Origin: Gekko japonicus
Lineage: Eukaryota
Assembly: GCF_001447785.1 (NCBI RefSeq)
Contig: NW_015175487.1
Location: 1-64,000 of the forward strand
Length of the DNA stretch: 64,000 nucleotides
Direction: 5' to 3'
In this document: piece after piece, positions 1-64,000 of the stretch
Layout of the letters: the number at the start of each line of letters is the position of its first letter
Numbering within the stretch: position 1 is the stretch's first letter
Translations under genes and position numbers: made by a program
Notes under the pieces: model-generated
The model's database searches: none
Seen by the model: only the letters and a program-made list of their open reading frames with translations
What the model was told of the DNA's origin: nothing

Positions 1-410
1 TTTAAAGGTTAGAACCAACACCTTGAACCGATCCCGGTATGCTATAGGCAGCCAGTGCAGCGTCCTCAGCACAGGCTGGATGTGGTCCCGTGTAGAGAGA
101 CCCATCAACAGCCTGGCCAAGGCATTCTGCACTAGCTGCAGCTTACGGATCTGAGACAAGGGCAGCCCCATGTAGACAGCGTTGCAGTAGTCTAACCTCG
201 AGGTGACCATTGTGTGGATCACTGTTGCCAGGTCATTGCATTCGAGGAAGGGAACCAACTGCCTAATCAGCCATCATTGGTAAAAGGCCGCCTTGGCAGT
301 GGCTACTACCTGGGCCTCCATTGTTAAGGAGGCATCCAGGAGCACTCCCAAACTCCTAACCCTCGGCTCTGGCACCAATGACACCCCACCGAAGGTCCCT
401 GCCAGCAGTT
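1..410 (-). mobile_element. L2-type LINE RT fragment
   Basis: Minus-strand peptide VRSLGVLLDASLTMEAQVVATAKAAFYQ, with in-frame stops downstream. Confidence 0.7.
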
Positions 411-689
411 TATCATCTGAAAACATAATGTGAAAGGACTTGGAATAGCAACACCAATAGGAACACCAAGAAATTATTAAAATCTGAAAAGAGAGATAAA
501 AGTGCCAGTCAGGTACACAGAAACTCTGGCTAATTGCCATATGGGTCAGTTACCTTAGAAAGGGAAAACCCAAAGAAGAAAGGGTAGGTTTATGAAAAAT
601 TAGGAAGCACATTTTTAATTAGCTAATTTTTAACCGGGGGGGGGGGGCTCATTTTGGATTATTGGCCTCAATCATCATAATGTCCTGAA

Positions 690-1262
690 TAAAGAGAGGA
701 ACATTATGAGAAGACAAGAGTCACTGGAAAAGACAACCATGCTAGGAAAAGTTGAAGGCAGCAAGAAAAGAGGAAGATCCAACTTAAGATGGATGGACTC
801 CATCAAGGAAGCCACAAAGGCCTTCAGCTTGCAGGAGCTGAGCAAGGCTGTTAGCAATAGGATTTGGTAAAAGGTAAAGGTTCCCTTGCTCGAAAGCCAG
901 TCGAGTCCGACTCTAGGGTTGCGGTGCTCATCTCAGTTTCAAAGCCGAAGAGCCAGCACTGTCCGAAGACGTCTCTGTGGTCATGTGGCCGGCATGACTA
1001 AACACCAAGCCGCACGGCACACTGTTACCTGCACACTGGAGTGGTACCTGTTTATCTACTTGCAATTTCTTGCTTTCGAACTGCTGGGTTGGCAGGAGCT
1101 GGAACCAGAGACGGGAGCTCACTCCGTCACGCGGCAACCCGGGTCTCGAATTGCTGAACTACTGACCTTCCACAGCCTGCATTTCAGCGTCTTAACCACT
1201 TGAGCCACCTCATAGGGTGGCTATAAGTCGGAAGCAACTTGACAGCACTTCACACACACACA
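690..1262 (+). mobile_element. RTE/BovB-like LINE 3' end interrupted by a Sauria SINE
   Basis: Encodes SLEKTTMLGKVEGSKKRGRSNLRWMDSIKE. The tail resumes at about 1210 and ends in (CA)n. Confidence 0.75.
866..1209 (+). mobile_element. Sauria SINE-type repeat
   Basis: ggtaaaggttccc... end and body nearly identical to the copies at 10.9 kb and 19.5 kb. Strand is relative between copies. Confidence 0.75.
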
Positions 1263-3317
1263 GAAGGAATAAGGCGCATACAGAAGCAAGTGCAGCTGAG
1301 ACCCATGGCTGAGCAAGAAGAGCAAACAGAGCAACCTGTGAACCAAGAGAGGAGGAAAGAGAAAGAAGAGAAGAAGACAGGAGAAGAAGAGTGTTATGTA
1401 CTGACAACATAACATGAATCGCTCAATACACTTCCCATGTTAAGCTTCGAGCCGGCCAAGGCACCGACAGTACGAACAATCTATTGGGTCTTTGCCTGAG
1501 GTTGCCTTCTGGATCTGGGATTCAGAGGCCGACTGTCTCTGAATGTGGAGGAACATTCCCTTTGGTCACCATGGCTAGTAGCCACTGATGTACCTATCCT
1601 CCGTGAATTTGTCCAGTCGTATTTTAAAACCATCTATGCTTGTGGCCATCACTACATCTTCTAACAGTGAATTCTGCCTTTCAATCATCCATTAGTTAGA
1701 GAAGTATTTCCTTTAGTCCACCAGGAATCTATTGCATGTCAACTTCATTGGGTTCTCTGAGTTCTAGTATTTGGGGAAAGGGAGAAACAGATCTCTCCTC
1801 TATACACAGATAAGTCCACTTCTCTTTCAGGTGGAAGTGAGTCTTAAATCTTTTCCAGTTAGCCCTGATGAACCAGGCAGATTATACATAACACCCCTAA
1901 TATATAATACCCCTAGGCATAAGCCCTTGTTACTTCTTTTGGTGATCCCCCATCTTCTCACTGAACAAGACACTCTAAATTTGATTTGTCTCTGGCTTCT
2001 AGCTCCTTTGTTCCTTGGAAGACTTTTATATATGACTGGCTTCCAGATTGCTCCCATACACCTTATCTGTTCACATACATAATGTCACAGATGCATTGCC
2101 AAAATACACAAAGACCCAAATATATACATTTGGTGAAAACAACTGTTTAGCAAATAATACTGATACAAAACATTTATAAGCAAGGTAATTCTCCAGTGCC
2201 ACACATTTATAAGCAATGTAATTCTCCGGTACCACAGAACGAAGAGGGACAAAGATTGGAGGGACCACATCAAATGTTGATATCCTTCCACATCTCTCTC
2301 TCATATACTTACTTCCTCTTTTTTTGAGATTTTTTTTGACTCTGCTGACTCTGCACTGTTCCCAGGTATATAGTAGTAACTGTCTGGTGATATGGCTCCT
2401 TGTACATACCCCAGAACTTGACTATAGTTCTGAATAATAAGTGTACTGGCAGAGTTATATTTGTAGAAGGTCAACATGAATAAGAACATTTCTCATGGAA
2501 TCAGGTCAAAAGGGCTGTCTAGTCCAGCATTCTGTCTCTAACACATCAAACAGTGGTACACTCTGAGCTCTTGAGAAGTACTCAAGTTCCAAGGTCATGA
2601 GTAGTATCTGGGAAGTACTCGTGCTCTGGATGCCCTTCAAAAGTAAGTCCCCTTGTTCCTCTAGTTATCCCCCCCCCCCGTTCTCAAGTAGCATTTTTGT
2701 TCAAGATTGGTTGGCTGGAAAAATTGACTTGTCAATAGGGATGGACATNNNNNNNNNNNNNNNNNNNNNNNNNNNNNNNNNNNNNNNNNNNNNNNNNNNN
2801 NNNNNNNNNNNNNNNNNNNNNNNNNNNNNNNNNNNNNNNNNNNNNNNNNNNNNNNNNNNNNNNNNNNNNNNNNNNNNNNNNNNNNNNNNNNNNNNNNNNN
2901 NNNNNNNNNNNNNNNNNNNNNNNNNNNNNNNNNNNNNNNNNNNNNNNNNNNNNNNNNNNNNNNNNNNNNNNNNNNNNNNNNNNNNNNNNNNNNNNNNNNN
3001 NNNNNNNNNNNNNNNNNNNNNNNNNNNNNNNNNNNNNNNNNNNNNNNNNNNNNNNNNNNNNNNNNNNNNNNNNNNNNNNNNNNNNNNNNNNNNNNNNNNN
3101 NNNNNNNNNNNNNNNNNNNNNNNNNNNNNNNNNNNNNNNNNNNNNNNNNNNNNNNNNNNNNNNNNNNNNNNNNNNNNNNNNNNNNNNNNNNNNNNNNNNN
3201 NNNNNNNNNNNNNNNNNNNNNNNNNNNNNNNNNNNNNNNNNNNNNNNNNNNNNNNNNNNNNNNNNNNNNNNNNNNNNNNNNNNNTCAGCGAGAGCTAGGG
3301 TCGGGTTCAGAAGCGCT

Positions 3318-3480
3318 TTAGAGACCAACAAGATTTTCAGGGTATACACTTTCAAGAGTCAAAGCTCTCTTCGTCAGAACTTTGACTCTTGAAAACTGTT
3401 ACCCTGAAAATCTTGTTGGTCTCTTAAGGTGCTACTGGACTCGAACTTAGTTCTTCTGCTGCAGACCAATATGGCTTCCC
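3318..3480. mobile_element. Penelope-like terminal fragment in inverted arrangement
   Basis: gagaccaacaagattttcagggta...caagagtcaaag is inverted against ctttgactcttg...taccctgaaaatcttgttggtctc. A CTGACGA...GAAA hammerhead-like core is present on -. Confidence 0.55.
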
Positions 3481-3534
3481 TCATTCACTGATCATGACTT
3501 TTACTCTCATTTCCCTCACAGGCTCTTTGGTCAC

Positions 3535-4473
3535 ATGGGTAGTGAAAACCTCACAATTCGGCCTGAGTTCATTCTCTTGGGCCTGTCCTCCGAGCCAGGA
3601 CAGCAGAAGCTCCTCTTTGCCATCTTTCTAGTTATGTATATTGTGGCCATCCTGGGGAACCTCTTGATCATTCTGTTGATCATCTGGGATGCCCATCTCC
3701 ACACCCCCATGTACTTCTTCGTGAGCCATCTTTCCCTGGTGGACGCTTGCTTCACCTCAGTCACCGTGCCAAAAATGTTGGCCAACCTGATATCGGAGGC
3801 AAAGACCATCTCTTACGCCGGCTGCCTGACTCAGATGTATTTCTTTTTTGCCTTTGGGGTCACCGACAGCTTCCTTCTGGCTGCCATGGCTTACGACCGC
3901 TATGTAGCCATCCGCAACCCCTTGCACTACACCAGCATGATGAGCCAGAGCCTATGCGTGGGGTTTGTGGCCAGTTCTTGGATAGTCTCTCACCTCCATT
4001 CCCTGCTGCACATTATCCTGATGACTCGCCTCTCGTTTTGTGCCTCCCGGGAGATCCCCCACTTCTTCTGTGACCACCAGCCGGTGCTAGCCCTATCTTG
4101 CACTGATACCACTTTCATTCAAATGTTGATTTTCACTGAAGGGGCCTTAGTGGTGCTCAGCCCATTTGTCTTCATTGTGATCTCTTACGCCCTCATCCTG
4201 GTCACCGTGCTGAAGCTGCCCTCAGGTTCTGGATGGCGCAAGGCTTTCTCAACCTGCGGGGCTCATCTCTCTGTGGTCACCCTGTTTTATGGCACTGTCA
4301 TTGGGGTCTACTTCCAGCCCACAGCTCGGTACTCAGCAGAGAAGGGGAGAGTTACTACCATCATGTACAGCATTGTCACACCGATGCTCAATCCTTTCAT
4401 ATACAGCTTGAGGAACAATGACGTCAAAGGCGCGTTGCGTAGAGCTCTTTGCGGGAAGGTGGAAACACAGTGA
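3535..4473 (+). CDS. OR1K1: Olfactory receptor, class II, family 1, OR1K1-like (312 aa)
   Basis: Intact 7TM ORF with [32 protein letters not shown] and [36 protein letters not shown] and AE.GRV match my recollection of mammalian OR1K1. A splice acceptor (ttccctcacag) lies just 5' of the ATG. OR identity is secure; the symbol is less so. Confidence 0.95.
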
Positions 4474-5004
4474 GGGTCTTTCCTGGAAATAACCTCAGCC
4501 GCGAAAACCAACAGATGGACCACATGACTCATCACTATTATATCTCAGGGCTTCAAAGGACAATCGCCCCTTGTGATAGACAGACAGACAACACACGCGC
4601 ATACACACACCTAAATCTGTTGCATCTGACTTATGGCAACCCTGTACGGTTTGCAAGGCAAGAGACATTCAGAGCTGGTTTGCATTGCCTCCCTCTGGGT
4701 TTTGGGACCCTGGGACGCACACACACAGACACACGTGCACGGGGTTGAGGGACATAAGCCTGTTGATGTGCCAAAGACATGACATGTTACAGAGTGAACA
4801 GGTGGACGACTCATTCACCTCCTCAGATGCTCTTATTCAGTTCTGCCCATGTGTACCTGAGGACAGCAGATGCAGGAAGATGCTCGAGTGGATGGGAGGG
4901 GGCCACAAGGTCTGGGAGGGATAAATGGGTGACGGGTGGGAAGAACCTTGGCCCTGCAAGAACTGCGTAATCTGGAGAACTGGGCTCCATCTATGCATTA
5001 CAAC

Positions 5005-5220
5005 CAGGGCCGGATTTAGACTTGTTGAGGCCCTAAGCTATACAAAACCCAGAGGCCCCCTACTGTTTTAAATTACATCAGCTGGTCTCAGAAAAATTTA
5101 AAATATATACGCCTTTTTAATAGTTGAAATCATTTTTATATTGTGTTTTTATTTGAGGCCCCAGCAGATTGTGAGGCCCTAAACTGTAGCATATTTAGCT
5201 TATGCGTAAATCCGGCACTG
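5005..5220. mobile_element. hAT-type MITE
   Basis: TIRs CAGGGCCGGATTTA / TAAATCCGGCACTG and 8-bp TSD ATTACAAC. Confidence 0.85.
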
Positions 5221-5496
5221 ATTACAACGTCCTCAAGTTTCTTGGGGAACAACATGAGGACTTTGTATCGTACATGCAATGGGAGTTTTGTGCCTCCCAC
5301 ATGCACATCTATCCTTTTCTGTTTGCGGTGCAGGGAGAAAGGCCCGTAACTATTCATTTTGATGGAATCACATTGCTTTCATGGCTCCTTGTTAAGTTTA
5401 ACAATGAAGAAGAAGAACAAATTGGCTATGTTCCTGCAGGGGGTTGGACTAGATGTCCTGCAAAGTCCCTTCCAACTCTTAACATTCTATGATTCC

Positions 5497-5752
5497 ATGA
5501 TTTATATCCTGCCCTTCACTATCCGAAGGAGTCTCACTTACAATCCCTTTCCCTTCCCCTCCCCACAACAGACACCCTGTGGTAGGTGGGGCTGAGAGAG
5601 CTCTCCCGAGAACTGTCCTTGAGAGAACAGCGCTGAAAGAATTTATGACTGACCCAAGGTCTCACCAGCAGCTGCCTGTGGAGGAGTGGGTAAAAAAACC
5701 CATTTCCCCCCAGATTAGAGTCTGTGCTCCAAACCACTACACCAAACTGGCT
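5497..5752 (-). mobile_element. tRNA-derived SINE (Squam3-like)
   Basis: Reverse complement of the family head gccagtttggtgtagtggtt and of the cctcacagggtgtctgttgtgggg body. Confidence 0.8.
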
Positions 5753-6274
5753 AACAGCAGCTCCATGGGGAAGTCTGAGGAGGAGAAAATGGTTGGGGGG
5801 GGGGCTACAGTCATTTCTATCTTTGTTCTCTGGTCCCAAATAGAGAAAAGGTGGTGTGCCCCTGAGAGGCATCTAAACATCGATTGCACAAAGTCCTTGT
5901 GTTGTTACCTAACAACCCCAAGGACTTTGTAGCGAAGAGAAGAGGAGGCTGGAGCTGAAAGAAATGAAAGGAGGAGGAGAGGAGTCATCTTTCCCAAAAG
6001 TAAAGCTTCTCCTCAGGGGAAGTAAGGGTCACTCCTTATCCTCTCAGGAGCCTTCCTGCTTTGTCAAAGAGAAAACGTCTCTGGAAACTGCAATAAAGCA
6101 AAAAATTACCTCAGAATTGCCTGAATTGTCCCACTTTCTTTAGTCGTGAGATCAATCACTTCAACTCCAATGTTAAGTTGTTCTGATTCCTGAATGCGTT
6201 TATGTGCTTGTTCGAATAAAGCTGAATCACTAGCTGAAATCACTCTACGGGTCTTTGTTAGCGCGATCTAACAA

Positions 6275-6542
6275 AGAGGCTGGATTTATACCCCGCCCTT
6301 TGCTACCCGAAGGAGTCTCAGAGCGGCTTACAATCCCTTCCCCTTCCCTCCCCACAACAGACACCCTGTGAGGTAGGTGGAGCTGAGAGAGCTCTCTTGA
6401 GGACTGCCCTTGAGAGAACAGCTCTGAAAAAAACTTATGGCTGACCCAAGGTCACACCAGCAGCTGCATGTGGAGGAGTGGGGAATCAAATTCGATTCTC
6501 CCAGAGTAGAGTCCGCACTCCTAACCACTGCACCAAACTGGC
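6275..6542 (-). mobile_element. tRNA-derived SINE (Squam3-like)
   Basis: Same family as 5497-5752. Confidence 0.8.
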
Positions 6543-7648
6543 CCAGAAAGGTAGAGAAGAGTATAATAGCTTTAAGTGTGAGATGCAGCAACAGGTGCCA
6601 GATAGAGTCAGTCACCTGTCTTAACTCAAATGCTTCTGCTGGGAGAGACTGGATCATGGTCAAACCCAGCCAAACCCCACCCAATCACATGGAGTTCGAT
6701 TCAAAGGCTAATGTTCCACCAATGGAGTTCTCCTTGTACTGGAGGAAGGTTCCATTGTTGGAGGAAAGGAAGCTTGCCAGTTGCCCATAACAGAAAGGGG
6801 TTGTGGAGAGCTTTGTCCAATGGAGAAGGAGAAGCATTAGTAAGCAAGGCTCTACCTGTGCTATTCAGGGCTGGCTATGTGGCCAAGTGATCCATGGGGC
6901 TGCTTGGGACACCAAAAAAGGGAGAGGGCACTGATGGCAAAAAAGAAGGCGGCTTCCAGGTCTCCTGCTGGCAGCCCCTGACCCCCTGGCTGCCACTTGG
7001 TAGAGCAATGAGCTAAAAGTACAAGGGAAATTGCTGTCGCTCTGTTGGCACGATGTCATTTCCAGCGCAGACCTGGAAGTGATGTCATCGCATCAGAGAA
7101 CACTCTAGGATTTCTCTGAAACTCTGGTCAAACCATCGAGTTGAATCTTAGAAGTGAAATCCTAAAAGTAGAATTCTAGAGCATCGCCCTGACCTGATGG
7201 GTTTTCACCATAAGGGATGTTGTGCTGTCAGAGTGACGTCGACTCGCCTTTCCCAGTGCCCCTCAGCTTCCAAGCGGCTGTGGGTGCTCAGTCAGCAGCC
7301 TTATAATGGCCTATGGGATGAAGAAACGCAAGCCTGTTTGGGGTCGCAAAAGTCCTTGAACAAGCCTGGTGCTATACCATAACCCCCGGTTTAGACCCCA
7401 CAGAGGACTTCCTCAGAGATGTGTGTTGGGGGGCGATTTTTGTTGATCCCGCAGCAAATCTCGGACCTCCTTCACGTTGTTTTCAGGCATCTTCTGTTCC
7501 CTAGGAGGAGCATTTCTGTGGCTCTTATGGCCTGCAGCAGGACAGGAGAAAGTCACTTTCCATAGGTAGAAATCCTTTCCATTAGCAGAAATTTCCAGTG
7601 AATACACTCCATTAGATCTACATTTTCATAGTGACTATACATAGAGCC

Positions 7649-8037
7649 AGGGCTATTTTGGGGCAGGAACGCACAGGAACGGAGTTCCGGCTGGCTCCCA
7701 AGTTGACCACGCCCAGCAGGAACTCATTAGCATAATAGGCCACACCCAACAGCAGAAACTCATTCGGATTGGCTACATTAGGGGTGTGTGGCCTAACATG
7801 CAAAGGAGCTCCTGCTACAAAAAAAGGCCCTGGGTTTTGACAACATAAACAGAATAACAAGCAAAAGGTGGGTGTGGCTGGATAACCACACTTCTGGTAA
7901 CATGTGGGTGCGGCCTAATGGGCTAATGAGCTATGCTGTCAAGGGTGTGGCCTAATATGTGAATTGGTTTCTGCTGTTGGGTGTGGCCTATTATGCTAAT
8001 GAGTTCCTGCTGGGCTTTTTCTACAAAAAGAGCCCTG
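7649..8037. mobile_element. hAT-type MITE with internal ggccacaccc/ctaatgag subrepeats
   Basis: CAGGGC...GCCCTG ends. Same family as 38368-38769, 48550-48731 and 59407-59762. Confidence 0.7.
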
Positions 8038-8584
8038 CATAAGCACAAATCACCACGATGGCACACATCATTACATTTTATTCATTTATTTATTTGAAAC
8101 ATCTTTATGCCACCTTTCTACCTAATCAGGGTCCTCTAGGCGGTGCACATGAAAATATTTGAACAATTGAAAGCAATATTTTAAATTATTCAATAAAAAC
8201 ATACAAACAACTGGGAGGAGAGCCAATAACTGGGATGTGGGGATATGCCAAACAGAATTTAAAAAGTCTTCATGCACTGGTGAAAGACACTGCTAATGGG
8301 AGACAGACAAATTTCCATGCCTCCAGGCACCTGTTCACAGTTTCTACACCCTCCCTGGGATCTGCCAGTAGCAGATCCAGCTGGTAGCAGATTCTGTGGC
8401 TAGCAGATCCCGCTAAGTGTAGAATGTTGCCAGCTCTTCTGTGGATTTCTGATCAAGTTAAACAAAAATTGTTCTCTCCATTTGGCAGAAGAGCAGCTCA
8501 CCATTGCTACCTTCAACCATCCAGTCAGAGGGACCACATTTTGGGATGTAAGGACTGAGGTGGGATTTAACAACTTATTCACTG

Positions 8585-9517
8585 CTATTGAGAAAAGATC
8601 TTCTTTCTCAAAAGATGCCTCAGAGCTCTTTTAACGTCTTTATTTCTAAGACTGTAGATGTATGGATTGGACATTGGGGTGATAACAGTGTACATGAGAG
8701 CAAAAACGGCCCCGCGCTGGGCAGAGTAGGTGGAGGCAGGTTGGAAGTAGACCCCAATGATGGCCCCATAGAGGAGAACCACCATAGTGAGATGGGAGCC
8801 ACAGGTGGAGAACGCCTTGCGCCTCCCCGAGGAGAACTTCATCACAGTCACCACAATGCGGGCGTAAGTGAGAATAATGAAGAAAAAGGGACCAAGGATG
8901 ATGAGCCCACCCTCAAAAAAGATGGCCGCTTCATTGATGCTGGTGTCTGAGCAGGAGAGCTGGAGCAAAGGATCATGGTCGCAGAAGAAGTGGGACAGGT
9001 GGTTGTCCCCATGGTAACTGAGGCGCAGGAGGAGCCCAGCATGCAGCATGGAGTGGAGGGTGGAAACGATCCAGCACCCAGCCACCAAACGTCCACAGAC
9101 CTTCTGGCTCATCACCGTAGCATAGTGGAGTGGGTTGCAAATGGCGACATAGCGATCCAGAGCCATGACACTCACCATGAGGATGTCTGTGACACCAAAC
9201 ACATAGAAGAAGAAGAACTGAGCCATACAGGAAAAGAAAGGAATTGTCTTGGAAGAGGACATGAGGTGAACCAGCATCTGAGGCACCGTGACTGTGAGGA
9301 AGCCCACGTCCACCACAGAGAGGCTCCGCAGCAAGAAGTACATGGGGGTCTGAAGCCGGGCATCCACGGTGATTAGAATGACCATCATGATGTTGCCCAG
9401 AAGGCCTGCCCCATACATCAGCAGAAAAGAGGCGAAGAAGAGAGGCTGTTCTTCGGGTTGTGAGGAGAACCCCAGAAGAACAAACTCCACAACATCCATG
9501 CCATTCTCACAGTCCAT
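8585..9517 (-). CDS. OR1B1: Olfactory receptor, OR1B1-like paralogue A (310 aa)
   Basis: Intact OR ORF. PMYFLLRSLSVVD, AQFFFFYVFGVTD, VMALDRYVAIC, HFFCDH and NEAAIFFEGG resemble recalled OR1B1. Acceptor ttctccctgcag lies 5 nt before the ATG. Confidence 0.95.
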   Translation of the reverse strand: MDCENGMDVVEFVLLGFSSQPEEQPLFFASFLLMYGAGLLGNIMMVILITVDARLQTPMYFLLRSLSVVDVGFLTVTVPQMLVHLMSSSKTIPFFSCMAQFFFFYVFGVTDILMVSVMALDRYVAICNPLHYATVMSQKVCGRLVAGCWIVSTLHSMLHAGLLLRLSYHGDNHLSHFFCDHDPLLQLSCSDTSINEAAIFFEGGLIILGPFFFIILTYARIVVTVMKFSSGRRKAFSTCGSHLTMVVLLYGAIIGVYFQPASTYSAQRGAVFALMYTVITPMSNPYIYSLRNKDVKRALRHLLRKKIFSQ

Positions 9518-10925
9518 GGCTGCTGCAGGGAGAATCGCAACATGAGGCAGTCAGAAGAAAAGGAACTGGAAGGTCTTATATGCAGGGGCCAATGCTCCCT
9601 CTAAGCTGTGGATTCTTATATGCAGGGGCCATTTCCTGCAGGAGCGCACAGGAACGGAGCTCTGGCAGTAAGGAGCCCAGGGGGTGGGCACATGCAGCAA
9701 GCCTTTCCCCTGTTCCCAGCAGCCCTCAATCGAGCCACAAAGAACAAGAGGCAGCCAGGTAAGTTGCAGAGCCCCCACCACCACCTTCAGGTACAAGCTC
9801 TCCCTCCTCTGTGAGGGCAGATCTGCGCTTCCCCCCATAGCTAGCAATCCAAAACAGTCCAGTGGAGCCTGAGCGGTGGGGGTTGCCTTCTGACACACTC
9901 CCAGTGATGTCAGGGGGTGTGGCATATGCAAACAAGTTATGCTAATAAGTTATTCTAAGAGCTCCTGTACCTCTTTTTCTACAAAATGACCCCTGCTTAT
10001 ATGTACAAACTCATGCCAGAAGGTAGGCCCTTCCAGAACAGAAATGCCCTTATTGGAACAAATTTACTTTGCTGAATTTTCCATTTCCAAGGTTCGGCTT
10101 CTGTATTTGAAATATTTAGCACTATAGAGGGTGGATTGTGTTCTGACTGGCAGTTTTTAAAACCGAAGGCCATAAAATTGTCAGGTTCAGTGATCAAAAT
10201 CTGTCAAATATCACTGTTACCATCCGTCAGTGAGAGAAACCTGTGTGAACCTTCTGTGCTTGTTATCAGGAGCTAGACAGAGCACGTATCTTACTCCCAT
10301 CCTGCAGTCTCCCCACTGGCCGCCCATCAGTTAGGGGGCTCAATTTACAGTATTAGCTATCACTCACAAAGCCCTTCATGGCCTTGGGCCTGCAAATCTA
10401 CCAGGCTGCCTCTTCCTCTACGCTCCGCCATGACAGCTCTGCTCATCGGAGGAGGGTCTGCCGGAGGTGCCAACCTGCAAATGGGCAAGACTAACACCTG
10501 CCTGTATGCGTGCTTCCTCCACTGCGGCCCCCACCTTATGGCGCAGCCTTCCTGAGGAGGTCAAGGAAAGCTCCCACCCTCCTGGCGTTCTGCAAACTAT
10601 GCAAAACAGAATTCCTCGCGGAATTATTCAAGAGGACTGTGATCTGGACTACTGTGTGTAGCTTGCCGAAACTAGGATCCTGCTATGGAACTTCGCATCG
10701 TTTGATGTGTCATGTTAATAGTAATGTTTTGCTTCAGTTCTGTCTTTAGATTTCTGTCTGGTTCTATGGCCCTAATCCTATCGCATTGGTCATTTAATGT
10801 CCCGTCCATCAGTTGTCTTGACTCACTTTGTGAAACTGCCTTGAGTCCAAGTGAGAAAAGCAAGGTTAACATGTTTGCTGTCCGTCACTAACTGTCGCAT
10901 CAATAAGTAAATAAGTAAGATATGG

Positions 10926-11258
10926 ATAAGATGCTGAACTGCAGGCTGTGGAAGGTCGGTAGTTCAGCAGTTCGAGACCCAAGTATGCCGCATGACGGAG
11001 AGAGCTCCCGTCTCTAGTTCCAGCTCCTGCCAACCTAGCAGTTCGAAAGCAAGAAATTGCAAGTAGATAAATAGGTACCACTTCGGTGGGAAGGTAACAG
11101 CATTCCCCGCGCCTCGGTGTTTAGTCATGCCGGCCACATGACCACGGAAATGTCTTCGGACAGCGCTGGCTCTTCGGCTTTGAAACGGAGATGAGCACCG
11201 CAACCCTAGAGTCGGATTCGACTGGCTTTCGAGCAAGGGAACTTTTACCTTTACTTTT
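10926..11258 (-). mobile_element. Sauria SINE-type repeat
   Basis: Inverted copy of 866-1209, with TSD TAAGATATGG. Confidence 0.8.
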
Positions 11259-12454
11259 TAAGATATGGCCACTGAAGTCTGTTCTGACAAATAGCTACAC
11301 TTGGCATTTGATATTGCCCTGTGCTACGTAGGCCCATATCGACTAGGGTTTGAACACAGATCATTGTGTATAATGAAGTTGATCTGTATTTTATTTGTTG
11401 TTAGCTTGCACCTCGTTTGGGTGGCATCTCCCTTTTTTTTTGGCATTCCCAGATCAACTGTAAAATAGTGTCAGCAAGGCTAACATGTTTGCTGTCCGTC
11501 ACTAACTGTCAAATGTGCAATATCTCAAATACCCCCAAAATGAGTATCCACGAATAACACAGACCAATAATCAGCTATCCAAAAAATGCAACAAAGAATT
11601 TTGTGGAAACTAATTTGTTGAAGTTCTGGCTTGTTCAGATCAACCTCACCAATTACATATTACCCATTCTCAATGCTTATCAGTTTCACACACAAGAACT
11701 GTGAACAGTCAATTGCGTTCAAAGCAAAATACTCCTCTGCATCGCGCAGTACAGTCTGTCAGGTTCCTCAGTAAGATTTCCAAGGTGAGTACAAGTTGTG
11801 TGCAATGGCCATTTGGCAACTGTAACCCAGACAGAGGGTTGAAATAGATATTGGAAGATCCACAAATGGATTTTCAGAGTGTCTTCGTGGATAAATAGAA
11901 GCAGGAGAGAGCCCTGATTTGGTCTGACGCAGCCAGGGCCGGCCCATTACTGTTAAATTTTAGACTGTCACCTAGGGTGATGGCTCAACAAGGGTGCCAT
12001 TCTGGCCGACCTCATCCCCTCCTCGCCTGCACAGGAAGCCTCCCTTGCCTGATTCTTGCTCTGTCCCCGGCAAGAGACTCCCCTCTTTGCAGCCCCCCCA
12101 GATAGAAAGGCGGGGGGACAGGTGCGGGGAACAGCCCAGGATGACAGGAAAGTGCCGCTTGCCCTCTGCCGCCCCCACCCCTGCAGTCTCTTTGGAGCTT
12201 ACTTTGCAGCCTCCCCCTCCCCTCAAGTGATCCCGCCCCCCCCCCCCTTTGCAGGCCCTGCACAAGGGTGTGTGTGCCAGAATGTATCCTCGCCTAGTGG
12301 GCGAAAAAAACCTAGGGGCATCACTGGACGTAGCAGCACGTGGAGGAGGTTAATCGTGTCCTTTTGTGTGGTTTTCCCAACCCAATATGATTGTTTGTCC
12401 TGTTGGGGGAAAATGTACAGGCAACAAATGGGGAATCTGTATGTAAATCTGAGT

Positions 12455-12740
12455 CAGGTTGGTGTAGTGGTTAAGTGTGCGGACTCTAATCTGGGAGAAC
12501 CGGGTTTGATTCCCCACTCCTCCGCTTGCACCCGCTGATGAGACCTTGGGTCAGTCACAAGCTCTGGCACAGCTGTCCTTGAAAAAGAGCTGTGTCTGAG
12601 TTCTCTCAGCCCCACCCACCTCACAGGGTGTCTGTTGTGGGGAGGGGAAGGGAAAGGACTTTGTAAGCCGCTCTGAGATTTCTTTGGGTAGTGAAGGGCG
12701 GGGTATAAATCCAATCTCTTCTTCTTCTTCTTCTTCTTCA
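12455..12740 (+). mobile_element. tRNA-derived SINE (Squam3-like)
   Basis: A box tggtgtagtgg, B box ggtttgattcc and a (CTT)n tail. Confidence 0.85.
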
Positions 12741-13339
12741 TCCAACAGTAACCATTATACCACACTACCCCCAGCTGTCCCAGCATACAAACTACAATAT
12801 ACTCTTCTCTGAGAACAGGCAAGTGTTATCCCATCTAGCAAAGCCACTGGAGTTCCAACACATACTGGATAGCAACAGAATCTAAAAAGCTAGTGCAGTG
12901 TTGGCAGAGTCTAATCTGGAGAACCATGTTTGATCCCCCTGCTCCTCCTCCAGATGAAGCTGCCGTGTGACCTTGGGCCAGCCACAGTTCTGGATACCTC
13001 CCAGAATAATACTCCCCTGGTGGGACTCAGTGGCTTATTACATTGATCGCCCCTCCTCCATTTTCTCACAACAACACTGTGAGGTAGACCAGGCTGAGAG
13101 TTTGTGATGGGACCCTTGGTAGAAGTGAGGATTCAAGCCTGAGTCACCCAAGGTCCTAGTCAGACACCCTGCTCAGTGGAGGATCAGCCTAAAGCATCCC
13201 TGGCAAGTGTTCATCCGGCCACTGCTTGAAGACTGCCTGAGAGGGGGAGCTCACCATCTCCCTAGGAACGAGGAGAAAGGAAGCTGCGATGGATTGTGCT
13301 GCAAAAGCTCATAAGTCTTATGTGAACATATGAAGCACT

Positions 13340-14098
13340 GTGGAGAATTAATGCTTCACAGAACCAGAGAGGCTTGAGTGACAGGCTGCTCAAAGGGATT
13401 TGATTGGTTAGCATCGCTTGAGCAGAAAGGCTTGGGAACTGACTGCTGAAGAGAATTCAGCTCAGCCCTGACTAAGGAGGGTTTAGCTCTGACTAAGAAA
13501 TGGAACCATTTAGGCCTGACTGAAGAGAGCTTAGTACTGACTGAGAAAAGTTTAGCACTGATTGAGGACTGGGAAGATTGGCAAGGAGGACTGGGAGGAT
13601 TGGTGAAGATCCCCATTTGAGCCAGAAAAAGGGATAGATCTTCTAGTCAGAGAAGTGCTTCCCTACCCAGTTGGAAAGGGAGATGGCTCAAAGAGTGGAG
13701 TGATCCCTCTTGTGTTTAGAGAAGGAATTGGGGACTTGGTAGTGTATCCCTGCTTTCTGATACCTGAAGTCAGTTCAACTCAAGAGTGTTTAGAAGACAG
13801 TGAAACCAAAGCCTCTCATCTCTTAAGATTCTAAGACTTTGCGAAAAGATTTAAACTCTCACTTGCTGGAAACGTATGAATGTGAAATTACTAAATTCAT
13901 TATTGATTTATCTCAGACATTTTACTCCTGCTCTCAACTGACCTTTCCCCCTCTACCTTGAATAAAATATCTTGTTTATTTTTAAATGTTCTAAAGCCTT
14001 TTGTGTGCCATTTTCTGAAGTTTGCATTAAAGAGGGTGATCTTGTCTCTTCCCTCAAGTTTCTGGGCTGAGCCAGCATTAAAACTCCATGAAGTGACA
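13340..14098 (+). mobile_element. Probable solo LTR
   Basis: Internal ctgactgaag/ctgactaag subrepeats, AATAAA at about 13961, ends ...gtgaca. No TSD resolved and the start is approximate. Confidence 0.4.
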
Positions 14099-14420
14099 AG
14101 GTGGGACAGCCATTTTTCTTCAGATATGAAGAAAATAAAGGGGCTGCTCAGTCAGAAAGGATGGGGAGGGGGGGAGGAGGGAAAATCATGTGTCTGAGTG
14201 AAGGACCAAGGCTAGGTCGTCATCCAAAGAAGAACATGAAGTGGCAGGGGAGGGAGGGAACAGACAACGAACAAACCCTTGCAGCCTGATCTAAGAGTTC
14301 AAGGAAAATGCCATCAGCCAACCTACACGGACTATGGTGGGACTGGGGTAGCTATTTGGGCTCAGAAGGAAGGGAGTCAAAGCCAGGCCCTACAAATGTT
14401 AGGAGGAGAAATCTATTTCC

Positions 14421-14618
14421 TGCTGTTCCCTCTAAGCTCTGGAGTCCTGTGAGCAAAAATTCTACTTTGTGAGCTACTGACATTAAAGTTGCGAGCAGGT
14501 GATTTGGCTACTGAATATGCTCTGGGGCCGTCCTTCCTGAGCTAAGACAGAAATGTGTGACCTGGAGGCTAAAAAACTGTGAGCTAGCTCACACTAACTC
14601 AGCTTAGAGGGAACACTG
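14421..14618. mobile_element. hAT-type MITE (CAGTGTTCCCTCTAAGCT family)
   Basis: TIRs tgttccctctaagct / agcttagagggaacactg. Confidence 0.8.
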
Positions 14619-15322
14619 TGACTCAAGTGCACGTCCTGAGGCCCAAGTTTCAAGGGGCGAGTGACAAGTGGGCACATTGCTTCCTCCCGCATTTACCATT
14701 CACACATTTGTGGACATACATCCACACTCACAGGATGCTGGTGAAGATAACTGAAGAACTATTACAGTTCTGCAGGGCCTGTAAAACGGAGCTCTTCCAC
14801 CAGGCGTTCGGAGCCGCCGCCGCCACCACTGCTACTGGAGAGCAAGCCCGTCCCCGGGGTCCTCCGTGTATAGCCTGACCTGAGCGCCTGCTGGGACATC
14901 TGATGGAGATCAAGAAGCTGACTGAACGCCGAGGAAGCATGCTAGCACTTTAATATGTTGTATCGCTATGGTTTTAAATCTCTGTTTGATTGGATTTTAT
15001 ATCGTATATTGTGTTATTATATTGTATTGTTTGCATTGTCGTGTGAAGCCGCCCTGAGCCGGCTTTGCTGGGAGGGCGGGATACAAATCTAATGAAATAA
15101 ATAAATAAATGGCCGGCCTCCCATTTCCCCTGCCGTCTGACATTGTGGGCAGGAGAGTCAGGGTGGAAGTGGTGAGGAGAAGAGGAGAGAATGCCTCTGA
15201 CAATAATCAGGGGAGGAATGTCCTGACCTTTTAACGATATGGAAATGGGCTGCTGAAACTTCTCATGGCACGGAAGTCAGCCGCATGGCCTGGTAAATTG
15301 ATATCCCATCAAGCCTCTATTT

Positions 15323-15570
15323 TGCCAGTTTGGTGTTGTGGTTAAGTGTGTGGACTCTAATCTGGGAGAACCGGGTTTGATTCCCCACTCCTCCACTTGC
15401 ACCTGCTGATGTGACCTTGGGTCATTCACAAGCTCTGGCACAGCTGTTCCTGAAAGAGCAGTTTGTGTCTGAGTTCTCTCAGCCCCACCCACCTCACAGG
15501 GTGTCTATTATGGGGAGGGGAAGGGAAAGGAGTTTGTAAACCGCTCTGAGACTCCAAGTCTTCTTCTATT
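15323..15570 (+). mobile_element. tRNA-derived SINE (Squam3-like)
   Basis: Family head and body. Confidence 0.8.
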
Positions 15571-15659
15571 AAGGGGACAGGATACTTCCTGCCGCCCTGC
15601 CCCCTTCACCACTGATGGCAACTCCCCAAAATAATAATCTCGATTCACCTGGTGGTGGT

Positions 15660-15872
15660 GGGAAGTGCCATCAGATTGCACCTGGCTTATGGCAACCCCT
15701 TACAGTTTTCAAGGTAAGAGACTAACAGAGAGGTGGTTTGCCATTGCCTGCCTCTGTGTGGTGAGCCTGAACTTCTGTGGTGGTCTCCCATCCAAATACC
15801 AACCAGGGCCAACCCTGCTTAGCTTCTGAGATATGATGGAACTAGCCTAGCTTGGGCCATCCGGCTTGGGCT
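15660..15872 (-). mobile_element. 5S rRNA-derived SINE
   Basis: Reverse complement contains the 5S-like tctcagaagctaagcagggt...tatttggatgggagacc. Confidence 0.65.
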
Positions 15873-16930
15873 CAGTTCCCCTGGACCCACAGATTCTTGC
15901 CGGAGACATCATGACGCAAAACAGAATTTCAGAACATCTTCCCTTTGCCAAGCCAAACTGGGAGCATGCCCAAAAGATTATACAAGTTCAGAAGACAGAG
16001 GCATGTTCAAGAGTGTAGGAAACAATGGAACACTACCATCTGCCTTTCTCAGCAGCAGACTCGGCATGCACATAAACAAGCATCTTCAGCCTCATCTTTC
16101 CGTCCCAACGGTGATCTAATAACGAAGCAGGTTTGTGCTTCTCACGTGCCTCAGTCCCCACCACCAGCCCAGGTCCATCTGGCCAGCCATTCCTTGCATG
16201 AGATACTCTGGTTGGTACTATATAACATTGCACGGTCCGAATGGTGGCACCAAAGATGGAATGCTGCTGGAATCCAAAACCCTGCTTACCTCTGTACAGG
16301 AAGATGCTCCTAACTTCTCACCGAGGTGTCCGTCTGGTGTTGGATGAACGTGTTGAGCAAAAAGAGGACAGTAACCGAGTAGTAACCAAGCTGGGTAGTC
16401 TTACTCTGGGAGTCTTAAGGTTCCAGAAAACCAGTGGGAGATTCCATGTACGTCTCCGCAACAGAAGTCCATGAGGATAATACACAGGCAGGGAGACGAG
16501 CTGCTGAGATGCTGTTTTTCTGTAACTCCAGCACCGACTCAAGACTTAGAAATATCACTGCTCTCTTTTCTTCTTCCATTGGGGCCAGCACTAGACATCC
16601 CAGTTCTATTCCCTAGTATAGGGAGAAATAGCTCTGGTCCTCTGGAAGGGGAATGAGAAAGAGGAGGGTGATGTGGTCACTCAGTATATTTGGAGACCAA
16701 ATCAAAGAACTGCACAGTATCCTGTGATCGTCTAGTGTCACCCTCTGCCCTGAAGTAGGGTAGGACCATCCATGGTCCTTGTCTGTATGTGAATAAGAAT
16801 GGAGGGAGACATTCTCCTCCCCCAACTAGCATTTCCTCCAGGCCTGGAGGGAAAATGTTCTGTTCCCTTAAGAGAGGCTTTTGTTTCCTATTTATTTATA
16901 TATTTATTTATTTCGCTGTCAAGTCACAAC

Positions 16931-17080
16931 CAATGTTCCCTCTAAGCTATGGAGTCCTGTGAGCAAAAATTCTACTTTGTGAGCTACTGCCATTAAAGTT
17001 GTGAGCACGTAGTTTGGCTACTACATAAATTAGTTTGCTCACGAGCTAGCTCAGACTAACTGAGCTTAGAGGGAACACTG
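16931..17080. mobile_element. hAT-type MITE inserted in a 5S SINE
   Basis: Family TIRs and 8-bp TSD GTCACAAC. Confidence 0.85.
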
Positions 17081-17212
17081 GTCACAACCCACTTCTGGCC
17101 ACCCTGTTGGGTTTTCAAGGCAAGAGATGTTCAGAGGTGGTTTGCCATTGCCTGGCTCTGCGCAACAACCCGAGGCTTCCTTGGTGATGTTCCATCCAAA
17201 CACTAACTGAGA

Positions 17213-17503
17213 GCCAGTTTGGTGTAGTGGTTAAGTGGTTACTCTAATCTGGGAGAACCGGGTTTGATTCCCCACTCCTCCACTTGCACCTGGCTGGATG
17301 AACTTGGGCAAGCCGTAGTTCTGATAAGAGCTGTCCTTGAAAAAGAGCAGTTTCTGTCAAGAGCTCTCTCAGCCCCACTAACCTCACAGGGTGTCTGTTG
17401 TGGGGTGGGGAAGGGAAAGGAGACTGTAAGCCACTCTGAGATACCTTTGGGTAGTGAAGGGTGGGGTATAAATCCAATCTCTTCTTCTTCTTCTTCTTCT
17501 TCT
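17213..17503 (+). mobile_element. tRNA-derived SINE (Squam3-like) nested in a 5S SINE
   Basis: Family head and (CTT)n tail. Confidence 0.8.
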
Positions 17504-17551
17504 TGACCCAGCTTAGCTTTCAAGATCTGATGAGATTGGGCTAGCCTAGAC

Positions 17552-17718
17552 CAATGTTCCCTCTAAGCTGTGGAGTCTTGTGAGCAAAAAGTCAGCTTTG
17601 TGAGCTACTGGCATTAAAGTTGTGAGTGAGTGACTTAGCTACTGCATAAATTAGTCTGCTCTGGAGCCATCCCTTCCTGAGCTAAGACAAAAATGTGTGA
17701 GATTAGAGGGAACACTGG
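17552..17718. mobile_element. hAT-type MITE
   Basis: Family TIRs and TSD GCCTAGAC. Confidence 0.8.
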
Positions 17719-18866
17719 CCTAGACCATTAGGGTCAGGTCAGAAAAACAGGGGATTTCCCATTGCCTGCCTCTGGGCACTAACCCTGGTGTTCCATGGTG
17801 GTCTCCCCTCCAAATACTGACAAAAGCCAACCCAGCTTAGCTTCTGAGATCTGATGACATCAGGCTATCCAGGTCAGGGCAATAGAGGCTTTAAAACAAC
17901 AACAACAACTTTATTTTATGTAAGACAAACAAACAAAAACAAACATACACACAAAAGGGGGGGTTCCATTTGCAACCTTATTTTGTCTATTAAGTTACCT
18001 CATACATTAACAAGTTATATTTTTAAATTTTTTCCACCTTGTATTTTGGACTATATCTTTATTCATAACTAAATAAACTATAGTTCATTGTGCTTTGGTT
18101 GTATGTCCATGTGATTGATTTATTAAGCTCTTCCATCCATTTGTAAAACCTTGACCATGTATTCTCAAAATTTCTTTCGTTTTGTCCTTTCAAAATAAAA
18201 GTTTGTTTGTCCATGTCTGCAGCTTCAAGTATTTTATTAATAATTTCTTCTTTTGAAGGTACCTCATTTTTCATCCAGTATTTGGCATATAATATTCTTG
18301 CAGCTGGATAGGAATCTTGCTTTTTAGAGTTTTCTGGTAGTATATTCAATAAAAACAACTCTGGTATATAAGGTATAGTACATTTTAACCTTTTTTGTAA
18401 CAATTCATGAATCCAAGACAAATATTTTTTAACTCTATCACACATCCACCACATATGAAAGAAAGAACCAACATTTTTTGACACTTCCAACAATCATTTG
18501 ATAATTCAGGATAAAACTTTGCTAATTTGTCTGGAGTGATATACCATCTATAAAACATTATATAAATATTTTCTTTAAATGAAACTGCTTTAGTAATCTC
18601 TACATTTGTTTTCCATACCTGCGACCATTGGTCTAAATTAATATTATGACCCAAGTTTTATGCTCATTGGACCATGCAGTTTTTTAACTATTTCATCTTG
18701 TGTTTTATTTTCTAACATTATTACATATAATTTCTTGATCAATTTCTCATCAGTATGTAACAATATCTTGTCTATTTCTGTTATTTTTGAATAAAAATCT
18801 ATTTGTTTATCTTTGACGTATCTTGATTCTATTTGAACTCTTCCCCACCAACTTAAGTTGGATTCT

Positions 18867-19348
18867 TTTTTAAAAAATTATTTCTTTATTGCATCTATAC
18901 TACAAAGAAAACATAGATATAAAAACATGGGGTAAACATTTCAAGCCTTAACTAATAGTTTAGCCTTATCCATATTACTCATTAAATCTTTATCTCACTT
19001 TTACAGGATATTAGGATTTTGTACATATCTTTTTCTCAAATCTTAATTATATGACGTTTTTAAGTTGTCATAGTTTCCAACCCAAGTATAAAATTTTAAC
19101 CAGGTATTTTTGAAAATTTCTTCTGTTTGGTTTTTCAAGAGTAATGAAAGTTTATCAATTTCTGCTATTTCAAGTATTTTGTTTATGGTTTCTGTTTTCG
19201 ATGGTAATTCTGTTGTCTTCCAATATTTGGCGTATAATATTCTAGCAGAGGTAACTACATGTAATATAAAATATAAGTCTTTTTTATGTCGATCTGGTAT
19301 TATATTTAATAGAAATATTTCTGGAATAAAGGGAATAGGAATTTTTAA
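18867..19348 (-). mobile_element. Second L1 3' fragment nested in an L1
   Basis: T-run tail and flanking direct repeat AACTTAAGTTGGATTC at about 18850 and 19349. Confidence 0.7.
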
Positions 19349-19504
19349 ACTTAAGTTGGATTCCTGAATTTTAAGATTTTCTATTGGTTTTAATTAATTT
19401 TTGTTACCCAACAAGTCTTCACATCTTAACAGTGTATTTTTTTGAAATACGTTTCGGTTAGTGAACGCTTCTAGAAGTGAAACCCACTTTGGTACCTTGG
19501 TATA

Positions 19505-19856
19505 GGTAAAGGTAAAGGTTCCCTTGCTCAAAAGCCAGTCGAATCCGACTCTAGGGTTGCGGTACTCATCTCCGTTTCAAAGCCGAAGAGCCAGCGCTGT
19601 CTGAAGTTGTTTCTGTGGTCATGTGGCCGGCATGACTAAACACCAAGGCGCACGGGACGCTGTTACCTTCCCACCGAAGCGGTACCTATTGATCTACTTG
19701 CAATTTCTTCCTTTCGAACTGCTAGGTTGGCAGGAGCTGGAACTAGAGACGGGAGCTCACTCCATCATGCAGCACACTCGGGTCTCGAACTGCTGAACTA
19801 CTGACCTTCCACAGCCTGCAGTTCAGCATCTTAACCACTTGAGCCACCGCAGCTCC
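19505..19856 (+). mobile_element. Sauria SINE-type repeat
   Basis: Same family as 866-1209, with TSD ACCTTGGTATA. Confidence 0.85.
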
Positions 19857-20277
19857 ACCTTGGTATAAAAAAGTCGTTTAACTGGGCAATAGAGGCTTGA
19901 TGGGAAGTTGTTTACCAGGGGATGTCATTTCCCTCCATGCCATTAAAAGCTTCCCCTGTTCATTTCCACAGGAAAAACATTTACTAAAAGGACAGGATTT
20001 TATTTTTTTTTACTCCAAGAGGTTGGCAGTCCTACCGGTCAACCTCTAGGTGTTCAGCCGGTGGAAAGAATATAATGTCAGTTATACTCTCTGTTCGCCT
20101 TCAGCTGCACACGTGTTGGCGTCCTGTTTCCTTCCTGCATTTTGGTGCTTCAGATGTGAGCAGGAAGTCTGTGGCATCAGGGGCTGCGGCTCCATTGGCT
20201 GGCTGTCTTTCCGCCGAATGCAGGGCCACCATAAGTGTCTGAGGAAGCGTGCATGCAAATGGAAGCTTACACCTTGA

Positions 20278-20322
<45 letters not shown>

Positions 20323-21020
20323 AATAATAATATACTTTATTGTCATTGTACATAGTACAACGAAATTAAGATGCAATCATTCGGTGATCTACAACCATAC
20401 TCATATACACTCACACAACCATTAAGGTTCACATTGCAACTTAAACCACCAATGTCACCCAAACTCCAATTCATACAGCATTTAAAGCAATAATAGCTCT
20501 CGAATAAAAACTGTTTTTTAATCTGTTTGTCCTTGTTTTGATTGTCCTATATCTTCTACCCGAAGGCAGCAGTTCAAACAGGGAGTGTTCAGGGTGTGAC
20601 AAATCCTGCAAAATGTTCTTTGCTTTTTTNNNNNNNNNNNNNNNNNNNNNNNNNNNNNNNNNNNNNNNNNNNNNNNNNNNNNNNNNNNNNNNNNNNNNNN
20701 NNNNNNNNNNNNNNNNNNNNNNNNNNNNNNNNNNNNNNNNNNNNNNNNNNNNNNNNNNNNNNNNNNNNNNNNNNNNNNNNNNNNNNNNNNNNNNNNNNNN
20801 NNNNNNNNNNNNNNNNNNATGTCCGTTTTGTTCCTCCTATAGTCCACTACCAATTCCTTGGTCTTGGTGGTGTTGAGGATCAAATTATTTTCCCTGCACC
20901 AAACACAAAGCCGTTCCACCTCATCCCGATAAGCAGACTCATCATTCCCAGAGATGAGCCCCACCACAGTGGTGTCATCAGCAAACTTGATGATGGTGTT
21001 ACTAGGGTGGGGGGGTACAA
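20278..21020 (-). mobile_element. Rex1/Babar-like LINE 3' fragment with (TTA)n tail, spanning a gap
   Basis: RT motif IIKFADDTTVVGLISGNDESAYRDEV...LNTTKTKELVVDYRR. Confidence 0.75.
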
Positions 21021-21119
21021 TCCTGTGTGTAGAGGGTATAGAGCAAGGGTGTTGGTCTTAAAGTTGCCACTGGACTCAAACTTTGTCCAGACCAACATGG
21101 CTACCCACCTGAATCTACA

Positions 21120-21162
21120 TTGGCCCATGATTAATGACTCATGGGTGGATCCCAGGAGACTC
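21120..21162. promoter_or_regulatory. Candidate OR promoter/enhancer core: homeodomain TAATGA plus O/E (EBF)-like sites
   Basis: CCCATGA-TTAATGAC-TCATGGG followed by TCCCAGGAGA, in unique sequence upstream of the minus-strand OR at 9517. Confidence 0.35.
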
Positions 21163-21719
21163 CACTATATGTCCTCTGCTGTTGGTGGCTTGTTTCTGTC
21201 ATTTATTTCCCCTCTGCAAAATGGCCGTAGGATGCAATTTCTGCCTCCAAGTGCAACAGGAAAGGTGGCCCAGTGACTCATGCAGAGATATGACAGCACT
21301 CCTGCTCCGCTGGCATTGGGGGTTCTTAGAACGGGGTAGTGATTCTTTTTATTCTTATTTAGACAGTTTTACCACCTGCCAAATATTGGATAAGAATATG
21401 CATTATCTGTGACAGGTAGCAGCCATTTTGTAGTTGTGCCCATCAGCACGTGTCAGAATTCCAAAGGTGACCCCAGGCTCAAATAGTTGGGGATCCCTGC
21501 AGTACACCCCTGCTGAACTTAGTGGGACTTACGTCTAAGCAAAGATGCATGGGATTGTGTTCCAATGCACTTTTCATATGTGGGGTTTCTTAAAAGGTAT
21601 CATTTGGTTTTAATTTAATTGCGAATCGGGGCTTGCGCCCAGGTAAGTGTACACAGCAATTCAACCTTACTATGTCATCCTTTAAAGAATCACAGCCTTA
21701 TAACCTCATGATAGACCAA

Positions 21720-22125
21720 GCCCTGGGAGGAAAGGCTGAGGGACTTGGGAATGTTCAGTCTGGAGATGAGGAGGCTGGGGGGGACACGATCGTTCTCTTT
21801 AAATATCGGAAGGGCTGTCACTTAGAGGAGGGCAGGGAGCTGTTCCTGTGGGCAGCAGAGGAGAGGACTCGCAGTCATGGGTTTAAATTAAGGGTGGGAA
21901 GCTACTGACTGGATATTAAGAAAAACTTTTTGACATAAGAATTGTGCGACAGTGGAATCAGCTGTCTAGGGAGGTGGTGAGCTCCCCCTCACTGGCAGTC
22001 TTGAAGCAGCGGCTGGACAAACACTTCTCAGGGATGCTCTAGGCTGATCCTGCATTGAGCAAGGGGGTTGGACTAGATGGCCCGTACGGCCCCTTCCAAC
22101 TCTGGGATTCTAGGATTCTGTGATT
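21720..22125 (+). mobile_element. CR1 LINE 3' end
   Basis: CR1 ORF2 C-terminus and gttggactagatg...cccttccaactct...(attct)n tail. Confidence 0.8.
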
Positions 22126-22432
22126 CACCGCTTTCAATAGACTTAAAAGAGTGAAGAGCTGCTTCTGACTGCACTCTTTCTTTATTTCTTTCTCATCTAC
22201 AATAGCAGCTTGTTTTTCTGCCTTGGGCTCCATCTTTCCTGGGCGTGGGAGGGATTGGCCCACCCACCATGGCCCAGACTTGGGGGGAGTTTGAGTCAGG
22301 GTCCGTGCTGGCAGCAGATGCCTTCTGTATGTGATGCTTGAGGCGAGCCACAATGGCCCGGAATGTTCCGTGAGGTTCCATTCACTATGGAGACGGCAGT
22401 TTAAGGCATCTTATTCCCGACCGTCTTCAGTA

Positions 22433-22492
22433 ATGGAGCAGGTAATGAAAGCCGAGCGCTGGAGAACACGTGGAGGCAAAAAACGTGAGGTG
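22433..22492 (+). CDS. Candidate first coding exon of the uncharacterised multi-exon gene (MEQ or MEQVMKAERWRTRGGKKREV)
   Basis: ATG at 22433 in a CpG-containing unique stretch. Two phase-0 donors (gtaatg at 22442, gtgagg at 22493) both fit the phase-0 exon at 24804. Confidence 0.35.
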
Positions 22493-22659
22493 GTGAGGAA
22501 GGTGGAAAGAAAGAATCGAAAGAAGCGGCATCAGAACTATGGCCTGGGGCCACCTCCAGCCCCAAGAACCATTTTTTGCCCCCCCAGGAGCCCCCAGCCT
22601 TGTTCCTCCTCTTTACTGGAGTTTCACCTCAGCCTGAAATCCCATGAGCCTTCCTCCCA

Positions 22660-23765
22660 GATGGATATAAGATGTAAATATTAATCAAATATACAAAAAA
22701 ATACATGCATTATTACAAAATCATTTAAAAGAAGAAGAAGAGAAGAGATTGGATTTATACCCCGCCCTTCACTACCCAAAGGAGTCTCAGAGCGGCTTAC
22801 AACCTCCTTTCCCTTCCCCTCCCCACAACAGACACCCTGTGGGGTAGGCGGGGCTGAGAGAGCTCTGACAGAGACTGCTCTTTTTCAAGAACAGCTGCGC
22901 CAGAACTACGGCTTGCCCAAGGTCATCCAGCAGCTGCAAGTGGAGGAGTGGGGAATCAAACCCGGTTCTCCCAGATTAGAGTCCGCATGCTTAACCACTA
23001 CACCAAACTGGTGTATATTTACAGCCCCAAATATAGTCTCAGTGCAGATTAAAATCATAGTGTTATCTCAAGTATAGACCATAAGTGACCCTGACCAAAC
23101 ACATTTCAGTCTTATGGCCTCCTTCAGTGGTCTCGAGCATAGTTATTATACATTGGCTCCAGACATGGCAATAATATTACAACAATTACTCAGTATATTC
23201 AGGACCAAGTTGAAGTTGTTCTGGAGAAAAAAATGAAGGGGAAAGATGGGTTTCAGTCTTAAGTTTGGTGCAATATTTATAATATAATCATGAAATGAAA
23301 ATCTGTTCAAAAATATCATTTTGAATTACTTCTGATCAAAGTCCATGACTCAAGACGGAGGTATAATTAAGAATAAATGAGGCTTCTTAATTATATCTCT
23401 GTCTTGAGTCATGGACATTGATTAGAAGTATTCATTTATTTATTTATTTTGGGGATTCTTATTCTGCCCTCCCCAGACAGGTTCAGGGCGGATCACAACA
23501 AATAGAGTCAAAGACGCGTTACAATAAAATCACATTAAAGTCATAAATACAATGAACAATAAAATTGGTAGCAGCAATATAATTCTGTTGGGGCCACAAG
23601 GTGGAATCAGATGGTCAGGGTCGCATATGGTCTACGTTTGAGATGACTGTATGGTTTTCATCTGTATTGAGGCTATATTTGGGCCTGTAATTGCCTTTAA
23701 ATCATTTTGTAATAAATACATGCTTTTTTGGTATATTTGATAAATATTTATGTCTTATATTCTGT
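22660..23765. mobile_element. Penelope-like relic with inverted arms and central hairpin, interrupted by a SINE (22730-23012) and an L2-like tail
   Basis: 22660-23100 is inverted against 23615-23765. Hairpin at 23327-23430. Degenerate hammerhead-like motif on - at about 23093-23131. Confidence 0.5.
22730..23012 (-). mobile_element. tRNA-derived SINE (Squam3-like)
   Basis: Full family sequence in reverse. Confidence 0.85.
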
Positions 23766-23970
23766 TCTAATACTGGGCCCTTTAATTTGGATACATGTAA
23801 CCTTCTAGGTTCTTAATTCATTCATTTTAGGTTACGTTTTCTCTTCCCCCTTTTTTTGTCCCCCCCCACGGACCCCCCCCCCAATGCTGTTTTGATCACT
23901 GCAAGCCCTCTCAGGAGGAGGGTGAACAGCCAACCCCCATCCTCCCGGCTGCTACAACCCTCTCACTTTA

Positions 23971-24358
23971 TAGGGTTGCCAGGTCCCCCCGGGGGGGGGG
24001 GCAGGGAAAACCCTGCTCGATGGGTCCATTACCTGCCGGCCCGGATCGGGCCACCGGGGGGAACCCCACCCCCAAAGTGCCGGGATCACGGAGACGTGCC
24101 TAGTGTGATGACATCATCTGGAGGTGACATCATCCATCATCACGCCGGGCACATTGCGGGGGGCACTCTATCTTTCGAGGGAAAACTCTATGGTTCTCCC
24201 TCGAATGATAGTGGTCCTGCCCCCAACGTGCCCAACGTGATGACGTCACTTCCGGGTGACGACATCACGCTGGACACATCTCCGTGCGTGCATTAAAGAA
24301 CTCCTGGAGAGGGCCAGGACTCCCCCTGCTGCAGCCAAGGTAGGACTTGGCAACCATA
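23971..24358. mobile_element. hAT-type MITE (TAGGGTTGCCA TIR)
   Basis: TIRs and 8-bp TSD TCACTTTA. Confidence 0.85.
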
Positions 24359-24803
24359 TCACTTTAGGACAGCTGTGAAGAAACCACGGGGCACACCTGG
24401 CACCCATCCTGGCTCAACCCTCCAAATGATCTTTGAATATGGTCTTTGGATCAGAAGGATTGGATGCCCCTGAGTTGCAGGAACACTGGCGAATCTTTCC
24501 CAGATCTGGTCCCTAGAGAAAACTCAAGGCAATCTAGCAGGAAAAGCCAGGTGCACCTTCGGGGGGGAGGGGTTTGGAGGTGAAGGGTGGCTAGAAGCAA
24601 AAATCCTGTTCCCTGTGCTATTGAGGGATAGCCTGTCCTGTGCTAAAGGGAGATGGTGCAGGTCTAGTGGGCATTTGCCAGTTGTGGGGGCCCGGCAAAG
24701 AGCCCTTTGAATGATCCAACTGCACCATATTTCCCTCAATTCTTGATGGCTACGCAGTGCAATTCTGAAAGTGAGGCTGAGTCTCTGCTCTGAAATCCTG
24801 CAG

Positions 24804-24882
24804 GGAAATAAGAAGAAGCTGCCTCTACGACAAAGAGTGTGGAGGGCAATCTTCGCCAAGAAAATATATAACATGCCAGAAG
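24804..24882 (+). CDS. Coding exon (GNKKKLPLRQRVWRAIFAKKIYNMPE) of the uncharacterised gene
   Basis: cctgcag acceptor and AAG|gtaggt donor. 79 nt, phase 0 to 1, joining in frame to the exon at 28126. Confidence 0.55.
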
Positions 24883-26122
24883 GTAGGTGTGTTGGAGGAG
24901 AAGATGAAGAAGAGTTGGTCTTTATACCACGCTTTACCCTAAGGAGTTCCAAAGCAACTTACAGTCGCCTTCCCTTCCTCTCCCCACAACAAGCACCTTG
25001 TGGAGGTAGGTGGGGCTGAGAGAGTTCTGAGAGAACTGGGACTGTCCCAAGGTCACCCAGCAGGCTTCATGTGGAGGAGGGGTGGGGAATCAAACCCAAT
25101 CCTCCAGATTAGAGTCTGCCACTCATACCACTGTACCACACCGGGAGAGGGGTGAAAACTTCAGGTGGGACAAGAGAACTTGGGGAATTACAACTGAACT
25201 CCATCCACAGACATCAGTTCCCTTGGAATTTCCCAACTCAGAGGTGGCAACCCTAGGGAAACACTCTGGGTATGGCTTCGTGTCCACACTCAGAGCCCTT
25301 CAGACTGCACTTTCTGGGGGCATATTTCAGCAACTAAGCCCATATTTTCTGGAATCCAGATGCCAAGATGATCTTTGCTTTTTCTTTGCTATTTCCCCCG
25401 TTTATCTGGTGAATGGAAGTTTTCACAAAATCTGCTTTTCATTATTGACAAAACACAAGAATAAAATGGCAGTGAAAACCAGCTGTGCTCTCAGGTTAAG
25501 TTCTTTCTATTTCTATCAGAACTTGCTGTTCCAAATGTGGAAACAGCTTCTGGGGTTCCTCTGCGGAACTCAGAGTTTACTTGCTCTTCGTTTTTGAGAG
25601 AGAGAGAAAACATTCNNNNNNNNNNNNNNNNNNNNNNNNNNNNNNNNNNNNNNNNNNNNNATCCCAGGTTTCCCAGACACATCTGCTTACAACAGAAATG
25701 CCGCTCGTGTGGGTCTTCACTCCTAAATTGTTTTCATTCTGTGTTATGGACCCTCTGGTGTCCACTTATGTCCTGGGTTTCTACTTTGTGACTCCAGCTC
25801 GGTCCTGATATTCCTTCTCTTTCTGATCATAAGGTAACTGCCTTATGGAACCCATTGACCACAGGTGTTGCGGCTGTTACTCTACCTTAGCTGGACTGAA
25901 AAGGAAGTGAGAAAAATGCACGGAAGGCCACCGATGCTCCCTCTAAGCTGTGGAGCCTTGTGCGCAAAATTCTACTTTGTGATCTGCTGGCATTAAAGTT
26001 GTGAGCAGGTGATTTGGCGACTGCATAAATTAGTTTGCTCTGGAGCCCTCCTTCCTGAGCGAAGACAAAAATATGTGAGCTTAAAAAACTTTGAGCTAGC
26101 TCACTCTAACTGAGCTTAGAGG

Positions 26123-26397
26123 TGAAGCGTAGTGAGTTAGACGCATGTATAAACCACTGAGACGGATGTAGTGATCAGCATGGTTTACTGGTACACAACA
26201 AAGACAACTACTGGCCGGCTGGCCAACTATATACACACCTGGGGACACACCCCTAGCTCCCATTGGTGGGTTTAAATCTCCCGCCACGGTCCTATTGGTT
26301 CCCAAGTGGAGAAACTAGGAGCCTAGTCCCCATTGTTCCCCCTGAGTCAAGCTCGGGGGTATTCGCTGGCCCCTGGTGGCCGTCAGCGGACATAACA
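26123..26397 (-). mobile_element. Solo LTR inserted in the right TIR of a hAT MITE (25931-26409)
   Basis: TG...CA ends and TSD GAGG. Homologous to 49109-49386. Confidence 0.75.
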
Positions 26398-26422
26398 GAG
26401 GGAACACTGCGCTCCACCAATC

Positions 26423-27593
26423 TGTATCATTGAAAAGTATGCAGACGGAGAGTGATTTCAGCAAAGCGTACTTTATTCAATCAGGAACAAGACGACTTTG
26501 GCCAGCTCGCAGGCCAGCTTATATTCCCTCAGAACCCACCACCCAAAACACCCCCCCACTTCCCGATAGGTTATTTACAGTGGCCGAGAGTCCCATTGGC
26601 TTCTCGGCCAGGAACCTAGCCCTCTGATTGGGGCAGGCTAGGATCCACCTGGTCCATTGTCTCTAGGAGCGAAGCTTGAGGTTTGTCTCTGGACAAGTCT
26701 GGACATGTCCGGACTTGATACACTACAATCATCCATCAGTGGACCTTCTAAGTTCGGAGGCAGCAGATCTCCAAGCACCAATTCACGGGGGGGACGGACG
26801 AGGGGGGACACTTCACGCCTTGTTTGTGGGTTTCCCAGATGTGTCCAGTTACAAACTGGATGACATATTGGGTTCCTGTAGGAACTCAAAATGGCGCCAA
26901 TAAGTGCATGAGGCAGAAATGGTGATGCTGAAGGGAAGCAGGGGCTGGAGGGAGGTGGGAAAGAGGGAAGAGGGGGGAGGGAAAGAGGGGACAAGCAGGG
27001 GAAAGGAAGGGCAGGAGGGGAAACTGGCCACAGGAGGAGGGCCCTTTGAGGGACCAGATTCTCTCTCAAATCCTGGCACATCTCCCTCTTGGATCTCCTG
27101 AAGAGGCAGAGGTAACCCCATCGTAAGCCATCAAGGGGCTTCATCTCCAGATCCGGCACAATCCAGACCTGGGCCTCCCTCAGCAGAGAGACCGTATGGG
27201 ACAAGTGGATTCAGTTGAACAATGGGGGGGGGATACGAAAGAGCCCTAGGGAGCAGCTAGGGGGCATCCCCCAGTCAGGTGTTTCTGGTCTCTGCCCCCC
27301 AACCCCTTACAGCTTCCTCCGATACCCCTCCTGGCTGTCCAGGTTCTCTGTTCCAGAAGGCCCACACCTTGCTGTGGCAGACTTTTTTTTTTACAGATAT
27401 ATATATATATACAGTTACATTCCAGAAGTTAAAGACTAGTATAAAGATTCCAGGTATGGAGATAAAACACTTCCAAAACGCTTCTAAATGAAACGTTTCC
27501 AAATAAAACATTTCCAAAGGTTAGAAGCTAGTATAGAAATAACACTTGCATCTAACCGCCAAACAATTTCTGTGACCTGAGTATCACCTTACA
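26423..27593 (-). mobile_element. Probable long LTR-derived element
   Basis: TGTA...TACA ends, with minus-strand TATA-like and AATAAA signals near 26470-26525. TSD is not clean. Confidence 0.45.
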
Positions 27594-27625
27594 AAACCTG
27601 GCTACTTGATGAGTGATCTTGGGAT

Positions 27626-27831
27626 CAGTGTTCCCTCTAAGCTGAGTCAGTGTGAGCTAGCTCAGAGTTTTTTAGCCTCCGGCTCACACATTTTTGTCTT
27701 AGCTCAGGAAGGAGGGCTCCAGAGCAAACTAATCTATGCAGTAGCCAAATCGGTCGCTCACAACTTTAATGCCAGTGGCTCACGAAGTAGAATTTTTGCC
27801 CACAAGATTCCACAACTTAGAGGGAACATTA
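27626..27831. mobile_element. hAT-type MITE
   Basis: Family TIRs and TSD CTTGGGAT. Confidence 0.85.
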
Positions 27832-28125
27832 CTTGGGATGTTTGTCGATTAGGAGAAATTCAAGTTTGGTTTTTTTCTGGCAGACCTGAATTTTTTCCCA
27901 TCAGAGGGGTGATAATCTCTCTACGTGCCACCTCCTAGTGTGGGCATTTGAAGAACATATGTTCTATAGTCTCTGTCTCCCTAAGTGGGCAGATACAAAG
28001 CCTTTCTGCATAAGGAATGTTCTTATATTTCCCATCAAGTACAGCAGAAGGGAGGGGCAGTGCGTCTAGCTAAGGAAAAGGCTCTTCTGAGGACTTATTG
28101 TTTGTGTTGTTATTGTCACCCACAG

Positions 28126-29511
28126 CCAACCAGGAGTCAGTGGTGGCTGCGCTGGAGGAGGACCAGGAGAAGGAGGAGGAGGTGGGGACCGGCCACAAGG
28201 AAGGTCATCTAACCCAAAGCCATCAACCTGGAAACGAGAACCTTCTGTCCAAGCCGAACCTGGCCACAGATGCGATACCCGTTTCCTTAGCGAACCAAAA
28301 CCTTTCAGCTGACCTTCAACGGTCAATTCTCCACAGCATCAAGCAGATATTTGATGAGGAACTGGAGAGGAGTGCCACTCCCCCAGTTTGCTTGGTTGAA
28401 AGGCAGAATGTCAGCTCTCTCTTCACTCCTTTGCGTCCCGTCAAGCAGTCTCCCTGCACACAAGACCAGCCCGTTTTGGAAATGCTTCTTAGGAAAAACA
28501 CAAGTTATGAAAGAAATCTCCAGATCCGCACCCATCACACCAGAAGAACCATCATCAATGAAATCTACCAAATTATCATTGCAGAGGTGGAGAATTTTCC
28601 ACATTCTTTCTTCCTTCAAGGAACATTCCCAACTTCTGGAATTGAGGAATTCCGAATGCTAGAGCGAGCTGCCACGAATGTCCAGGAACACCTGCCCCAA
28701 CCAGCGATCAAGAGAAGTAACGTGCTGCGGGTGTCAGAAGGTTGGATTCAGGTTGTGCTTGAAGATTTGAGTATTGCTCTCGCAGGTGCTGAGAGAACCC
28801 ATGGGGCATTTTCCCACCTAGTCCACTCTGGCTTTGGTGTCGTTGAAAAGATAGTGCAGATTCTTGGCCATACTGGTGGAATTCTGACCGAGGCACAGTT
28901 TAGGGACCATGTCGTAGATCTAGGCATGGGCAAATGCCAAATCCACAGCCAGACTAAAACTCCAGACGATTTGGCTGCTAGACAGCTTTCAAGCTTGGAA
29001 GACTCTTCCCCTGAAGGGATCACCAAATACCTCGTCAACAATGTTTCCATCAGGCTGATGGCGTTCACCAAAAATAAATTGGACTCTGTTTGGACACTTC
29101 TTGGACGCCATCTTCCAGTTCCTGACATCCATCCTGCCGAAACTAACATCAGGTGGTGCTCTGAAAAACTAATACATACCATCCTGGAACTTGTTCAACG
29201 AGACCTAGAACTGGAGGTGACCTCTGCCCCAAATATTCTTCCTTGTGAAGAGTACACAAATATTAAGGAAACTGTAAAGGGTCTCTGCCAGATCTTGACT
29301 TGCCAAATAGCTAGAACAAAAACAGATATCCAGAAAAGAGCAGTAGAGAAGATCTTTCGGAGGCATCTTTTGGAGCAGAATGGAACTTTGCCATTGATGG
29401 CAAGCACGGAAGAGATCTTAAACCAGGTCACCTTGCATTCTTGGCCATCCATTGTAGAGAATCTTTGCTGTCCTCCAAAGGACACAGTGTCAAGCCTTCC
29501 AGCTAACAGAG
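28126..29511 (+). CDS. Large 1386-nt coding exon (about 462 aa, helical) of the uncharacterised gene
   Basis: Lies within the 491-codon ORF 28098-29573. Bounded by cccacag| and AGAG|gtgagt, phase 1 to 1. Non-repetitive, with no TE motifs that I can recognise. Confidence 0.8.
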
Positions 29512-30490
29512 GTGAGTCTGAGGAGCATGTGCTGCCCCAACCCAGGCTGACTCTGCAGCCAAATTCCAGCTAAAGATCACTCAGTTTGGCATAAATGTCA
29601 AATACCTCCTGAAGTGTGAGATGTGGGGTCCAAATGTGCAGGTGGTGACCAGAGATTGGTCTTCTTCTGCAGTGTTGTGTGTGTTGTGGAATATCCTCTG
29701 CAGTTAAATCAGCTGTGTGCTGCCTCTGAGGTTGTGATCAGAGGGGCAGTTCAATCCGCTGTTGCCCCGCCTTGAATTAAGCCAGGTTATATTGTGGCAG
29801 AGAATCCTGACCAGACTTACCCCTTTTAGCACACTTCAATGTGCTTTTACCCCTCCTTGCATGACCAGACGGCAGGAGTCAGCCTGTCGGCCATTTTTTC
29901 AAAAGTGTGTCCTTTGAGCATGCCCAAAAGCACTGATGAGCATGCTGGGATATGGAGTTCATGGGGCTGTCGGCCATTTTATTTTTAAAGTTAGTCCACA
30001 GAGCAAGCGCACAAGCGGTGAAGAACGGCTGGGATATGCTCACTGCCGTCCTCCCTCTAATCTTTTCAATTTACCCCTTCTCCAAACAATATTAAAAAGC
30101 TGCAGAACAGGGGTGTCTGTCTTTGAGAATTTTTCAAAAGAAAATAAGGTTTTGAGCAGCCCCCGGGGGTGGGGAGAGGTGCGTATATACAGTCATGCGA
30201 TCCTTGCTAACTGGGGGGGGTGGCTGGGAAACAAGAGATCAGTGATACCTGCCTGACTTGGGTGCGCAACAGAGTGACCAGACGACAGGAAATCCATTTT
30301 GGAAGCGGCTCAGACCAACAGGACCGGACTTCCTCAGGTATCACTGAAACACGGGGCAAGGGGAGGGAGGAATGGAACTCAGATGACTGGGGCGCAACGG
30401 ACAGATGGTGCTGTCTGATTGTGTGCTTTAAATCCATAAGGGAACAGCAACGGATCAAATTGGCTGTCTGATCAAGACCTGAGGCTCCGA

Positions 30491-30986
30491 TACTTTTTCT
30501 TGTTTCCAAGCTTGAGCATAAGTCATTCTAGCCAGTACCAATGGTTTGGGAATGGATTAAGAAGTTACTTTTTACAGTAGAGATGGACAAACTCACAAGG
30601 AAACTGAACAATAAACATTCTGAAGAATTCTTTGCAGATTGGTTAGATTTTAAAGAATATTTAGAGAAGGATTGGGACGTGAAGAATAATTTGTTTTCTT
30701 TAGAGAATTATTAAGGATAGAGTATATAAACTCCGAGATAAAGAAAAGTTTAAAAATTCATATATTGAACTATAGGTTACCGGTATATAAATGTGTGCTT
30801 TGTTTGTTTTTGTTAGAGATAAGAAGATCAAGAAGAAATGATAAAGGGAGGGGGTGGGAGCACTGCGGGAAGCCCGAGGAAGAAGGGGAGAGGGGAAGGG
30901 AAAAGGGATATGTATTAATTTTAATATTATGATGTTGAACGTGTTGTAATATCCCTCTAATAAAAAATGTTTAAAAAAAAAAAAAA
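30491..30986 (+). mobile_element. 5'-truncated L1 with 5' inversion, poly(A) and TSD
   Basis: TSD AAGACCTGAGGCTCCG, AATAAA plus A-tail, and an ORF2 C-terminal peptide. Confidence 0.85.
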
Positions 30987-31771
30987 AGACCTGAGGCTCC
31001 GGGTGGGGCCATTCCTGCTTCTACTGTTTTTAATCATGCAGGATTCTTTTATGGTTTTCTTCTGTTTCTCCTGACAGGTTTCTTTTGCATTTCTCATTTT
31101 GATTTCCATACACTGACATAACTTTATGGATTTGTGATGACTTTTGTGGGCCCTTTAACTCCTGCCCTTTGACTCACACCACTGCCAAGGAGGAGCCTTA
31201 CAGTTCAGAGGCCCACAGTTCCCGCCTCCCAGTAGGAGCAGCAGAGGGTGGGGCCTGCAATCAGACCGAACCCCCCCCAGCAAACAGACCTTGCTCAATG
31301 AGCACCTGACCAGACAAAAGGCCCAAAGACAAAAACACCACTCTCCAGCAAGCGATAAGCCCCCACTTGCCCTCAAACTCTGTCCTCTCACAAAGCAACC
31401 TCAAGTAATGTTCCCCAGTGGTTTAGCGGTTTAGGAAAGGCAAAAAAGCCACAACCCCTCATCTCCTGGGTTCTTTCTCCCAGCCCAGCTGGGTCAGTTC
31501 TGCTTAGGAGGAGCCTTAAAGTTCAGAGGCCCACAGCCTCCACCACCCAGAAATAAGCCCTGGGCAAACAGACCTGGATTTCATGGATTTGTGAGCCGTC
31601 TTGTTGACTGTGTGAGCAGAAGAAAAAAAGAGAGTTGTGCCCAGCAGGGCTCCTTCCTGGGTTGCCGTCACTTGGCTCCAAGGTCATGTGCTGCAAAAGT
31701 GCCGTGGCATAAGGAGGGGGGGGGTGTCTTGGGCAGCAAATCTGACATGGGCATGCCCTGTGCAATTTCAG

Positions 31772-34700
31772 GGACGGAGGAGAACAAGGACAATGGCCGA
31801 TGGGAGGACACTGCCCAGGGTACTGACTCAAAGGACCAAGGGTTAAGTGAGCAAAGCCACTGCGATTCCAAGGCTCCAAAGGTTGGCTCAGCTGAAGACA
31901 AAGGAGGTGCAGCAACCCCCTCGGTGAGCAGGCAAGTTAGTCAAGGGAGAATGCTGTTTGAAAGGATTGCTGAGGTGGGGAAAGGGCCTTATACTGGCGT
32001 GGGGAAAGATCCTGATCAGCCTCAGACTCTGGAGAACAACCGCCAGTCAGATCAGGTCTGATGGAGCTCAATGAACCAATGGCCCGGCCGAATAGAAAGC
32101 AGTTTCATTTGGCTACAGCAGGAGTCTCCAATACCATGCCTGTGGGTACCTTCCTTGGTACCTGCCAAGTGCTTTAGAAAATGGGCACGATAAACCTCAA
32201 TGGAGTGGACATCTGTTCCAGGCCCCTTTGCTTATTAAAATGAGATACCTCCTGGAGCATGAGAAGTTGCAGCTAAGAGATGGCCTTTCTTCCTCAGGTT
32301 CTGAAACAAATTGCTCCAGGCACCTCCTCTGCCCTCAACAGCAGCCAAATCGAGGCAACTTCACACACCGACCCACAACCTCCAGTGAAGACAGAGGGTG
32401 GTAATCTATTCTTCTTTCAAATATTGTTCCCCCCCCCTCGCTTCAGAAGCGCCATGCCATGAGGAGAGGGGGGTCTTGGGTAGCAAATCTGACATGGGCA
32501 TGCCCTGTGCAATTTCAGGGACGGAGGAGAACAAGGAAGATGGCCGACACGAGGACACTGCCCGGGATCGTGACCCAGAGGACCAAGGGGTAAACGAGCA
32601 AAGCCACTGCGACTCTAAGGCGTCAAAAGCTGACTCAGCTGAAGACGAAGAAGGTTCAGCAACCCCCTCGGTGAGTAGACAAGTGAGTCAAGGGAGGGAC
32701 TCCTCTTCCTGGATGTCCCTGCTCCTCAGGGGAGAGGAGAGGGTGGATTGAGACAAGACCTCTCCTGCCATTATTCGCAACCCCCGGAATGTCCTAGCAA
32801 GGGCGGTGGGTGTCCGACGGAAGGGCCAAGGGCAGGTGATGGCGGAGATGCTTCCCCGTCCTCCTCACTATCCACTGACGGCAGCCTCTATTGCATCCAG
32901 GGAAGGCTCTTTTGGGCTGGGAGGGAGGTGGGAGGTGGCGCCCAGCCCTGGCCAGGCAAAGGAGAGCTCCTGGAGAAGTGCCCCCAGGAATCCTGTTGCC
33001 CACGGGCTCCTCATTGGGGGATGCTGAATGAAAGGATTCCTGGGGCAGGGGAAAGCCCTGATCAGCCTCAGGCTCCGGAGAACAACAGCCAGTGCGGTGG
33101 AGCTCCATGAACCAAGGGCCTGGCTGAACAGAGCTACAGCAGGGGTCTCCAATATCGTGCCCATGGCCACCTTTCCTGGTCCTCACCAAGTGCCTTAGAA
33201 AACCACACTTTTAGCGGTTGGCTCTGCTGCCCCTTATGGCAGGTAGTCTGCAAGTCTTTTGCAAGCGGGAGGTCTGAAATCCAGCCCCCGGCCTCTCATA
33301 TAACTACAGTTAAAACTTAACATTTAGGGGCTGTGTGCTTCCACTCCCCTTCCTTTGGGTGTGTGTGTGAGAGAGAGTATTTTCTCTGTGTGTGCATGCT
33401 TATGGGCCTGGAAGTCATGGTGACTTCTGGTGACCCCCCAGGCAATATCAAGCCGCTTCCCTTCCTAACAGCACAAGTGACCAAACCCTCCTGCCTCTCT
33501 ATAGTTTTCTGCCTGACAACACACCCCTGTCCCCCAAGCATAGGTTCTTTATGAAGACGGGGGCCACAAGAGCCAGAATCTCCCTTCCAGTTTGGAGGAG
33601 AACGCTACACAGAGAGTGATTAAGCTGTGGAATTCACCACCAGAGAATGGCCACAGGAATAAGCAGCTGTAAAAGGAGATTAGATGGAGGATAAAGTCTA
33701 TCAATGGCTACTAGCCATTGTGGCTCAGGGGAACCTCCATGTTCAGAGGCACTCTGAATCCCAGAGACAGGGGGCAACATCAGGGGAATGCCTCGGCCTC
33801 TATGTCCTGTTGTTGGCTCTCCAGTGGAACTGGTTGACCACTGAGTGAGACAAGGTGGTAGACTAGATGGACCCTCACTGGTCTGATCCAGCAGAGTTCT
33901 GATGTTCTCAACACCATGGATGGGGGAAACTTCAGTCCTGGGCTCAAGAAGTTGGCTACCTCTGTTTCTGCTTATCAAAATGAAATACCTCCTGAAGCAT
34001 GAGAAGTTGCAGCTAAGAGATGGCCTTTCTTCCTCAGGTTCTGAAACAAATTGCTCCAGGCACCTCCTCTGCCCTCAACAGCAGCCAGATTGAGGCAACT
34101 TCACACACCGACCCACAACCTCCAGTGAAGACAGAGGGTGGTAATCTATTCTTCTTTCAAATATTGTTCCCCCCTCGCTGCAGAAGTGCTGTGGCCTGAG
34201 GGGGGTCTTGGGCAGCAAATTTGACATGGGCATGCCCTGTGCAATTTCAGGGACTGAGGAGAACAAGGAAGATGGCCGACAAGAAAATACTACCCGGAAT
34301 AGGGACTCAGAGGACCAAGGGGTAAACGAGCAAAGCCACTGCGACTCCGAGGCTCCAAAAGCTGACTCAGCTGAAGACGAAGAAGGTTCAGCAACCCCCT
34401 CGGTGAGTAGACAAGTTATTCAAGGGAGGGACTCTTCTCGCTGGATGTCTCTCCAGAAGAACTGGTTGGTCACTGTGTGAGACACGGGGATAGACTAGGT
34501 GGAACACTGGTCTGATCCTGCAGGGCTCTTCTGATGTTCTTAACATCATGGATGGGGAACTCTGGTCTCCGAAGAGCAAGGCTGTGGGAAACTTCAGTCC
34601 TGGGCTCAAGAAGTTGGCTACCACTCTTTCTGCTGAAGCTTGGAATTGACAGACCGTACCATCTACAATCCATTGCATTTCCATGCTTTCCTGGTTATCC

Positions 34701-35902
34701 TTCAGTCTCAGGACCTGATGCCTGCTGATTTTAAACATGAAACACCTATAGAAATGATAATTGGGCACAGCCTTTGTGGAAAAGGCTTCTTTGTGGAAAA
34801 GGCTTCTTAAATCTCAATGAATGGAAGCCTGTTCCGGCCCCCTTTGCTTATCAAAATGAAATATTTCCTGTCCTGGAGCATGAGAAGCTACATCTAAGAG
34901 ATGGCCTTTCTTCCTCAGGTTCTGAAACAAATTGCTCCAGGCACCTCCTCTGCCCTCAACAGCAGCCAGATTGAGGCAACTTCACACACCGACCCACAAC
35001 CTCCAGTGAAGACAGAGGGTGGTAATCTATTCTTCTTTCAAATATTGTTCCCCCCTCGCTGCAGAAGTGCTGTGGCCTGAGGGGGGTCTTGGGCAGCAAA
35101 TTTGACATGGGCATGCCCTGTGCAATTTCAGGGACTGAGGAGAACAAGGAAGATGGCCGACAAGAAAATACTACCCGGAATAGGGACTCAGAGGACCAAG
35201 GGGTAAACGAGCAAAGCCACTGCGACTCCGAGGCTCCAAAAGCTGACTCAGCTGAAGACGAAGAAGGTTCAGCAACCCCCTCGGTGAGTAGACAAGTTAT
35301 TCAAGGGAGGGACTCTTCTCGCTGGATGTCTCTCCAGAAGAACTGGTTGGTCACTGTGTGAGACACGGGGATAGACTAGGTGGAACACTGGTCTGATCCT
35401 GCAGGGCTCTTCTGATGTTCTTAACATCATGGATGGGGAACTCTGGTCTCCGAAGAGCAAGGCTGTGGGAAACTTCAGTCCTGGGCTCAAGAAGTTGGCT
35501 ACCACTCTTTCTGCTGAAGCTTGGAATTGACAGACCGTACCATCTACAATCCATTGCATTTCCATGCTTTCCTGGTTATCCTTCAGTCTCAGGACCTGAT
35601 GCCTGCTGATTTTAAACATGAAACACCTATAGAAATGATAATTGGGCACAGCCTTTGTGGAAAAGGCTTCTTTGTGGAAAAGGCTTCTTAAATCTCAATG
35701 AATGGAAGCCTGTTCCGGCCCCCTTTGCTTATCAAAATGAAATATTTCCTGTCCTGGAGCATGAGAAGCTACATCTAAGAGATGGCCTTTCTTTCTCAGG
35801 TTCTGAAACAAATTGCTCCATGCACCTCCTCTGCCCTCAAAAGCAGCCAGATCGAGACGTCTTCACACACCGACCCACAACCTCCAGTGAAGACAGAGAG
35901 TG
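31772..35902 (+). CDS. Four tandem two-exon modules. Exon B (152 nt): 31772-31923, 32519-32670, 34251-34402, 35132-35283. Exon A (103 nt): 32298-32400, 34038-34140, 34919-35021, 35800-35902. Each module encodes 85 aa.
   Basis: All B copies are tttcag|GG...TCG|gtgag (phase 1 to 0). All A copies are ctcag|GTT...TG|gtaatc (phase 0 to 1). No stops or indels in the spliced frame. Confidence 0.7.
34012..35793 (+). repeat. Apparently identical 881-bp tandem duplication
   Basis: The ORF track gives identical translations offset by 881 (34208/35089, 34388/35269, 34534/35415). Confidence 0.9.
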
Positions 35903-36962
35903 GTAATCTATTCTTCTTTCAAATATTGTTCCCCCCCTCGCTCCAAGGAATGAGCCAGTTTCACTATAGAGTTTTTGCCCAAATACCAGAGCGTCGACCA
36001 GATGTCGGTGGTATGATGTCATCACTTCCCATGCGACACTGGCAACAAGGCCTAGGCCTTTCTCTTTCTCCTCATAAATTCCCCTCATCCCCCGCTGGTT
36101 CCCAGCAGGGACCTGGCAACCCTAGCCTGCTGCCTCCTGCCTGCCATCAGCTGGTGCCTTTCATCCCACTGCCCCTGGCCCACTAGTTCCCTGCTCCTAC
36201 TCTTGAGGAAGCCCTTCCACTCAAGGAGGCCTTTTCCCCCCCAGAGTCCTTTGCTCCACAGGGAGCCAGTACAGATGGGTAGGGTTGCCAGGTTCCTCGG
36301 AACGGCTGGCGGGGGATGAGAGGCAGACTTACTGGGAGCTGGGAGGAACACTGGGAATTAACACAACATACCTACGTGACCCGGAAGTGACATAAGCATG
36401 TCCAGAACATGGGGGGGGGGATGCTCTGGTTTGGGGGCAGAACTCTATGGTAGAATTAGCCTCTACCATAGAGTTTTGCCCAAAAACCAGAGTGTTGCCT
36501 CCTGATATCCCTGACATGCCTACGTCACTTCAGAGTCACATAGGCACGTCGTATTAATTTCTCGTGTTCCTTCCTTTTTTGTGTATGTGGGGGTAATCCT
36601 CCTCTTCTGGCCGGTTGGCCAGTGGCAGAGATGTGGGGGCTGGCAGCAGGAAAACCCCACCCCCACGGGGGGAGGGGGTCTGGCATCTCTACTGGTGGGC
36701 CTGCCTTCTGGCTGCTCCTCTCCTGCTGTGGCCGCCCCGCCTGGCTCTCTTCTCAGCTCTGCCCTCCTTAGAGCTGCACCCCCGCTCCACCCCTTCTCCC
36801 TCAGGTGTCGGGTACCATGGCACTGTGACACAACCTCAGACTGGGGGCCTGGTCCAGGCTTCCCTCTCCCACAACCCAAGAGATGCTGCCGGGAGACTGA
36901 AGGGGCAAAGGGGGCCGCTTCCATACTCCGGAGTCAGCACCATTCCTTTCTTGTTCCTGCAG

Positions 36963-37039
36963 AGCCCAAGAAGCCGAAGAAGAAGAGGTCCGTCTTCAGG
37001 AGGCTCTTCTGGTGCGGCAGCAAAAGGCAGAGGCCCTGA
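36963..37039 (+). CDS. Terminal coding exon (EPKKPKKKRSVFRRLFWCGSKRQRP*) of the uncharacterised gene
   Basis: Strong acceptor cattcctttcttgttcctgcag, phase 1, TGA at 37037-37039. AATAAA at about 37770 follows an AT-rich tract. Confidence 0.6.
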
Positions 37040-38367
37040 AAAGACCACCGTGCCTTTCTGCAGGAGTCAATGTCCCTCCTTGCCTGTCAGTCTCTATGGC
37101 ATGGTGCCAGCGCAGCAAGTTGGCAGCAAATAACGGATAGGCACGCTCCTTAGCAAGCTACCAGGGGAGGGGGACAGGTAGCGAACGCGTGGGAGCCTGC
37201 AGTGGCCCAGCCACAGCCATCATGAAGCACAGAGCATCAGGATCCAGGCAGGAAGGGAGGGCAGACACCTGTTGATTCCCAGGAAGGGGTGGCCTGGGCC
37301 ATGGGACTGCGGAGGGAGGGCCCCACAGTGCTCCACAGGGAACGCCCCTGCCCCACTGCAAGTTCCCTTTGCCAGGCAAGAGGAATGCAGAGCGGGACAC
37401 AGCAAAGGGAAGATGCAACTAAGCCAAAAAAAAAAAAAAACTGTCCCAAAATTGTCCAGTAGCTCATTAAGAAAAGGCAGGCATGAAAAGGGAGTCATGA
37501 GTTCGAGTCCCGTGAAGGGCCAAGTTGGCTAGCAGGCAACGATCCTAGCTGTGCTTATGCCCAGCAGCAAGCCTTATTATTATTGCAGTTTGTGGTTCTT
37601 CTTATTGTCTTTATATTTATCATTGGAGTTCTTATACATGTTATTAATTATTATTGATTGCTTCTTATTCTTATGATTATTAATATTAGAGTTTCTACAG
37701 TTTATAGCAATAATTATTATAGCACTTATTATTAAAGTTCTTATCCTCAATATTTGTATTATTTGGGTTAATAAAGTTGTTCTGAAACTGTGGCTGAATC
37801 TGCATTTGTCTTTCCCACCCGTGTCCCAGCCTTTTGACTCTGTCTTCAAAAAAGCTGTCTACATTTGGTGTCGTTTTCACACCTCAACAGTGCTAGCATA
37901 CTTTTGCACGTCCACATATGTTTATCGTCCTTTCAGGGCAGCTCCACCGTCATTGCACCTCCACACTGCTTTAAAAGAATCTTCTCCAAACAACATTCAA
38001 ACAAGCATAGAGAAAGACGGCGTCACAGCAGCACAAAACTGATTTAAAAATGCAAATACAGATTCGACCTAAATGAGAATGGATTAGGATAATCTGTACA
38101 ACCGCACAACTATTGTGAAACCAGGTTTCTTTTCTTCTGAAAGAAAAAAGGTTTTCCAGCCGTCTGCAAACACAGGTGTCCTTTGACTGCCATCCCTCAC
38201 GCAAACTCACTTGCTGAGCTTCAAGAGGCAGTGCTGAACCATGGCCTAGGCATATGGGAACGGGGCACAGAGGTGGCAGCAAAGGCCAGAGGTGGCCAAA
38301 GGCAGCAACTGTTCCAGGACAGGATATCAAGGGAGGAAGGGGAGAGACAGAGAGGAAGAGGAAGGCA

Positions 38368-38769
38368 CAGGGCTTTTTTTTGTAGAAACGCATTAGCATA
38401 ATGGGCCACACCCAACAGCAGAAACTCATCAGCATATTAGGCCACACCCCTGACGGTGCAGCACATTAGCATATTAGGCCACACACCCCATGTCTTCCCT
38501 TGGGTTGCCTGGGCGCCCCACAGCTGTGGGGAGCTTGGGCAAGCCATTCCTTGGACAGGCCGGGGAAGGCACAGGGAGGCATTTAAATGCATCCCCAATC
38601 CGTCCAGCCCCCCCTGGCCCACCCGCCTCGGAGTCACCGGGGGGGGGGTCACTCTCCAGGCCTTTCCTCTGTAGCCACACACGCAGAGGTTTTGGTTGTT
38701 GTGGGCGTGGCCAACTTTGAAGCCAGCCGGAACTCCGTTCCTGTGCGTTCCTGCCCAAAAATAGCCCTG
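38368..38769. mobile_element. hAT-type MITE (CAGGGC family)
   Basis: Same family as 7649-8037, in the opposite orientation. Confidence 0.7.
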
Positions 38770-39199
38770 GCCAGCTGCCTGGGGAAGGCTGAGAAGGGAC
38801 AGAGGAGGGAGGAAGGAAGGGGAACCCAGAGGTGGAGCCATGGCTCTGGGCAAAATAGGACAAACAGACCTCATGAGGCTTGCAGGAACTGACCCATGGT
38901 GTCGGCTGAGAGCGAATCAATTGAAAGGGAACTCTGGATATGTCAGTCATGCTTCTTGGGAAGGCAGAGGTCTGGAAGGAGGACATTGTGCTCCCCCCCC
39001 CGCGATGCGCTTCAGCTCACCCTTGTTCACTCACTTTCCTCCCAAATGTGGACACACAGTAGATTACAACCTTACCCTTTGCATTTTTGACTACACAACA
39101 GCCCTGCCTCTGGAATGAGGCTGTCCCTTCTTCAGAGCAGTCGGAATCACTTTTGGAGTGTAGGAGCAGAGATGCACAGGGACCAACGGCTCACCGTTA

Positions 39200-40135
39200 T
39201 TAGTGAGAAAACGATATCCTACCCAAGAGGTTCCTCAGGGCCTTTTTGACGTCTTTATTCCTGAGACTGTAGATGTAGGGGTTGGACATGGGGGTGACAA
39301 TCGTGTACACGAGAGCAAAAATGGTCCCTCGTTGGGAAGAATAGCTGGACGTGGGTAGGAAGTAGACCCCAGTGACAGCACCGTAGAAGAGCAGCACCAT
39401 GGTAAGATGAGAGCTACACGTGGAGAAAGCTTTGCGCCTTCTTGCAGCAGAGAACTTTATCACAGCTGCCACGATGCGGACATAGGTGACGACGATGAAG
39501 GCAAAAGGCCCGAGGATGACGGGAACGCCCTCGAAGAAGATGGCCGCTTCGTTGGCGCTGGTGTCTGAGGAGGAGAGCTGGAGCAAGGGCTGGTGGTCGC
39601 AGAAGAAGTGGGACAGGTGGTTGTCCCCACAATAACTGAGGCGCAGGAGGAGGCCAGCATGCAGCATGGAGTGGAGGGTGGAAACGATCCAGCACCCAGC
39701 CACCAAACGTCCACAGACTTTCTGGCTCATCACCGTAGCATAGTGGAGCGGGTTGCAAATGGCGACATAGCGATCCAGAGCCATGACACTCACCATGAAG
39801 ATGTCTGTGACACCAAACACGTAGAAGAAGAAGAACTGAGCCATGCAGGAATAGAAAGGGATTGCCTTGGAAGAGGACAAGAGGTGAACCAGCATCTGAG
39901 GCACCGTGACTGTGAGGAAGCCCATGTCCACCACAGAAAGGCTCCGCAGCAAGAAGTACATGGGGGTCTGAAGCCGGGCATCCACGGTGATCAGAAGGAC
40001 CATCACGATGTTGCCCAGGAGGCCTGCCCCATACATCAGCAGAAAAGAGGCGAAGAAGAAAGGCTTTTCTTTGGGTTGTGAGGAGAACCCCAGAAGCACA
40101 AACTCCGCAACATCCGTGCCATTCTCACAGTCCAT
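39200..40135 (-). CDS. OR1B1: Olfactory receptor, OR1B1-like paralogue B (311 aa)
   Basis: Close paralogue of 8585-9517. Start placed at 40135 (MDCENG) because the in-frame ATG at 40156 lies upstream of the acceptor ttctctccgcag. Confidence 0.95.
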   Translation of the reverse strand: MDCENGTDVAEFVLLGFSSQPKEKPFFFASFLLMYGAGLLGNIVMVLLITVDARLQTPMYFLLRSLSVVDMGFLTVTVPQMLVHLLSSSKAIPFYSCMAQFFFFYVFGVTDIFMVSVMALDRYVAICNPLHYATVMSQKVCGRLVAGCWIVSTLHSMLHAGLLLRLSYCGDNHLSHFFCDHQPLLQLSSSDTSANEAAIFFEGVPVILGPFAFIVVTYVRIVAAVIKFSAARRRKAFSTCSSHLTMVLLFYGAVTGVYFLPTSSYSSQRGTIFALVYTIVTPMSNPYIYSLRNKDVKKALRNLLGRISFSH

Positions 40136-40289
40136 GGGACCTGCGGAGAGAATCATAGTTGGAGACCGTCAGAAGGAACCAGAAGGTCTGACAGATACAA
40201 CTTTCTACCATAAAGTAGGCCCATCTTGAACTGAAAGGTTGGGAAATGTTTACATTGGGATCTTAAAGCCTAAGAGCTTTGTGCTTGAA

Positions 40290-41060
40290 CAAATTTAGAG
40301 TCCAGTGGCACCTTTAAAACCAACAAAGGTTTATTCAAGGTATGAGCTTTCATGCGCAAAGCACACTTTTTCAAATACAGTGGGATGAGAGGTAAGGTTC
40401 AGATTTATAGGCTGAACAGCAAGTTAACATGTAACATGATGAAGATGTTTTAAGGTAAGCAAAAACAGAATTAAATAACGAGCTAAGGTTATAAGTGTTG
40501 GAAATGTATGTTTTAACAAGGTCTGACAATCCAGTCATGATAGGGTTAACTTGTTTACCTAGTATCGCTATTGTTTGGACTGACCTGGAATGGAAACCTG
40601 GCACAGAGCCAATGGGGGATTAGCCCGGGAAAAGGTGTGATACAGATTGGTTGGTTGTTTTCAGGTGACTTTCTTTCTAGGGGTCGAGAAGAAGGACAGA
40701 TTCTCCATTATCTCTGTGTTAGTGTGTAACAATGGTTGAACTGTAAGCAGTAGAAAATGTAGCTCTTAGATGTTCTGTTTATTTGTAGGTTTCCTGTATA
40801 CCATTTGCCCTTAGAAATAAAGGTTTTTATAAGCAAAAAAATCTCTTATTTCCGATAGAGCAAGATCCATCGATACTCAGAGTATTTTAAATACTTTTGA
40901 CTATTTTACAACAATAAGGTCATTAGTTGTAAAGCAATGAACATGTCAAGGTAGAACAAACGTTGTGCTTTTTAGGCACACTTTTCATTTTCGAGGGCTT
41001 GTCAGTTGCCATAAAAAGCAAACTATTTTATACTGGCTATCAATCTAATACTGCTTTGCT
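40290..41060 (-). mobile_element. Degenerate Penelope-like fragment
   Basis: Terminus gagtccagtggcacctttaaaaccaacaaag...ggtatgagcttt is shared with other Penelope-like ends in the window. Confidence 0.45.
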
Positions 41061-41144
41061 CCACCCTTTTCCCCAGGGAGCTCAGGGTGGAAAACGTACT
41101 TCTCCCTTTCTCTTTTTCTCTCTCCTCAGGACAGTACTTTAAGG

Positions 41145-41581
41145 CAGGAGTGTCAAACATGCGGCCCGGGGGCCGGATTAGGCCCCCGGAGGGCTTCTAT
41201 CAGGCCCGCAGTGGAACTGGCTGTCTTCTGCTTCTTCTTCCAGTTCTGCTGCTGCTGCGTCATCGTAGGTCTGCAGCTTACAGATATACCCCTGAACAGC
41301 ATACTCAAGATTGCAACAGCACAGACATTTTGATGCAGTAATTCAGAGCAAGAGGTGTCCGTTATCAGACACTGTTAAATAAACAAAATATTTGCAAGAG
41401 TGCTAATGTTTTAAGCATGATTTTATTTTAAGTGGAAAAAACCCTTTGTGTTTGTGTCCTTTATAAAGTTTATATCTCCGCTACCTGGCATTACATTTTA
41501 TGACACACATGGCCCAGGGGCCCAACAAGGTCTCATTTATGTCAGATCTGGCCCTCATAACGAATGAGTTTGACACCCCTG
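41145..41581. mobile_element. hAT (Charlie-like) non-autonomous element
   Basis: CAGGAGTGTCAAAC / GTTTGACACCCCTG TIRs and TSD CTTTAAGG/CTTCAAGG. Confidence 0.8.
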
Positions 41582-42089
41582 CTTCAAGGTATATTAGGCT
41601 GAGAGAGAGTGAGTGGCCCAAAGACCCTCAGCAAGCTACATGGCAGACAGGGGATCTGATACTAGATCCCCCAAATCTGACACGCTAACCACTAAATTCG
41701 AGTCCAGTAGCAACTTAGAGACGACGAAGAGTTTCAAGTCAGAACCTTTTGAGAGTCGAATATCCTTTTGTGCAGGGTTGCCCGGAGATTTGAGGGTGGA
41801 GCCTGGGAGTGTGGGGTTTGGGGAGGGGAGGGAACTCTGTCGGGTACAATGCCATGCAGTCCGCCTCCTGAAGCTGCCATTTTCTCCAGTAGAAGCGGAA
41901 TAAATGCTTTAGGTAAATAAACAGACAATCTATGTAGCCCGGAGAGATCAGTTGTAATTCCGAGAGATCCCCAGCCCCCACCTGGAGGTTGGCGACCCTA
42001 TTTGTCAGGAGTAGAGTAGAAGCGGAGATCTCTGAATCCTGTTATCCTAGTCAGAAGGTGGGAGGGGTATTGTCAAGAATGCCTGTAGA

Positions 42090-42560
42090 GGATTGAAGGG
42101 TGACATGACAGAGGTTTACCACGTTCTGCATGGGATAGAGAAAGAAGAACTTTTCTCCCTGTCTCGCACTACAAGAACTCGTGGGCACACCATGAAATTG
42201 ATGAGCAGGAGGCTTAGAAGAGGTCAAAGGAAGCACTTCTTCACCCAAGGAGTCATTGACATGTGGAATTCACTGCTGCAGGAAGTGGTGGCCACAAGCA
42301 CAGACAGCTTCAAGAGGGGACTGGATAAACATAGGGAGCAGAGATTAGCCAGAAGGTATAGATGGAACACTCTGTCTGGGGCAGGGATGCTCTGTACTCT
42401 TGGTGCTTGAGGGGGGGGCAACAGTGGGAGGGCTTCTGGAGCTCTGGCTCTGCTGGGGGACCTCCTGATGGCCCCTGGGTTTTGGCCACTGTATGACACA
42501 CAGTGTTGGACTGTATGGGCCATGGGCCTGATCCAGCGTGGCTTCTCTGATGTTCTTAGG
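42090..42560 (+). mobile_element. CR1 LINE 3' fragment
   Basis: Peptide RTRGHTMKL...KHFFTQGVIDMWNSL and a gatgttctta tail. Confidence 0.8.
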
Positions 42561-43237
42561 ATGCATGTCATCAGCTTGTATATAATCAGTTTGATTATAT
42601 ATAATGCTTGGGGGTCATTTCCCCTCTGCTGCAATCAAGCTGATGACAATATGCATTGTACCTCTGCATCTTCTACAAGTATTCTTGACAACACCCCTCC
42701 TACCTTTGGGGGGGTATTTTTTTTTTTGTACTTTTCGTATGTGTGTGTGCATGTGAGTGTGTGTGCACCTGGGAGTCATGCCAACCTCTGGTGACTGGCC
42801 TCTACTGGAGGCCTGGAGGATATTCAGAGAGGTGGCTGAATAAAGCCTGCCCCCGCCTCCCAGCTCTGGCATTGTCCCACCTCTGGCATTGCATTCCTTG
42901 GAGGTCTCCCATCCAAGTACTTGCCAGAGTCGACCCTGCTTAGCTTCCGAGACCTGATGAGATCGGCCTTGCCTGGGCTCTCCAGGTCAGGGCACCCCTC
43001 CCACCTTCTGACTGGGATAAAAGGACTCCAAGATCTCCATTTCTCCTTTACCCATGTCTGGCGAAGGGAGCTTTGACTCTCAAATGTTTATCCCCTGAAA
43101 CTCTGGTTCGTCTCTAAGGTGCTACTGGACTCCGATCTAATTGTTCTGCTGCAGAACACCATGTCTGCCCTCTGACGCTACTACAGCGGTTCTCAGTAAT
43201 AAAGAACTTCAAAGATTAAATGTCATTGCATGTAAAC

Positions 43238-43819
43238 CTACCTGAGGGACCGCCTTTTCCCGCATGTACCCCCAAGAGCACTTCGGTCGGGGACCCAAAA
43301 CCGTCTGGTGATCCCAGGTCCCCGGGAGGTAAAACTTGCTACGACCAGGGCTAGATCCTTCTCAGTGGCGGCCCCTACCTGGTGGAACGAGCTCCCGGAG
43401 GAGATCAGGGCCCTGCGGGACCTTATGCAGTTCCGCAGGGCCTGCAAGACGGAGCTCTTCCGCCAGGCTTTCATATAGGGGTTGCCGCTGCCACCACCAC
43501 CAACGGTGGCAATACCATCGGGATTCGGGATCGCCCTGGGAAACTCAGCCATACACTGCGCGGCATTAACAACGTGGGACTGGAACGATCTACTGGACAG
43601 TGGTACCCCAACAGGGCTGACTGGAAGATGCTACCATAACACTCAAGACCATCTTGTCTACTGAAAGCACTTTATTATTGTTATTACTGTTATTATTGTT
43701 ACTATTGTCATTTTACTGTTTTACTGGGTTTTATGCATGGGCTTTTGCCCCCTTGTAAGCCGCCCTGAGCCCGCTTGCGGGGAGGGCGGGATAAAAATAC
43801 CTAAATAAATAAATAAATA
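43238..43819 (+). mobile_element. L2 LINE 3' end
   Basis: YLRDRLFP...RSFSVAAPTWWNELP peptide and gtaagccgccctgag...(AAAT)n tail. Confidence 0.75.
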
Positions 43820-43829
43820 CTTTCACATA

Positions 43830-43990
43830 GCCCTGACCTGGATAGCCCGGGCTAGCCCAGTCTTGTCAGATCTTGGAAGCTAAGCAAGGTCAGCCTTGGC
43901 TAGTATTCAAAAGGGCGACCTCCAAGGAATACCAGGGATGTGACGCAGAGGCAGGCAATGGCAAACCACCTATGAAACGTCTCTTGTCTT
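43830..43990 (+). mobile_element. 5S rRNA-derived SINE
   Basis: 5S-like head tcagatcttggaagctaagcaagg. Confidence 0.65.
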
Positions 43991-44679
43991 AAAACAAGCC
44001 TAGCTCGCCACCTAGTGGCACATAATGCTGAAAGAGCTAGAACCTTTGGCTGCCAGACAATCTTAGGATCTCCTGGCTATACCATACACACTACCATACG
44101 ATAATTATTAATTATTATTACTTTCAGACAGTAAACACTACAGCAGTTGTCTGCTACCGCCTGTTGCTGCATGCAAGCAATCGAACACTAGCAAACATTT
44201 GAAAATGTTACACTTCGGCTGTGAGATTAGCCATATTTGCAGTGCCAAATATTTTAAAGTATCAGTACTGAAATCAAAGGTCATTGGATGTGGTATATGC
44301 TGATATCAAATTCTGTACATTCTGTCAGAACTTTGAAGAAAATCTTGGAGGGAAAATTCATTTCAGGTCCACAATCAATCACTTACAAGTTCCCAGAGAA
44401 CACCCTACAATCCTTCTTGCCAACTCAAATGTTGAATTCCTACTTCTTTCTCCTGCTCTGTCATTTTGCATTTGACGTGATGTAACCATGTCAGGTATTT
44501 CTATGTTCCTCAGACCTGGAGGGCAGGGGCTGAGAAGTGCATGTTACGATGATAAATTAATGGCCTTATAGCCCCCTTTAGGTATGCATACTTCAAATGT
44601 ATGCCACAGAATGAGCATTCAACAGGCAAGTCTCTCTCCATCAATTGCATCATCAATAATAACTCTCTTTAAACAATGG

Positions 44680-45240
44680 GACACTCTGGTTTTGTCCTGG
44701 TTGAAGGGGAAATCATGTTAGGCAAATCTTTTATTCTCCCTACATTTATATATTATTTTCGTACCTTGCCTATTCCAATTTCTAACTCATATTTTAAACT
44801 CTGGCAGCAAACTCTTATAGACTTTCTTTGGAACTCTAAAAAAATCCCCCAGAGTTAGTTTTCAGACTCTTAAAAGAGCACTCAGGCAAGGTAGTTTGGG
44901 ATTTCCAGTCCTCCAACTATATTATGATGCAGCTCAGATAGCAAACCTGATTTTAATGCTCAACCCAAATGCTGGATTGGAAATACGTAGAACTGTCCTA
45001 TACTTTCCTTAAAACACTCGCTGAGGTTATCTGGAATAGACCCAAGGAAAGGGCATCATCTGTGACTGACAACAGATTTCTAACTACCACTTTAAACCTT
45101 GGGGATTTTTGGAGACCTAAACATGCTCCATCAGTTTCACCTCTCTCCACCTTCTTGGGGCAAGCTCGGTTTGAACCTGGGCATTCCCTTTCATGGACAA
45201 TCATTTTAGCCTCAGTTGACATAGAGTGGAAGTCATAAAA
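44680..45240 (+). mobile_element. L1-clade ORF2 fragment
   Basis: ILPTFIYYFRTLPIPI...FLWNSKK and GSLGFPVLQLYYDAAQ; frameshifted. Confidence 0.65.
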
Positions 45241-46117
45241 AGAAGAGGACCGAATGTTGGCAAAACACAATCCTTAATCTCCGTTCACCTCAATCCACAC
45301 CAAGTGTGAGAATCTCTATATTTACTTTGCCAAACCAATGAAGACAAGTAGGTTTCTATACACCACTTTTCTCCACCTTAAGGAGTCTCAAAGCAGCTGA
45401 CGATCGCCTTCCCCTCCTCTCCCCACAACAGGCACCTTGTGAGGGAGGTACATAAGAACATAAGAGAAGCCAATGTTGGATCAGGCCAATGGCCCATCCA
45501 GTCCAACACTCTGTCACACAGTGGCCACAAATACCAGGTGCCATCAGGAGGGCCACCAGTGGGGCCAGGACATTAGAAGCCTTCCCACTGTTGCCCCCCC
45601 CCAAGCACCAAGAATACAGAGCATCACTTGCCCCAGACTGAGAGTTCCTATCTATACCTTGTGGCTAATAGCCACTGACGGACCTCTGCTCCATATGCTT
45701 ATCTGATTACCTCTTGAAGCCGCCCATGCTTGTAGCCGCCACCACCTCCTGTGGCAGTGAATTCCATACAGGTAGGGCTGATGGAGTTCTGAGAGAACCG
45801 TAACTGGCCCAAGGTCACCCAGCAGGCTTCACATGGAGGAGGAGTGGGGGAATGAAACCTGGTTCTCCAGACTAGAGTCCACTGCTCTTAATCACTACAC
45901 CACACTGGCAAACCGATGGATGGCAGACAGCTAGGACATTGCAAAAGGAAGAATATTCTTAGAAGAAGAAGACAAGCTCAAAAGACTTCAGGAACATGAA
46001 CACCTGAAGCTGCCTTAGACTGAATCAGACCTCTGTTCCATTGAGGTCAGTATTGTCTACTCAGACTGGCAGTGGCTTTCCAGAGTCTCAGGCCGAGGTC
46101 TTTCAGTTTGGTGTAGT

Positions 46118-46402
46118 GCCAGTTTGGTGTAGTGGTTAAGTGCGCGGACTCTAATCTGGGAGAACCGGGTTTGATTCCCCACTCCTCCACTGGCACCTGG
46201 CTGGATGACCTTGGGCAAGCTGTAGCTCTGGCACAGCTGTTCTTGAAAAAGAGCCGTTTCTGTCAATAGTTCTCTCAGCCCCACCTACCTCACAGGGTGT
46301 CTGTTGTGGGGAGGGGAAGGGAAAGGAGTTTGTAAGTCGCTCTGAGACACCTTTGGGTAGTGAAGGGTGGGGTATAAATCCAATCTCTTCTTCTTCTTCT
46401 TC
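46118..46402 (+). mobile_element. tRNA-derived SINE (Squam3-like)
   Basis: Full family sequence. Confidence 0.85.
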
Positions 46403-46997
46403 TTTCCCATCACCTGCTGCCTGGTTCTTAACTGGCAATGCCAGGGATTGAACCGCGGACCTTCTGTGTGCCAAAGCAGATGTTCCACTCATCTCCTTTT
46501 CTCACTGACACATTCAAGGCTGTGCCCGTGTGCACAAACCACACATAAACATGTTTACTTCTTTCATACCAGAAGGACATTCGTACCATTCGTTGCTCTG
46601 GGCAAACAAATCAGTCCCCACCCCCAAGGAACTACTATCAGTCAGTGCCTACATGAGAATGGTTCAGATGGAAGCATCAGAGATGGCTTGCCATTCCACC
46701 CAACTTGTGCTTACCTTTGCCCAGACGATCCTGACCTCATCGACTTGCCCTTCAGACACTGGAGAAATGCACCGAGTGAAAAAAGGAATAGTAGAACCAC
46801 CGGGGAGAATTACTCCTGGAGTCTTGAAGCAGTCAGGCAGGTTCCCTTTTCAGCATCGGCACTGTGAAATCCCTGAGGACAGAGCACAGAGGGCCAGAAT
46901 AGATGCTGTTTGTCTCCTTCACTGTTCTCGAACTACAAACTCAAACTTTTTTTAAAAAATGATATCACCGTCTCTTCTACACCGGTTTGGTGTTGTG

Positions 46998-47593
46998 CAG
47001 GGGTGGCCAAACCGTGGCTCAGGAGCCACACGCGGCTCTTTGACATATATTGTGCGGCTCCCGGCAGGGTGGCTGGGAATGCAAAGAAGAGGCGTGCCTC
47101 CCCAATTGGTCTTCCCTTTCCCAGCCAGCTGACATGGGGGCGGGGGGGGGGGCTTGGAGGATGCATTTAAAAGTTTAAGTTGCTTTCCTTCCACCCCTCC
47201 CTTCCTCCCCTTCNNNNNNNNNNNNNNNNNNNNNNNNNNNNNNNNNNNNNNNNNNNNNNNNNNNNNNNNNNNNNNNNNNNNNNNNNNNNNNNNNNNNNNN
47301 NNNNNNNNNNNNNNNNNNNNNNNNNNNNNNNNNNNNNNNNNNNNNNNNNNNNNNNNNNNNCTCTCTTAGACAAATAAATATCATTAGCAAACAAATGAAC
47401 ATCATCGGATAGATAAATATCTTTATCAATACCTGTTTTTACCCCTCTTGTTTTTATTTAATGTTAATGAAAAGCAAATTTGCATATTTTTCAATAAAAA
47501 CATGTGTGTGATATTTGTTCATGTCTTGCGGTTCTCAGATGTCTGACGTTTATTCTGCGTGGCTCTTACATTAAGCAAGTTTGGCCACCCCTG
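46998..47593. mobile_element. hAT-type element spanning a gap, inserted in a SINE head
   Basis: TIRs CAGGGGTGGCCAAAC / GTTTGGCCACCCCTG. Confidence 0.75.
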
Positions 47594-47967
47594 GTCTAGT
47601 GGTTAAGAGCGCGGATTCTAATCTGGGAGAACCAGGTTTGATTCCTCACTCCTCCACATGCAGCTGCTGGGTGTGACCTTGGGCTACTGGTACATATTGA
47701 GGTCACATTGTCCTTGATAAGACAATTTTATTTGCGCTCTTAGGACCTAAACTGGAAAATACATATTGATACTAATACTATTTCCAATAGATGTAACTAC
47801 TTCTGACACAAGGCCAGATACATTTGTGGCCTCACGAATAAAAATCTTTTTGTGTGTCATTCAATTCCAGATTGGAACATTCCATTTTTTGTCTATATTA
47901 ATTGTTTACTGCCTTACATGTGTAACAGGGACTTTGTTGCATGGTGTATTTTGTACTCTGTACTATT

Positions 47968-48011
47968 TGACCTCTGAAGAAGGCACTTGTGAGCCGAAAC
48001 GCGACAGGTCA
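47968..48011 (+). ncRNA. Minimal hammerhead ribozyme-like motif in a Penelope-like relic (about 47690-48215)
   Basis: TGACCT-CTGAAGA-A-GGC(acttgtga)GCC-GAAAC-GCG-AC-AGGTCA. The conserved U before the cleavage site is A here. Confidence 0.5.
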
Positions 48012-48549
48012 TACACTGTTCTTTTTTGCGCATTTGTCACTTTGAACATTTTATGAGGCTTTATTTGGGGCCCTACAATGTTTTTTATATGTCTTTGAAA
48101 TAAACACACTTTTGTCTATACTTATTTATGTTTTTAACTTTTGGCCCTTAACAAGTTTTCTAGACTTCCTTTGGAGGTTTTTGCTTGGTTGGTTTAGTTT
48201 TTCTTCCCCTCTTTTTGTGGGTGACCTTGGGTCAGTCACAAGTTCTTTCAGAGCTCTTCTCTCAAGAGCAGTTCTCGAGAGAGCTCTCTCAGCCCCACCT
48301 ACCTCACAGGGTGTCTGTTGTGGGGTGGGGAAGGGAAAGGAAAGGAAATTGTAAGCCATTCTGAGATGCCTTCGGGTAGTGAAGGGCGGGGTATAAATCC
48401 AATCTCCTCCTCCTCCTCCTTCTGCCAGTGCTCGACATCCAGTCTCTGGTTTAGGAAGATGGGTGTCTGAGGGAGAATCTACAGTGGAAACGAGCATCAG
48501 AGAAGGGATCAGTAGAATGCAATGCAAAAAGCGGGTTAATACTTTGCGG

Positions 48550-48731
48550 CAGGGCTCTACTGGTAGCAGGAGCTCCTTTGCATATTAGGCCACACACCTC
48601 TAATGTAGCCAATCCTCCAAGAGCTTACAGAGCTCTTCTTACTGGGGCTACTGTAAGCTCTTGGAGGATTGGTTACACTAGGGGTGTGTGGCCTAATATG
48701 CAAAGGAGCTCCTGCTACCAGTAGAGCCCTG
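48550..48731. mobile_element. Palindromic hAT-type MITE
   Basis: About 80-bp near-perfect inverted arms and TSD CTTTGCGG. Confidence 0.9.
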
Positions 48732-49108
48732 CTTTGCGGGATAGAATCAAGGGAGCAGACCGTATCTGCGCTAGCCTCTATGACATAATCACGTTCAATG
48801 AGCGTGTGGCAGGGGAGGAAGAGTTCATGACCATTGTCTCTGCCACTCCAACCCAAGTGTGTTCAGCTGAAGGAAGGAATAAAGCCTGTGCATCTATAAA
48901 TTGTATTTTCAGCCTTTCCTCATAGGGAAGGTGCTCCAACCCCCCTAATCATCTCGGTTGCCCGCCTCCGTACATTTTCCAGCTCTGCAATGTCCTTTTG
49001 AAGGTACGGTGACCAGAACTATACAGAGGATTCCAAATGAGTCTGCACCATAGATCTATACAGGGGCATTACAATATCAGCCATCTTATTCTCAATCCCT
49101 TTCCTAAT

Positions 49109-49386
49109 TGTTATGTAGTGGGTTGCCGCATGGATAAACGACCGGCGATGATGTGGTGCATGGCACACTTTATTTGGTACACAACACGAACAAGGACAAA
49201 CGGCCGGCAGGCCAACTATATACCTACCTGGGGACACACCCCTGGTCACCATTGGTGGGTTTGAATCTCCCGCCATGGTTCCCATTGGTTCCCCAGTGGA
49301 GGGACTAGGAGCCTAGTCCCTATTGTTCTTCCAGAGCCAAGCTCTGGCTGTTCGCTGGCCCCCGGTGGTGGTCAGCATACACTACA
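49109..49386 (-). mobile_element. Solo LTR inserted in a CR1 fragment
   Basis: TGT...ACA ends and 5-bp TSD CTAAT. Confidence 0.8.
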
Positions 49387-50358
49387 CTAATAATCCCCAA
49401 CACAGAGTTTGCCTTCATTGAGCTATCCACTATGACCCCAAGATCTTCTCCCTTCTCAGCCTCAGCAAATTCAGACCCTGTTAGCCTATACTAGAAGCTG
49501 GGATTGTTTTGTCCCAGTGCGCATCACCTTCCTTCCTCTCTCCTCCCAATGCCTAACTTGCTGTGCCAAATTTCTCCTTGTGTTCTGCCCGCTCCAGCTT
49601 CCCTGCTGCTCCCCAAACCTTATTCTCTGTACAAGCAAATATACCTCAAGCTCCTCCTCCTGCCACCTGCCTGCCCTTTTACCCTCCTTGTGTCACCAAA
49701 TGCCCTTGCCTCGTCCGTCTGTCTCGTCCTTGTGCTACTGTTCTTCCTCCTAAGAGGCTGCAGGGATGTCCGTGTTACTGTTTGGAATTTACAAGTAAAT
49801 TTACAAATGTCCAAGAATCTATGAATGACAATGCGGGAAAGATCTTGGTGAAATTCTTTCTTCTACAGAGCTCTTAAAAATACAGGAGCCTCATTTGACA
49901 ATCCAAGGCTGACTAAGGATGAAGGAGACAGACGTAACATTAAATTTATTTATCGAGGCGGATTACACATAGTGAGTCAGTACAATCAACCAGATGGGAT
50001 ATTCAATAACTAATGTGTAACCGACTTCCAGTCTGTGGCTTCAGCGATGGCGGAGGCTCTCTCCTGAACAGGGGAGGCATTCCGCGCTCCAGGGGTGTTG
50101 GAGGGGTGCCACCTCAAGTGGCACCCCCAGGTGAGCCTCAGNNNNNNNNNNNNNNNNNNNNNNNNNNNNNNNNNNNNNNNNNNNNNNNNNNNNNNNNNNN
50201 NNNNNNNNNNNNNNNNNNNNNNNNNNNNNNNNNNNNNNNNNNNNNNNNNNNNNNNNNNNNNNNNNNNNNNNNNNNNNNNNNNNNNNNNNNNNNNNNNNNN
50301 NNNNNNNNNNNNNNNNNNNNNNNNNNNNNNNNNNNNNNNNNNNNNNNNNNNNNNNNNN

Positions 50359-50850
50359 GTTGGCCCTCCAGAGGAACTGGTTGGCCACTGTGTGAGACAG
50401 GAGGCTGGACTAGAGGGACCCTCCCTGGCCTGATCCAGCAGGGCTCTCTTGATGTTGTTCTCAGGGGAAGGCCTTGGCCTCCCTGCCCTGTTCCTGGCCC
50501 TCAAGAGGAACTGGTTGGTGCCTGTGTGAGACGGGAGGCTGGACCAGATGGACCCTCCCTGGTCTGATCCAGCAGGGCACTTCTGATATTCTTATGGCCT
50601 CAGCCTCCCTGCCAGAACCGACAGCTCTCTGAAACTCCTGGCCCAGAAGAGCCCGCTTCGACAGCCGCCCAGTGACTTTACGACTGGTCTGACCCAGCAG
50701 GGCTCTTCTGATGTTCTTCTCAGGGGAAGGCCTCGGCCTCTCTGCCCTGTTGTTGGCCCTGCAGAAGAACTGGTTGGCCCCTGTGTGAAGCAGGAGGCTG
50801 GACTGGATGGACTATCGGTCTGATCCATCTGGTTTCTTCTGATGTTCTTA
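50359..50850 (+). repeat. Tandem array of CR1 3'-UTR-derived units next to a gap
   Basis: About four copies of ...ctgatccagcagggctcttctgatgttctt. Confidence 0.65.
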
Positions 50851-52319
50851 TCAGGACGACAAAGAGCTGGCTATTATATATATAGAACAGAAACCCAGAC
50901 AGATGGGCTGATGTTAATTCACTCAGAAGCCTGAAAAAAGACACTCAGGTCTCGACCACAAAAACACTTCACCGTTTGGTGTTGGCAGCTTTTGGAACAG
51001 TTTCCACCGCAACCGTCGAAAACCTTTGAGGCTCTTGGAATGGAAGCAAGACGATTTGGGAAAGTGGAGCCAGGGGGACCCCTAGTGGCCGCTGCCGGGA
51101 GCGCTGCAATACAGGAGAAAGCAGGAGATAAAAAACTTCCTTTTGAAATTGGATGATCTGGCCTCTGGAGCTCTGCAGATATTCCGCCCTTTCAGCAATT
51201 ACTTGCTGCCAAGAGGTCATATGCCTCGGCCATGGAACCCCGGCTCGTTGCAAGGCATTCTGTGATACACACCGTGCACGGTTGATAACTAATGTGTAAC
51301 CCACTAAGGTCCTAATATCTATAGGGAGAGTGGGCAGGTTCAGTTCGTTTTGACAGCGGAACTCCCACCTATGGTTATTAAGAATATGTAAGTGCTGTTA
51401 CTACACATGTACTTAAACACATAAATAAAAAAGGCAATACAAATAATGCACTTTAACATTTAAAATAAACTCTTTATATAAACAAAGCATGGAGGTTTTC
51501 ATATAAATCCTCATTCACTTCTGGTTGGTTGCTATTACTTCATAGCAATGAATCTTCAGGATATTACTGAGTACAGATATCTTCAGCATCCACAAGGATG
51601 CACAGAACAGAAAAAATACTAAGCACATAAATAATGCATATATTGTAGGTCCATATGTTGTAAGCTCACAGATACTGGAACAGCATATGAGGTTTCCAGG
51701 CTGTACTTGGGATGCTGCAGCTCTTCTCAGTTGACTCCAGGATTTACCTGCAATAATTCAAGGCAGGCCTTAACACAGCAAAGTCTATATAGGCCTCTCC
51801 CCAAGATGTTGCCTCTTTCTGGGCCAGGCTGAACTGCTGGCTGCTTTAGCAAACAGAATACTAAGGAAGATGTTTAAAAGGATCAATAACTATAAAATTA
51901 CATATTTTCAGAATCATATGAAATTACTATTAAGTATCTTAATAGTCCCAAACCAACATTTCAAACTCCCCAAGATATAACTTCACTTTTGTTTGAAAGA
52001 ATCTGTAATAATTACATTGGTTAACAGCATTTACCTGCAATAATTCATGGCAGGCCTTAACACAGCAAAGTCTATATAGGCCTCTCCCCAAGATGTCGCC
52101 TCTTTCTGGGCCAGGCTAAATTGCTGGCTGCTGGGAATACCCAGCCTCCTTTAGGGAAGGCTACAAGCACTGAGCATGCTCATTAACTAAGTATAGAAGG
52201 GGGGAAAGGGAGTTAATTGCCACACCACCTATTGCCAAAAGCAGGCGTGCCTGATCCCTGTATGCTGTTAACAGCTACAAAACTGCATGGGTTACATCTG
52301 GATGAAGCCTGGAGACAAA

Positions 52320-52600
52320 GAAGAAGAAGAAATAATTGGATTTTATACCCCACCCTTCACTACCCAAAGGAGTCACAGAGCGGCTTACAACCTCTTTTCC
52401 CTCCTCCTCCCCACAACAGACACCCTGTGAGGTAGGCGGGTCTGAGAGAGCTCTTTCGAGGACTGCTCCTGAGAGAACAGCTCCGAGAGAACTTGTGACT
52501 GGCCCAAGGTCACACCAGCAGCTGCATATACAGGAGTGGGAAATCAAACCCGGTTCTCCCAGATTAGAGTCCATGCTTCTAACCCCTACACCAAACTGGC
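52320..52600 (-). mobile_element. tRNA-derived SINE (Squam3-like)
   Basis: Family sequence in reverse. Confidence 0.8.
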
Positions 52601-53528
52601 TCTCTGGACAGCGATCAGTTTCCCAGGACTTCTTTGGAGGATGAACACTATGCTATTATTGGGAAAGTTTGGGAATTCCAAGAGATTTGGGGGTGGAACT
52701 TGGGGAGGGCAGGGTTCGGAGAGGGCGGTGGACCTCAGAGGGCCTATGACCCACTCCGGTCAATGTTCAGGCCGCAGCATTCTGTACCAACTACACCTTG
52801 CACTCCTAAGATTGCATTAGCTTAATCTGTTAGTATATATCTGTTAATATAACATATTAAGTGTTACAGATATTATGCAAAAGGACCCTAAGATTCAGGT
52901 GGGGTCGCCGTGTTGGTCTGAAGCAGCAGAACAAAGTTTGGATCCAGCGGCACCCTTAACACTAACAGCATTTTATTCAAGGTATGAGCTCCCGTGTGCA
53001 CCCAAAAGCTTATACCTTGAGTAAAACTTTGTTGGTCTTAAAGGTGCCACTGGACACAAACTTTGTAAATCGGATCCTGTCTGCAATGTACCAGGAGGGC
53101 CTGGCGTGATGTGGTCCGTGGGGTCGCGAAGAGTCAGACTCGACTGTGCGACTGAACCACAACTGCAACGTACTGTATATAGCAGGAAAGACCATTTTTG
53201 TGCTGTGCAGCCTTATCACCTGTGTGGGAAAAGCCCTCTTGGATAGATCAGTTTTGCATTGTTTGCAGAAAGCCAGGACAGTGGGAGACTTCCTGACCTC
53301 TGCAGGCTGACTGTTCCACAAGGCGGGGGTCACAATGGAGAAGGCACGTGGACGGGCGGTTGTTGATTTTGCCCATTTGCAGGTTAGTCCTTGCAGGAAA
53401 CCCCTGCAGACGTGAGCGGAGTTGTTGTGCCGGAGCATAGAGAGATAGGCGGTCCTGTAGATAAGAGGAGGAGGAGGAGGAGGAGGAGACTGGATTTATA
53501 CCCAGCTCTTCACTACCTTCCTCAAGGA

Positions 53529-53810
53529 GCCAGTTTGGTGTAGTGGTTAAGTGCGCAGACTCTAATCTGGGAGAACCGGGTTTGATTCCCCACTCCTCCA
53601 CTTGCACCTGGCTGGATGACCTTGGGCAAGCCATAACTCTGGCACAGCTGTTCTTGAAAAAGAGCAGTTTCTGTCAAGAGTTCTCTGAGCCCCACCTACC
53701 TCACAGGGTGTCTGTTGTGGGGAGGGGAAGGGGAAGGAGTTTGTAAGCCGCTCTTAGACACCTTTGGGTAGTGAAGGGCAGGGTATAAATCCAATCTCTT
53801 CTTCTTCTTC
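53529..53810 (+). mobile_element. tRNA-derived SINE (Squam3-like)
   Basis: Full family sequence, nested within an opposite-strand copy. Confidence 0.85.
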
Positions 53811-54921
53811 TACCTGAAGGAGTCTCAGGTTGCAGTCTCACACACTAAATAATCCACTTTCATGCACTTTCCAACTGGATTTTTACTGTGTGAACAGGCA
53901 AAATCCAATTCAAAAGTGCATTCAAAGTGGATTGAAAGTGAATTATTTGGTGTGTGCGACTGCAGCTTCAGAGTGGCTTACAATCCCTTTCCCTTCCCCT
54001 CCCCACAACAGACCCTGTGAGGTAGGTGGGGCTGAGAGAGCTCTTTGAGAACTGCTCTTGAGAGATCAGCTCTGAGAGAACTTGTGATTGACACAAAGTC
54101 ACACCAGCAGCTGCATATGGAGGAGTGGGGAATCAAAGCCGGTTCTCCCACATCAGAATCCATGCTCCTAACCACTACACCAAACTGAATGGCTTTATAT
54201 GTGATAACCAATACCTTAAACAGAGCTCGGTAACAAATGGGCAACCATATGGAGGGTTTGCAGAATGGGAGTAATATGCATGCGCTTTCTAGCTCCTGCT
54301 AGTGAAAAGTTACCCACACTGCCAGCGCCATCACTTTGAAATGTAGGCAGCAGACTTACAAACTAGTGAAGTGAATAACGGTGCAGACATTGCTATGTTT
54401 TAGGCCGACGGTCCTTTTAAAAAAATCTGTGTCCATTTAGCTGTTTGTTTTGTCTTTTTTAAAAAAAGAAGAAATATTTGAAATATTTGCTTGGAGTTGT
54501 ATGTGTGTGTATTGGTGACAGCACAGATGCCAGCCAATCAGGGCTGTACACAGCCAACTTTTGCTGCATACATGCAGAACTTTTTTGTTTGTGTCAGAGT
54601 TCAGACCTGGAAAGGAAAAAAGGGCATTCAGATTGAATGAAAGGAAACTATTTCCAAAACAATGCTGTTGCCATACAAATGCAATGTCTGTCTTTACTCT
54701 GAAGGGCCCAAAGAAACATCAGAAGAAGAAGCAAAAGTTCTTCTCAGGACAGATCTGCTGTTAAGGACTAGCCTTGTCTGTCTGTTGGCTGCTTCTCTCT
54801 GATCATCCAGTATATTTGCAAATAAAACATATGAATTATACATTAAATCAAATCTGTTCATCTGTGGGCACTTGAAGACAATTGGGTGCATCCTACCCCT
54901 ATCCTGCCACTCCACTGAGCA

Positions 54922-54955
<34 letters not shown>

Positions 54956-55700
54956 CTGAAATATTTCTACACCACCCTCCTTTTGGCTCAAGTCTGAATC
55001 CTTCCTCCAATCTAAGGAGACTTCCTCCCAAGTAAGTGGCCCATCCATTGGAGGAAGAGCCACTGAGTCGAAGGAAGGCTCTGTAGGCTGGAGGAAGGGT
55101 ATTTAGAGGGTGGCCGCATCCCTCTCACTTGGTCTCAACCTGAATGGTAGGTCTCTCCATCACTTAGTCCCCACCGGCCATTGTGAGGGAAGTGGAAAGT
55201 GCTTTCAAGTCATAGCTAACCCACTGGACTGTTTTTAAGGCAAAGGTGAACAGAAGTGGTTTTGCCCTTGCCTGCCTCTTCATAGCAACCCCGGACTTCT
55301 TTCGTGGCCTCCCACCCAAATACTTGCCAGGGCCGGCCCTGCTTAGCTTCCGAGATCTGACGAGATCAGGCTAGCCTGGGCCAGAGAGGTCAGAGAAGAG
55401 ACAAAAGGAGGCGGACTGCCAATGCCAGCCTCTGTGTAGCAACCCTGGACTTCCTTAGTTAGTAGTCTCCCATCTGAGTACTAACTAGCGCCAACCCTCC
55501 TTAACTTCTGAGATCTGATGAGACTGGGCTGGCCTGGGCCATCCAGGGCAGGGAAATTCCCCTTACTGCGCGGACTCTAATCTGGGAGAACCGGGTTTGA
55601 TTTCCCCACTCCTCCACTTGCACCTGGCTGGATGATCTTGGGCAAGCCGTGGTTCTGATAAGAGCTGTCCTTGAAAAAGAGCAGTTCCTGTCAAGAGCTC

Positions 55701-56470
55701 TGTAACAATTCCTTGTTTCTCTCTCTGTGCATGTGTCTTTAAAAGTTTGGTTGCATGGCTGTGGTAGATAGACTAGAGTGGTTGAGAGAGGCAAGTGTGG
55801 TATGATTGGTGGTTGACAGAGAGGGGGAGGAGCTTTGGAAGTGAATCTGGTTGGATGAGTATGTGAGTCAGTAGTTTCAGTTAGATGTTGACAGTTGATG
55901 TTCAGTTAGTTAGTTAGACAAGCAGTTCTGTGTGGAAGCAGTTATAAACTGACAGCTGCGGTTGTTCAGTGAGACAGAGAGAGAAAGCTGAAAGTTGAAT
56001 GTATAGGAAACAGTAAAGTAAAGTTTAAGTGACCAACAGTTAAAGGAAAGTCTGAGGGTCATAACAAACGGGAGAGAAACAGTGAACACATATGGCATTG
56101 AGATAAACAAGTGTTACAAAGTTACATGAAAAGATCCCTGACAGTGAGGGAGAAGATTGTGTGTGATACCAAAGCAATTGTTCATCATTTACACATTACT
56201 AGTTACATTGTACCACCCTCTTATTTAGTATTTGTTTCAATAAATCCTCTTTTATCAAAGTTTATACCAGCTCTGAATGACATACTTCCCAGGACCACAT
56301 AGTTCCTCGTGAGCCTTGAACTCGGTCTACCAAACCAGTAAGCAAAAGTAAAAGCATAAAGGTTTGGAAATCCTTAAAATTTCCTAGTGGCAGCAGATTC
56401 TACCCAGTTAAACAAAATACAGAACACTTTTAAAGTGAAACTAGTCCTCCCCGATAAGAAGGACGTCACA
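55701..56470 (+). mobile_element. 770-bp solo LTR splitting a Squam3-like SINE (55567-56600)
   Basis: TGTAAC...GTCACA ends and 5-bp TSD AGCTC. The SINE halves are contiguous on either side. Confidence 0.85.
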
Positions 56471-56724
56471 AGCTCTCTCAGCCCCACCTACCTCACAGGG
56501 TGTCTGTGGTGGGGAGGGGAAGGGAAAGGAGTTTGTAAGCTGCTCTGAAACACCTTTGGGTAGTGAAGGGCGAGGTATCAATCCAACTTCTTCTTCTTCT
56601 TACTCAGAGTGCGGTGAATCCTACCCCTATCCTACCATCCCGATAAAAGTCTCCTCATATGTTTATTAAAATATTTCTACCCCACCTTTCCTTTGGCCTC
56701 AGATTTGAAGCCTTCCTCCAACTG

Positions 56725-57260
56725 GGCAACCAAAATGGAACACCTTCCCTGAGGAAATGCTGAAGGGTTGGAAACTTTTCAGTTTAGAAAAGAGACGAAT
56801 GGGGGGGGGGGAGAGATAATAGAGGTTTCTAAAATTATGCCTGGGGTAGAGAGAGTTGACAAAGAGAATTCCCCCCCTCCCAAAATACTAGAACTTGAGG
56901 GCATCCAAAGGAATTGTGGGGAAGTAGGTTCAGGAAGGACAAGAAATACTACTTTACACAGAGAGTGATTAAAATGTGGAATTTGCTGCCAGAGGATGTA
57001 GTGATGGCCAGAGGAATAAACAGCTTTGAAAGGCAATTAGATAGATTCATGGAGGTTAAGTCTATCAATGGCTACTAGCTGTGGTTACTGAGAGGCACTA
57101 AACCTCTGATTCCCAGAGCCAAGCGGCAACATCTGGGAAGGCCTCGACCTCTATACCTGTTGTTGGTCCTCCAGAGGAACTGGTTGGCCACTGTGTGAGA
57201 CGCAATGTTGGACTGAATTGACCATTGGTCTGATCCAGCACGGCTCTTCTTATGTTCTTA
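56725..57260 (+). mobile_element. CR1 LINE 3' fragment
   Basis: CR1 ORF2 C-terminal remnants and a tatgttctta tail. Confidence 0.75.
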
Positions 57261-57371
57261 ACCTAAGGAGACTTTCTCCAACATTAGTGGCTGTTCTGTT
57301 GGAAGGCGAGCTATTTACGTTGGAGGAAGCCTCCTTAGGCTGGAAGAAGGGTATTTGAGGATGGTTGGGTC

Positions 57372-57577
57372 CAGTGTTCCCTCTAAGCTGAGTTAGTGTG
57401 AGCTAGCTCACAGTTTCTTAGCCTCCAGCTCACAGATTTTTGTCTTAGCTCAGGAAGGACGGCTCCAGATCAAACTAATTTATGCAGTAGCCAAATTGCT
57501 GGCTCACAGCTTTAATGCCAGTTGCTCACAAAGTAGAATTTTTGCACACAAGACTCCACAGCTTAGAGGGAGCATTG
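57372..57577. mobile_element. hAT-type MITE
   Basis: Family TIRs and TSD GTTGGGTC. Confidence 0.85.
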
Positions 57578-57829
57578 GTTGGGTCCCTGCCACTATCAGA
57601 CAGAAATTGCAACAGTAATTCTCAGAGCATCTGCCAAAGGGACCAGAAACTTGTGAAGAGGGAGGAGGAGGGGAGCTCTGGTTCTAGATATCCTCCAGAA
57701 AAGTTACTAGCTTCTACATTCCAAATTATGTTCCACATTTTTCTGGCATCTGTATGCTGCATTCCTGGCTGGTAGGTCCAAGAAGGCATATGTAGTCCAT
57801 GGAAACATCACTCTCTCTTTTCCAGGTTG

Positions 57830-58768
57830 TCATTTACTCTGAAAACGTCTGCTCTTTTCCCAAAGTCTCACAATAGCTGCCTTTATGTCATGGTTCCTCA
57901 AGGTGTAAATGAATGGATTCAGCATAGGGATGACCACTGCGTACAAGAGAGAAGTAACGGTGCCTTTCTGGGCTGAGTAAGCAGACGTAGGCTGGAAATA
58001 GAGGCAGCTGATGGTCCCATAGAACAGGACCACAACAGTCAGATGAGAGCCACAGGTCGAGAAGGCCTTGCGCTTCCCAGCAGCAGATGGTACTTTCATG
58101 ATGGCACAGAAGATGCGCATGTAGGAGATGATAATGAGGACAAAGGGTCCCAGAATGTCCACCACACCCTCCGTCTGTGCCAGGGTCTTTATAAGTCTGG
58201 TGCTTGAGCAGGAGAGTTCCAGGAGAGGGTAGACATCACAGAAAAAATAGGGGATCTCCCAGGAGGAGCAGAAAGAAAGGCGGGACGTCAGAAGAGTGTA
58301 GAGCAAAGAGTGAAGAGCAGAAAGGATCCACGATCCGCACGCCAGAACAAGGCAGCACTTGTGGCTCATCACAGTGGTATAGTGCAGTGGGCGACAGATG
58401 GCCACGTAGCGGTCGTAAGCCATGCAAGCCAGGAGGAAGCTATCAGTGTTGCCAAAGGTTAAGAAGAAATACATCTGGGTCAAGCACCCGCTGTAGGAGA
58501 TGGCCTTGATGGGAGACACCAGGTTCACCAGTATCTTGGGGACAGTGCTGGAAACAAAACCTAAGTCAGCCAGGGAGAGGTGACTGAGGAAGAAGTACAT
58601 CGGGGTACGAAGGAGGTGATGGTCCAAACGGATCAGGAGGACAATCAGAAGGTTTCCTAGCAGAGTCAACACGTAGAAGGAGAGGAAAAGCAGGAAGAGG
58701 AGATTCTGGTGTTGAGGCTGGGTGGAGAGACCCAAAAGGACAAATTCAGAGATGCCTGTTTGGTTCAT
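57830..58768 (-). CDS. Olfactory receptor, family 1 (OR1L/OR1J-like), 312 aa
   Basis: Intact ORF with [37 protein letters not shown] and [12 protein letters not shown]. Acceptor tcttcttttcacag lies just upstream of the ATG. Confidence 0.95.
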   Translation of the reverse strand: MNQTGISEFVLLGLSTQPQHQNLLFLLFLSFYVLTLLGNLLIVLLIRLDHHLLRTPMYFFLSHLSLADLGFVSSTVPKILVNLVSPIKAISYSGCLTQMYFFLTFGNTDSFLLACMAYDRYVAICRPLHYTTVMSHKCCLVLACGSWILSALHSLLYTLLTSRLSFCSSWEIPYFFCDVYPLLELSCSSTRLIKTLAQTEGVVDILGPFVLIIISYMRIFCAIMKVPSAAGKRKAFSTCGSHLTVVVLFYGTISCLYFQPTSAYSAQKGTVTSLLYAVVIPMLNPFIYTLRNHDIKAAIVRLWEKSRRFQSK

Positions 58769-59406
58769 ATTGGCCTTTTTATAGCTGTGAAAAGAAGAGA
58801 CAGAGAAGTCGGGGTGCAGTGGTTAGAGTTGTGGTCCCCAGCATTTCCGAGCCCGCAGGCACCTTTGGAGTTCTGGGAGAGAGTAGTGGGCGCAGCCAGA
58901 AAATGGCTGCCGCTGGAGGTGGAGCGAGTCACAAAATGGCCGCCGCAGCTTACCTTCAGTCACACAGCGAGAATCCTTGCGCCGTGGTGGCAGCTGCTGC
59001 CAAAGCAACGTTTTAACAGATCTGCACAGCCAATCAAATGTCCAGTGGCCAATCAGAATCCTTGCTGGGCATAACCTGCCCCCAACCACTGTCTAAAAAC
59101 ACCTGCCAGGCCCCCAGGAAAGGTGTTGGCGGGAACCTGGACACCCACAGGTACCACATTGGGAACCCCTAGGTTAGAGTGTTGGACTAGGAACTGGGAA
59201 ACCAGGTTTGAAAAGTATTTTATATTGCTATCACTTATATCGCTTTAAGCTGACGTTTTTATTGCTGCCACCTGGGCATCCTGGGGCTGCACCAGATCCA
59301 AGAACATGTCCATACCATATATCTTATCCTTAAGCATAAATGTGCTATCCAGAAAGGGTATTGCAGCCTTTTCTGGAATGGGCAAACCCCCCCCCATTAA
59401 TATCTG

Positions 59407-59762
59407 CAGGGCTTTTTTGGTAGAAAAACCCCAGCAGGAACTCATTAGCATATTAGGCCACACCCTTGACAGCACAGCTCATTAGCATATTAGGCCACAC
59501 CCCCATTTTACCAGAAGTGTGGTCATCCAGCCACACCCACCTTTTGCTTCTGTTTACCTTGTTTGTTGCCAAAACCCAGGGCTTTTTTTTTGTAGCAGGA
59601 ACTCCTTTGCATGTTAGGCCTCACACCCCTAATGTAGCCAATACTAATGAGTTTCTACTGTCGGGTGTGGCCTATTATGCTAATGAGTTCCTGCTGTGCG
59701 TGGCCAACTCGGGAGCCGGCCGGAACTCCATTCCTGTGCGTTCCTGGCCAAAAATAGCCCTG
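59407..59762. mobile_element. hAT-type MITE (CAGGGC family)
   Basis: TSD AATATCTG. Confidence 0.8.
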
Positions 59763-60827
59763 AATATCTGTATTGTGGACTGAGCTTTAGCTTGTTCCCC
59801 TCCATCCAGCCCATCAGTTGCCTCGAGTATTCATTCAGGCCCCCCCTGCATCTGATAGAAATCGGAAACAAAGTTGAGTGTCACCAACACACCATGGTGA
59901 ATTCTCCCCATACCCCAGAACAATTGTACCTGTCAGCTTCCTGTACATATTAAACAGCATGGAAGACAAAACAACCTAGTGGATGAGACCTGTGGAGAGG
60001 AACTATAGCTTCCCAACACCATTTTCTGGCACCTTCTCAAGAAGTAAGACCAGCATAATGCAGCACCTGTTCTCCCCCAACTCACAGGTGGTCTAGAAGG
60101 AGGACATAGTTAATGGAATTCAATGCCGCAGGAAGTGGTGGTGGCTACAAGCACAGACAGCTTCAAGAAGGGACTGGAGAAACATATGGAACAGAGGTTC
60201 ATCAGTCTATTAGCCACAAGGTATAGGTGGAACATTAGGGTCCTTTCTGCACTTGGATCTCATCCCTGGTTTTATCAGAGTTCAACTCACAACGCAATAC
60301 CTTGCACTTTTCCCTGTTTATAACAGCATCCGTTTATGCCGGGACAAGTGTGGGGAAAAAAACGGGGTGACCTCAATGTAATGTGGAAACAAAAAATACC
60401 CCGAGATAATTACAGGGGTGAACTTGAGTGTAGTGTAGAATGTAAGTTTGGGGATAGGGTGGAACCAGGATTTAAGGTCTAGTGCAGAATCACCCTATCT
60501 CTGGGGCAGTGATGCTCTTAGTGCTTGGGGGGGGAAGAGTGGGAGGCCTTCTGGAATTCTGGCCCCACTGGTGGACCTCCTGCTGGCACCTGGGTTTGGG
60601 TCACTGTGTGACAGAGTTTTGGCGTGGATGGGCCATTGGCCTAATCCAACATGGCTTCTCTTATGTTCTCATCTCTGTAGTCTGGAGATGAGCTGTAATT
60701 CCAGAGGATCCCCAGGTCCCACCTATAGGCTGGCATCCCTAGGTAGACCTACCAATGGCACCTTGAGGGCCCAGCCATTCATGGGGTTAGTTTTCATAGG
60801 GGTTTTGGATTTGATCTGAGTGATAAC

Positions 60828-60985
60828 ACCCTGACCTGGATAGCCCAGGCTAGATCAATCTCATCAGATCTAGGAAGCTAAGCAGGGTCAGCCCTGGCCA
60901 GTATTTGGATGGGAGACCACCAAGGAAGCCCAGGGTCATGTCACAGAGGCAGGCAATGGCAAGCCACCTCTGAACATCTCTTGCC
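60828..60985 (+). mobile_element. 5S rRNA-derived SINE
   Basis: tcagatctaggaagctaagcagggtcagccctggccagtatttggatgggagacc. Confidence 0.7.
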
Positions 60986-63002
60986 TTCTTTTCAGTTGAG
61001 GCAGCAGGCGCCCACCTGCTATTGGCCTTGCCTCCGGTAACCTCAGGTCCGAATGGCCATCTGGGAACCAACTGCTTCTTGCTGAGATCTGTTGAGGCAC
61101 CGGTCTTCTATTGAATGCTGTTTTTATATAGGTTTTTAGATATATTTGAATTGTTGATTTGTTATATGGGTATATTGTGAATGTTATAATGCAACCTGCC
61201 CTGAGCCTGCTTGCGGGGAAGGCGGGATACAAACAGAATCAAATAAATAAATAAAACCCTACAGGGTCACTATAAGTCAGCTGTGACTTGACGGCACTTT
61301 CCACCATCACTAGTGGGCGACTAGAGGAAAATGCTGAAGGAATTGGGGGTGGAGGGGACCCGTGATGGCCTTCGGTGATGACCTGCTGAAAGCCACCCAG
61401 AAAAACTCCATAGCTGTGCAGGAACTTTAATGCACATATTCCCAATCTAGTCCAAGTAATATACCCTAGCTCCCACACCGTTGTTTTTCAGCTGGTCTGT
61501 CAAGTCCCACAAGTGGTTCATACCCTGACCTTTGGTGGGTCATATCCATAGCACGATCACCATTTTCTATGCCGCTGCTCAGTTTCAACAGGAGATGGAC
61601 GGAAGACCAGATGCCCAGGAAGACAATGGCTCTTGTGTCTTTGAGGCAGAGGTGGTTTCAGAATCCCTCCCCTCTCTCATCCCGGAGTGACAAACTGAAT
61701 TGATCAAAAATGGGCCTTCTGTTTGTCTGCTAAAGCTAAAGGAGGCCTACCCATAAGAACACAAGAGACGCCAATGTTGGATCAGGCCAAAGGCCCATCC
61801 AGTCCAACACTCTGTCACACAGTGGCCAGAAATACCAGTGCCATCAGGAGGTCCACCAGTGGGGCCAGGACATTAGAAGCCTTCCCACTGCTGAACCCCC
61901 CAGCACCAAGAAGACAGAGCATCACTTGCCCAAGAGCCCCTATCTATACCTTGTGGCTAATAGCCACTGATGGACCTCTGCTCTATATGCTTATCTAATT
62001 CCCTTTTGAAGCCGTCCATGCTTGTAGCCGCCACCCTTCTTTACATTTGGTCATCTTGAAGATCTCCAGCTATGGTCAAAATTAATCATATTGCAGGAGC
62101 AAGATTGGTTCTGGCTGAAAGACAGCTGAGCTCTCTGTTGGCTTTCCTTCAATGAAGGCAATGATCGAGAATCTGCAACCAGCACGGCCAGCAGTTAGAC
62201 ATTTGGGAGTAGAGCAAGTGAAACGTGCGGAATGCAAGCCATAAATGAAGTGCCTGGGACTCACCTGATTGGGAGGTCCTTGTCCCACAAATCTAGTACG
62301 TACTTCTTGTGAAGACTGGGATCTGTCAGACGGGGAAGAAAGGGGCGGCAATGAGAACACAGCAGATGGCTCAGAGAGACTCCATTTGCTCCTTCCTCCA
62401 GGTTTACGTGAGGTTTGGATTGACAACGACACCATAGAGCAGAACAAAGCAGCCATTCTAGTGGAAGCTTCCTCCGTATGAAGGTTCATGGCGTCTTGTG
62501 ATTCCGAATGGGAACAATGGTTCCTTCAAGGAAGATGGAGCCTTTCTCAAGGTCTGTTCTACAGCACCACCAGAAGAGATGCAACATGTGCCGGGTGGAA
62601 TTCTCCCATGGTATGGCGACATGTGAAATGCCTTAACTGCGGAACAGCTAAAGCGTAAAGACGCTTTTCGTCGGTTGGAAGCTCAGTGGGCTGCAGGAGT
62701 GATGCATGGAAGGATCTGGGTAGTAAAGGAGCAGGGGATGTTCCAGCGGGTGGCCCCAGGGCACAGGCTCCAGGGAGATGGCAGAGGAAGACCTTCCAGG
62801 GGGATCTTGTTAGCTGAAGCACCAGGCTGCAAGGTTTGACATGTCTCAAGAGGTGTGCCATCGAGACTCAACTTCTTGCTCACAGTAAATTAGGTTGAAA
62901 CTATTGGGATATTTGGTTAATGTAGCAGAGTCATAGAAGCATGATACTGAGTGCAGTAAATAAGTCTCCCAAAAAGTATATTGCCTTAAAAAGGTAAACT
63001 TA

Positions 63003-63447
63003 GGCCCCGGTCACACGGGAGACTTTGGCCCGGGAGAGGGACGGATCGGGGGCACAGCAAACGGGCGCGATCTCACCACAACATCTGGGAAGCGGCGCGT
63101 CCCCATCCCCGATCCGTCCCTAAACCCGGAAAACCCGCTGCAAAAAAGAACCTCCTACAGAGGAGGACTTATCTGAAGCACCGCTGCAAGCACGGCCGTG
63201 GGATCGCTGCCATGCCCGTAGTCCGGATTAATCGAGGCTCCCCATCGAACTGCGCATGCGCACACATGCGCAGTTCGGCTGTCGCGCTCTTTCTTCAGTG
63301 GCTTCCCCCCGGCATCTGATCATGCCGGGGAGGAAGTGCGCGGCGGCTCAGGGGATCTATGTGATCCCGCCGCCGCGTCTCTCTTTTGCTGCGGCTTTAG
63401 AAAGCCACACTTTGCCCGTGCTATTCCCCCCCCATGTGGCAGGGGCC
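63003..63447. mobile_element. PIF/Harbinger-type MITE
   Basis: TIRs GGCCCCGGTCACACGGG / CCCATGTGGCAGGGGCC and TTA TSD; CpG-rich. Confidence 0.75.
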
Positions 63448-64000
63448 TTACATTTATTCAAGTAGATTCAGTTCACATTCAGATTGTAGTTGAAAGGAGA
63501 GCCTAAGATAAAGGCTTACTGTTTGCCTCCCTGTAGCTGACAAACTTCCACCCCTGCCCACAATTGCTCACACTTAATCAATTGAGCAGCAGGAGGAGGG
63601 GAAAAATGGGAGAAATGACATCACAGCATCAGTGACGCTCTAGAAATTTCCCCTAATCTCAGTGGCCTTTTGTTGCCATGCTAACCATTTGGGATGAAAG
63701 GATTATTAATGTCATTATTAACCTTAATGTTATCACACTTTACCGTGGAGATTGGAGTAGTTCCTAGAGCGTTATGTGAGCCGTGGTGTTAGGCTGGAGT
63801 GGCCAGCTTGTCCGGCATCACGTATATGGGAGTATGAGGGCATTGTCTCTGCAGAAGAGATCTGCAGAGATGTGTGTCTCCATGGAAGGCCATGTTGAGA
63901 GAGGGAGAAGACAAAAGTAAGCAAGGGAGGAGGGGTCAGAGGGCAGCTCCCAGATTAAGACGAAGAAAGGCATCCTATTCAAGGAGATAATGCCTATACA

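What the first reader, a model, noticed from the sequence alone, without database searches (positions are those of the whole stretch)
22433..37775. Unrecognised multi-exon protein-coding gene embedded in the OR cluster
Seen: eleven GT-AG exons (24804-24882, 28126-29511, 4 x [152+103 nt], 36963-37039) splice with matching phases into one 2562-nt frame, i.e. 853 aa plus stop, not counting a first exon. The ORF track shows only pieces of this. The protein reads as a basic amphipathic N-terminus, a helical domain of about 460 aa, four 85-aa acidic/Ser-rich repeats and a polybasic tail. I do not recognise the family. Inference: a fast-evolving, possibly lineage-specific scaffold gene lying between two OR1B1-like paralogues.
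Basis: partly seen in the sequence, partly recalled or inferred. Interest (0 to 1): 0.85.

Follow-up and report, generated by a model that had tools for sequence, protein, structure and literature searches.

The report
FSIP2-derived chimeric gene candidate in gecko
The large exon is not from an unknown family: it is a strongly diverged copy of one internal piece of the giant sperm-tail gene FSIP2, kept readable by selection inside a gecko olfactory-receptor cluster and probably spliced to unrelated small exons, but no RNA evidence could be obtained.

Summary
All eleven listed exons have AG/GT borders, are open in the required frame, and close phase to 853 codons plus TGA. The N gap (25616-25660) lies in the intron between exons 24804-24882 and 28126-29511, so no frame crosses it.

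The family is recognisable. The 1386-nt exon matches only squamate FSIP2 (fibrous sheath-interacting protein 2) giants, at E 6e-48 to 2e-32, around residues 1611-2001 of Lacerta FSIP2. Identity is about 27-34%, against 44-57% among FSIP2 orthologues. No other part of the window resembles FSIP2.

A tree puts the exon inside squamate FSIP2, next to the gecko FSIP2 clade, on a branch about five times longer. Neutral decay to that divergence would leave about 5-14 stops, and there are none. Conserved FSIP2 sites are kept preferentially. So this exon is, or until recently was, under coding selection.

The 152+103-nt cassettes are plausible exons but show no clear constraint (dN/dS 0.45-0.77). Two of the four are a 100% identical 881-bp duplication. 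The first and last exons rest on splice signals only.

No annotated protein contains this exon. The scan had already noted the cassette on this same stretch (s1-816690), not on other DNA.

The parts
22433..22441 (+).
   Evidence: Sequence only. There is no support beyond ATG plus a GT donor; speculative.
23970..24360 (.). CpG-richer palindromic element with a perfect CRE (TGACGTCA, 24241-24248), about 450-800 nt upstream of exon A; a possible promoter or simply a mobile element
   Evidence: CpG o/e 0.62-0.66 at 24000-24400. Internal inverted arms 24087-24286. Sequence read. A promoter role is inference only.
24804..24882 (+). Exon A, 79 nt, basic peptide; holds the only in-frame ATG of the model's 5' part (24873, A at -3)
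   Evidence: AG/GT borders and open frame. With a crude home-made splice score it is the only phase-compatible open candidate this good in the 7 kb upstream of exon B. No homology support.
25616..25660 (.). Assembly gap (N) inside intron A-B
   Evidence: Not filled and not looked up. No exon or frame crosses it.
28126..29511 (+). Exon B, 1386 nt: diverged copy of an internal segment of FSIP2 (about residues 1611-2001 of Lacerta agilis FSIP2)
   Evidence: HMMER E 6e-48 to 2e-32 against five squamate FSIP2 giants. tblastn homology spans 28191-29504. 491-codon ORF. Neutral simulation and site-retention tests.
31772..31923 (+). Cassette exon C1 (152 nt, acidic)
32298..32400 (+). Cassette exon D1 (103 nt, Ser/Thr/Pro-rich)
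32519..32670 (+). Cassette exon C2
34038..34140 (+). Cassette exon D2
34251..34402 (+). Cassette exon C3
34919..35021 (+). Cassette exon D3 (identical to D2)
35132..35283 (+). Cassette exon C4 (identical to C3)
35800..35902 (+). Cassette exon D4 (93% identical to D1-D3)
34013..35774 (+). Two 100% identical tandem copies of an 881-bp unit (D exon, short intron, C exon, long intron)
   Evidence: no difference between p and p+881 for p = 34013-34912.
36963..37039 (+). Last exon, 77 nt, polybasic peptide (11 K/R in 24), TGA stop
   Evidence: Strong acceptor (score 5.9, top 1%).. No homology support.
37731..37775 (+). Poly(A) signals ATTAAA (37731) and AATAAA (37770), about 700 nt after the stop

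Best explanation
This is a partial paralogue of FSIP2 in the gecko lineage. A piece of about 1.3 kb from the middle of FSIP2's long coding region was copied into an OR1B1-like olfactory-receptor cluster. It has been kept as a 462-codon exon by selection for coding capacity while evolving about five times faster than FSIP2 itself. (That the parent region is one giant exon is general knowledge of the human gene and was not checked for geckos.) Shown: the homology, the intact frame, the preferential retention of conserved FSIP2 sites, and good flanking splice signals. Inferred: the exon is spliced to unrelated exons to give a chimeric protein of about 853 aa. These are a short basic 5' exon, three or four copies of an acidic Ser/Thr-rich two-exon cassette (152+103 nt = 85 codons, frame-neutral, so copy number can change or be skipped without breaking the frame), and a polybasic last exon. 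Inferred from the parent gene only: it is expressed in male germ cells, and its FSIP2-type helical module lets it join or modulate the sperm fibrous sheath through the partners of that FSIP2 segment, with the charged repeats and tail as fast-evolving appendages.
For: Exon B hits only squamate FSIP2, at E 6e-48 to 2e-32. Homology covers 28191-29504, almost exactly the exon, and is found nowhere else in the window. The tree puts it inside squamate FSIP2 (100/100 against mammals) and sister to the gecko FSIP2 clade (92/92). Neutral simulation gives a mean of 4.7 stops already at 80% aa identity (3 of 300 runs stop-free) and 0 of 300 stop-free at 70% or less; the observed identity is about 34% with no stop. 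There are 8 indel events relative to Gekko kuhli FSIP2, and the frame is intact. The exon keeps 52-54% of conserved FSIP2 sites against 15-24% of variable ones (Fisher p = 5e-4), a profile like that of mammalian FSIP2. Phases, AG/GT borders and the absence of stop codons at junctions are confirmed. Splice scores of A, B and the last exon lie in the top 1-7% of all AG/GT sites in the region. The cassette exons have no indels, while the short intron between them has three. Poly(A) signals follow the stop. There is no poly(A) tract at the end of the homology, so this is not a classical retrocopy.
Against: No annotated protein in the collection contains exon B, although this contig's OR proteins are in it. 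Annotated proteomes that are in the collection (Gekko kuhli, Paroedura, Eublepharis, Heteronotia, Sphaerodactylus) show no orthologue either. Cassette dN/dS of 0.45-0.77 cannot be told from neutral with these counts. Exon A, the last exon and the first exon have no homology support. The structure model is poor (pLDDT 42.7). Pfam's FSIP2 domain is not present. The sperm role is borrowed from the parent gene and was not tested.
Confidence: 0.5

Rival explanations
1. Exon B is a real coding exon of an FSIP2-derived gene, but the transcript differs substantially from the reader's chain. For example, translation could start at the ATG at 24873 or in another upstream exon. The reading frame could simply run on past 29511 to the stop at 29571-29573. 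Or the cassette exons and the last exon could be non-coding or belong to another transcript.
For: The ORF continues 20 codons beyond the donor to a stop. Only exon B shows selection. The cassettes' substitution rate equals that of the adjacent short intron (0.84 against 0.80, and 0.91 against 0.90). The D-exon donors are weak (score 0.6). B can also splice in frame directly to the last exon.
Against: The donor at 29511 is the best in the region (7.4), and FSIP2 homology stops right at it. The cassette exons are open in one frame only, indel-free, and phase-closed with B and the last exon.
Confidence: 0.27
2. It is a dead relic: an unexpressed FSIP2 fragment that lost function recently, or a recent neutral copy of part of an undiscovered, already diverged FSIP2-like paralogue. 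The neighbouring 'exons' would then be chance AG...GT open stretches multiplied by tandem duplication.
For: No annotation and no RNA record. The cassettes look neutral. Short open AG...GT segments are common. Geckos do carry extra FSIP2 copies.
Against: 462 codons are stop-free and frame-intact at about 34% identity, which neutral drift does not give. Site-specific retention is seen. No closer FSIP2-like source protein exists among 1.84 billion representatives. Strong splice signals sit exactly at the edges of the homology.
Confidence: 0.18

Closest known systems
FSIP2 (fibrous sheath-interacting protein 2), the parent gene
   Same: Exon B aligns over about 390-450 residues with the central region of squamate FSIP2: Lacerta 1611-2001, Gekko kuhli 1645-2094, Phrynocephalus 989-1432. 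It keeps about half of the positions that are invariant in squamate FSIP2. The helix-rich prediction fits.
   Different: It covers only about 7% of FSIP2's length. It lacks the Pfam PF15783 domain, which lies far downstream in FSIP2 (3017-3574 of P0002). It sits at a different locus, in an OR cluster, has about 27-34% identity and a five-fold longer branch, and is flanked by exons with no FSIP2 similarity.
FSIP2L (FSIP2-like) of mammals: protein-coding in mouse, dog, cat, pig and horse; unitary pseudogene FSIP2LP in human (PMC9825485)
   Same: It is a second, smaller FSIP2-related gene beside the giant parent, so the kind 'extra FSIP2-derived gene' is known. The mouse Fsip2l promoter is CRE/CREB1-driven and silenced by methylation (PMC9729108). 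A CRE lies upstream here too, but inside a repeat-like element.
   Different: The tree places the window's exon within squamate FSIP2, so it arose independently of any mammalian duplicate. No mammalian protein reached E 0.001 with exon B as query. FSIP2L sequences themselves were not compared here.
Chimeric new genes made by partial duplication plus recruitment of local exons (general class, from textbook knowledge)
   Same: A fragment of a testis gene lands in a new locus, gains splice sites at its edges, is joined to unrelated exons, and evolves fast.
   Different: Expression and function are not shown here. The mechanism of the copy (DNA-level or RNA-level) cannot be read from the decayed flanks; there is only no poly(A) tract.

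Membership tests
FSIP2 family (homology) | Significant sequence similarity to FSIP2 proteins | tested here: met
   E 6e-48 to 2e-32 against five FSIP2 representatives and no other hit among 1.84 billion. tblastn 138-183 bits.
FSIP2 family (homology) | Pfam PF15783 FSIP2 domain | tested here: not met
   No PF15783 hit at E up to 1. In FSIP2 the domain lies elsewhere (P0002 3017-3574).
FSIP2 family (homology) | Giant protein (about 4,500-7,000 aa) | tested here: not met
   The ORF is bounded at 28098 and 29573. There is no FSIP2 similarity in the flanks. The model is 853 aa.
FSIP2 family (function) | Testis expression, fibrous-sheath location, AKAP4 binding | not testable with these tools
No vertebrate partner sequences are available for complex prediction. 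The paper that maps the AKAP4 sites is not held.
Mammalian FSIP2L | Orthology to FSIP2L | tested here: inconclusive
   The tree puts the exon inside squamate FSIP2 (100/100), which argues for an independent origin. FSIP2L sequences were not in the data set.
Intact protein-coding multi-exon gene | Open frame through all exons with matching phases and canonical splice sites | tested here: met
   (exon by exon; not joined).
Intact protein-coding multi-exon gene | Purifying selection on the coding sequence | tested here: inconclusive
   Met for exon B. Cassettes: dN/dS 0.45-0.77 with few changes. No test is possible for exon A or the last exon.
Intact protein-coding multi-exon gene | Spliced transcripts | not testable with these tools
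No holder run is on record as RNA.
Intact protein-coding multi-exon gene | Orthologues in related species | not testable with these tools
No annotated orthologue exists in the protein collections.
Processed retrocopy | Parent's 3' end and a poly(A) tract | tested here: not met
   It is an internal fragment only, with no A-run after the end of the homology.

The most novel reading that the evidence does not exclude
This is a functional, lineage-specific 'mini-FSIP2'. Selection would have isolated one module of about 460 aa from the 6,000-7,000-aa sperm fibrous-sheath giant as an autonomous unit. That unit would be fused to a newly born, still-expanding acidic repeat cassette (the latest copy is 100% identical) and a polybasic tail, so this would be gene birth caught in progress. 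It would also be a natural pointer to a self-sufficient functional segment of FSIP2.
Probability: 0.2. Interest if true: 0.6.

Novelty: new variant of a known kind. Interest (0 to 1): 0.4.

Why it matters
FSIP2 is a major fibrous-sheath protein, and its loss causes human sperm-flagellum malformation and infertility (reviewed in PMC11276731). Its size has hindered functional dissection. If the gecko copy is expressed, it would mark one internal module as able to work on its own. It would also be a clean example of a new chimeric gene assembled from a fragment of a reproductive gene plus a frame-neutral exon cassette that grows by tandem duplication. In practical terms it is a gene model missing from the annotation. 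If it is not expressed, it is an ordinary gene relic.

Tried and rejected
- **RNA and DNA reads.** Rfam and local BLAST were run on the pieces beside them.
- **Joined product.** All searches were done exon by exon and by reference.
- **Direct family searches on exon B.** Pfam gave only a chance-level hit. PDB sequences gave nothing. The ESM Atlas gave no usable hit. The search for homologous proteins at 270-859 aa gave nothing.
- **Structure.** The AlphaFold2 model built with 16 FSIP2 rows was too poor (pLDDT 42.7) for a fold search, so none was run.
- **Small exons against FSIP2.** Only chance-level short matches were found.
- **Other ORFs in the region, both strands.** No Pfam family. No Rfam family.
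- **A D-type exon before C1 or a C-type exon after D4.** Homology stops about 75 nt before C1 and about 40 nt after D4.
- **Age of the duplication.** The AU test does not reject a split before the squamate crown (p = 0.069), so 'gecko-specific' is preferred but not proven.
- **AKAP-like docking helices in the module.** This was considered only from memory. No Pfam AKAP or RII-binding hit supports it, so it was dropped.
- **Position of the AKAP4-binding sites in FSIP2.** The source paper is not held.
Full report
**Observation.**
- Exon A (24804-24882) is preceded by cctgcag and followed by gtaggt.
- Exon B (28126-29511) is preceded by cacccacag and followed by gtgagt.
- The four 152-nt exons (31772, 32519, 34251, 35132) and the four 103-nt exons (32298, 34038, 34919, 35800) all keep the same acceptor and donor contexts.
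- The last exon (36963-37039) has a strong pyrimidine tract and ends in TGA.
- Each piece is open in the frame the phases require, and none of the split codons is a stop. The pieces add up to 853 codons plus the stop.

I checked this exon by exon.

**The assembly gap.** The gap at 25616-25660 lies in the 3.2-kb intron between A and B. No exon or frame runs through it, so the model does not depend on what it hides. An exon inside it cannot be excluded, and I did not try to fill it.

**What the large exon is.** Pfam, PDB sequences and the ESM Atlas gave nothing. An exhaustive HMMER search of 1.84 billion representative proteins returned exactly five hits, all giant proteins of 2,314-6,098 aa, at E 6e-48 to 2e-32. 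Four of them are FSIP2 or FSIP2-domain proteins of Gekko kuhli, Phrynocephalus, Lacerta agilis and Varanus; the fifth has no name.
- The match covers almost the whole exon (28191-29504) and an internal segment of FSIP2, about residues 1611-2001 of the 6,098-aa Lacerta protein.
- No other part of the 64-kb window resembles FSIP2, even at permissive thresholds.
- Pfam's FSIP2 domain lies far downstream in the parent protein and is not part of the copy.
- The small exons have no FSIP2 similarity.
- No poly(A) tract follows the end of the homology.

So this is an isolated internal fragment of FSIP2, not a retrocopy of its 3' end and not FSIP2 itself.

**How diverged and how old.** In this segment, squamate FSIP2 orthologues are 44-57% identical to one another. 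The window's exon is 27-33% identical to each of them in pairwise BLAST, and about 34% over aligned columns. Mammalian FSIP2 is 24-28% identical to Lacerta.
- In a maximum-likelihood tree of 31 sequences, the exon falls inside squamate FSIP2 (100/100 against mammals) and is sister to the gecko FSIP2 clade (92/92). Its terminal branch is 1.67 changes per site, against about 0.15-0.3 for the gecko orthologues.
- An AU test does not reject a position outside the squamate crown (p = 0.069).
- A gecko-lineage origin with roughly five-fold acceleration is therefore the preferred reading, but an older origin remains possible.

**Is it a coding exon under selection?** Several results say yes.
- I evolved the exon's own DNA neutrally in silico. 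This gave a mean of 4.7 stop codons at 80% residual amino-acid identity, with 3 of 300 runs stop-free. At 70% or lower, no run in 300 was stop-free. The real exon is at about 34% identity with no stop.
- It differs from Gekko kuhli FSIP2 by eight indel events, and the frame is intact.
- It keeps 52% of the positions that are invariant among squamate FSIP2 but only 15% of the most variable ones. This profile is almost the same as that of mammalian FSIP2, 58% and 20%.
- Among sites where the three gecko FSIP2 proteins agree, it keeps 54% where other squamates also agree and 24% where they do not (Fisher p = 5e-4). One caveat applies to this last test: changes on the gecko stem could contribute to the difference.

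Together these results show that the exon was maintained as protein-coding for most of its history. They cannot exclude a very recent loss of function.

**The rest of the model.**
- **Splice signals.** I used a crude splice score of my own (approximate consensus weights, not a trained model). Acceptor and donor of A, the donor of B and the acceptor of the last exon are in the top 1-3% of all AG/GT sites between 20.8 and 38 kb. A is the only open, phase-compatible candidate of that quality in the 7 kb upstream of B. The D-exon donors are weak.
- **Cassette array.** The array runs C1-D1-C2-D2-C3-D3-C4-D4. Homology ends about 75 nt before C1 and about 40 nt after D4.
- **Cassette exons versus introns.** The exons have no indels, while the short D-to-C intron has three small ones. 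Nucleotide identity in the exons, however, equals that of this intron.
- **Cassette selection.** dN/dS between copies is 0.45-0.77 from 20-34 changes, which cannot be told from neutrality.
- **Copy number.** Positions 34013-34893 and 34894-35774 are 100% identical. The gene therefore has three old cassettes plus one exact copy, which is either very recent or an assembly effect.
- **Frame neutrality.** Because 152+103 nt is 85 codons, and B can also join the last exon in frame, cassette number can vary by duplication or skipping without breaking the frame.
- **Ends of the transcript.** Poly(A) signals lie at 37731 and 37770. Upstream, the only in-frame ATG of exon A is at 24873.
- **Possible promoter.** A CpG-richer palindromic element with a perfect CRE lies at 23970-24360. 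It looks like a repeat element, and a promoter role is speculation.

**Annotation and expression.** The flanking OR at 39200-40156 is found in the protein collection as the window's own annotated protein, and so is the OR at 8585-9517. Both sit on a 120,920-nt contig. The best named relatives are 'olfactory receptor 1B1-like' of geckos at 82-86%. So the genome's annotation is in the collection, yet no protein containing exon B exists there, in this genome or in any other annotated squamate.

The exon's DNA is present in several runs of the same organism, and about 5% of its words are in a second organism. None of the holder runs is on record as RNA.

Expression, junctions and orthologues therefore remain untested.

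**Function.** FSIP2 is a major, testis-specific fibrous-sheath protein that binds AKAP4, and its loss disorganises the sheath (PMC11276731).
- The most likely reading (inference) is that the copy is a germ-cell-expressed small protein. Its FSIP2-type helical module would let it enter or modulate the fibrous sheath.
- The acidic Ser/Thr-rich repeats (11-17 acidic residues per 50-aa C exon, several S/T-x-x-D/E sites) and the polybasic tail (11 K/R in 24) would be fast-evolving additions.
- The structure prediction is helix-rich (57%) but of low confidence (mean pLDDT 42.7), so I ran no fold search.

**Comparison and novelty.** Extra FSIP2-derived genes are known in mammals (FSIP2L; PMC9825485). 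Geckos themselves carry two full-size FSIP2 paralogues. The new elements here are the architecture (one FSIP2 module plus unrelated exons and a growing cassette), the locus, and the lack of annotation. I file it as a new variant of a known kind and not as a new family.

An earlier first-stage note of this scan (s1-816690) described the cassette on this same stretch; my checks agree with it. Another report (s1-824284) calls this genome the Japanese gecko, which fits the OR hits but was not verified here.

Noticed in passing
window 34013-35774: An exact (100%) tandem duplication of an 881-bp unit holding one D exon, one C exon and their introns. It is either a very recent duplication or an assembly artefact, and it changes the repeat count of the protein from 3 to 4.
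   Followed up: partly
P0018, P0019 (Paroedura picta) and P0001 (Gekko kuhli): Geckos seem to have two full-size FSIP2 paralogues. Paroedura has 'FSIP2' and 'FSIP2-like' on one contig. The Gekko kuhli protein groups with the 'like' copy (100/100), so that duplication predates the Gekko-Paroedura split.
   Followed up: partly
P0003 residues 1327-1710 versus 1660-2008: The FSIP2 segment homologous to exon B also aligns weakly (21-23%, E about 1e-7) with the stretch about 330 residues upstream in several squamate FSIP2 proteins, and with a stretch about 350 residues downstream in the mammalian ones. This suggests degenerate tandem modules inside FSIP2.
   Followed up: no
window 23970-24360: A CpG-richer palindromic element (inverted arms 24087-24286; outer ends GGTTGCCAGGTCC / GGACTTGGCAACC) carrying a perfect CRE, TGACGTCA, at 24241-24248. 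It looks like a MITE-type repeat and could act as a promoter for the gene downstream.
   Followed up: no
window 34451-34545; also 57169-57262, 50366-50459, 50500-50594, 50759-50853, 42482-42558: A dispersed repeat of about 95 nt (74-82% identity) sits in the long cassette introns and at several other places in the window. It explains the variable intron lengths.
   Followed up: no
window 3535-4473 (+), 8585-9517 (-), 39200-40156 (-), 57830-58768 (-): Four intact single-exon olfactory receptor ORFs. The two that flank the finding are 84% identical to each other and are OR1B1-like. The annotated product of the one at 39200-40156 is 311 aa, that is, it starts at the second ATG.
   Followed up: partly
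They lie in the intron between exon B and C1 and were left out of all later searches.
   Followed up: no

What the first reader, a model, noticed from the sequence alone, without database searches (positions are those of the whole stretch)
31772..35902. Protein repeat growing by tandem duplication of a phase-closed two-exon cassette
Seen: exon B (phase 1 to 0) plus exon A (phase 0 to 1) total 255 nt, so any number of cassettes keeps the frame. Exon lengths are exactly 152 and 103 in all copies, while introns differ by indels (118 vs 110 nt) and carry CR1 insertions. The alternative frame of exon A has TGA in copies 2 and 3, whereas the spliced frame stays open. B copies differ by many amino-acid changes (KDNGRWEDTAQG / KEDGRHEDTARD / KEDGRQENTTRN). 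Inference: selection on frame with relaxed or diversifying sequence, giving a tunable-length disordered spacer that may also be alternatively spliced.
Basis: partly seen in the sequence, partly recalled or inferred. Interest (0 to 1): 0.7.

Follow-up and report, generated by a model that had tools for sequence, protein, structure and literature searches.

The report
Repeated exon pair, dispensable FSIP2-like tail
In a gecko-like gene that carries a piece of the sperm-tail protein FSIP2, a pair of exons is repeated in frame four times in this assembly, but sequencing runs of other animals show a frameshift at the start of the repeats and an intron left unspliced inside them, so the repeats are likely a dispensable, often untranslated tail rather than a protein spacer tuned by selection.

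Summary
The anatomy is real: four B (152 nt) and four A (103 nt) exons, all AG/GT, 85 codons a pair. They end a gene whose 1386-nt exon is a fragment of FSIP2. The interpretation mostly fails. (1) Contigs of two other runs (X1 DNA, X3 RNA-like; X2 by length arithmetic) carry a 7-nt deletion in B1 that stops the protein 9 codons later, before every repeat. (2) In X3 the short A-to-B intron is retained at exon-level depth (47.7 against 0-4 for other introns); retention stops even the window's allele. (3) Substitutions between copies look neutral (omega about 0.8, P about 0.5); only the lack of exon indels hints at past frame selection (P 0.01-0.07). (4) The fourth cassette is a perfect 881-nt duplicate with single-copy depth in X1: an assembly loop or a private allele. 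Verdict: a known kind of event (tandem duplication of a 1-0/0-1 exon pair) in a young FSIP2-derived gene whose tail is likely dispensable.

The parts
24804..24882 (+). Upstream coding exon (79 nt, phase 0 to 1), GNKKKLPLRQRVWRAIFAKKIYNMPE; a further exon with the start codon lies upstream and was not located
   Evidence: AG/GT; paralog on G000 C2326 with 65% amino-acid identity; inclusion inferred from the length of X3 record 16: 30+79+1386+145+99 = 1739
28126..29511 (+). Large exon (1386 nt, phase 1 to 1), about 400 residues of it a fragment of FSIP2
   Evidence: 33% identity, E 2e-65 to an FSIP2-like ORF on G000 C7870; 5 hits among representatives, 2 named FSIP2 and a third named 'FSIP2 C-terminal domain-containing' by UniRef; dN/dS about 0.5 against the C7870 ORFs
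31772..31923 (+). Exon B1 (152 nt)
   Evidence: spliced at both ends in X3 record 16
31810..31817 (+). Site of a net 7-nt deletion in other runs; it brings the TAA at 31844-31846 into frame and ends the model at 510 aa
   Evidence: table 4 (X3 30.8 of 30.8, X1 66.7 of 66.7); X2 by the length of record 9; translation
32298..32400 (+). Exon A1 (103 nt)
   Evidence: X3 bin depth 17.1 matches 100 letters of record 16
32401..32518 (+). Hybrid A-to-B intron i1 (118 nt), made by the first duplication; has an in-frame stop if retained (593-aa model)
   Evidence: retention before B2 inferred from X3 bin depths
32519..32670 (+). Exon B2
34038..34140 (+). Exon A2
34141..34250 (+). A-to-B intron i2 (110 nt), retained in X3
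   Evidence: X3 record 21 spans 34107-34254 unbroken, depth 47.7, 0 differences; 118 of 118 k-mers under a retained model, 5 of 118 under a spliced one
34251..34402 (+). Exon B3
34013..35793 (+). Perfect tandem duplicate of period 881 nt (holds A2-i2-B3 and A3-i3-B4); assembly loop or private copy-number allele
   Evidence: exact 900-nt match; X1 depths fit 3 cassettes better than 4
34919..35021 (+). Exon A3 (identical to A2)
35132..35283 (+). Exon B4 (identical to B3)
35800..35902 (+). Exon A4, the most diverged A
   Evidence: spliced to the last exon by inference from X3 record 23
36963..37039 (+). Coding part of the terminal exon, EPKKPKKKRSVFRRLFWCGSKRQRP-stop
   Evidence: X3 record 23, depth 51.7, starts its match at the acceptor; paralog on G000 C4512, 58% identical
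33606..33972 (.). High-copy repeat fragments in the B-to-A introns (also about 34446-34545 and 35327-35426); CR1 label recalled, not tested
   Evidence: matches elsewhere in the window; contig depth above 100,000

Best explanation
The cassettes are real tandem copies of an in-frame exon pair at the 3' end of a gene built on an FSIP2 fragment, and they likely form a dispensable, nearly neutrally evolving tail that many transcripts are predicted not to translate. Shown: exon anatomy and phase; homology of the large exon to FSIP2; a 7-nt deletion in B1 in other runs; retention of the A-to-B intron in X3 contigs; neutral-like substitutions. Inferred steps: (1) an FSIP2 segment was duplicated into a small gene (upstream exon, FSIP2 fragment, basic terminal exon); a decayed paralog on C4512 has this layout with no B or A. 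(2) A phase 1-0/0-1 pair B-A came to lie between two phase-1 boundaries. (3) One tandem duplication, with a 3-nt microhomology (GCT) at the junction, joined A's donor to B's acceptor across a new 110-118-nt intron; unequal crossing-over then gave a third copy with the same junction. (4) Phase closure let these copies pass without harm, which needs no selection for them. (5) The new short intron is spliced poorly, so about half or more of X3 transcripts keep it and would stop there; a common frameshift in B1 removes the whole tail while leaving the FSIP2 module intact. (6) The fourth copy is a false loop of the assembly or a private allele. The remaining 510-aa protein would most likely act as a small scaffold in the sperm tail, by analogy to FSIP2 (untested).
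For: Deletion in 2 of 4 runs directly (X1, X3; two studies), in X2 by length, X6 has no reads there; 510-aa and 593-aa truncated models; record 21 and k-mer simulation for retention; pooled 29.75 N and 11.25 S changes, omega 0.77, binomial P 0.57, simulation P 0.25-0.54; chance of no stop under neutrality 0.16-0.25; B no more conserved than flanking intron; X1 depth fit rms log 0.12 for 3 cassettes against 0.30 for 4; cassette-less paralog; large exon under some constraint, omega about 0.5 with an open 462-codon frame.
Against: No indel among 41 exon substitutions against 5-9 among about 55 in flanking intron (one-sided Fisher P 0.009-0.069; 0.04-0.21 if the deletion allele is counted; intron counts tallied by eye), so the frame was probably under some selection in the past. 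A is more conserved than B (7 of 103 against 24 of 152, P 0.03) and A1-A2 differ only at 2 synonymous sites; B2-B3 omega is 0.33. All 8 splice sites are intact. Logan contigs keep one side of a bubble, so X1-X3 may be heterozygous and spliced A-to-B forms may have been dropped. X3's kind and tissue are not on record; its RNA nature is inferred. The exon-joint rows were hidden among 52 not shown, so B1-to-A and A4-to-last splices rest on record ends and bin arithmetic.
Confidence: 0.6

Rival explanations
1. One reading: the repeat is a selected, length-tunable disordered spacer between the FSIP2 module and a basic C-terminal motif; the deletion is a recent loss-of-function allele or is confined to other populations.
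For: Open 853-aa frame and 8 intact splice-site pairs; no exon indels in the window; terminal-exon peptide conserved in a paralog; A exons well conserved.
Against: Deletion in every run that covers the site; intron retention at exon-level depth in X3; neutral-like N/S ratio; no relative of the B-containing peptide among 5 candidates scored.
Confidence: 0.15
2. The whole gene is turning into a transcribed pseudogene: the deletion allele makes no useful protein.
For: Premature stop upstream of several exon junctions; two decayed or partial paralogs elsewhere; no close homologue of the large exon in two protein searches.
Against: Large exon open over 462 codons with omega about 0.5; the length of X3 record 16 leaves no room for a further net indel in it; the deletion transcript is abundant in X3 (depth 31-52).
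Confidence: 0.15
3. Long and short forms are both used: intron retention and the deletion allele act as switches that remove the tail and its basic end, and the alleles are kept by selection.
For: Two independent routes give nearly the same truncation while sparing the FSIP2 module; both alleles exist (window against X1, X3).
Against: No test of allele age or frequency was possible; poor splicing of a newly made intron explains retention without a purpose.
Confidence: 0.1
4. On the fourth cassette only: it is a real, very recent unequal-crossover allele of the assembled animal rather than an assembly loop.
For: A crossover in the 19-nt identity between the two intron ends would give exactly this sequence; contig ends in X1 and X2 fit the junction that the duplicate needs.
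Against: X1 depths fit three cassettes; X2's shared intron piece has single-copy depth 66.6; 0 differences in 900 nt; a single variant at the last acceptor would close the same loop in an assembly graph.
Confidence: 0.45

Closest known systems
Disordered modules grown by duplication of symmetric exons or 1,0-0,1 exon pairs (MAP2, calpastatin; PMC3632108, abstract and section 19 read)
   Same: A 1-0 plus 0-1 exon pair duplicated in tandem, encoding low-hydrophobicity sequence; that paper describes the same pair type in MAP2.
   Different: MAP2 and calpastatin repeats are conserved functional modules; here changes look neutral, the new intron is retained and a common frameshift removes the repeats.
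FSIP2, fibrous sheath-interacting protein 2 (P0003 Lacerta agilis, P0005 Varanus komodoensis; role from passages of PMC11276731)
   Same: About 390-440 residues of the large exon align at 28-33% to lizard FSIP2.
   Different: FSIP2 is 4,400-6,100 aa in these hits; this gene keeps one fragment and adds exons (upstream exon, B, A, terminal exon) with no significant match to these FSIP2 proteins. Full-size FSIP2-like ORFs lie on another contig.
False tandem duplication in genome assemblies (bioRxiv 10.1101/2020.05.22.110833, passages read)
   Same: Exact duplicate inside a repeat array with single-copy depth in other data; the paper notes such errors can be misread as exon duplications.
   Different: Applies at most to the fourth cassette; the first three differ by 9-18% in B and are seen in other runs. 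The assembled animal's own reads were not examined.

Membership tests
Selected disordered repeat from a duplicated 1,0-0,1 exon pair (MAP2 type) | Phase-closed unit in tandem copies | tested here: met
   152+103 = 255 nt, 4 copies
Selected disordered repeat from a duplicated 1,0-0,1 exon pair (MAP2 type) | Disorder-type composition | tested here: met
   12% hydrophobic residues against 33% in the large exon; composition only, no disorder predictor or fold was run
Selected disordered repeat from a duplicated 1,0-0,1 exon pair (MAP2 type) | All units spliced in frame in transcripts | tested here: not met
   A-to-B intron retained in X3 at depth 47.7; one run only, spliced forms may have been dropped from contigs
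Selected disordered repeat from a duplicated 1,0-0,1 exon pair (MAP2 type) | Frame kept across individuals | tested here: not met
   7-nt deletion in B1 in X1 and X3, and in X2 by length
Selected disordered repeat from a duplicated 1,0-0,1 exon pair (MAP2 type) | Purifying selection among copies | tested here: inconclusive
   omega 0.77, P 0.57; indel deficit P 0.009-0.21; low power with 41 changes
Selected disordered repeat from a duplicated 1,0-0,1 exon pair (MAP2 type) | Conservation in other species | not testable with these tools
   No related genome is held; protein searches found no orthologue, which is weak evidence
FSIP2 | Sequence homology to named FSIP2 | tested here: met
   E 6e-48 to 2e-32 for 5 proteins, 2 named FSIP2
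FSIP2 | Full-length giant protein | tested here: not met
   Model 853 aa plus an unlocated 5' exon; one fragment only, so FSIP2-derived, not FSIP2
FSIP2 | Pfam family match | tested here: inconclusive
   No significant Pfam hit for the large exon nor for the two C7870 ORFs
FSIP2 | Testis expression and AKAP4 binding | not testable with these tools
   Tissue of X3 and X6 not given; X3 covers the exons, X6 has no reads on them; no binding test run
False tandem duplication (fourth cassette) | Near-perfect identity of the two copies | tested here: met
   900 of 900
False tandem duplication (fourth cassette) | Single-copy read depth in the assembled animal | not testable with these tools
   Only other runs were laid; X1 fits three cassettes
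CR1 retrotransposon (intronic insertions) | Match to a CR1 model | not tested
   No repeat library on hand; high copy number shown, label recalled

The most novel reading that the evidence does not exclude
A young, gecko-lineage gene made from an FSIP2 fragment segregates as long and short sperm-protein forms: a common frameshift allele and retention of a duplication-born intron each remove a 260-340-residue disordered tail with its basic C-terminal motif, while cassette number (3 or 4) also varies between animals, and these forms are kept by selection. This would be a protein repeat caught in the act of being gained and switched off within one species.
Probability: 0.1. Interest if true: 0.6.

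Novelty: new member of a known kind. Interest (0 to 1): 0.3.

Why it matters
It is a clear worked case that a phase-closed exon repeat with an open frame in one assembly is not evidence of selection: other animals' reads show a frameshift before it, a retained intron inside it and one copy fewer. The side result, an apparently undescribed gene built from an FSIP2 fragment inside an olfactory-receptor cluster, with decayed paralogs, is of modest interest for how new sperm-related genes arise. It also shows how a tandem duplication creates a new short intron that the spliceosome may handle poorly.

Tried and rejected
Pfam: no significant family for the large exon, B, A, upstream or terminal exon or the C7870 ORFs. 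The search for homologous proteins found nothing for the large exon or a B2-containing ORF: weak evidence. The protein atlas gave no answer. Origin of B and A: local alignments against the upstream intron, the terminal region and the C4512 paralog gave only marginal scores (best P 0.005-0.04 among 15 tests, gappy), and none against FSIP2 proteins; unresolved. X2 record 9 joins intron i1 to B1, which looks like an extra cassette; rejected as a likely graph-simplification join across a 55-nt identical stretch, since both competing edges are missing. X2's lack of B3 contigs was not taken as a two-cassette allele for the same reason. Positive selection on B1 (15.75 N, 3.25 S on its branch) is not distinguishable from neutral. 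The TGA in A's other frame is a single synonymous change, not evidence of selection. A candidate first coding exon near 22445 was seen but not confirmed. The scan's earlier findings held nothing. Six literature searches listed no paper on this gene; only listed results were seen, and no supplements were read. No structure or complex prediction was run.
Full report
Observation. The A-to-B introns are 118, 110 and 110 nt; the B-to-A introns 374, 1367, 516 and 516 nt. B and A occur nowhere else in the genome search (4 of 4 matches in the window each time). One qualification matters: 34013-34912 equals 34894-35793 letter for letter, so A2=A3 and B3=B4 and there are only three distinct cassettes.

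Host gene. Upstream lies a 1386-nt exon (28126-29511, phase 1 to 1). It is 33% identical over 456 columns (E 2e-65) to an ORF of over 2,270 codons on contig C7870. A search of all protein representatives gave 5 hits; 2 are named FSIP2 (Lacerta agilis, Varanus komodoensis), one is named FSIP2 C-terminal domain-containing by UniRef, one is a Gekko kuhli hypothetical protein, one is unnamed. The two C7870 ORFs are 49-90% identical to these over about 2,250 residues, 90% to the Gekko protein, so the genome is gecko-like and holds full-size FSIP2-like genes elsewhere. The window gene keeps one fragment of about 400 residues, preceded by a 79-nt exon (24804-24882) and followed by the cassettes and a terminal exon (36963-37039 coding). 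The joined model is open for 853 aa; the start exon was not found. Against the C7870 ORFs the large exon has dN/dS 0.48-0.54. A paralog on C4512 has pieces of the large exon broken by SINE-like insertions, its donor region and the terminal exon, with no B or A match; C2326 has a paralog of the 79-nt exon with altered splice sites and no large exon in 30 kb. The gene sits among four olfactory-receptor ORFs. In mammals FSIP2 is a fibrous-sheath scaffold proposed to bind AKAP4 (PMC11276731, passages read); a like role for the fragment is inference.

How the array arose. The A-to-B intron is a hybrid: its first 40 nt match the intron after A4, its last 70-80 nt match the intron before B1, and the two meet at GCT. 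All three such introns share the junction. So one tandem duplication of B-intron-A made it, and later copies likely came by unequal crossing-over (inferred). The outer exons are the most diverged (19 of 33 B changes on B1, 6 of 8 A changes on A4).

Selection within the window. On three-copy star trees the exons carry 29.75 non-synonymous and 11.25 synonymous changes: omega 0.77, binomial P 0.57; neutral simulations give P 0.25-0.54 for that many synonymous changes and a 0.16-0.25 chance of no stop. B1-B2 differ by 15.8%, no less than flanking intron (5.6-16.8%). Against my reading: no indel among 41 exon substitutions versus 5-9 among about 55 in intron (P 0.009-0.069, counts by eye; 0.04-0.21 with the deletion allele); A is more conserved than B (P 0.03); B2-B3 alone has omega 0.33. 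Past selection on frame is thus plausible, present selection is not shown.

Other animals. Four of 24 listed runs were laid on 31700-37100. X3 (kind not on record) behaves as RNA: records end at splice sites, exon depth is 31-66 and unique intron depth 0-4. Its record 16 (1739 nt, depth 30.8) covers B1 from the acceptor to the donor; bin depths reproduce 100 further letters on A (17.07 against 17.1) and no run-on into the intron (8.61 against 8.62); its length equals 30+79+1386+145+99, which fits the gene model with 30 = k-1 letters of an upstream exon (inferred; the joint rows were among 52 not shown). Record 23 joins 33 other letters to the terminal exon, as a spliced A4 predicts. So the gene is transcribed and B1-to-A and A-to-last are likely spliced.

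Two results cut against the protein-repeat reading. First, B1 lacks a net 7 nt at 31810-31817 in X3 (30.8 of 30.8) and X1 (66.7 of 66.7), and in X2 by the length of record 9; X6 has no reads there. This ends the model at 510 aa...GRWEDWVLTQRTKG-stop, before every repeat but after the whole FSIP2 fragment. Contigs keep one side of a bubble, so these animals may be heterozygous, but the allele is not rare: two studies, every run that covers the site. B2 has the 7 nt, so the deletion is derived. Second, X3 record 21 runs unbroken from A through the whole 110-nt intron into B at depth 47.7; 118 of its 118 k-mers exist in a retained model and 5 in a spliced one, and the retained model predicts a 113-nt piece 32493-32605 that bin depths also imply. 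A rough split of shared k-mers puts retention at about half or more of local transcript level (my estimate). Retention stops even the window's allele at 593 aa. Spliced A-to-B forms may exist and have been pruned. X6 (raw RNA, 1,675 million letters read) had no reads on the exons, so expression is likely tissue-restricted; tissues are unknown.

Copy number. Expected relative depths for five X1 records are 1, 1, 1.86, 1, 1 with three cassettes and 1, 2, 2.86, 1.96, 1 with four; observed 66.7, 67.7, 144, 92.4, 82.2 fit three best (rms log 0.12, heterozygous 0.19, four 0.30; 5 of the 8 listed X1 records were used, the other three being single-copy flanks at 63.8-89.8). Contig ends in X1 and X2 do fit the junction the duplicate needs, which one base variant at the last acceptor would also give. 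The fourth cassette is therefore a false loop or a private allele; I cannot tell which. False duplications misread as exon duplications are described in bioRxiv 10.1101/2020.05.22.110833 (passages read).

Mechanism. Phase closure lets the pair be copied without breaking the frame, so the array needs no selection to exist. The duplication made a short intron that is often retained, and a common frameshift removes the tail altogether while sparing the FSIP2 module. The tail is most likely dispensable (0.6). Rivals: selected spacer (0.15), decaying gene (0.15), maintained long/short forms (0.1).

Comparison with what is known. Duplication of 1,0-0,1 exon pairs encoding disordered modules is described for MAP2, and symmetric-exon duplication is common in disordered proteins (PMC3632108, abstract and section 19 read). 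This array arose like those but fails two membership features here (splicing of all units, frame kept across animals). The gene is FSIP2-derived, not FSIP2. Six searches (listings only, except the three papers named) showed no paper on it; no supplements were read. Novelty: new member of a known kind. Interest 0.3.

Noticed in passing
G000 C7870: L011 1-6813 (+) and L014 3097-9999 (-): Two FSIP2-like open frames of over 2,270 codons, in opposite orientation about 295 kb apart, diverged from each other (dS about 0.54 over 445 codons): FSIP2 appears duplicated in this genome.
   Followed up: partly
G000 C4512 72538-75448 (-), L023: Decayed paralog of the window gene: pieces of the large exon interrupted by SINE-like repeats, its donor region and an intact-looking terminal exon, with no B or A exon; retrotransposon-like frames lie upstream (label recalled).
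   Followed up: partly
G000 C2326 34569-39859, L028/L034: Partial paralog of the 5' region with the 79-nt exon present twice and altered splice sites; no large exon found in 30 kb.
   Followed up: partly
window 3451-4473 (+), 8585-9550 (-), 39200-40168 (-), 57830-58822 (-): Four intact olfactory-receptor ORFs (Pfam 7tm_4); the two that flank the FSIP2-derived gene are 87% identical and in the same orientation.
   Followed up: partly
window 22445-22492: Candidate first coding exon (ATG, basic peptide, GT donor in phase 0) for the FSIP2-derived gene; not confirmed.
   Followed up: no
window 24804-24882 and 36963-37039: The upstream and terminal exons both encode short basic, aromatic peptides (KKKLPLRQRVWRAIF; KKKRSVFRRLFW), each conserved in a paralog; possible membrane- or phosphatase-binding motifs, untested.
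   Followed up: no
window 35948-36531: High-copy element with inverted repeats begins just after the point where the intron behind A4 stops matching the hybrid introns.
   Followed up: no
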